From NCBI RefSeq assembly GCF_000022265.1, contig NC_011979.1:210001-242000 (forward strand): a DNA stretch of 32,000 nucleotides. The letters are read 5' to 3'. A model generated the notes under the pieces. It made no database searches. It was not told the origin of the DNA and worked only from the letters and a program-made list of their open reading frames with translations. Origin of the DNA: Geotalea daltonii FRC-32 (GTDB lineage: Bacteria > Desulfobacterota > Desulfuromonadia > Geobacterales > Geobacteraceae). Made by a program: the position numbers and the translations under genes. How positions within the stretch are numbered: the first letter of the stretch is position 1; the number at the start of each line of letters is the position of its first letter. Shown here piece after piece: positions 1 to 32,000 of the stretch.

Positions 1-223
1 CATCCTGGGCCGCCATCTCCTTTATATCGGCCCCGGCGATGAAGGCCTTTTCCAGGGCGCTGGTGATGATGACCACGGTAATATCTTCCATCTGCTCGGC
101 TTCGCTGAAGGCCTTGAACAGCTCCTGACCGAACACGCCGTTCAAGGGATTGGTGGGGGGACGGTTGAGGCTGATGGTGAGGACTCTGCCTTCCTGTTTG
201 AGGGTAATGAATTCGTAAGACAT
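1..223 (-). CDS. enoyl-CoA hydratase/isomerase (crotonase) family protein, N-terminal part; the 3' end runs off the window
   Basis: Reverse-strand ATG at 221-223 is preceded by GGAG. My translation is MSYEFITLKQEGRVLTISLNRPPTNPLNGVFGQELFKAFSEAEQMEDITVVIITSALEKAFIAGADIKEM, with the crotonase-type FIAGADIKEM segment. It is absent from the ORF track because the window edge truncates it. Confidence 0.8.
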   Translation of the reverse strand, partial: MSYEFITLKQEGRVLTISLNRPPTNPLNGVFGQELFKAFSEAEQMEDITVVIITSALEKAFIAGADIKEMAAQD

Positions 224-480
224 GGTATTGCTCCTGTAGCTAAGGATGGTTCCCTTAAGGGATTGAGGGGATTTGCCTCTAGTACGGCAGTCGTGGCATC
301 GTCCGTTCGTTCTGTCGCCACAGCTGCGGACCTTGCGGTGCCGCCCGTGTAATTATGCACATTTTTGAAGTGGCATTTCCCCTTTGTTCAACATGCGGCG
401 GGTGTCCGCTCGCCGCTGTGGCTCGTCACTCACTCCCGATGCCACGACTGCCTGCTCCAACAGTGTGCCTGGTAATCCTG

Positions 481-1671
481 TCAGCTTACCTTCAGCACAA
501 CCGATGCAGCGGTATCCCCGGCGGCGCAGCCGGAGAAAAGGAGATACCCTCCACCCTTGACGGCCAGTTCCTCGATCCCTTCGATCATCAGCCTGGCGCC
601 GGTGGGGGCCTGGGGATGACCGTAGATGAGGGATGAGCCGTAGTTGTTCATGGTGTTCACATCCATGCCCAGCTCTTTGGCCATGGCCAGGTCGTTGGCG
701 GCAAAGGGGTTATGGGTTTTTACCGCCTTGATGTCGCTGACCTTGATTCCGGCCTTGTCCAGGGCCATCTGGGCCGATGGGGCTACGGCTGCCGCCATGT
801 GCGCCTTCTTGGTGCGGGCAAAGCCGAAGGAGACAATCTGGATTTCCAGGCTGGGGTTGGCGCTCAGCTCCTTTGCCTTCTCCCGGGTGGTGACGCTGAT
901 GCCGCAGTTGCCGTCGGCGGGGAAGGTCTGGGCGCCGAAGGTGAGGACGCCGTCGGGAAGAACCGGTTTCAGTCCGGCCAGCCCCTCTTTGGTGGTGGCC
1001 ATTACCCCTTCGTCCGCTTCCAGGGTAATGGTCTTCTTTTTCGAGATCTGGACTTCCACCGGGAACATGTAGCGTTTCTGGAACTCCCGGTCGCCGGCCA
1101 GGGCCTGCTGGTATTGTTCATAACGCCGCAGCGTCAGCTCGTCGCACTGCTCGCGGGTGATGCCGAATTCTTTAGCCACATTCTCGGCGGTGCGGATCAT
1201 GGCTTCACCGGCCCATGGGTCTTTGTTCACATTGTCCATGAACCAGTCTTCGGCGATGGGCTTGCCGCCGGGGCCGGCGGGGTTCGGCCAGACGGCATGG
1301 GGTCCATTGGAACAGCGGTCAGCCATAAGGCACCAGCTGTTGTCGAACATGCCGGTTTCGACGCCCATTCCTGCCTGGTAGAGGGAAAAAGCGGAGGTTG
1401 AGCAGGCCTGGGTGATGAGTACGCCGGGAGAGCTTTCTGCCCCCATCATCGCCGCAGCCCACGGTCCGCTGTAGAACCACTGCTGCTGATAGACGGTGCT
1501 GCCGACCAGGACATATTCAATAGTCTTCGGGTCCCACCCCTTGCTCTCGAAAAACCTTTTGGAGGTGGCAGCGCCAAGAATGATGGAATGCTCGTTGGCC
1601 AGGGTCCCCTGCCACTTGGCGAAGGGGGTGCTGTAGTAGCCGCGGTAGGGGATGTAGGCTTTGGTTAACAT
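481..1671 (-). CDS. thiolase family protein (acetyl-CoA C-acyl/acetyltransferase-like)
   Basis: 396-aa ORF. Nucleophile-Cys context ITQACSTS, His context YGHPQAPTGARL and C-terminal Cys context FSGCAAGD match the thiolase fold. It sits between a crotonase and acetate/CoA genes on the same strand. Confidence 0.88.
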   Translation of the reverse strand: MLTKAYIPYRGYYSTPFAKWQGTLANEHSIILGAATSKRFFESKGWDPKTIEYVLVGSTVYQQQWFYSGPWAAAMMGAESSPGVLITQACSTSAFSLYQAGMGVETGMFDNSWCLMADRCSNGPHAVWPNPAGPGGKPIAEDWFMDNVNKDPWAGEAMIRTAENVAKEFGITREQCDELTLRRYEQYQQALAGDREFQKRYMFPVEVQISKKKTITLEADEGVMATTKEGLAGLKPVLPDGVLTFGAQTFPADGNCGISVTTREKAKELSANPSLEIQIVSFGFARTKKAHMAAAVAPSAQMALDKAGIKVSDIKAVKTHNPFAANDLAMAKELGMDVNTMNNYGSSLIYGHPQAPTGARLMIEGIEELAVKGGGYLLFSGCAAGDTAASVVLKVS

Positions 1672-1731
1672 GTGAATCTCCTTGCTGTTTGGAATAACTT
1701 CCCACTGATGGGGAAGCCGTCATGAATGGAG

Positions 1732-3687
1732 TTAATGGTCACTGGCGTCGGCCATGCCGTAACCTGTGTTCTGCCGGATATACAGTTCATCGAACATCTC
1801 CTCTTCCCGGCGACTGCCGAAGAGGAAGGTGCCGGCGATTGCGGCCAGGAAGCCGACCGGCACCGAGAGGATGGCCGGGTTCTTCAAGGGGAAGAGCGGT
1901 GCATCGAGACCGACCAGGGACTTGCCGTCCTTGTTCTTTTCATAGTCAGCCCGCGCTTTCACCAGAGCCTTCGAGTCCTTGTCGGCGAGCACCATCCCGG
2001 ATGCCTGTTTCTTCTCCAGCTGCTCGACGATTTTTTTCGCGTCGGCAGCGATCTTCTTCGGATAGGTCATGGTGGGAGAAACCAGGACGACGCCGATGGC
2101 AAAAATGGCGCCGACGCTGAGGCCGGTGACGATGCCCCCGGCATTGAAGCGCTTCCAGAAGAGGGCGAAGAGGATCACCGGGAAGTTGCTGGAGGCGACC
2201 ACGGCAAAGGCGAGCACCACCAGGTGGGCGATGTTTTGCTTTTCGCAGGCGATGCCCAGGACAATGGCAATGGCGCCGATGAAAAAGGCGGAGATCCTGG
2301 CAATCTTCATCTGTTCCCGCTGGTCGGGCTTGCCGTCCTTGAGGACATTGACGTAGAAGTCATGGGCGACGGCGGCGGAGACCGCCAGGATCAGCCCGGA
2401 AACCACGGCGATAATGGTGGAGAAGGCAACGGCACAGACGAAGGCGAGGAAAATGTCGCCGCCGAGGGTGCCTGCGCCGCCACCCACAAACTGGGCGATC
2501 ATCGGGGCTGCCATATTGCCCCCCTTATCGACGGCCGTGATCTGCTGGGGGGTAATGAATAACGCGGCGCCAAAACCGATCATCGTCACCATGATCATGA
2601 AGGCGCCGATGAGCACCATGGAGATGACGACGCTTTTGCGCGCTGCCTGGGCGTTGGGCACGGTAAAAAAGCGCATCATGATGTGGGGCAGCCCGGCAGC
2701 GCCGAGGGCGAAGGCTATGCCCAGCGATATCTGGTCCAGCGGGTCCTTGAGGATCAGTCCCGGCTCAAGGAAGCGCTGGCCGTAATCAAAACCTGGCTGG
2801 GGAGTGGCATGCTTAAGCAGTCCGCGGACATGCTCCTGAATGGCCGGGCTGGAAGCTACCGCATCATAGAAGGCGAAGAGATTGAAGCCGAATTTCCCCA
2901 GCATCAGCACCGTGATGGTGACGCCGCTCAGCACGAGGAGAAATGCCTTGATGATTTGCACCCAGGTGGTGGCCTTCATGCCGCCAAAGGTGACATAGAG
3001 GATCATCAGGGCACCGACGCCGATGACGGAGACACTGTAGGGGATGCCCAGCAGCAGCTGCATCAGTTTGCCGGCACCTACCATTTGCCCCAAAAGATAG
3101 AAGGTGGAGACCACCACCGCCGACAGGGCAGCCGTGCCGCGGACTACCTTTGAAGCAGAGCGCAGGGAGAGGATGTCTCCCAGGGTGTATTTGCCTGCAT
3201 TGCGGCATGGCTCGGCGATGACCAGCAGGATGGTGACAAAGGAGAAGAAGGGTCCCACCGCATACATGAAGCCGTCGGCGCCGAAAACGGAGGTGATGCC
3301 GGCGATGCCGAGGAAGGTGGCGGCCGAGAGGTAGTCGCCGGCGATGGCCCAGCCGTTCTGAAACCCGGAAATTCCACCGCCGGCAGCATAGTAGTCAGCG
3401 GTGGTCCTGGTGCTCTTTGCTGCCCGCACGACGATATAACCGGTAAAGAGGATGATTGCCACAAACATGGTCAGGGTAATGGCCTTGTTGGTCTTTACCT
3501 CGCTTGCCAGAGGGGCGGCGGTTCTGGTGGTGACCGGGTCCTTTGCGGAAGGGACGCCTGCTGCTGAAAGAGGGACAGGTCCGGCGCTTGTGGAAGCGGC
3601 TGCCTGTGCCGGTTCATGGGATGGCGCGGCGTAGCAGAGCGGAGCAATGGTCATGCACAGGATCAATGGAATCAATAAACGTTTCAT
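1732..3687 (-). CDS. actP: cation/acetate symporter, ActP-type (sodium:solute symporter family), with an N-terminal extension of ~90 aa
   Basis: 651-aa polytopic membrane ORF with an SSS/ActP-like core (GGGISGFQNGWAIAGDYLSAATFLG, LPHIMMRFFTV). Its start overlaps the stop of the upstream DUF485 gene by 4 nt, the classic yjcH-actP arrangement. Confidence 0.9.
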   Translation of the reverse strand: MKRLLIPLILCMTIAPLCYAAPSHEPAQAAASTSAGPVPLSAAGVPSAKDPVTTRTAAPLASEVKTNKAITLTMFVAIILFTGYIVVRAAKSTRTTADYYAAGGGISGFQNGWAIAGDYLSAATFLGIAGITSVFGADGFMYAVGPFFSFVTILLVIAEPCRNAGKYTLGDILSLRSASKVVRGTAALSAVVVSTFYLLGQMVGAGKLMQLLLGIPYSVSVIGVGALMILYVTFGGMKATTWVQIIKAFLLVLSGVTITVLMLGKFGFNLFAFYDAVASSPAIQEHVRGLLKHATPQPGFDYGQRFLEPGLILKDPLDQISLGIAFALGAAGLPHIMMRFFTVPNAQAARKSVVISMVLIGAFMIMVTMIGFGAALFITPQQITAVDKGGNMAAPMIAQFVGGGAGTLGGDIFLAFVCAVAFSTIIAVVSGLILAVSAAVAHDFYVNVLKDGKPDQREQMKIARISAFFIGAIAIVLGIACEKQNIAHLVVLAFAVVASSNFPVILFALFWKRFNAGGIVTGLSVGAIFAIGVVLVSPTMTYPKKIAADAKKIVEQLEKKQASGMVLADKDSKALVKARADYEKNKDGKSLVGLDAPLFPLKNPAILSVPVGFLAAIAGTFLFGSRREEEMFDELYIRQNTGYGMADASDH

Positions 3688-4007
3688 GCCTGACCTCCTC
3701 CGTTAATATCTGCCAGCACCTCTTTCGTCAGTGGATCGAAATAGGTGTTGGACCGGTGGGTATAGATGATGGCAATTGCCCAGGTCATGATAAATTCGAA
3801 GAGGCAGAAGAAGTAGGTCACATTAAGTCGACCCAGAAGCTTCACCTTCATGAAATCCGGCGCATAGCCGGCGCAGATGGGAAGCAGGTAGAACAAGATG
3901 GAGCCAATGCACCACAGGGTGAGGAGAAAGGATTTCTTTCTGCTGTGCAGCTCGATAAATTTCGGCATGTTTGCCAGTTTTGCCCAATCTTTGCCAATTG
4001 CTGTCAT
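3684..4007 (-). CDS. DUF485 (YjcH-like) small inner-membrane protein
   Basis: 107 aa with two predicted TM helices, immediately upstream of and translationally coupled to the ActP-type gene. Confidence 0.85.
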   Translation of the reverse strand: MTAIGKDWAKLANMPKFIELHSRKKSFLLTLWCIGSILFYLLPICAGYAPDFMKVKLLGRLNVTYFFCLFEFIMTWAIAIIYTHRSNTYFDPLTKEVLADINGGGQA

Positions 4008-4064
4008 GAATAACTCCTTCTCATAAATTCAGCCCATTACAGTATTGATTGCTTCTTTCTCTGG

Positions 4065-5642
4065 TCAGTCCCAGTTTTCCAGCTTCATGGTCCCTTTTTC
4101 CTCCAGGTTCCGGTACATCTTGAAAACCTTATGGAGCATGTGCGGCTCGTGGGCACTGTTACTGGCCAGGCATTCCTTCAGCGCGCGATGGAAATAGTCC
4201 TGCAAGAGCGGCTTGTATTCGGGATGGGCGCATTGATCGATGATCCTTAGCGCCCTTTCCCTTGGTGACAGGCCGCGCAGGTCGGCAAGACCCTGTTCGG
4301 TGACCAGGACGTCCATGTCGTGTTCGGTATGGTCCACATGGGTTACCATGGGCACCACACAGCTGATGCCGTGGAGGTCCGCCTGGGATGGACGAGTGGA
4401 AGGAGTGTGCATGATGGACAGGTAGGCATTGCGCATGAAGTCGCCGGAGCCGCCGACCCCGTTGAGCAGGCGCGAACCGTTGACGATGGAGGAATTGACG
4501 TGGGCGTAGATGTCGAACTCCACCGGGGTATTCATGGAAATGAGACCAAGGCGCCGTACCGGCTCGGCATGGTTGGTGATCTGGATGGGCCGCAGCAGAG
4601 TCCGCGATGTATATTTTTCCCAATTGGCCAGCAGGCGCTTGATGCCGTTGTCCGACAGGGAGAAGGAGGCGGTGGTCACGTAGTCGAGCTTTCCCGAATC
4701 GAACATGTCCAGCAGGTTGTCCTGAAAGACCTCGGTCCAGACATTGAGGTTCTCGAAGGGACTGGTAAGCAGCCCGCCGATGACGGCATTGGCGATGGAA
4801 CCGACGCCGGACTGGAGCGGCAGCAGATTTTTCGGCAGCCTCCCCTGCTTCACCTCGAACTGCAGGAAATCGATGATGTGGTTGGCGATGAGCACCGAAT
4901 TGCCGTCCGGGGCACCCAGGGGCCGTCCCACCGGATCTCTGTAAGACTCGACTATGGCCACGATCTTGTCGGGGTTGCAAGGAATGCTGGTGGTGCCGAT
5001 CCGGTCTTTTACACTGAGGATGTTGTAGACCTGCTTGTTTGGGGGAAGGGTGACGCCGACGCAGTCATGGAGCCCTTCCAGGGAAGGGATCTTGCTGTTG
5101 ATCTCGATTATGATCTTGTCTGCCCGCTCGACGATTTCGGCAATGATGCCGACCGCCAGGGTCGGCACGATGCTGCCGTCTTCGGTGATGCAGCTTGCCT
5201 CGATGATGCCGATGTCGATCTTGCCGCCGTTGTCCAGGGTGTAGTAACCATAGCCGAAATCCTGGGCATACATTGACAGGTAGCGGTCGCCGTAGGCGAT
5301 CTCGCCGGCGTTGATCGCCTTGCGGATAGCATTCCCCTGCTGGTGGGGCCAGCGGCGGCCCAGCATGCCCAGCTTGGCCCAGCGGTCATCCACGTCGGTG
5401 CCGATAGAGGCGCCGGTGTAGACGTTGAACTTCATTTTGCCGATACCATGTTTTTCCACATGGTCTGCCAGCAGTGCCGGAACGGTTTTCGGGTGTCCTT
5501 CGGCAAAGCCCGAAAATCCCAGATACATACCATCCTTGAAAAATTGGAGCGTATCTTCCGCCTCCATTATCTTGCCGAAAAGGGCAGGATTTCGAATTCG
5601 CTTCAAAAACTCGCTTTCCTGTTTAACCGCCAGTTGGTTCAT
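4065..5642 (-). CDS. acetyl-CoA hydrolase/transferase family protein (succinyl-CoA:acetate CoA-transferase-like)
   Basis: Long ORF 4065..5657. The second ATG (5642, MNQLAV...) has GGGAGAA 6-7 nt upstream, while the first ATG has no SD. The N-terminal and central sequences are typical of the AarC/Cat1/YgfH-type CoA-transferase family. Confidence 0.88.
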   Translation of the reverse strand: MNQLAVKQESEFLKRIRNPALFGKIMEAEDTLQFFKDGMYLGFSGFAEGHPKTVPALLADHVEKHGIGKMKFNVYTGASIGTDVDDRWAKLGMLGRRWPHQQGNAIRKAINAGEIAYGDRYLSMYAQDFGYGYYTLDNGGKIDIGIIEASCITEDGSIVPTLAVGIIAEIVERADKIIIEINSKIPSLEGLHDCVGVTLPPNKQVYNILSVKDRIGTTSIPCNPDKIVAIVESYRDPVGRPLGAPDGNSVLIANHIIDFLQFEVKQGRLPKNLLPLQSGVGSIANAVIGGLLTSPFENLNVWTEVFQDNLLDMFDSGKLDYVTTASFSLSDNGIKRLLANWEKYTSRTLLRPIQITNHAEPVRRLGLISMNTPVEFDIYAHVNSSIVNGSRLLNGVGGSGDFMRNAYLSIMHTPSTRPSQADLHGISCVVPMVTHVDHTEHDMDVLVTEQGLADLRGLSPRERALRIIDQCAHPEYKPLLQDYFHRALKECLASNSAHEPHMLHKVFKMYRNLEEKGTMKLENWD

Positions 5643-5700
5643 TTCTCGTTCTCCCATTTACAGGTGACATGGAATATTATCATTATACAAACACTGTTTT

Positions 5701-5716
5701 GCACAATGTATTCCAG
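5701..5716 (-). promoter_or_regulatory. candidate sigma-54 (-24/-12) promoter for the CoA-transferase/DUF485/ActP/thiolase gene string
   Basis: The reverse complement reads TGGAAT-ACATT-GTGCA, with GG and GC spaced exactly as in the consensus TGGCAC-N5-TTGCA. It lies ~45-60 nt upstream of the CoA-transferase start. A sigma-54 activator gene lies directly upstream. Confidence 0.55.
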
Positions 5717-5903
5717 CAAGGGGTTTTCTTGGGATAATGGCTATAAATGGTGTGATATTGGTGGGTTAGAAGATAAAATAATATTTTGTAAGGCAGGGGG
5801 GGTGGTATATCTACGAAATTTCGGATGATGGTGCAGACGGCAGAGGTCTTATCCCTATGACAACGGGAGGTAACTGTGCGAAAGACGGAAGAAAATCAGG
5901 CGG

Positions 5904-5930
5904 GTAAAAATAATCTCCGATATTTCGGAG
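5904..5930 (-). terminator. rho-independent terminator after the sigma-54 activator gene
   Basis: Hairpin CTCCGA-tatt-TCGGAG (5915-5930), followed on the minus strand by ATTATTTTTAC, 4 nt after the stop codon. Confidence 0.6.
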
Positions 5931-5933
5931 AGG

Positions 5934-7925
5934 TTACGATATTTCGGAGGATGACAGGCAGCGCTTGATACCCAGTTTTTTCATTCTCGATTCCAGGGTA
6001 GTCGGCTTGAGTCCCAGAAGTTCAGCGGCGCCGTTCTTGCCGCGGATGCGCCAGCCCGTTTTTTCCATGATGGAAAGGATGTGCAGCTGTTCCACCTCTT
6101 TAAGCAGTGCTGCCCTGGCTACAGTAGTCGGGGTACCGTCAGGAATATCAATCTCAAGGGTCGGGCCGTTGCTGAGGATCATGGCCCGTTCCACCATGTT
6201 GCGCAGTTCCCGGATATTACCCGGCCAGGTGTAATGCACCAGTGCATCCATGTTTTTTTTCGGCACCCGCTCGATGGTCTTGCCGAAAGCACCGGCAAAT
6301 TCCTTGACCATGGCCGAGACGAGCAAGGGAATATCCTCCTTGCGCTCCCGTAGCGGGGGGACCGAAATGGGGAAAACGTTCAGTCGATAGTAGAGATCCT
6401 CCCTGAATCGGCCTTCCTTGACTTCCCGGGCCAGGTCCCGGTTGGTGGCGGCAATGACGCGGGTATCGACGTCGATGGGCCTGGTGCTGCCAAGTCTTTC
6501 AAACTGCCCCTCCTGAAGAACTCTGAGAAGCTTTGACTGGAGATCAAGGGGCAGCTCTCCGATTTCATCCAGGAAAATGGTCGAGCCATTGGCGGCTTCA
6601 AAGCGTCCCACATGCCTTGCCGCGGCTCCCGTGTAAGCCCCTTTTTCATGGCCGAACAGTTCGGTTTCGATCAGGGTGGCCGGCAGGGCGGCGCAGTTCA
6701 CCTTGATCATGGAGCGTTCCCGGCGTCCGCTCAGGTTATGGATGGCGCGGGCCAGTAGTTCCTTTCCCGTACCGGTTTCCCCCAGGAGAAGAACGGTGGA
6801 GTCGGTATGGGCCACCTGTTGCAGTTGCCGCAGCACGCCGCGGATAGCCGTCGATTGGCCGATGATATCGTCCGGTTTGTACTCGATGTCGATCTGGTCG
6901 CGCAAATAGATATTTTCAGCTTCGAGCCGGTCCTTCAGGGTCTTGATTTCCGCCAGGGCGTGCTGAATCTTCTGATCCGCCCGTTTCCGCTCCAGGGCAT
7001 TGGCAAAAATCTCCCACAGGATGCGCAGGCGCTGAATGAGATCGTCGGGCCAGGCCCGGATGACGCTGTATGAGACAAAGGTGATGAATCCTTCGACCAC
7101 ACCGCCAACGCGGGAGGGAATGAACATGATCGAGCGGATGCCTCCCCGGTCACGGCAGTAGAGCTTCTCGCGCTGGAACGATTCGGGCAGTTCATCGCTA
7201 TCGGAAATCTTGAAGATTTCACCGGATTTGACCATGGAATTCCAGACGGGAACCATATCGGGCGGGAGAATGGGCAGGGGAGGCATGATGCCGGGGAGTT
7301 CATAGGAGTGGGTGCAGATCATTTCACCGGTGTCCGGATCGACCCGCCAGACAGTACTGCGGTCGAAACCGAGGAAGTCGACAATCTTCTGCAGTCCCTG
7401 GACGATCTTGCTGTCAACTTCACTGACCGGCACGTTGATAAAGGTTGTGGAAAGTGTCGAGAGAAGCGATTCGAATTGCAGCCGCTCAATCTGCGCTGCT
7501 TCTCTCAGTTTCTGCTCCGTAACGTCCAGTACGACAAGACTTACACCCAGCACTTCACCATCATCGGCGTTAAGGGGGTAGCAGCGGACCTGCCAGGTGT
7601 TGTTCATTGCCGTGTGGGCTGCGGCGGTGCTGTGTATGTCTACCGCCAGTTCGAAGAACGGCCTGTTGTCCCTCATGACGCGGAGCAGAATGGGCTCCAT
7701 GGCCAGGGCGATCTGCGGGTTTATATCTTCGATGCTTCTTCCGGCATGTTGCTCGACGGGCTTGCCATCAATCTTTGCCAGCTGCCCATTGACGTGTATG
7801 AAGTGCAGGTCCCTGTCAAGGACGGCAAAACCGAACTGCAAATCGGCAAACAAATCTTCAAGCTCCCTGAATTTTTCCAGAAAGAAATCAGATGAGCTCT
7901 TCATTCGTCGGCCTTTCATTTGCAT
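5934..7925 (-). CDS. sigma-54-dependent transcriptional activator (PAS + GAF sensor, AAA+ core, Fis-type HTH)
   Basis: Walker A GETGTGKE, the [13 protein letters not shown] (GAFTGA-type) sigma-54 contact loop, and the C-terminal [24 protein letters not shown]. The start is ambiguous (Met at 7925, 7919 or 7904). Confidence 0.9.
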
Positions 7926-8123
7926 GAGTGAACCAGTCCTTTGCGGATATATAAAGTTGTTCTACATCAAACATGGTGTTGGTCGTGCAATTTCAGCTTG
8001 TGCCATTTCCTGCATTATGATACCAGTTTATAAGAAAAGCAAACCGTTTTATATTTACTCCCTTGCCATCCGAGCGAGGAAGTCTTGTTGAAGCTGAAGC
8101 TGAATATCAGCATAGGACATACT

Positions 8124-9167
8124 ATGACAGAGCAACATGTTGCCGTTTCATCACCGGCGCCCCTGACATTTCCCTATGACGCCCCCCAGTCCAAGGCAGA
8201 GCTGGTTGATATCAGCCCGGAAATCAAGTGGCTTCGCATGCCCATGCCCTATGCCCTCGATCACGTGAATATCTACCTGCTGCAGGTTGGGGGAGGGTGG
8301 CTGATAATAGATACCGGCCTCGATTCGACTGAGGCACGGGAAATATGGGAGGAGGTATTTTCCGGGCCGCTGCGCGGTGAGAAGGTGGTGGGCGTTTACT
8401 GCACCCACTATCATGTGGACCATCTCGGGCTGGCAGGTTACCTGACGGAGCGGTGGAGGGTGCCGCTGTTCACCACCTACGAGGAATACTTCACTCTGCG
8501 CGGCTGGCCTGACCTGGTAACGGTGCCCTGGCAGCACGCGGAATTCTTCCAAAGAGCCGGCTTCCCACAGGAACGGCTGCAGGAGACACTGGTGATGTTC
8601 CAGTTTTTTCCCGAGATATCACCGATGCCGCCGTCCTTTATCCGTTTGCAGGAGGGAAGCATTCTTCCCATTGGCAAGGACTGGCGGGTCATTATCGGCC
8701 GGGGGCATTCACCTGAACATGCCTTGCTGTTCTCTGGGGATCGTGGAGTCCTTATATCCGGCGATCAGCTCCTGCCCACCATCACCACCAATGTATCGGT
8801 CAGCGTCATGAACCCGGAGGACGACCCGCTCAGCCACTGGCTTGTTTCCCTCGACCGTCTCGCTGAGATTCCCGACGAGGTCCTGGTGCTCCCCGGTCAC
8901 GGGCTCCCCTTCCGCGGGGCGAGGAAGCGGGTTGCGGAGTTGCAGAGCCACCATCAGCGAAGGTTCCAGGTGATACGGGATGCCTGTTTCGACAGGGAGC
9001 TGTCTGCCTATGAGCTCGTGCAGGTCATGTATCCCGCCCCTCTTTCCGATTTTGATCTGCAACTGGCGCTGGGGGAATGTCTTGCCCATGTGCGCTACCA
9101 GATTGCCAGCGGGGGATTGACGCTGAGGCTCGATGAGAGCGGGGTCAACCGTTACAGAACAGTTTGA
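8124..9167 (+). CDS. MBL-fold metallo-hydrolase
   Basis: HxHxDH motif (THYHVDHLG) plus downstream His/Asp ligand contexts. The ORF track begins at TTG 8085; I prefer ATG 8124 (MTEQHV...). Confidence 0.8.
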   Translation: MTEQHVAVSSPAPLTFPYDAPQSKAELVDISPEIKWLRMPMPYALDHVNIYLLQVGGGWLIIDTGLDSTEAREIWEEVFSGPLRGEKVVGVYCTHYHVDHLGLAGYLTERWRVPLFTTYEEYFTLRGWPDLVTVPWQHAEFFQRAGFPQERLQETLVMFQFFPEISPMPPSFIRLQEGSILPIGKDWRVIIGRGHSPEHALLFSGDRGVLISGDQLLPTITTNVSVSVMNPEDDPLSHWLVSLDRLAEIPDEVLVLPGHGLPFRGARKRVAELQSHHQRRFQVIRDACFDRELSAYELVQVMYPAPLSDFDLQLALGECLAHVRYQIASGGLTLRLDESGVNRYRTV

Positions 9168-9180
9168 TAGGAGCAGTTTG

Positions 9181-9209
9181 TTGACAGTAAAAGGGTAAAA
9201 TGGTACTTT
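9181..9209 (+). promoter_or_regulatory. possible sigma-70 promoter upstream of the MoxR gene
   Basis: TTGACA (9181-9186), a 17-nt spacer, then TACTTT (9204-9209), ~50 nt upstream of ATG 9258. Confidence 0.35.
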
Positions 9210-9257
9210 TTTACATATTTGAGAGGTACACTTAAATCACCTAAAGGAGAGATCGCT

Positions 9258-10136
9258 ATGAGCAATCTCCAGTTTCATCAATTCCGCGGCACCGAGGGTT
9301 ATGTGGCCTCCAGGGCGCTGCAGGACGTGGTCAATGTGGCCATTGCCCTGGAGCGGCCGCTTCTGCTCAAGGGGGAGCCGGGTACCGGCAAGACGCTCCT
9401 CGCCCATCACATTGCCGAGGCTCTTGACATGGAAATCATTCTCTGGAATGTGAAATCCACCACCAAGGCCCGCGACGGCCTCTATACCTACGACACGGTC
9501 CAGCGCCTCAACGATGCCCGCTTTGGCGACGGCGATGTGAAAGATATCCGCCATTACATCAAATACGGACCGCTAGGGCGGGCCTTCGCCAGCGGCAAAC
9601 GGGTGGTGCTCCTCATCGACGAGGTGGACAAGGCGGACATCGAGTTTCCCAACGACCTCCTCTTCGAACTGGACGAGATGCGCTTCCATGTCCTGGAGAC
9701 CGATGAGTGGGTTAAAGCCGACCAGCGGCCGGTGGTCATCGTCACCTCCAATTCGGAAAAGGAGCTGCCGGATGCCTTCCTGCGCCGCTGCGTCTTTCAC
9801 TATATCGATTTTCCTGACGAGGCACAGATGCGGGCCATTATCGAGGTCCACTTCCCCGATCTTGGCGTGGAACTGATGGGCAAGGCCTGCAAAATCTTCT
9901 TTGGTCTGCGCGAGGTGCCTGGGCTGCGCAAACGGCCATCCACCTCCGAGCTTCTTGACTGGATCCGCGTTCTTTTGGCCAGCGGAGCAAAACTGCCCGA
10001 GGGGGATGTTCCATCCCTGGAATCGGTGCCGTTTCTCGGTGCCCTGGTCAAGATGCAGGAGGATACGGAGACCCTTTCCCGTCACGCCAACCGACCGGCC
10101 GATGTGCGCACCGCGGGCCGCCGCTTTTTCAGCTGA
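9258..10136 (+). CDS. MoxR-like AAA+ ATPase
   Basis: Walker A GEPGTGKT and Walker B VVLLIDEVDK. ATG 9258 is preceded by AAAGGAGA. It is paired with a downstream VWA gene. Confidence 0.85.
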   Translation: MSNLQFHQFRGTEGYVASRALQDVVNVAIALERPLLLKGEPGTGKTLLAHHIAEALDMEIILWNVKSTTKARDGLYTYDTVQRLNDARFGDGDVKDIRHYIKYGPLGRAFASGKRVVLLIDEVDKADIEFPNDLLFELDEMRFHVLETDEWVKADQRPVVIVTSNSEKELPDAFLRRCVFHYIDFPDEAQMRAIIEVHFPDLGVELMGKACKIFFGLREVPGLRKRPSTSELLDWIRVLLASGAKLPEGDVPSLESVPFLGALVKMQEDTETLSRHANRPADVRTAGRRFFS

Positions 10137-11308
10137 TGTTTCTGGCTCTATATCATTCACTGCGGGCGTTGAAGGTACCGGTCAGCCTTACCGAGTGGCT
10201 TACCCTGCTGGAAGGGCTGGCGAAGGGGCTGCATAATGACAGCCTTGAGGATTTCTACTATCTCTCCCGCAGCCTGCTCGTCAAGGACGTGGCCTATTAC
10301 GACGCCTTTGACCAGGCCTTTGCCTACTGCTTCAAGGATGGAGCCCTACCCGACGACTTGGCCACCAGGGAAAAGATCCTGGAATGGCTGCAGGACCCGC
10401 GAATGCCAAGGCCCTTCTCCCAGGAAGAGCTGGACCGGCTCAAGGCGCTTCCCCTGGACGAGCTGTTGCGGCAGCTGGAAGAACGGTTGCGTGATCAGAA
10501 GGAGGCGCACAACGGGGGGAAAAAATGGATCGGCAGCGGCGGTACGAGCCCTTATGGCATCAACGGCAGCCATCCATCGGGCATTTCCTTTTCTGCGGAG
10601 CGACAGGGGGGACGGGCGGCACTGCAGGCCTTTGCCCGCCGTTACCGGAACCTGCGCCATGACCTGACCCTGGATGTGCGCCAGATAGGTGTCGCCCTGA
10701 AAAGGCTGCGCGACCTGCGGGACTCTGGCGCGGAAGAGATCCTGGACATGGATGCCACCATCGAGAAGACTTGCAGGAATGCCGGAGAAATCGACCTGAT
10801 CTTCGGCCGGGAGCGGGAGAACCAGGTGCGACTGCTCCTGGTGATGGACTCGGGGGGCTCCATGGAACCGTACCGGGACCTTTCCGAGCGGCTCTTCTCG
10901 GCCGCCCACGGCCTCAACCATTTCAAGGATTTCCGCGCCTTCTACTTCCACAACTGTGTTTACGAAAATCTCTACACCAACCTGGACACCGATGAATTCG
11001 TGCCGACTGCCGAGGTGATGCGGGAGTACGGCAAGAACTACCGCCTGGTCATCGTCGGCGACGCCGCCATGTCCCCCTACGAGCTCATGACCCCCCACGG
11101 CACCCTGGAGCGCTACCGGACCAGCAACGTCACCGGTCACGAGTGGCTCCGCCAGTTCTCCGACGCCTTCCCCAAGCGCGCCTGGCTGAACCCCCTCCCC
11201 GAATCCTACTGGAACCAGTACGAAACCGTCCCCACCGTGGCCGGTCTCTTTCCCATGTTCCCCATGACCCTGGAAGGGCTGGGGAGAGCGGTCAGGCAGC
11301 TGCATTAA
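10136..11308 (+). CDS. VWA domain protein, CoxE-like partner of the MoxR ATPase
   Basis: The start ATG overlaps the MoxR stop (TGATG). The C-terminal half has a VWA-like beta strand plus a MIDAS-like segment LLLVMDSGGSM. This matches the typical MoxR-VWA gene pair. Confidence 0.7.
   Translation: MFLALYHSLRALKVPVSLTEWLTLLEGLAKGLHNDSLEDFYYLSRSLLVKDVAYYDAFDQAFAYCFKDGALPDDLATREKILEWLQDPRMPRPFSQEELDRLKALPLDELLRQLEERLRDQKEAHNGGKKWIGSGGTSPYGINGSHPSGISFSAERQGGRAALQAFARRYRNLRHDLTLDVRQIGVALKRLRDLRDSGAEEILDMDATIEKTCRNAGEIDLIFGRERENQVRLLLVMDSGGSMEPYRDLSERLFSAAHGLNHFKDFRAFYFHNCVYENLYTNLDTDEFVPTAEVMREYGKNYRLVIVGDAAMSPYELMTPHGTLERYRTSNVTGHEWLRQFSDAFPKRAWLNPLPESYWNQYETVPTVAGLFPMFPMTLEGLGRAVRQLH
11269..11308 (+). 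repeat. direct repeat copy 1 (3' end of the VWA gene); att-like
   Basis: CCTGGAAGGGCTGGGGAGAGCGGTCAGGCAGCTGCATTAA is 37/40 identical to 17296-17335. Confidence 0.9.
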
Positions 11309-11494
11309 ACTGGCGTCGCACTCCCTCCTTCCACCCAGGCCGGCTCTGTTTCTCTGTACGACCTCACACCCCTTTTTCGAGAAAGCGGATGAAAATTTTA
11401 ATGATCAGTGATATATTCGCCAGCGGCTTTTGCCGGATACCTGATGTTGAATGTCAATTTGGCAGTGGGGGAAAAGGGCTCTTCCAGCTTAAAA

Positions 11495-11599
11495 GTTTAT
11501 AGATGTATAAACCCGGCAAGGCTGGTGAAAAAGGCAAAGTTTATAATAGTAGAAACCGAAAGGTTTATAGATGTAGAAATAGTTTATACATCTATAAAC
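11495..11599. promoter_or_regulatory. array of four dyad-symmetric 18-mers (GTTTATA-N4-TAKAAAY); operator- or iteron-like
   Basis: The copies are GTTTATAGATGTATAAAC (11495), GTTTATAATAGTAGAAAC (11539), GTTTATAGATGTAGAAAT (11563) and GTTTATACATCTATAAAC (11582). Copies 1 and 4 are exact reverse complements. Confidence 0.6.
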
Positions 11600-11642
11600 T
11601 TTCTAACTGCTCAATCAGTAGTTGGGTGACAGAAAGAGACGC

Positions 11643-12248
11643 ATGAAAATCATTGAAAAACACATAACACGACGCGATATTATAACTTACTATGTCAAAT
11701 ATGATAGACAGAAGAAGGGACTGCCTGTAATCAAAAACCTCGAAACATGGCCGTGGAATGACGCAAATGCTATTGATAAACAACTTCAAAGTAATAATTT
11801 GAAAACAGGGGTTTTATCAGCGTATTGCGAATGGCAACTTGCCCAATTAGACTATGCTGATATCGCAGATTGCGCAATCGTTAATCACATTTTCCCAGGT
11901 CAACCACAGGCTCTTGGGCGAATTAACCAAAGTCATATCGCAAAATCTAAGCCTAATGGCAATCCAGAGTGGTGGGAACCACTTTCTTCAGGGTCCGATA
12001 TCCCACGGGAATGGGCACTGATTTTGCGGCCTACAGTTGCGAGCGAACTTCCAGCAAAGTGGTACATCGAAGATGGTAGTGGTCGCGCACTCGCGTTATT
12101 CCAACGCATGCTGGTGAATCAAGAACTTTGGCGCACAGCTTATGCATATCTTGGTATTATTCCAGATGAAGGCAGTCATTTCATACAAAAACGCCCTGAG
12201 CTTTTAAGGAATTGTGTCGAAAAAGGGGGACAGGCTGTTTTTTGGTAG
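11643..12248 (+). CDS. hypothetical cytoplasmic protein (orphan; no family recognised)
   Basis: 201-aa ORF from ATG 11643 (the track starts at TTG 11622). It is AT-richer than the flanks and has no TM helix or signal peptide. The only motif-like stretch is WYIEDGSGRALAL. Confidence 0.55.
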   Translation: MKIIEKHITRRDIITYYVKYDRQKKGLPVIKNLETWPWNDANAIDKQLQSNNLKTGVLSAYCEWQLAQLDYADIADCAIVNHIFPGQPQALGRINQSHIAKSKPNGNPEWWEPLSSGSDIPREWALILRPTVASELPAKWYIEDGSGRALALFQRMLVNQELWRTAYAYLGIIPDEGSHFIQKRPELLRNCVEKGGQAVFW

Positions 12249-12302
12249 CATGTTCAGAAAAGCGGCCTGCACCTTCTTCCCGCCTGCAATCCGATGCGGG
12301 GA

Positions 12303-12379
12303 GCCTTAAGGGGACGTAGTTGATTTGTTGATTAGCACTGCGGGATAGTCAACTAATCAACTACGTCCCCCCCCTAGCT
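12303..12379. repeat. palindromic repeat element, copy 1
   Basis: GCCTTAAGGGGACGTAGTTGATTTGTTGATTAG-cactgcgggatagtca-ACTAATCAACTACGTCCCCCCCCTAGCT. The arms GGGGACGTAGTTGATT..AG and CTAATCAACTACGTCCCC pair. Confidence 0.85.
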
Positions 12380-12477
12380 CCCGAACGGGTCAACTGCGCG
12401 AACCGTTGAACATCAAGTCAAAGCTCCGTCTTGGTGCCGGACGGTATTCCTTGGTGTCAACAACAGGAGGGCATGAA

Positions 12478-13830
12478 ATGAGTAAGAATATGATCAATGT
12501 GATGATGGGGTTATTTGTTGCATTGGTGTTTGGCATTTCTGGCTGTGGAGGGGCAACAAATTCGAATAATCCTGGCGCAACGCAGACGCAGCCAGTAGCA
12601 AATGCTGGAAGCAGTATGCGCGTTATCACTGGAGCAGTGGTGCAACTCGACGGCAGTGCAAGCAAAGCTACAATTGGGACTTTAACCTATATATGGCACA
12701 TCACCGCAAAACCAAGTGGAAGTAATGCGACACTTTCAGCCGAAAATATCGTAAATCCCACGTTTACACCAGATGTTGCTGGAACATACACGATTGGTTT
12801 GGTAGTAACTGATTCTGTTGCTGCAAGCACTGAATCAAGCATTACGGTTACTGCAACGCTTCCGATTGCCCCAGTTGCAAATGCAGGTACGTCTCAAAGT
12901 GTTACCATGGGAACAGTTGTAACTCTCGATGGCTCAGCTAGTACGGTAGGTGCAGGTAAAACTGCTTCCTACAGCTGGGCAATTGCCACAAAACCGTCAG
13001 GGGGTGTCGCATCAATTTCAAATCCAACGACTGTCAAACCGACATTCATACCAGATGTAGTAGGCACATATATATTCACACTGACTGTTTCTGATGGTTA
13101 TTTTACCGATACAGGAACCGTGACCGTCTCTGTCGCACATAACCCAGGGGACATTGTAAGAACAATTCCTTTCCCGGCAGGGATAAGTGGAGTGAGCGAC
13201 GTTGTTTTTGATAGTTCATCACAAACCTTATTGGTCTTTGCTTATGATGTCTTGGATAATTGGAAGGTCACAAAAATTATACAGATTGATTACTCCTCTG
13301 GAGCGACTTTGAACACGACAGCAATTGTTAATCCAGATTTTTTTATGAATCAGTCAAGCGAGTTTACTAAAGCTGGTGATTATTATTATGGGACAAGTTA
13401 TGGAAATAGTAATGGTGTTCCTCAATCATTTATTTACAAAATTGATATGAATGGCAATGTGATAGCTTCATTTCCTTGCCCAGCTACAAACGCAGGTGGT
13501 TTCTGCGAAGGTCTCGCATGGGATGGTCAATATTTATGGTCGGGTGCATCAGACAATAAGAACCTTACTCAATTCTCAACAAATGGATCTGTACATGCAA
13601 CAATAACCGCTTGGAATTACATAGGTACGACAGATGTAAGCTACGATAAGACCATGAATCAGTTGATAGTTTCCTTGAACAATAGGCTACATCGTGTTGA
13701 TCCAGTTACCGGCACTGAGAATAGTAGTGTTTATACTGGGTTTTCAAGAGTGGGCGACTGGGATGGCAATCTGTTTTGGGCTGTCAATTCGAGTACCAAG
13801 CAATTGGAAGGAATTTATATAGGAAATTAA
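12478..13830 (+). CDS. lipoprotein with two tandem PKD-like Ig repeats and a C-terminal beta-propeller-like domain
   Basis: ATG 12478 follows AGGAGG. Signal peptide plus lipobox FGISGC. Two ~88-aa repeats (PVANAG...LDGSAS...KPSG...NPTFTPDVAGTY...VTD; nt 12592-12855 and 12871-13134). Confidence 0.7.
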   Translation: MSKNMINVMMGLFVALVFGISGCGGATNSNNPGATQTQPVANAGSSMRVITGAVVQLDGSASKATIGTLTYIWHITAKPSGSNATLSAENIVNPTFTPDVAGTYTIGLVVTDSVAASTESSITVTATLPIAPVANAGTSQSVTMGTVVTLDGSASTVGAGKTASYSWAIATKPSGGVASISNPTTVKPTFIPDVVGTYIFTLTVSDGYFTDTGTVTVSVAHNPGDIVRTIPFPAGISGVSDVVFDSSSQTLLVFAYDVLDNWKVTKIIQIDYSSGATLNTTAIVNPDFFMNQSSEFTKAGDYYYGTSYGNSNGVPQSFIYKIDMNGNVIASFPCPATNAGGFCEGLAWDGQYLWSGASDNKNLTQFSTNGSVHATITAWNYIGTTDVSYDKTMNQLIVSLNNRLHRVDPVTGTENSSVYTGFSRVGDWDGNLFWAVNSSTKQLEGIYIGN

Positions 13831-13860
13831 TTTAAAATATCAGTAAAGAAGAAGATAAAG

Positions 13861-13955
13861 GGGCCTTAAGGGGACGGGGCCTTAAGGGGACGTAGTTGAT
13901 TTGTTGATTAGCACCTGCGGGTTAGTCAACTAATCAACACGTCCCCCCCCTAGCT
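13861..13955. repeat. palindromic repeat element, copy 2 (with a 16-nt tandem duplication at its left edge)
   Basis: Same element as 12303-12379 with a few point/indel differences. GGGCCTTAAGGGGACG occurs twice in tandem (13861-13876, 13877-13892). Confidence 0.85.
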
Positions 13956-13997
13956 TTCCAATCAGTAGTTGAAAACAATAAGTATTCAGGGGAAATA

Positions 13998-14603
13998 ATG
14001 AAGAGAATTCGGGTGTTTTTATCAGTCTGCTTTTGTTTAATAAGTGGAAGTATTGTTGTTGAAGCCGCAGCTCAAGAAAAACAGCCGGTAGCTATAATTA
14101 TAGCTGCACTCAATGCACGTGTTGAAGCTCAGTGTTCAATCGCACGCATGCGCCAGTCGTTAGCAAGCACGGCATATGAGAAAGCTCAGGTAAATGCTGC
14201 AGTGAAAATGAATTGTGAATGCCTGCCACCAGAGATTGAGCGCGCAGGAAATGATCTCAGCGGTGGAAATCCGGATGCCACTATTACCGAAAAAGTCTAC
14301 GAGACAAGATTAAAGGCCGCAATTAACTTGTGCGTAGCAAAGGGAGTCAGAGAAGATATTCAGACGCGTTGCGAAAATGAAGACATAACTGCACTTGGCA
14401 TCACAGATAAAAAAGCGTATTGCGGATGTGTAGTACGCCAAGTTAAAGGATTATCCGATGAAGCTATCGCTTCAGCTAGCACAGTGACCAAGATGCATTT
14501 TGAAGAAAAAGTTCGAGCGAGAATGGAGGGAAAGCCTGATCCCGTGTCACCGCTCACTGCTATTGATGAAGTCACAAACTTCTGTAAGCAAGAAGAAAAA
14601 TAG
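13998..14603 (+). CDS. secreted hypothetical protein (signal peptide, several Cys)
   Basis: 201-aa ORF with the N-terminal signal-like segment MKRIRVFLSVCFCLISGSIVVEAAAQ. AT-richer composition; no family recognised. Confidence 0.6.
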   Translation: MKRIRVFLSVCFCLISGSIVVEAAAQEKQPVAIIIAALNARVEAQCSIARMRQSLASTAYEKAQVNAAVKMNCECLPPEIERAGNDLSGGNPDATITEKVYETRLKAAINLCVAKGVREDIQTRCENEDITALGITDKKAYCGCVVRQVKGLSDEAIASASTVTKMHFEEKVRARMEGKPDPVSPLTAIDEVTNFCKQEEK

Positions 14604-14646
14604 AAACAGCTTGACTCTTTAGGGGGTATAAGATTCGCTATTTCAT

Positions 14647-14730
14647 TTTTAACTCGTCGCTGAACTCGGACAGGCAACGAAGGCTGCCGCTTCGCGGCGG
14701 CGTTGCCTGCCTGTTAGCTCGGCGTTGGGC
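14647..14730 (+). other. attC-like (integron 59-base-element-like) imperfect hairpin
   Basis: TTTTAAC-TCGTC-GCTGAAC...GTTAGC-TCGGC-GTTGGGC. The terminal AAC/GTT boxes fit RYYYAAC / GTTRRRY. There are 5-nt unpaired spacers, an L-box pair with one extrahelical G, an inner 8-bp plus 8-bp stem, and all bulged bases lie on the 5' arm. Confidence 0.5.
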
Positions 14731-14849
14731 ATTTAAAAATGGGGGCATGAAATGAATCTGTCAGAATTCCGATTACGCTGTCATCTCCACACAGGGCCAC
14801 CAATGGCAAGCTTTACGGTGCTGGACATACGGCAATAGTCTTTTCCAAT

Positions 14850-15368
14850 ATGGACACCAACGATCAAAGCGAATGGGAGCCGGCGGTTAATGCCTTACTT
14901 TCTGATGGATATCAGATCCTGACATATGATTATCCTGAGCATATCGATGACCAATCGAGAACCCTTGAAGATGCTATTTCATTCATTGCTGCAACTGGTG
15001 CAAGAAAAATAATCCTCGTTGGTGCGAGTAGAGGTGGCGTCGCATCTATAAAGGTAGCCGCTCGTAACACTAATAGCGACGCCATAGTTGGAGTTGTTGC
15101 TCTTTCGGCTCCTATCGAATATGAAGGAACTATTTTTTATAACAATCACGAATTGAGCGACATTAAAATTCCAAAGCTATTGATAAATTCCGAAAATGAT
15201 GATGGGGTAAATGATACTCGTAAGATGTTCGAGTTATTTGAAGGTTCAAAAGAACTGTTAATCTGTCCGGGGAACGCCCATGGGACTGAACTCTTTCATC
15301 AAGAAGAATCAATAATTAAAAAACTACGGAACTTTGCAAAGTCAGTTTTTGCAGCATATGGCTCTTGA
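14850..15368 (+). CDS. alpha/beta hydrolase (dienelactone-hydrolase-like), probably 5'-truncated or frameshifted
   Basis: Nucleophile elbow GASRGG, an acidic-residue context NSENDD and a His context GNAHGTE. The frame stays open and hydrolase-like back to 14751 but has no start codon there. Confidence 0.6.
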
Positions 15369-15409
15369 GGTGTATGACACATATTCTTCCTCAAAAAGGA
15401 GCAAACCCC

Positions 15410-15952
15410 ATGAAAAAAGCTTTACTGGTCATTGACGTACAGAACGAATACTTTTCCGGCAAGCTTCCGGTGACTCACCCGGCGGGGAGCCTTGAAAAAA
15501 TCGGTAAGGCCATGGACGCCGCGGCGGCAAAGGGTTTGCCGGTCATTGTCGTGCAGCATACGGCAGTGCCCGATTATCCTTTCTTTCGCAAAGGGAGCCA
15601 GGAATGGATGCTGCACCCGGAGGTGGCGAACCGCCCTAACACTCTTCTGATCGAGAAGAATCTGCCGGGAAGCTTTACGGGCACGAACCTGGAAGCGTGG
15701 CTCAGGGAGAGGAATATCGATACGGTGGTAATCAGCGGCTACATGACCCAGATGTGCTGCGACACCACCGCGCGGCAGGCGTTTCATCGGGGCTTCGGCG
15801 TGGAGTTTCTCGCCGACGCCACCGGCACCCTCTCCCTGGCTAACAATGCCGGGTCGGTGACCGCTGAGGAGTTGCACCGGGCCATCCTGGTGACGCAGGG
15901 GATGCTCTTCAGCAAGGTATTGACGACTGCCGAGTGGATAAGCAGTCTTTAG
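15410..15952 (+). CDS. isochorismatase-family cysteine hydrolase
   Basis: ATG 15410 follows AAGGAG. N-terminal [12 protein letters not shown] (catalytic Asp context) and the Cys context [15 protein letters not shown]. Confidence 0.85.
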
Positions 15953-16053
15953 GGAAAAAATGGGGTCACCCATCAGGATCTAGGCTATTGTCGAAGTGGT
16001 GGAGGTTCAACAGCCCGTTCCGCCTTTCGCGGACCAGAAAACCACATGACGTC

Positions 16054-16082
16054 TTGACGCTATAACATCATGGTGCTACATT
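16054..16082 (+). promoter_or_regulatory. sigma-70-type promoter of the RHH/RelE module
   Basis: TTGACG (16054-16059), a 17-nt spacer, then TACATT (16077-16082), ~20 nt upstream of the antitoxin ATG. Confidence 0.45.
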
Positions 16083-16103
16083 GTGCGACAGGAGGTGCGA
16101 ATC

Positions 16104-16337
16104 ATGAGTACTCTCACCAAACGGGCAACAGTATATTTTGATCCTGCCATACACCGGGCATTGCAACACAAGGCTTTGGTAGCCTCGCGATCTCTTTCTG
16201 ACATCGTCAACGATGCAGTACAACAAGCACTGGCAGAGGATGCCGAGGATCTGGCCGCGTTTGAAGAGCGGGTCCACGAGCCGCTGGTTTCTTATGAAGC
16301 GGTGCTGAAAGAGCTGAAGGCAAATGGCCGGCTATAG
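16104..16337 (+). CDS. ribbon-helix-helix antitoxin (CopG/RelB/ParD-like)
   Basis: 77 aa from ATG 16104 (preceded by AGGAGG). N-terminal KRATVYFDPAIHRALQHKA beta-strand/helix pattern. Overlaps the downstream toxin ORF by 14 nt. Confidence 0.8.
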   Translation: MSTLTKRATVYFDPAIHRALQHKALVASRSLSDIVNDAVQQALAEDAEDLAAFEERVHEPLVSYEAVLKELKANGRL

Positions 16338-16584
16338 CATTTTCTTCAAGGATTCAGTCAGGAAAGATTTTGAGTCCATTCCGAAGAATGACCTGCAGCG
16401 GACTATGGAACGGATTGCCGCCCTCGCTGAGAATCCACGGCCGATGGGGTGTGAAAAACTTTCGGGGCAGGAGAAATACCGGGTCCGCCAAGGCAACTAC
16501 CGGATCGTTTATTCGATTCAGGATAGCCAGCTGACGGTCTGGGTGGTCAGGGTCGGCCACCGCCGAGAAGTCTACCGTCCCTGA
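16324..16584 (+). CDS. RelE/ParE family type II toxin
   Basis: 86 aa with KYRVRQGNYRIVYSIQDSQLTVWVVRVGHRREVY, typical of the RelE/ParE superfamily. Confidence 0.85.
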   Translation: MAGYSIFFKDSVRKDFESIPKNDLQRTMERIAALAENPRPMGCEKLSGQEKYRVRQGNYRIVYSIQDSQLTVWVVRVGHRREVYRP

Positions 16585-16723
16585 TTTGTATTCCCAACGG
16601 TACATGTGGGTCTTAAATCAGATAATTACCCGCCTGTTAAAAAATCCGCCATTTGATGGTACCCTTTTAAGTAAACCTCTAAAGAAATGGGGCCTAGGCT
16701 TGCAATTGTGCAGTTAGAAATGT

Positions 16724-16774
16724 AGTCGCAAAAAGCAAATCAGACAGGCTGCTTTTGCCGGAAAGCAGCCTGTC
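16724..16774 (-). terminator. rho-independent terminator downstream of the HAF-repeat fragment
   Basis: Perfect 13-bp stem GACAGGCTGCTTT / AAAGCAGCCTGTC (16743-16774) with a 6-nt loop, followed on the minus strand by TGATTTGCTTTTTGCG. Confidence 0.65.
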
Positions 16775-16789
16775 CCTCTTGCCCTGCGC

Positions 16790-17295
16790 TTATTTGATTT
16801 TCCAGAGAACGGCATGCGTCTCTGCCGATCCCGGGCTGGTCTGGCTATAACCCACCGCCTGCTTATGATTGTTGATGGCCTTGGCAAAGCTGTTCCCACC
16901 CAGCGAACCCAGATCGGTCATCACGCCTTTCTGCCATATGAAGGCCTTTGTCGGGCCTAAAGTCGCAGAACTGAAACCCACCACCTGTCCCTTATCATTG
17001 ATATCGAATACTCTGGTTTGACCTCCGAAAAGCGTACCCAGGTCAGTCATGACACCATCCTGCCAGAAGAAACCGTGAAAAAGTGCCGAGGAATCTAGAT
17101 CCGAGCCCGCCACCTGCCCCCTGTTATTGATAAAGATATCCACGGCGGTCCTTTCATCTTTATCAATCGGGCCCAAATCGGTCATCTTGCCCTGGACGAG
17201 GTGTTGCTGCACTTCTCCAAGAAGCAGAAGTCGGCAAGGCAGAAGTATGAGGTATTCATAGCTGATGGTGTCGAACGCGGGTCCCCTTAGAACTA
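16790..17295 (-). pseudogene. HAF-family extracellular repeat protein, 5'-truncated fragment (C-terminal ~3.5 repeats)
   Basis: Repeats of the form xAF(I/F)Wxx G(V/K)MTDLG(T/S)LGG ... INNxGQV(V/A)G(F/Y)S, ending ETHAVLWKIK*. There is no signal peptide or credible start. The tracked Met lies inside the antisense of the 40-nt att-like repeat. Confidence 0.65.
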
Positions 17296-17335
17296 CCTGG
17301 AAGGGCTGGGGAGAGCGGTCCGGCAGCTGCACTGA
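17296..17335 (+). repeat. direct repeat copy 2 (orphan copy of the VWA gene 3' end); att-like
   Basis: CCTGGAAGGGCTGGGGAGAGCGGTCCGGCAGCTGCACTGA. It still encodes LEGLGRAVRQLH* and has 3 synonymous differences from 11269-11308. Confidence 0.9.
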
Positions 17336-17455
17336 CCTTAATCCATCTCCCTTACGAGGTCTTTACCTGGACCGAAACTTTTAATAACGTTGTTGCTTAT
17401 TTAAAGTTTCTATCGTAACATTAAATAACTAATCCGGTTATTAAAGGTTTTGACT

Positions 17456-18652
17456 ATGCGCAAGAGCGATTTAAGTCCGGAGCGGCGAGGGTTACTTGTT
17501 CCTGTCAGGGAGTATTCCGGCAGCTTTGCCCTGGTTCCCCCTCCCACCCCTCGTGCCCGTGATCTGGTCGGGTTACCGGGATTGGAGGATAAACTGGTCA
17601 GGGCTCGCGAGGCTCTTGACAGCTTGCAACGGTTATCGGCGGTGCTGCCGAATCCGGATCTGGTCACCAGGACTGCCGATCGCCGGGAGGCGGTCAGAAG
17701 CAGTCAGATTGAGGGAACCCAGTCGGGGATCAATGACCTCCTTGCATTCGAGGCGACCGGTAGCGACGAGGGCTTACCACCAGATGTTCAAGTGACAAAA
17801 AACTATGTGTATGCACTTGAGCATGGCCTGGAGCAGGTACGGGAGAGCGGGGTTTCGGCGTTCAGTTGCGGGCTCATCAAGCAGATTCATGCCCGGCTCA
17901 TGGAGAAGGTTGCGTCCTTTCAAGGAATTCCCGGAGAATTCAGGGACAGGCAAAACTGGATTGGTGGAGGGTTGAGGATCGATCAGGCAAAGTTTGTTCC
18001 CCCCCCTGCCGAATACATAGACCCCTGTATGGAGGACCTTCTCCAGGTGCTGCATTACACGCCGGAGGAAGAAGATTTTTTTGAATTTTCCATCATAATG
18101 AGGATGGCCGTTGTTCATGCCCAGTTTGAAACTATCCATCCCTTCATCGACGGCAATGGAAGGGTCGGGAGGATACTCCTCCCACTGATGCTGGCCGCCG
18201 AGGGCCTGCCCCCTGTGTACCTTGCAGGTTACCTGAAGGAGAACCAGCGCGAGTACTATGAAGCACTGGCAGGGGTGCAACTGCGCGGAAGATGGGCAGA
18301 GTGGATTCGTTTTTTTTCAGCAGGTGTGGAGGCCGCTGTTCAAGAGGCGATAGATACCTCTGTCGGATTGGATGCAATCGTAAAGAAATGGGAAGCCATA
18401 GTGGCAGATATGGGACTTCGGCGTCAGTCGGTGTTGCATAGATTTCCGAGGCTCATGGCAGGCACCCCTGTACTGACCGCAAACCAGGTCAAAGACGCTC
18501 TCAATATTTCATTCCCGTCGGCAAGTGCTGCTCTGGCGAAATTGGAAGAAGTCGACATCTTGGTTCAACGGCAACCTCATCGGCGCAACAGGTGCTTCTA
18601 TGCGAAGGAAGTCATCGAGCTTCTTGACCGGGCGCCCAAGGTGCGGCGATAG
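17456..18652 (+). CDS. fic: Fic family protein (class II, autoinhibited AMPylase type, with a C-terminal wHTH-like region)
   Basis: Fic motif HPFIDGNGRVGR. The N-terminal inhibitory motif SxxxEG is present as SSQIEG. ATG 17456 (the track starts at TTG 17450). Confidence 0.9.
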   Translation: MRKSDLSPERRGLLVPVREYSGSFALVPPPTPRARDLVGLPGLEDKLVRAREALDSLQRLSAVLPNPDLVTRTADRREAVRSSQIEGTQSGINDLLAFEATGSDEGLPPDVQVTKNYVYALEHGLEQVRESGVSAFSCGLIKQIHARLMEKVASFQGIPGEFRDRQNWIGGGLRIDQAKFVPPPAEYIDPCMEDLLQVLHYTPEEEDFFEFSIIMRMAVVHAQFETIHPFIDGNGRVGRILLPLMLAAEGLPPVYLAGYLKENQREYYEALAGVQLRGRWAEWIRFFSAGVEAAVQEAIDTSVGLDAIVKKWEAIVADMGLRRQSVLHRFPRLMAGTPVLTANQVKDALNISFPSASAALAKLEEVDILVQRQPHRRNRCFYAKEVIELLDRAPKVRR

Positions 18653-18743
18653 ATTAATGGCGGGCTGGGCCTGCACAGAAGTAGCACTGACCGTTGCGTT
18701 CAGACATCGTCTGCCATAACTTTTGAAGACAAAGAGGACACAC

Positions 18744-19919
18744 ATGCAACACTACATGATCGGCATCCTGATATTGACCATCTGCATGGGCGGCTGTGCC
18801 CGCACGCTTCCGCCCAGTGAGGAACTTACTCAGGCGGTGACCAAGAGCTTCGCTGCCACGGGATTCAACTACACCTCGAAGAGCAGGATTACCGACCTGA
18901 ATGTGCCCCGGAAAGACCTGCCCAAAATGCCGGGCAAGAAGACCAATCTGGCCCTGGACAAGGGGCTTGAGGTGCTCGACAGTCTTTCCGTCACTTTGGA
19001 CGGCGCCGTGGACACGACGGCAAAAAGGTCCCAGGTGCTCTATGCCCTGCGGTACGAAAGGGACAATCTGGAAATTTCCGTCAAGCTGCCCATTTTGATG
19101 GATTACGGGACGCAGACGGTCTACCTGGGCACCTCCATCTACACGACGGTCCTGGAGTCACTCTACCCGCAAGCTCCGCCAACCAGGGGCAAGCTGATCC
19201 GGATCGACCTCAACAAACTCTTGCAGGAGGGAACCGCCAAGAAGCCCGAGTTGGCAAAGGTGGTCGGCAGCAATCTCCTCAATGGCAAAAACATCGACCT
19301 GATCAACAATGCCATAAAGGCTGCGGTCCTTAAGGAACTCCCCAAACTGAAGGAGGACTGCTTCAGGGATCAGCCGCTCTCCGACAAGGACAGGCAAGCG
19401 GGGGTGATCCGCCGCATTCGGGTGGATCTCGGCCGTAGCGAGTCCGTTTCACTGGCCCTGGGGGCAATGGAGAGTGTCGTCGAGGCCCTCTATCAGCAGC
19501 AAATTATTCCCGAGCAGGTGTACACGGTCCTGCTTACTCTGACCGATCCCAAATTTGCGGAAGAGGCAAAGGAGAAACTTTCAATAAATGCGACCTTCCA
19601 TGTGGGTATTGCCCCTTCCGGGCAGGTGGCGTATGTGGAGGGACAGTATGACATGGCTGACCGGCAGGAACAGTTCCGCGTGGGAGTAGAAACGGTCAGC
19701 ACCTTCTCCAATTATGGCGCTCCCCGCTTCACCTTGTTGCCGGAACAAAGCGGGGTTGTGGATTTCACCGAGCTCCTCAAGGTGATTGCTGTTTCGGCCC
19801 AGGAAAAAAAGGCCGACGTTGATGCCTCAAATGCGGAAGAGATTGACGAAACGAGTAAGGACGGCACGCTCGATACAAAAGGTGATGTGTGGCTTCAAAG
19901 AGCCGATGTTGCCCTCTGA
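18744..19919 (+). CDS. hypothetical lipoprotein
   Basis: ATG 18744 follows AAGAGGA. Signal peptide plus lipobox-like ICMGGC. No family recognised. Confidence 0.6.
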   Translation: MQHYMIGILILTICMGGCARTLPPSEELTQAVTKSFAATGFNYTSKSRITDLNVPRKDLPKMPGKKTNLALDKGLEVLDSLSVTLDGAVDTTAKRSQVLYALRYERDNLEISVKLPILMDYGTQTVYLGTSIYTTVLESLYPQAPPTRGKLIRIDLNKLLQEGTAKKPELAKVVGSNLLNGKNIDLINNAIKAAVLKELPKLKEDCFRDQPLSDKDRQAGVIRRIRVDLGRSESVSLALGAMESVVEALYQQQIIPEQVYTVLLTLTDPKFAEEAKEKLSINATFHVGIAPSGQVAYVEGQYDMADRQEQFRVGVETVSTFSNYGAPRFTLLPEQSGVVDFTELLKVIAVSAQEKKADVDASNAEEIDETSKDGTLDTKGDVWLQRADVAL

Positions 19920-19957
19920 CCAGGCGAATCTGGCACAGCGATCCAGGACAAGGACAG

Positions 19958-19975
19958 GGGGACGTAGTTGATTAG
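19958..19975. repeat. solitary half (one arm) of the palindromic repeat element
   Basis: GGGGACGTAGTTGATTAG is identical to the arm consensus of the elements at 12310 and 13886. Similarity ends abruptly after it. Confidence 0.7.
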
Positions 19976-20002
19976 TGGAGTAGCGATGCTTGATAACAAA
20001 CA

Positions 20003-20092
20003 ACTGCTGTCCCCCACCACCTGTCCCTTATAGTTGATGTCGATCCCAAAGCTGTGATCATGGGAGGTTTGGGGATGCCCCGTTGTCGTCCC
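20003..20092 (-). pseudogene. HAF-family repeat fragment (about one repeat)
   Basis: The minus-strand translation ...GTTTGHPQTSHDHSFGIDINYKGQVVGDSS matches the xSxAxGINxxGQVVGxS part of the HAF repeat. It is wedged between the hipA stop and the half-palindrome. Confidence 0.5.
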
Positions 20093-20110
20093 TCTGCTTC
20101 GCAGCAACAC

Positions 20111-21358
20111 TCATAAAAGCTTCCGTAAGGTATTCTCCGTCTGCCCCCCGATAAATTCCATCAAACGGTACAATGCATCGCACCTGTAGGGAGCGAAGCT
20201 GCCATTGAAGAGCTGCAGCCGGATCTCCTCGATCCTTTTCGCCAGTTCAACAACGCGGCTGAGCACCAATCGGGGCTTGATTCCGGCCTCTTCGGCAAAC
20301 AGCTCCCAGTGTTTTTTCCGGAGAGAGTCCGGATCGCTAATGCCGCCGATTTTCATCGCCAAACCGGATGCCAGTCCGTAATGGGCAAAGATCCTGGTCG
20401 AAACCAGATCGTAGAATGGCGCCAGCACTGGGCCTTTCGGCAGCAACAACAGGGAGATGTTTTTGCCATGGGCATCGGAGTTGCCGATAAGGTAGTTGAA
20501 GATCAGCCAGTTCAGCAGGGAGAGCACATCTTTCCCCGACCTGATGCTCGCATGGCGCAGGAGATCGATGCATGAGACCAGAGTCGGGCCACCTTCCGTT
20601 TCATACTTGAACTCGGGGGGGATTGCGAGCGCTTGGCAGAAGTCTTCCTGATGCAGTCTTCTGGTACCCCCTGCAACGGCAAGGCGGTCATAGCGTTTGA
20701 CTACGAATACGCAAGTCTCGCCATGCCGATGAATGAATGACTCGGGCACATCGAGGCCGACCGCCCGGGCCAGGGCCATGCAGAATGCCTCGTTTTCAAC
20801 TGTGCCGTCCAGTCCTTCAATGGGAGGTTTGATAATATAGTTGCTGGGAGCGTCGCCAAGCCCAAGATGAAAGTGCTGCTCGTCATAGTAGACGGGAAGC
20901 TTCTTCTGGGCGCCGGCCAGAGACAGGCGAACACCTTTCTCACCGGCCAACAGAGGCCGTCTGGGAAGTTCTTCGATAATGGCATCCAGTTCATCCAGAG
21001 AAAGTTGTCGGTAAGCTGCAGGTTCCGGTTGAAATTCGTCGGTTGCAGGATAGAGCGAGACTGCGCCGGCACAGTCGCCACCGATTTTTTCCAGAAGGCC
21101 GTAATCGTTGTTCGGGGAAACGCTGAGGTTTCGGGAGATAACCGCCCGCATTCTTTCTTCGGGAAGGAGGTTGGCAAAAAAGGGGTGTGACTCATCGTCG
21201 AGATATGGTTCCCGGCGTAGTGGCAGGGAAAGGGATAACGGCATGTGTGATGTGGCGAGCCACCGCTTATCGTACTGAAAACAGAATCGTTTCCTGTCGT
21301 CCAGCCACAAGCTGCCGACAACAACTCCATCGACCCTTACCTGAAGAGCATTGCTCAT
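20111..21358 (-). CDS. hipA: HipA-family serine/threonine kinase toxin
   Basis: 415 aa with a HipA N-terminal coupling region (VGSLWLDDRKRFCFQYDKRW) and a kinase C-terminal domain (IGNSDAHGKNISLLL). 4-nt overlap with the upstream XRE gene. Confidence 0.9.
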   Translation of the reverse strand: MSNALQVRVDGVVVGSLWLDDRKRFCFQYDKRWLATSHMPLSLSLPLRREPYLDDESHPFFANLLPEERMRAVISRNLSVSPNNDYGLLEKIGGDCAGAVSLYPATDEFQPEPAAYRQLSLDELDAIIEELPRRPLLAGEKGVRLSLAGAQKKLPVYYDEQHFHLGLGDAPSNYIIKPPIEGLDGTVENEAFCMALARAVGLDVPESFIHRHGETCVFVVKRYDRLAVAGGTRRLHQEDFCQALAIPPEFKYETEGGPTLVSCIDLLRHASIRSGKDVLSLLNWLIFNYLIGNSDAHGKNISLLLLPKGPVLAPFYDLVSTRIFAHYGLASGLAMKIGGISDPDSLRKKHWELFAEEAGIKPRLVLSRVVELAKRIEEIRLQLFNGSFAPYRCDALYRLMEFIGGQTENTLRKLL

Positions 21359-21591
21359 GTTTCCTTCCCCGGTCCGCTCCAGGTGCGGAGATTGGCCTCA
21401 AGTTCGATGCTGAGGCAGCTAAGCACCTGCAGCACCTTGTTCAGACGCACGGTTTCCTTGCCGTTCTCCAGTGCCGAGAGAAAGGCGTAGCTCACCCCAC
21501 AGACCGCTGCCGCCTCCTCCAGGGTTAGTCCGTCAGTTTTACGTTTCTGCTTGATGATGCCGCCCAGGTTTTTCACAGTTAAGATTTTCAC
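21355..21591 (-). CDS. hipB: HipB-like XRE-family HTH antitoxin
   Basis: 78 aa with an HTH (LTLEEAAAVCGVSYAFLSALENGK). GTG start preceded by GAGGG. Confidence 0.85.
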   Translation of the reverse strand: MKILTVKNLGGIIKQKRKTDGLTLEEAAAVCGVSYAFLSALENGKETVRLNKVLQVLSCLSIELEANLRTWSGPGKET

Positions 21592-21652
21592 TCTGCCCTC
21601 ATTTATCTGCGTTCGTATATATATAACAGGTTTGGGGGGAATTGACAGGGGA

Positions 21653-21674
21653 AAATATAAGATCGCATATATTT
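21653..21674. promoter_or_regulatory. operator-like inverted repeat upstream of hipBA
   Basis: AAATATA-N8-TATATTT, 62-83 nt upstream of the hipB start in an AT-rich tract with further TATATA runs. It has the same half-site-N8-half-site geometry as the E. coli hip operators (TATCC-N8-GGATA). Confidence 0.4.
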
Positions 21675-21809
21675 AGCAGCCGACTGCTGGGATGAGCGAA
21701 AATTATATACGATATTATATGATTGACTAGGAAGCTGATGTTTTTGGCATGCTCACCCCTTCTTTGCGTCTCCTCTGGAAAAGAAAATGCTGCAGAAACT
21801 GTGCGATGA

Positions 21810-22256
21810 TTAACGCTGCAGGTACCCGGCATGATCGACGACGGTATCGGGGGCTCCGTTGATGAGGGCCTGGCGGTGGCGCTCCAAAAGTGGGCTCTTC
21901 TCCATGGTCCGCTCGTCGATGAGTACGAGGACCGACTCAACCGTGGCGAGCAGTTTGTCTTCGCCGGCAAGGCGAAATTCTGTGGCGAGGGTGAAGGAGG
22001 TGGTCCCCACGTGAGTGGTGCGGACGGAGGCTTCGATGACGTCGTCGAAGCGGGCCGGCGCTTTCCATTCTGTGGTCTGCTTGACCCATTGAATGCCGTA
22101 GGTGCCGTCGGCAAATTCCCGGCGCAGGCCGATGGCGCGCATGAATTCAGAGATGGCTACGGCGGTGTAGTCACCGTAGCGGGCGTTGAAAACTACCCGC
22201 TGCATGTCGCACTCGGCGTAGCGGACGCGCAGGTAGTAGCGAAACGGTCTGTTCAT
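21810..22256 (-). CDS. acyl-CoA thioesterase, 4HBT/YbgC (hotdog) family
   Basis: MNRPFRYYLRVRYAECDMQRVVFNARY... is typical of hotdog thioesterases. The ATG overlaps the MFS stop (ATGA). The tracked ORF extends 27 codons further upstream, which is unlikely. Confidence 0.85.
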   Translation of the reverse strand: MNRPFRYYLRVRYAECDMQRVVFNARYGDYTAVAISEFMRAIGLRREFADGTYGIQWVKQTTEWKAPARFDDVIEASVRTTHVGTTSFTLATEFRLAGEDKLLATVESVLVLIDERTMEKSPLLERHRQALINGAPDTVVDHAGYLQR

Positions 22257-23464
22257 GGTAATTCCTTTTCTGTGATTTCTTCGAGGGCATAGGTTTTTTC
22301 GGCCCTTGCCCGGCGGCGCATGGCGTAGTAAAAGCATGTGCAGGCCAGGGTCAGGAGCCCCAAGGCAAGATACACATTCGCGTAGCCGAAGGCAAGGATA
22401 CTCCCGCCGAGGAGGTAGGCCCCCAGACCGACTCCCCCGTCCAGGCAGGTAAAGACGGTGGCTGTTACCTCACTGGCCCGGTGCGGGGGTGAGATTTGTA
22501 TCGCCAGGGTCTGGATGCTGGGCACGGCCATGCCGTAGCCTACGCCGATCAGGGCTGCCGCCGAAAGCAGTCCTGCAGCGGAATGGATGCAGCCCATGAG
22601 CAACAGGCCGGCTGCCATGAGGACAATGGCCGGATAGATGGCGGCATCGGGACCGAAGCGGTCGTACATGCGCCCGGTCGTCACCCGGGCGGCGACGGAG
22701 GCCGCTGCCATAACCACAAAGAAGTAGTTGGCCGCAGCCGTCAGGCGCAGTTCCGCAGCATAGACGGCAACGAAGGTCAGTACTCCGCCATAGGCAATGG
22801 CAATTACCAGAATGATCAGCGATACCGGAACCGCCTTCCATTCATAAAGATCGTGAAAGGAAAATCCTCGCTTGATTTGCGGCCTTTCGTCGGGAATGGT
22901 CATGGCACAAAGAATCAACATGCCCAACAGGCTCACCAGAGCACTGAGGATGAAGACTGCCCGGTAGCCCAGTGTCTGTGACAGGGTCAGGCCGAGATAG
23001 GGACCTATGGCGCCACCGGCCAGAACCATGGTGGTAATGTAGGCCAGTCCTTCGCCCACTCTGGACCTGGGGATCAGGCGGCTGCCCATGGCCTGGATGC
23101 CGGTATTTGCCACGGCAAAGCAGGCTCCGCTGAAAAATCTGATCAGCATGACACCTGCCACCGTTGTGGCCGAAAGATAAAGGAGGTTGGTCGCCACGAA
23201 GAGAAATCCACTTGCCAGAAGCACGCGGCGGCTGCCGAATCGTCCTTCGAGCCGGGCCGTCTGGGCACGGAAGAGGACAGCGGCAATAAGAAAAATGCCG
23301 TTGACGGCACCGGCAGCCTCCATTGAGCTGTGCAGCTCTTTCAGCAGGTAGACCGGCATGACCGGAAGGTACAGGGCAAAGGGGATGAAGAGAAAAAACA
23401 TCCCCAGCGTCGTCAGGGTGAAGGTTCGCGACCAAAGGATTTCTTTTGTACCGGTGTGTGCCAT
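22253..23464 (-). CDS. MFS transporter
   Basis: 403 aa with ~12 hydrophobic helices and MFS-like loop motifs. Confidence 0.88.
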   Translation of the reverse strand: MAHTGTKEILWSRTFTLTTLGMFFLFIPFALYLPVMPVYLLKELHSSMEAAGAVNGIFLIAAVLFRAQTARLEGRFGSRRVLLASGFLFVATNLLYLSATTVAGVMLIRFFSGACFAVANTGIQAMGSRLIPRSRVGEGLAYITTMVLAGGAIGPYLGLTLSQTLGYRAVFILSALVSLLGMLILCAMTIPDERPQIKRGFSFHDLYEWKAVPVSLIILVIAIAYGGVLTFVAVYAAELRLTAAANYFFVVMAAASVAARVTTGRMYDRFGPDAAIYPAIVLMAAGLLLMGCIHSAAGLLSAAALIGVGYGMAVPSIQTLAIQISPPHRASEVTATVFTCLDGGVGLGAYLLGGSILAFGYANVYLALGLLTLACTCFYYAMRRRARAEKTYALEEITEKELP

Positions 23465-23496
23465 AAGTCCCGCACTTCAGCCTGTCTGGATGCTGG

Positions 23497-24762
23497 TCAG
23501 CGGCTGCGATTGATAAAACGGTCAGCCGAAGTCGCCATGGAAAACTCGCTGCGGATCATGTTCTGCAGGTCGTCGATGGAGCCGATGGCCTTTCTCAACC
23601 GTTCCCGTTCAGGTCCCGGGAGTTCGTGGGGATTGATGTAACAGGCGTCATCGATGATTCTTTTGCGCAGCCTGTTTTGCTGCAGAAGTCGATGGCCGGT
23701 GATGACATGATAGGCGTCGGCCAGCTCGCTTGCCATCTGGTCCGTCAGGCGGCCTGCGTCCCTCAGCCGGTCGATTCTGGCCGGGGTGGAGGTCTCCTCT
23801 ATACCCACGTGGACCGCCAGCAGCCGGACGCACATCACGAGCGGCATCCAGGCCATGACCTTGATATTGAATTCTCCCCGGTGCAGCCCGTCGGCCTCGA
23901 CGACAAATCGCCTGAGGAACCCTTTGGACAGCCGCATGGAACTGACGACTCTGGCCATGTGCCTGATGGCCTGGGGATTCTCTCTCACCCGTGACCGGAC
24001 CGACTTGCCGAAGCCAAGGCCCAGGTCCCGGTCGCCGCAGATGAAGCGGACGTCCATCAGGGCGATGAGATTGACGATACTCTTTTCCCAGTCGCTCCTT
24101 TCCAGGCGGAGCATGTGGGAAAGTCGGCTCTCCCATTGCTGCACTGATCCACGCCATGCCTCATTGACCGGCATGATGCCGCCGCTGCATCTGCTGATGC
24201 CGACCGCCTCGAGTTTATTCACGAATACCGAGCCGAGGCTGGCGAAGTAATCGCCTGGCTCCTCCCCCATTTGCACGGATATGACTTCGCCAGAGCCATG
24301 TAGAAAGAGGTAATCCTGGTCCGAAAACAGCAGTTCTTCCCTTCGGCCGGCGCTGCCGACTGCGAAAAGCGATAGGGGTGCCTCGCAGTAGGACCCGGCG
24401 AAATAGAGCTCCCGGCGGGCCAACTCCAGCACCCGTTCTACAATCGCTTCCCTGGCGGCCGTACAGATCTCCTGAACCATCGGTGTCGAGCCTGTGGCGA
24501 GGAAAAGATCACTGGCCACGCCGACCAGCCGTTCATTGATGGAACGCAGGACAGCCAACTCTTCAGCAGCGGTAGCCATGGCAACCAGTGACCGAAGCTC
24601 GCTGCGGGCTGTAGCTATACTGCCCTGCAGCGGTTCCAGTGCCCCCCTGACCAGGGCCAGGAACTCCTCCCCCGGGGAGATATCCAGTCGCGCCAACCGT
24701 TCGCGCACTATCCGGTCCACCTGGGACAGGGACAGCTCCGTTGGGAGTCGGTCCACATTCAC
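23497..24762 (-). CDS. DUF294-type putative nucleotidyltransferase (GlnD-like NTase plus substrate-binding domain)
   Basis: NTase signature FAVGSAGRREELLFSDQDYLF (GSxGRxE..SDxD). It lacks the cNMP/CBS sensor domains often fused to this family. The start is uncertain (GTG 24762 or GTG 24756). Confidence 0.7.
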   Translation of the reverse strand: MNVDRLPTELSLSQVDRIVRERLARLDISPGEEFLALVRGALEPLQGSIATARSELRSLVAMATAAEELAVLRSINERLVGVASDLFLATGSTPMVQEICTAAREAIVERVLELARRELYFAGSYCEAPLSLFAVGSAGRREELLFSDQDYLFLHGSGEVISVQMGEEPGDYFASLGSVFVNKLEAVGISRCSGGIMPVNEAWRGSVQQWESRLSHMLRLERSDWEKSIVNLIALMDVRFICGDRDLGLGFGKSVRSRVRENPQAIRHMARVVSSMRLSKGFLRRFVVEADGLHRGEFNIKVMAWMPLVMCVRLLAVHVGIEETSTPARIDRLRDAGRLTDQMASELADAYHVITGHRLLQQNRLRKRIIDDACYINPHELPGPERERLRKAIGSIDDLQNMIRSEFSMATSADRFINRSR

Positions 24763-24893
24763 CTCATCGTTTTTTCACCAGGCTGTCTGTAACGTAAGTG
24801 TCACAGCCTCAATTTGAAGACATTGGTGACAGCGTCTGCAAGAGAGCCGATCATGGCCGGGTCTTGAACGGCAGGAGATGTGGTCATACGAAT

Positions 24894-24920
24894 ACGGGCG
24901 GGGCTTGAGCCGCCGCCCGT
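24894..24920 (-). terminator. GC-rich hairpin downstream of the TRAP binding-protein gene (weak terminator)
   Basis: ACGGGCGG-N11-CCGCCCGT, followed on the minus strand by ATTCGTAT; the T-tract is poor. Confidence 0.4.
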
Positions 24921-24958
24921 AGACAGACAAAATCAAATGCCCGTTCCCAGGCAGACAA

Positions 24959-25999
24959 TCAATCATGATACTTTTTGAGCAGCGCCCTGGCATCCTTCAA
25001 CAGGGCCACGCCGTTGCCCCCTTTGGCATTGACCTCCTTGATCCAGTCATTATCCACGTTTTCGCAGGCTTTCACCCAGCGCTTGTACTCGGCATCGGTC
25101 AAGACATTGAAGGTGTTGCGGCGCTCGACAGCGATCTTTCTCGCCGCCACCGTAAAGCTGTCGAAGGTCTTGCCTGCCCACTTGGATGCTGCAAGGCCAC
25201 TGTTGTTGTCGATTACCTTCTTTAATTCGGGAGACAGACGGTTGTACTTGGCCGGGTTCATGGCGAAGGTGAAGATGGAGTAGGCATGCTTGGCCTGCCC
25301 GGGAGCGGTCTCCGTGTGGGTCTTGCAGATTTCCTGCAGCTTGAAGGCCGTGGTCACTTCCCAGGGGATACTGGCCCCGTCAACCACGCTCTTGGAGATG
25401 GATTCGGGAACGGCCGGCGCCGGCATCTGCACAGGCACTGCGCCGAGCGCCGTCAGGGTCTTGGAACCGATGCGGCTTGGTGCACGAAGTTTCAGCCCCT
25501 TCAGGTCTTCCAGGGTCTTGACCGACTTCTTGCCGAAGTGCATCTGGTTGCCGTCATGCAAATGGGTGAAGAGCAGTTTGGTGCCTTTGAATTCATCCTG
25601 GGCATTTTTCTGGACATATTCCCATAAGGCCTGACTCCCGCCTTCGGAACTCTTGGCCATGAACGGCAGTTCGAAGACCTCGGCCTTGGTGAAGCGTCCC
25701 GCCTGATAGGTGGGCAAGGTCCAGACGATGTCGGCTACCCCGTCACGGACCTGGTCCAGGAGTTGTGCCGGGGTACCCCCCAGCTGCATGGAAGGATAGA
25801 TCTGGCACTTGAGCTTGCCACCTGACTCCTTGCTTATTTTCTCGCACCAGGGGAGTAGTATTTTTTGATGGAAATTGGAGCTGGTCGGCAGGAAGTGGGA
25901 TACCTTCAGGGTAACCACGTCCGATGCGGCACCGGCCGGGACGGATACAAGCAACGTGGCGGCAATGGACAACATGATCAATTTTTTCAGCTGTTTCAT
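24959..25999 (-). CDS. TRAP transporter substrate-binding protein (DctP family)
   Basis: 346 aa with a signal peptide (...VPAGAASD) and a DctP-family body (LKVSHFLP..., LRAPSR...). Confidence 0.9.
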   Translation of the reverse strand: MKQLKKLIMLSIAATLLVSVPAGAASDVVTLKVSHFLPTSSNFHQKILLPWCEKISKESGGKLKCQIYPSMQLGGTPAQLLDQVRDGVADIVWTLPTYQAGRFTKAEVFELPFMAKSSEGGSQALWEYVQKNAQDEFKGTKLLFTHLHDGNQMHFGKKSVKTLEDLKGLKLRAPSRIGSKTLTALGAVPVQMPAPAVPESISKSVVDGASIPWEVTTAFKLQEICKTHTETAPGQAKHAYSIFTFAMNPAKYNRLSPELKKVIDNNSGLAASKWAGKTFDSFTVAARKIAVERRNTFNVLTDAEYKRWVKACENVDNDWIKEVNAKGGNGVALLKDARALLKKYHD

Positions 26000-26019
26000 G
26001 ACAGGCCTCCTCTTTGGGG

Positions 26020-27351
26020 TCAGGGTTGGAACGTATGTACCAGGTACAGGGATATGATGGGGAAAAAGAGCAGCAGGGCAATGCGAACGAAATCGGAGAA
26101 CAGGAACGGCATCACTCCCTTGAAGGTTTCCGTAAGGGGAACGTCCTTGGCCAGGCGGTTGATGATGTAGACGTTCATTCCCACCGGCGGGTGCACCAGG
26201 CCGATCTCCACTACCATAAGGGCCAGAATGCCGAACCAGATGGATTTGTCTTCCGGTGCCAGACCCCAGTAATTCAATCCCATGACGATGGGATAGAAGA
26301 TGGGAATGGTGAGCAGGATCATGGCCAGGGAGTCCATGACGCAGCCCAGGAAGATGTAGATCAAAAGGATCATGATCATGATGAGAAGGGGAGACAGGCC
26401 GCAGTTCTGCACCCAGGTCGCCAGTTCGGTCGGCATCTGCGAGACGGCAAGCCCGGTGTTGAGCATGTCGGCGCCGAGCAGCACCAGGAAAATCATCGCC
26501 GTGGCCTGGGCGGTGCCGACCGCGCTTTCGATCACCCCCTGCAGACGCATGCCCCCGGTGATGACGGCGAGAATGCCGCAGGCAGCAGCGCCGATGGCAG
26601 CTGCCTCTGTGGGATTGGTCCAGCCGCCGTAGATGCCGACGATGACCACGACAAAAACAATCAGCACCGGCGTTACCAGCATCAGGCTGCGCAGGCGCTC
26701 CGACCAGGGGACGCTGGGACCGGCCGGACCGGCGGCAGGATTGATGGTGGTGAGAATCCTGACGACGATCATATAGCCGAGCATGGCGATGATGCCCGGC
26801 AGGACCGCGGCCATGAACAACTTACCGATGGACTCCTGGGTGAGGATGGCGTAGATGACTAGCGGCACCGAGGGGGGGATCATGATGCCCAGTGTCCCGC
26901 CGGCCGCCAGGCAGCCGGTGGCGAGCGAACCTGAATAGCCGTAGCGGCGGAGTTCCGGAAGGGCAACCTGCCCCATGGTGGCGGCGGTGGCCAGTGATGA
27001 GCCGCAGATGGCGCCGAATCCGGCACATGCGCCTATGGCAGCCATGGCGATCCCCCCCTTGCGGTGCCCCATAAAAGCGCTGACGCAGCGGAAGAGGGCG
27101 TTGCTGAGGCCGCCATGGGTGGCAAATTGCCCCATCAGCAGAAACAACGGGATCACCACCAGGTCGTAATTGGATAGCCTGGCATAGGCGAGATTCTTGA
27201 GAGTGGCCATGAGCGGCTGAAGCTCGCAGCCCGAAAGAAAGAAATAACCGCCTGCACCTACGGTGAACATGGCGATGCCGATGGGAATGCGGATGACCAG
27301 AAGGCCCATCATCACCGCGAACATGAGGAAACCGATCTGTGTGCCGCTCAT
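26020..27351 (-). CDS. TRAP transporter large permease (DctM family)
   Basis: The hydrophobic core starts at MSGTQIGFLMFAVMMG (Met74 of the tracked ORF). That ATG overlaps the DctQ stop by 4 nt. The tracked 73-aa extension is Arg/Pro-rich and lies inside dctQ. Confidence 0.9.
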   Translation of the reverse strand: MSGTQIGFLMFAVMMGLLVIRIPIGIAMFTVGAGGYFFLSGCELQPLMATLKNLAYARLSNYDLVVIPLFLLMGQFATHGGLSNALFRCVSAFMGHRKGGIAMAAIGACAGFGAICGSSLATAATMGQVALPELRRYGYSGSLATGCLAAGGTLGIMIPPSVPLVIYAILTQESIGKLFMAAVLPGIIAMLGYMIVVRILTTINPAAGPAGPSVPWSERLRSLMLVTPVLIVFVVVIVGIYGGWTNPTEAAAIGAAACGILAVITGGMRLQGVIESAVGTAQATAMIFLVLLGADMLNTGLAVSQMPTELATWVQNCGLSPLLIMIMILLIYIFLGCVMDSLAMILLTIPIFYPIVMGLNYWGLAPEDKSIWFGILALMVVEIGLVHPPVGMNVYIINRLAKDVPLTETFKGVMPFLFSDFVRIALLLFFPIISLYLVHTFQP

Positions 27352-27890
27352 AAGGACCTCCAGACGGCCAGGCGCAGCTGGTGGATGCTCATGTAAAAGC
27401 CGGCCACGGCCAGCAGCACGAAACCGGGTACCATGAGTGCCTGAGGGATCCAGACGGGCCAGCTGAGGATGGCCGAAGTTTCCCCAACCTCTTTCAGTGC
27501 CAGGGCTCCGGCGGCAGTCCGCCAGGCGATCAAGGCGCCGAACAGGCCTACCATCAGCGAACCCAGGCAATCGAGAAGCGCCACCTTGTGCGGCGCCATT
27601 TTATGGGTGAAAAAATCAACTTTGATGTCACCATGGATCAGGTGACAGTAAGCAAAAAAGGTCGACAGGGCCAGTGCTGCACACATTTGCAGGACTTCCA
27701 CGTCTCCGGGTACAGCAAAGCTGAAGAGCTTGCGGCCGACAACGGAGACCAGAGACATTATCACCAGTCCCATGAAAATCAGTCCACCACCAAGGGCGAG
27801 GGCGCGAGACAGCTTCAACAGCAGGTTGCCGAAAGGCCCGAAACTGTCGGAAGTGGTGAAAGGGGCGTAAGATAGAGGTTCTTCCCGCAT
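27348..27890 (-). CDS. TRAP transporter small permease (DctQ family)
   Basis: 180 aa with four hydrophobic helices. The ATG is preceded by AGGAGG. Confidence 0.85.
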   Translation of the reverse strand: MREEPLSYAPFTTSDSFGPFGNLLLKLSRALALGGGLIFMGLVIMSLVSVVGRKLFSFAVPGDVEVLQMCAALALSTFFAYCHLIHGDIKVDFFTHKMAPHKVALLDCLGSLMVGLFGALIAWRTAAGALALKEVGETSAILSWPVWIPQALMVPGFVLLAVAGFYMSIHQLRLAVWRSL

Positions 27891-28171
27891 GGATTTATTC
27901 CTCCTAGTGTTGAACTGTTCCGATTACGTCTTGCACAGACCAGAGGGGTCTCAGTGTTCTGCATCGGCATTTTTAAGAATCCCCGACCAGTCGTATTGTT
28001 GCTCTTTCATTTGTAGCTCCTTTAGCTTTCGGATCAGCCTTGAATAAGGGTGTGCAGTCACAGTTGGATGAAGACGAACTTCTGGCGTTCCTTTCACAGG
28101 GAGGAGTCCGTGAAAGTGGGGGCACCCTGTGCAGAGTGCCCATGGTCATCACATTTCAAGCATTAAGGGTT

Positions 28172-29521
28172 TTAAAAGAAATAATAGGCAGCGAAACGGA
28201 CAATATTGTTCTGGCCGCTGGCGGTGGTAGCTGCGCCGGTGGTTGTGGCCATATACTGGGTTTTATTGTGCTCGAATTCGGTGGCCAGCCTGATTGCCGC
28301 ATTCAGATCATAGGTGATGTTGGCGTAGACAAGCTCGTTATACCGTTCGACTCCGTTTACGGCGCCCTGGCTGAGACCTATGGTGGCAGCGGAAAGGCCG
28401 TTGTAGTTATCGGAATTAAGCACACTACGGCGATTGTAGCCACCGGTGATCCCCATATCCTGGGTCGGATAGAATTTGAGCTGGCCATAATAGCCGTATC
28501 CCTTGGCGCCGGTCAGGTCAGGTTTAGATCCGACAACCGACAGGGCAGTTGCCCCCTGCATGTCCATCCCTGAGGCGATGTAGGCCTGGGTCTCAAGGGA
28601 CATGGTCATGGCCCGGTTTTTACCGTCCTTGGACTTGAGGAGCGGGACAAAGCCGTAGACGCCGTAGCCGTACACATCAACCTGGTGGTTCCCTGCGATT
28701 TTTTGCCTGCCACCAAGGCCGAACAGCCCTGCCTGAAGCGGACTCATGCCGAGGCCCATGAATCCGGGCGAAACACCGAGCGCTTTGCTGGAGAACATGA
28801 TTTGTCCTGCTGCATTAACCAGACTGCCGTAACCGCCAGTTTTGGAGAATGAGGCGGCAGCGCCAGAAGCGCTGTCCTGGCCCGGGTTCTGGAGGGAGAG
28901 GACCAGCTTCAGGGAGTTGTCTGCGTTCAGATTGTATTTCTGGGTCAGGCGGATCTGGGGTACCCGTGGATTGTTGGGAGCGCCGGTTGAGCTACCCTGG
29001 GAGAAATCGATGGTATCGGCTGCGGCCGGGCCGAAGACGTCCCAGAACTGACCGAATAGCACCTGGGTATTGGCCCAGTCAAGGCTGCCGTAAGCATGGC
29101 GCAGCCTGAAGTTGGGATTTTCGTTCGTTGTGGCGGCTGAACCTCCACCATAAAAGTCTGCCTCGACAAGGGCGTTGGTTTTTGCCCCCAGAAAGGTCGG
29201 ACCCGCTACCTTGAACCAGAGCCGGGACTGCTTTGCGGTAAAGATCGATTCATCCTTGCTGCCGTTGATGGGGAGGTTTTGAAAAGCTACCGGGCTGCGG
29301 GGACCGACGGCATTGGTGTTATGGGCATAGTCGAGTTTGACATAGCCGCCGAGGGAAAGATTGAACTTGCTCTTTACCGGCGAAGCCATGGCGCCGTAGA
29401 CACCTGGAGCCACTTCGCATGATGGTGAATAATCACAGTTGTACGGGGCTGTTTCTTCCGCCATGGCGGGTGCTGCAAAGAGCAAGAGTGTTGCTGCCGA
29501 CAAACCTAATCTTTTAATCAC
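28172..29521 (-). CDS. outer-membrane beta-barrel porin
   Basis: Signal peptide (IKRLGLSAATLLLFAAPAMA), alternating-hydrophobicity strands and a C-terminal aromatic ending AAYYFF. GTG 29521 has AAGGAGG 6 nt upstream and is preferred over the tracked ATG 29551. Confidence 0.7.
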   Translation of the reverse strand: MIKRLGLSAATLLLFAAPAMAEETAPYNCDYSPSCEVAPGVYGAMASPVKSKFNLSLGGYVKLDYAHNTNAVGPRSPVAFQNLPINGSKDESIFTAKQSRLWFKVAGPTFLGAKTNALVEADFYGGGSAATTNENPNFRLRHAYGSLDWANTQVLFGQFWDVFGPAAADTIDFSQGSSTGAPNNPRVPQIRLTQKYNLNADNSLKLVLSLQNPGQDSASGAAASFSKTGGYGSLVNAAGQIMFSSKALGVSPGFMGLGMSPLQAGLFGLGGRQKIAGNHQVDVYGYGVYGFVPLLKSKDGKNRAMTMSLETQAYIASGMDMQGATALSVVGSKPDLTGAKGYGYYGQLKFYPTQDMGITGGYNRRSVLNSDNYNGLSAATIGLSQGAVNGVERYNELVYANITYDLNAAIRLATEFEHNKTQYMATTTGAATTASGQNNIVRFAAYYFF

Positions 29522-29609
29522 AGTTGCCTCCTTCATTGCATCAGTGTCCAAACGTCACTGTGGTTAATAAACTGCCTCACCAAATTTCTTCTACTGCTCC
29601 CCCTTCGTG

Positions 29610-30158
29610 TCAATCTCCGCCAACCAGGTCGTTCATCTGTGCAGGGCCTCCCTGCTTCATGACTCCATAACCTCCTTTGCTACCGACAAAGCCAAGGACT
29701 TCAATCGTGCCCACCGCTTCACCCGGGGCCAGTCCAAGCCCTTCAACGACAGTTCCCCCACGGAATACCTTCAGTTTCTGCCCGATGTTAATTCCTGCCT
29801 CCCGGCCCAGGTTGAAGTAGACCTTGTCCTTATCCACCGCTACTACCATGCCGAAGCGTGGAATTAGTGCGGCCGGCTTGCCGCCCGGTGCAACTATGCC
29901 TGTCTCCCCGGCTGGTACAGGCGTCGAGCCCTTGATGGCCTCATAGCCTTGTTTAGCCAGCTCGCCCCCCCGGGGTACGCCGCTGTCCACATAGCTCCGC
30001 GGAACCCAGATGGTTTCGGGGGCATTGGGGGACATGGTGAAGGCAGGATTGGCAACCTCAACGTAGTCACGCCTGCTGGAGGAACCGGTGTTAGTGCCGG
30101 CACAGCCGGCCAGAAACAGCAGGCCGAGAGTGATCACTATCTTGTTCAAAGTCCGCAT
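29610..30158 (-). CDS. hypothetical lipoprotein
   Basis: Signal peptide with a perfect lipobox LLFLAGC. ATG preceded by AGGAGA. No family recognised. Confidence 0.65.
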   Translation of the reverse strand: MRTLNKIVITLGLLFLAGCAGTNTGSSSRRDYVEVANPAFTMSPNAPETIWVPRSYVDSGVPRGGELAKQGYEAIKGSTPVPAGETGIVAPGGKPAALIPRFGMVVAVDKDKVYFNLGREAGINIGQKLKVFRGGTVVEGLGLAPGEAVGTIEVLGFVGSKGGYGVMKQGGPAQMNDLVGGD

Positions 30159-30194
30159 ATCTTTCTCCTGTTAGCGCGAGTCGACATCAATCGG

Positions 30195-31754
30195 TCAGGC
30201 TGCCTGGCTATAGACCATGTTGCGTAGCTCAAAACGCTTGATTTTTCCGGTGGCGGTCTTGGGGAGCTCATCGAGAAAGCGGACCCACCGTGGATATTTA
30301 TAGAGGGCGAGGGAGGATTTGACGAAATCCTGCAGTTCCGCTTCCATGTGCGTTGCGGATTGATCGGGCTTTTTCAGCACCACGAACGCCATGGGTTTGA
30401 TCAGGTTGTTTTCGTCTGGGGCGCCGATGACAGCACATTCAAGAACGGCAGGATGCTTGATCAGGCAAGATTCCACTTCGTTGGGCGATACCCAGATCCC
30501 ACCCACCTTGAGCATGTCGTCGGAACGGCCGGCACAGTAGAAATAGCCCTGTTCGTCCTGGTAATACTTGTCACCGGTGTTGACCCAGTGTCCCATCATG
30601 GTCTGGCGGGTCTTCTGGTGCTTGTTCCAGTAAAAGGCGGCGGCGCTGTCCCCCTTGACCAGCAGGGTGCCGATCTCTCCCGGCGCCACGTCGGTCATCT
30701 CCTCGGAAACGATGCGGGCTTCATAGCCGGGAACTACCTTGCCGGAACTGCCGGCATGGATGTCGCCGGGAAGATTGGAGATGAAGATGTGGGCCATTTC
30801 GGTAGAGCCGATGCCGTCGAGAATGTCCAGGTCAAAACGGTCTTTCCAGCGATTGATATAATCTCCGGGAAGTGCTTCTCCTGCCGAAACGCACAGCCTG
30901 ACATTGTCCATGCTTCCTTCTGCTTCCAGCATCTGGCCATAGAGGGTCGGCACGCCGAAGAAGAGGGTGGGGCGATGGCGATGGATGGTGCCGTAAACCT
31001 GATCGGGGGTCGGCCTTTTCGGCAGGTAGATTGCTGTGGCGCCGACGCCGAAGGGAAAATAGAGGCCGTTACCCAGGCCATAGGCGAAGAACAGTTTTGC
31101 AGCGGAAAAGCAGTAGTCGTCTTCTTTGATGCCTAGCACCTGCTTGCCGTAGGTTTCGGTGGCATAGACCATGTCGTGCTGGAGGTGGACCGTGCCCTTG
31201 GGCGCGCCGGTGGAGCCGGAGCTGTAGAGCCAGAAACAGGCGTCATCGCTGCAGGTGGATGCTGCTTCCAGGTGAGTGGACTGATCGGCGGTCAGCTCGT
31301 CCAGGGAGAGATCACCGGCTGGCGCTTCACCATTGGCGACGATGATCTGTCTGACAAAGAGCAGGTTGTTGCGGATCGGCTCGATCAGTTCCAGCAGGGA
31401 GGCATCCACAACCAGCACCCGTGCCCGGCTGTCATTGAGATAATATTCGAAATCCTTGGGGCGGTTCATGGTATTGAGACAGATGGGTACGGCGCCGATT
31501 TTGATGGCGCCGAAAAAGGCCTGGGGATAAATTTCCGTGTCCAGGAGGAGCAGGGCGACCCGCTCTTCCATGCGGACGTCCAGGGATTTGAGGGCGTTGC
31601 CGAAGCGGTTGACATTTTCCTGAAGCTGCCCGTAGGTGAAAGCCCGCTCCTCACAGAGCACTGCCGTTTTATTGGCGCGTCCTTCGCGGACATTGCGGTC
31701 AATGAAATAGTCGGCGGCATTGAATTGTTCCGGCAGATTCAGGTTGTAAGGCAT
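30195..31754 (-). CDS. benzoate-CoA ligase family AMP-forming acyl-CoA synthetase
   Basis: N-terminus MPYNLNLPEQFNAADYFIDRN... and AMP-binding motifs (LYSSGSTGAPKG, YRTGD-like NTGDKY, C-terminal PKTATGKIKR). ATG 31754 follows GGAGG. Confidence 0.85.
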   Translation of the reverse strand: MPYNLNLPEQFNAADYFIDRNVREGRANKTAVLCEERAFTYGQLQENVNRFGNALKSLDVRMEERVALLLLDTEIYPQAFFGAIKIGAVPICLNTMNRPKDFEYYLNDSRARVLVVDASLLELIEPIRNNLLFVRQIIVANGEAPAGDLSLDELTADQSTHLEAASTCSDDACFWLYSSGSTGAPKGTVHLQHDMVYATETYGKQVLGIKEDDYCFSAAKLFFAYGLGNGLYFPFGVGATAIYLPKRPTPDQVYGTIHRHRPTLFFGVPTLYGQMLEAEGSMDNVRLCVSAGEALPGDYINRWKDRFDLDILDGIGSTEMAHIFISNLPGDIHAGSSGKVVPGYEARIVSEEMTDVAPGEIGTLLVKGDSAAAFYWNKHQKTRQTMMGHWVNTGDKYYQDEQGYFYCAGRSDDMLKVGGIWVSPNEVESCLIKHPAVLECAVIGAPDENNLIKPMAFVVLKKPDQSATHMEAELQDFVKSSLALYKYPRWVRFLDELPKTATGKIKRFELRNMVYSQAA

Positions 31755-31800
31755 GATGCACCTCCTCGGATGTTGTTGCTGTTTTAGTAAAATAATGTTT

Positions 31801-31816
31801 TGCAAATTAGGAACCC
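31801..31816 (-). promoter_or_regulatory. candidate sigma-54 (-24/-12) promoter upstream of the CoA-ligase gene
   Basis: The reverse complement reads GGGTTC-CTAAT-TTGCA, with correctly spaced GG-N10-GC and a perfect -12 TTGCA. It lies ~47 nt upstream of the ATG. Confidence 0.4.
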
Positions 31817-32000
31817 AATAAATAAAAACAGGGAAGTAATTATTGTAACTTTGCGTAATAAAAGAATAATATGAGATATTATTTTTCTGTTACCTTGTTT
31901 TACTAAGCTGTAAATAACGGCGATATGTAAAATTTTGATCGAGGGATGTAAAGAAATGATCAGGTTGAAAAGGACGGGTGGATATGCAGGTACCTGATTG

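Follow-up and report, generated by a model that had tools for sequence, protein, structure and literature searches.

A probable integron remnant without its integrase, carrying an attI-type module and a single attC site, in Geotalea daltonii FRC-32

The window analysed here is a stretch of 32,000 nucleotides of Geotalea daltonii FRC-32 (NC_011979.1, positions 210,001 to 242,000) in which the 3' end of a VWA (CoxE-like) gene is followed by small, co-oriented open reading frames. An initial annotation read these as a CALIN-like array of attC sites lacking an integrase, which raises the question of whether the region descends from an integron and what has been retained. It overlooked three features: an iteron block (11491-11627), two strong hairpins (12300-12388 and 13860-13962) and a 43-nt bracketing repeat. 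The evidence presented below supports an integron-derived ancestry, and the region 3' of the VWA gene is probably the eroded remnant of a chromosomal integron whose integrase has been lost. The attribution rests on the membership of the attC site by sequence and structure, on an attI module that has homologs elsewhere and in a relative is associated with intI, on the absence of intI from the window, and on the identity of the hairpin repeats.

A covariance model, R1, was trained on 17 genuine attC sites (15 from class 1 integrons and two from Thiodictyon), with the window excluded; across the training sites, the 14 R- and L-box pairs of the model are 91% paired. In the 32-kb window the sole significant full-length match was 14647-14730, on the plus strand only, at 28.7 bits, with rough E-values of 1.6e-4 when the whole window is searched and 3e-5 when only the island is. 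These are exactly the coordinates at which an attC-like fold had been proposed. Real attC sites of the Thiodictyon array that were left out of training, used as a positive control, scored 23-38 bits. Approximately 220 kb of Geobacteraceae loci searched with default filters gave one match; it falls in L014, a locus with an integron integrase of its own (TIGR02249, 358 bits). No full-length match above 12 bits was obtained from a further ~91 kb searched with filters off. Model R1 is a substitute for the IntegronFinder model; because it is biased towards class 1, and attC sites of the present clade score only 8-16 bits with it, the lack of more matches is weak evidence. A strict structural scan of the window also returned 14647-14730 as its sole match.

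The site lies 43 nt 3' of the orphan gene ORF3, in the orientation expected of an attC. The boxes, 5-nt spacers and stems of the 84-nt site were found where they had been annotated: R'' TTTTAAC (14647-14653) is followed by TCGTC, and R' GTTGGGC (14724-14730) is preceded by TCGGC. L'' GCT(G)AAC pairs with L' GTTAGC, leaving a single unpaired G14662 that the covariance model aligned to the extrahelical column of genuine attC L boxes, and the stems are CAGGCAAC/GTTGCCTG and GCTGCCGC/GCGGCGGC. The proposal that all bulged bases lie on one arm held for G14662, A14670 and GAAG 14679-14682 on the 5' arm, but one base of the 3' arm is unpaired opposite TC 14666-14667 in the canonical fold. The spacers are unpaired in the canonical fold but paired in an alternative way in the unconstrained minimum-energy fold of the 84-mer. 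One strand of the site would fold into an imperfect hairpin, in which the extrahelical bases 14662 and 14670 on the R''/L'' arm may determine strand choice, and IntI would cleave at the predicted crossover point, between G14724 and T14725.

The box architecture is the same as in the blaIMP-11 and aadA2 attC sites of class 1 integrons. The blaIMP-11 site, read from real integrons as TTCTAAC AAGTC GCTGAAGC ... GCTTAGC TCGGC GTTGGGC, has nearly the same 3' end (TTAGCTCGGCGTTGGGCATT in blaIMP-11) and likewise carries an extrahelical G in L'' on the top strand; aadA2 shares the R' box GTTGGGC. The central GCCGCTTCGCGGCG, as proposed in the initial annotation, proved to be the centre of the aadA1 attC as read from real integrons; the second extrahelical base, an A, lies 8 nt further in here and 7 nt in aadA1. 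The site is not a copy of the blaIMP-11 or aadA2 attC: its stem differs, its length is 84 nt, the first base of R'' (TTTTAAC) is a non-purine, and the R''-R' pairing is mostly G-T. Judged by sequence and predicted structure, the hairpin at 14647-14730 is a bona fide attC-type site.

At the other end of the region, where the initial annotation had reported no attI, a repeat search identified four iterons of the GTTTATAGATGTAKAAAC type on the plus strand (11491-11600), each 18 nt long (11495-11512, 11539-11556, 11563-11580 and 11582-11599), with 0 expected by chance. They are followed by a simple site (11601-11627, plus strand), delimited from aligned modules and homology breakpoints, that comprises TTCTAAC (11601-11607), a 13-nt spacer and GTTGGGT (11621-11627). 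Eight other contigs, located by a metagenome scan, contain the iteron block, which is also present in L020, and in alignment A3 the modules are collinear to the invariant GTT and unrelated beyond it. Homology of the ORF1 module to L056 and L054 begins at 11621/11622, exactly at G|TT, and the contig of L063, a 97%-identical strain, terminates at 11622. On this sequence evidence the heptamer GTTGGGT at 11621, already suggested as a cassette junction, is a true one and belongs to attI, with the crossover predicted between G11621 and T11622. The iterons are presumed to be accessory integrase-binding repeats of attI. In L061 the iteron block adjoins a divergently oriented integron integrase gene, which matches TIGR02249 at profile positions 2-254 with 259.5 bits and is truncated where the contig ends; the module in L020 has no intI within 3 kb, so that the link between module and integrase rests on one contig, L061. 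The inverted boxes, which L061 and L059 share with the window, gave R-box-only matches with the attC model in those two contigs.

The attI1 site of class 1 integrons consists of a simple site and the direct repeats DR1 and DR2, which are bound by IntI1. The present module resembles it in that a simple site with two inverted core boxes and a G|TT crossover is preceded by accessory direct repeats, and in lying between a divergent intI and the first cassette, as seen in L061. It differs in sequence, in its more numerous (3-6), longer (18 nt) and partly palindromic repeats, in its box spacing of 13 nt, in that integrase binding is putative, and in that intI is missing from both the window and L020. 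An inverted copy of the left half of the attI core, TTTCTAACTGCACAAT, with 15/16 nt identical and 0.02 expected, is found on the minus strand at 16705-16720.

The other junctions had been proposed from GTTRRRY-like heptamers. GTTGAAC at 12405 and GTTGGGC at 14724 are present as described, along with that at 11621, whereas GTTGAAA at 13968 is present but off-pattern; 12405 and 13968 are candidate junctions. The window holds fewer GTTRRRY motifs than expected (23 against 49), and heptamer counts alone are meaningless. The shared 12-mer AATCAGTAGTTG does occur exactly twice, against 0.07 expected.

Between these sites, the reading frames are co-oriented and AT-rich (GC 0.39-0.50 against about 0.57), as had been noted. 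ORF1 (11643-12248, plus strand; 201 aa from ATG), the first cassette-like gene, has no known domain or family and 46 homologs, some in ordinary non-array settings (L054, L055). Its 95% identity to L056 stops near 12225-12236; from about 12237 onward, other sequence seems to have taken the place of the gene's 3' end and of the attC that belonged to it. ORF2 (12478-13830, plus strand) was found by domain searches to be lipoprotein-like with two PKD/Ig-like domains. ORF3 (13998-14603, plus strand), the gene of the single intact cassette, encodes an orphan secreted protein of no family, which had no homolog but itself among 5.8 billion proteins. ORF4 (14749-15368, plus strand), an alpha/beta hydrolase by domain search, is open from 14749 with its first start codon at 14850 and an out-of-frame ATG at 14752; it is probably a 5'-frameshifted cassette gene, and no attC was found after it. 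Next come an isochorismatase-family hydrolase gene (15374-15952, plus strand), which at GC 0.59 is not cassette-like, and the anticipated toxin-antitoxin module, a type II pair (16104-16584, plus strand) of a RelB/ParD-like antitoxin (16104-16337) and a ParE toxin (16324-16584). A 5'-truncated HAF-repeat protein gene (16790-17200, minus strand; TIGR02913, 96.6 bits) and a relic of about 90 nt of a RAYT-like transposase gene (17192-17281, plus strand; residues about 158-190, 59-62% identity over 26-27 aa, E 5e-9 to 3e-8) follow. Domain and relic searches found neither intI nor an intI relic in the 32-kb window, in agreement with the initial annotation, and domain and family searches found no integrase or recombinase gene in the block 11312-17295.

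By sequence and structural scan, AAC boxes are absent from the spacers that follow ORF1 and ORF2, which hold instead two hairpin repeats that are about 90% alike: copy 1 at 12300-12388 (arms 12310-12334 and 12346-12370; fold z -7.4) and copy 2 at 13860-13962 (fold z -5.9), whose left flank is duplicated in tandem (16 nt, 13860-13892) and whose right flank continues into the shared 12-mer. Copy 3, degenerate and outside the block (19957-20003), lies beside another HAF-repeat gene fragment (20013-20043). The repeat was seen at 33 loci. REP/REPIN elements and RAYT transposases (NCBIfam NF047646) form a system in which two inverted units make an intergenic hairpin. The present repeats likewise pair two inverted 25-nt units into an intergenic hairpin of about 60-90 nt, and in other genomes these units, inverted, occur on both sides of a Y1 (IS200-like) transposase gene. 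Unlike RAYT, this transposase has an extra DnaA_C-like HTH domain and scores 64 bits, below the RAYT equivalog cut-off of 80; unlike in REPINs, a 21-mer of the hairpin is common to many species and even other families; in this the repeat resembles an IS/MITE that moves horizontally more than a REPIN population inherited vertically. The RAYT-like element family is widespread in Geobacteraceae, and the hairpins are REPIN/MITE-like derivatives of its Y1-transposase element, not attC sites.

What had been described as an array of attC sites is reduced to one site found by model R1, and with a single detectable attC the array reading rests on attI and that attC. IntegronFinder 2 requires at least two attC sites for a CALIN (PMC9024848), so the locus falls outside that class. 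It resembles a CALIN in lacking intI, in having small orphan ORFs, AT-rich and all in one orientation, close to a toxin-antitoxin pair, in its signs of decay, and in that the equivalent locus of the nearest relative has several attC-like sites; it differs further in keeping an attI-type site, which the CALIN definition need not include, and in having two expected attC positions taken by unrelated hairpin repeats. A SALIN is a single attC without integron integrase and with no other att site nearby, for which insertion at genomic attG sites has been proposed (bioRxiv 10.1101/2022.09.11.507474). One attC after one CDS, with no integrase nearby, fits that description, but the attI-type module 3 kb upstream in the same orientation means that the locus is not a clean SALIN and points to a decayed platform instead. 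The element is an integrase-less, partly eroded integron platform with attI, cassettes and one intact attC, an ordinary and already known type of element. In the proposed explanation, the surviving attI-type platform would consist of the four 18-nt iterons and TTCTAAC-N13-G|TTGGGT, with ORF1 joined to it as first cassette at the canonical G|TT, and ORF3 with its canonical attC would be the one intact cassette to survive. The attC sites expected after ORF1 and ORF2 would have been lost, with REPIN/MITE-like hairpins of the RAYT-like family in their places, and the frameshifted ORF4 without attC would be followed by the toxin-antitoxin pair, gene fragments and the RAYT gene relic; the order of these decay events is inferred.

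The region has borders of its own. A 43-nt direct repeat, 91% identical between its copies, occurs on the plus strand at 11269-11311, where all but 3 nt of it is the 3' end of the VWA (CoxE-like) gene (10136-11308; PF05762 match; final 40 nt), and at 17296-17338, as an orphan copy of the VWA 3' end. In the nearest relative, L048, whose VWA protein is 92% identical, different genes lie between the same flanks, and two full-length model R1 matches, of 17.8 and 18.2 bits, lie directly after ORF stops. More distant relatives have no island at the locus.

That the attC-type site might be an ordinary stem-loop or terminator, attC-like by chance in a generic flexible island of no integron ancestry, is highly improbable. 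The 84-mer alone folds only modestly below shuffled sequences (z -2.5 and -2.05), has no second such site in the window and no significant BLAST match in primary sequence to known attC sites, and control DNA, put through a loose structural scanner, yields ~0.7 AAC...GTT hairpins per kb. These points are outweighed by the model R1 scores, at 28.7 bits against at most 12 in the 91 kb searched without filters, with the one match in ~220 kb falling within an integron, and by the attI-type module upstream with its homolog beside intI and the attC-like matches at the relative's locus; the stem is also absent from the terminator listing and has no T-run after it. It is scarcely credible that the hairpins at 12300-12388 and 13860-13962 are the array's recombination sites, as non-canonical attC sites or a Y1-transposase-dependent analogue. 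They are positioned exactly where attC sites are expected, resemble each other as attC sites of sedentary integrons do, and at several loci (L011, L012, L014, L020, L025/26, L032) accompany attC, attI or intI. Their polarity, however, is opposite to that of attC (GTT on the 5' arm, AAC on the 3' arm), their stems are near-perfect without unpaired spacers, and model R1 matches neither of them. The arms enclose a Y1 transposase gene (Y1_Tnp and DnaA_C) in L014 and L011, a REP/RAYT- or IS-like behaviour, and flank an ordinary flavoprotein gene in L030, where homology to the copy-1 flank reaches 12388; the copy at 19957 lies outside the block.

Two further readings bear on how an integron remnant came to be here and whether it is still in use. 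The 43-nt repeat points to a separate integration event that the integron-remnant model leaves unexplained, and there is a sizeable chance, though short of even, that the 6,027-bp AT-rich block (11312-17295) arrived whole, with the integron pieces as cargo, by site-specific or Campbell-type integration of a circle with the VWA 3' end. The repeat brackets the block exactly, and over 36 nt its second copy shares 97% identity with the end of the resident gene, to which it is closer than to the VWA gene of any relative. Composition shows a step up at the left border and a second rise within the block, from about 15400. The island in L048 also lies between repeats, there an exact 25-nt repeat of the terminator that follows VWA. 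On the other side, the block lacks an integrase or recombinase gene and variability reaches past the right repeat to about 21800. Such an arrival would account for the block's entry and not for the attI/attC identity, and is therefore compatible with the integron-remnant explanation. It is possible but doubtful that the array still works as a cassette store, with attI and attC served in trans by an integron integrase whose gene lies elsewhere in the 4.3-Mb genome. Integron integrases are on record in Geobacter, some genomes having two or more intI (PMC2426708); the simple site and the iterons seem undamaged and collinear with their counterparts beside intI in L061, the attC retains all boxes and extrahelical bases, the break of the L063 contig exactly at G|TT would fit first-cassette variation in the population, and the nearest relative has different content at the locus. 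The frameshifted ORF4, the two lost attC positions and the many gene fragments look like decay rather than turnover, and contigs break at iterons and hairpins simply because these are repeats. The sites would still be competent for recombination if a cognate IntI were made elsewhere in the genome: 11622-14724 could then leave as one composite cassette, or new cassettes could enter at G11621|T11622.

The window has a G+C content of about 57%, falling to 0.39-0.50 in an AT-rich block that starts just past the stop codon of a VWA/CoxE-like gene (10136-11308, + strand), itself downstream of a MoxR-type ATPase gene. Direct repeats of 43 nt (11269-11311 and 17296-17338), 91% identical and both corresponding to the 3' end of the VWA gene, bracket exactly 6,027 bp. 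Over 36 nt the two copies reach 97% identity, the second being nearer to the first than to the gene of any relative, and this duplication suggests that the 6-kb block may have entered, or been rearranged, as a unit; no recombinase gene lies between the two copies. On the + strand, the block carries in order ORF1 (11643-12248, no known domain), ORF2 (12478-13830, PKD domains), ORF3 (13998-14603, no known domain and no homologs found) and ORF4 (14749-15368, an alpha/beta hydrolase), then a G+C-rich isochorismatase-family gene and genes for a RelB/ParD-like antitoxin and a ParE toxin. Next, on the - strand, comes a truncated HAF-repeat gene (16790-17200). A frameshift near 14750 has removed the start codon from the hydrolase frame of ORF4. 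Predicted promoter sites were no more numerous than chance. The start regions of ORF2 (12462-12481) and ORF4 (14736-14755) share the sequence GGGCATGAAATGA, in which a three-codon mini-ORF, ATG AAA TGA, overlaps a second ATG; in ORF4, the hydrolase is not in frame with this second ATG.

Among relatives with a long contig, L048 is the nearest, its VWA protein being 92% identical. Its synteny with the window holds as far as the VWA stop codon and resumes at the thioesterase and MFS genes, with about 8 kb of wholly different genes between. By these synteny limits, the window is variable from 11309 to about 21800, past the end of the block at 17295. In more distant relatives, core genes follow immediately after the VWA gene; together with the differing content of L048, this marks the locus as a lineage-specific cassette hot spot. 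Two full-length matches to the attC covariance model described below lie directly past ORF stops in L048, at 15453-15517 (17.8 bits) and 17934-18009 (18.2 bits), and a third structurally good attC-like site lies at 14799-14863. Group II introns, with the 5' end GTGCGCCC and a partly degraded RT gene, were found just behind attC-like stem-loops in L048 (12283-14215) and in L020, a locus from the genome scan (about 4365-5790), in the orientation of the cassette ORFs; intron-attC associations are known in Geobacter (PMC3001079). The L048 island is also bracketed by a 25-nt direct repeat of the post-VWA terminator hairpin (CCCACTGCAGAA..ATGCAGTGGGT), at 11245-11269 and 19161-19185.

The initial annotation had described an integrase-less, CALIN-like cassette array with an attC-like hairpin at 14647-14730, and every box, spacer, stem and bulge claimed for that hairpin was found in the sequence. 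The site begins 43 nt past the stop codon of ORF3, on the same strand, with an R'' box TTTTAAC (14647-14653) and an R' box GTTGGGC (14724-14730). Its L boxes are GCT(G)AAC and GTTAGC, separated from the R boxes by unpaired 5-nt spacers, TCGTC and TCGGC. The extrahelical G14662 was placed by the covariance model in the unpaired L'' column, and A14670 is a second unpaired base on the same R''/L'' arm. The AAC and GTT box ends, which are invariant across 17 real attC sites, are both present; the first base of R'' is T rather than R, a feature shared with the attC sites of blaIMP-11 and orfF. The 84-mer folded only modestly better than its shuffles (z -2.5 and -2.05), so the case for an attC site had to rest on other evidence.

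An Rfam search of the sequence matched no attC or integron-related family, its sole match being a spurious miRNA on a hairpin repeat, and a covariance model was therefore built. With an integron integrase fragment from L014, a Desulfobulbaceae MAG locus, as the query, plasmid-borne class 1 integrons and an environmental integron from Thiodictyon were retrieved, from which 17 genuine attC sites (15 and two, respectively) were excised and aligned; the window sequence was left out of training. In the training set, 91% of R- and L-box cells were paired, and 97.5% of those in the L box. When the whole window was searched with filters off, the model returned a single significant match, full length, on the + strand only and at exactly 14647-14730 (28.7 bits, E 1.6e-4; E 3e-5 for the island searched alone). 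As positive controls, the training sites scored 42-70 bits, and three Thiodictyon attC sites not used in training scored 38.4, 28.3 and 23.0 bits. As a negative control, about 220 kb of Geobacteraceae loci were searched with default filters and gave one match of 26.8 bits, which fell in L014, the one control locus with an integron integrase (TIGR02249, 358 bits); a further 91 kb searched with filters off gave no match above 12 bits.

Comparison with functional cassettes agrees with this result. The blaIMP-11 attC site reads TTCTAAC AAGTC GCTGAAGC ... GCTTAGC TCGGC GTTGGGC and has an extrahelical G in the top-strand L'', as at 14647-14730, and the R' box of the aadA2 attC site is likewise GTTGGGC. 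The likeness to aadA that had been proposed was borne out, the 14-mer GCCGCTTCGCGGCG being common to this site and to the centre of the aadA1 attC site as read from real class 1 integrons. A BLAST search of 14647-14730 against plasmids found no plasmid attC site that matches significantly in primary sequence; taken with the matching boxes, this identifies the site as a member of the class and not a copy of a known site. Reading the stem-loop as an intrinsic terminator was rejected, since a scan found no terminator-like site there and the stem is followed by GTTGGGCATTTAAAAATG rather than a T-run. The stretch at 14647-14730 is thus very probably a real attC site, and its recombination as a folded single strand by IntI is predicted.

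No attI had been recognised in the initial annotation, which proved wrong. At 11491-11627 on the + strand, four 18-nt iterons of the GTTTATAGATGTAKAAAC type (11495-11599), the first of them 182 nt past the VWA stop codon, are followed by TTCTAAC-N13-GTTGGGT. The module can be written as repeats of GTTTATAG-N3-TAGAAAC followed by TTCTAAC-N13-GTT. A metagenome scan for a two-iteron pattern identified eight contigs, and L020 also has an iteron block. The module was aligned for the window and seven of these loci, leaving out L063, a strain 97% identical to the window whose contig ends exactly at the junction (11622), and L064, which has no GTT junction. All eight aligned modules share one layout: several iterons, then CCGGYTCTAACCGGTGATTTACGA joined to GTTRRRY, or a diverged version with equal spacing, and lastly a small ORF in the same orientation. 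Their alignment is collinear as far as the invariant GTT, beyond which the sequences are unrelated.

The iteron block and simple site of the window match a module that adjoins an integron integrase gene in one of these contigs, L061. The integrase gene is divergent and lies upstream of the iteron block, giving the canonical order of intI, module and first ORF. The encoded protein reaches 259.5 bits with TIGR02249, aligning to profile positions 2-254 up to the contig end, has 36-38% identity to IntI1 and the Thiodictyon IntI, and contains the IntI-specific insertion. The covariance model matches the TTCTAAC...GTTRGRC pair in L061 and L059 by its R boxes only. The heptamer GTTGGGT at 11621 had been listed as a cassette junction and is a true one, but it belongs to the attI: contig L056 matches the ORF1 module at 95% identity and contig L054 at 83%, and in both the similarity begins at 11621 or 11622, between G and TT. 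In L056, the 58 nt before the junction form a weak, full-length attC-like match to the model ending in GTTGGGC. Of the contexts of ORF1 homologs, those in L054, L055 and L056 are not model-positive arrays, and weak attC-like sites flank the gene only in L056. In all likelihood 11491-11627 is an attI-type site, for which binding and recombination by the cognate IntI are predicted.

Between intI and the iterons there is a conserved ORF of 118-121 aa that matches no family, at 773-1138 (- strand) in L061 and at 138-494 in L058. This ORF runs at its 3' end into the first iteron, degenerate traces of it occur in L020 and L057, and a search of the window found no significant trace of the 121-aa form (E 1.8). 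An inverted copy of the left half of the attI core, TTTCTAACTGCTCAAT, is present in the window at 16705-16720 (- strand, 15/16 nt), 5.1 kb downstream of attI, where 0.02 would be expected.

The absence of intI noted initially was confirmed: no ORF in the window matched Phage_integrase or IntI, and tblastn searches of the window with four IntI proteins found no match, relics included. A shadow ORF at 10346-11305 (- strand) was considered as a candidate intI and discarded because it has no domain and the + strand ORF at that position is the VWA/CoxE gene. The module of L020 also has no intI within 3 kb upstream. Since the window has no intI beside the attI and cassettes, the region is not a complete integron.

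The remaining claimed junctions fared less well. GTTRRRY-like heptamers had been cited before each ORF, and the pattern broke down at 13968, where GTTGAAA does not fit it. Such heptamers carry no weight as evidence, being about half as frequent in the window (23) as expected from dinucleotide-preserving shuffles (49, sd 6). The 12-mer AATCAGTAGTTG does occur exactly twice in the window, as had been reported, where 0.07 would be expected. Within the island the model was silent at 11613-11627, 12405 and 13968 even at E = 10. The model is biased towards class 1, and the clade's own attC sites (in L057, L059, L032, L012 and L011), which are plain by eye and in the structural scan, score 8-16 bits or nothing; its silence at the other junctions is therefore weak evidence, and the stronger argument is that sequence and structural scans find no AAC box in the spacers after ORF1 and ORF2. 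The variable stems of the clade's attC sites could not be aligned by MAFFT, and the strand is uncertain for several.

The structural scan used a home-made AAC...GTT hairpin scanner, which gave 0.7 matches/kb in its loose form and 28 sites in 305 kb in its strict form, some of them real attC sites. As it was too unspecific for statistics, it served only to check the island's intergenic spacers, where it found no further candidate; the strict scan of the window returned one attC site only. A candidate broken attC site in 12249-12411, GGGTCAAC-N10-GTTGAAC, looks like the 3' half of the attC-like sites of L056 and L048; it has no upstream AAC box, however, and part of it is the flank of a hairpin element, as shown by homology to locus L030 up to 12388. 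A minus-strand site picked by eye at 16590-16648 (TTTTAAC...GTTGGGA) was rejected, with a fold z of +0.6 against shuffles and no model match.

The spacers after ORF1 and ORF2 contain two strong hairpin repeats that the initial annotation had not mentioned, at 12300-12388 and 13860-13962 (arms 92% complementary, fold z -7.4 and -5.9). A degenerate third copy lies outside the block at 19957-20003. As attC sites these hairpins fail: their box polarity is reversed (GTT in the 5' arm, AAC in the 3' arm), the model does not match them, and at other loci a Y1 transposase gene lies between their arms. Searching species-representative genomes for the 21-nt arm turned up 33 loci in many species, nearly all Geobacteraceae/Desulfuromonadales with a few other lineages. 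The repeat takes two forms, either a short hairpin as in the window or arms about 1.05 kb apart around a gene. In L014 (4171..5222) and L011 (1146..2196), the enclosed gene is a Y1_Tnp gene and the units are inverted. Its product has an IS200-like Y1 transposase domain (PF01797, 42.5 bits, above the cut-off) and a Bac_DnaA_C-like HTH domain, and scores 64.4 bits against the RAYT profile NF047646, whose cut-off is 80; it is related to REP-associated tyrosine transposases. In L030, two short hairpins flank an ordinary flavoprotein gene.

As in REPINs, inverted units form the hairpin, and like units in inverted orientation flank a Y1 transposase gene. REPINs are present in many copies per genome and are inherited vertically with a single RAYT gene; the 32 kb here hold three copies, and the presence of the 21-mer at 33 loci of many species argues rather for horizontal spread. 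On the sequence evidence, the hairpins at 12300 and 13860 are REPIN/MITE-like derivatives of a RAYT-like element. A 90-nt relic of a RAYT-like transposase gene (17192-17281) adjoins the second VWA-end copy. Short tandem duplications of the hairpin left flank, with units such as GGGGCCTTAAGGGGAC or CTAAGGGGAC, lie beside many copies, including those at 13860-13892 in the window and in L008, L013 and L024, and look like stuttering at the element's end. The HAF-repeat fragments at 16790-17200 and 20013-20110 (both - strand) have 31 nt in common at 90% identity; the first adjoins the RAYT relic and the second the degenerate hairpin copy, and an ancestral HAF-repeat gene may have been split by insertions. 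The stretch 17450-21591 holds a Fic/DOC gene, a gene whose 398-aa product has no recognised domain, and a gene for a HipA toxin preceded by a small ORF, at the position of which the identical contig L046 has a called HTH (HTH_3) gene, likely an antitoxin. With ParDE, three toxin-type modules thus lie in 10 kb.

The two window hairpins sit exactly at attC positions of an attI-headed array, and in L011, L012, L020, L025/26 and L032 the distance between a hairpin and attC or attI sites ranges from a few hundred bases up to a few kb. Such frequent co-occurrence could reflect targeting or simple tolerance. That RAYT-like hairpin elements, with their Y1 HUH transposase and DnaA_C-like HTH, preferentially colonise cassette arrays, landing at or replacing single-strand-folding attC sites, is an improbable reading of this co-occurrence by itself. 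If the elements did target attC sites, arrays would be frozen, or cassettes would gain integrase-independent movement. In L014 (4021-7779), the integron integrase breaks off at about residue 88, precisely where a hairpin arm lies (7020-7040); between the truncated integrase and attC sites at 4021-4110 and 2873-2932 are a HipA-like gene with a small ORF beside it and the RAYT-like element.

Taken as a whole, the region is probably an eroded, integrase-less integron platform, a degraded chromosomal integron. The attI, with its iterons and simple site, would head the platform, with ORF1 joined between G11621 and T11622 and its 3' end and attC site apparently replaced from about 12237 onwards. A REPIN-like hairpin, ORF2, a second hairpin and the orphan ORF3 with its intact attC site would then follow, and after these the frameshifted ORF4, which has no attC site downstream, and non-cassette material. 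If a cognate IntI were made from elsewhere in the genome, attI × attC recombination could persist, with the attC site cut between G14724 and T14725. The integrase-less cassette array first proposed thus survives in its attC site and its lack of intI, whereas the array is reduced to one attC site and an attI is added. A CALIN, as defined in IntegronFinder 2 (PMC9024848), has at least two clustered attC sites and no integrase, whereas one attC site was found here with a model insensitive to the clade's attC sites. A SALIN (bioRxiv 10.1101/2022.09.11.507474) is a single attC site with a CDS and no other att site or integrase, whereas here an attI-type site lies 3 kb upstream. On these definitions the region falls outside the CALINs and is not a clean SALIN.

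The region leaves knowledge of the integron mechanism unchanged. Integron annotation tools mostly recognise only the attI sites of classes 1-3. The nine-locus comparison defines an attI type of a Geobacteraceae integron clade, consisting of 3-6 iterons of 18 nt and TTCTAAC-N13-GTTRRRY, that could join such tools. Because an attC model trained on class 1 under-scores the clade's sites, CALINs and SALINs may be undercounted in such lineages. The G. daltonii region would represent a documented case of integron decay, in which the integrase was lost, attI and one attC site were kept, and the other attC positions were overwritten by an unrelated hairpin-forming mobile element.
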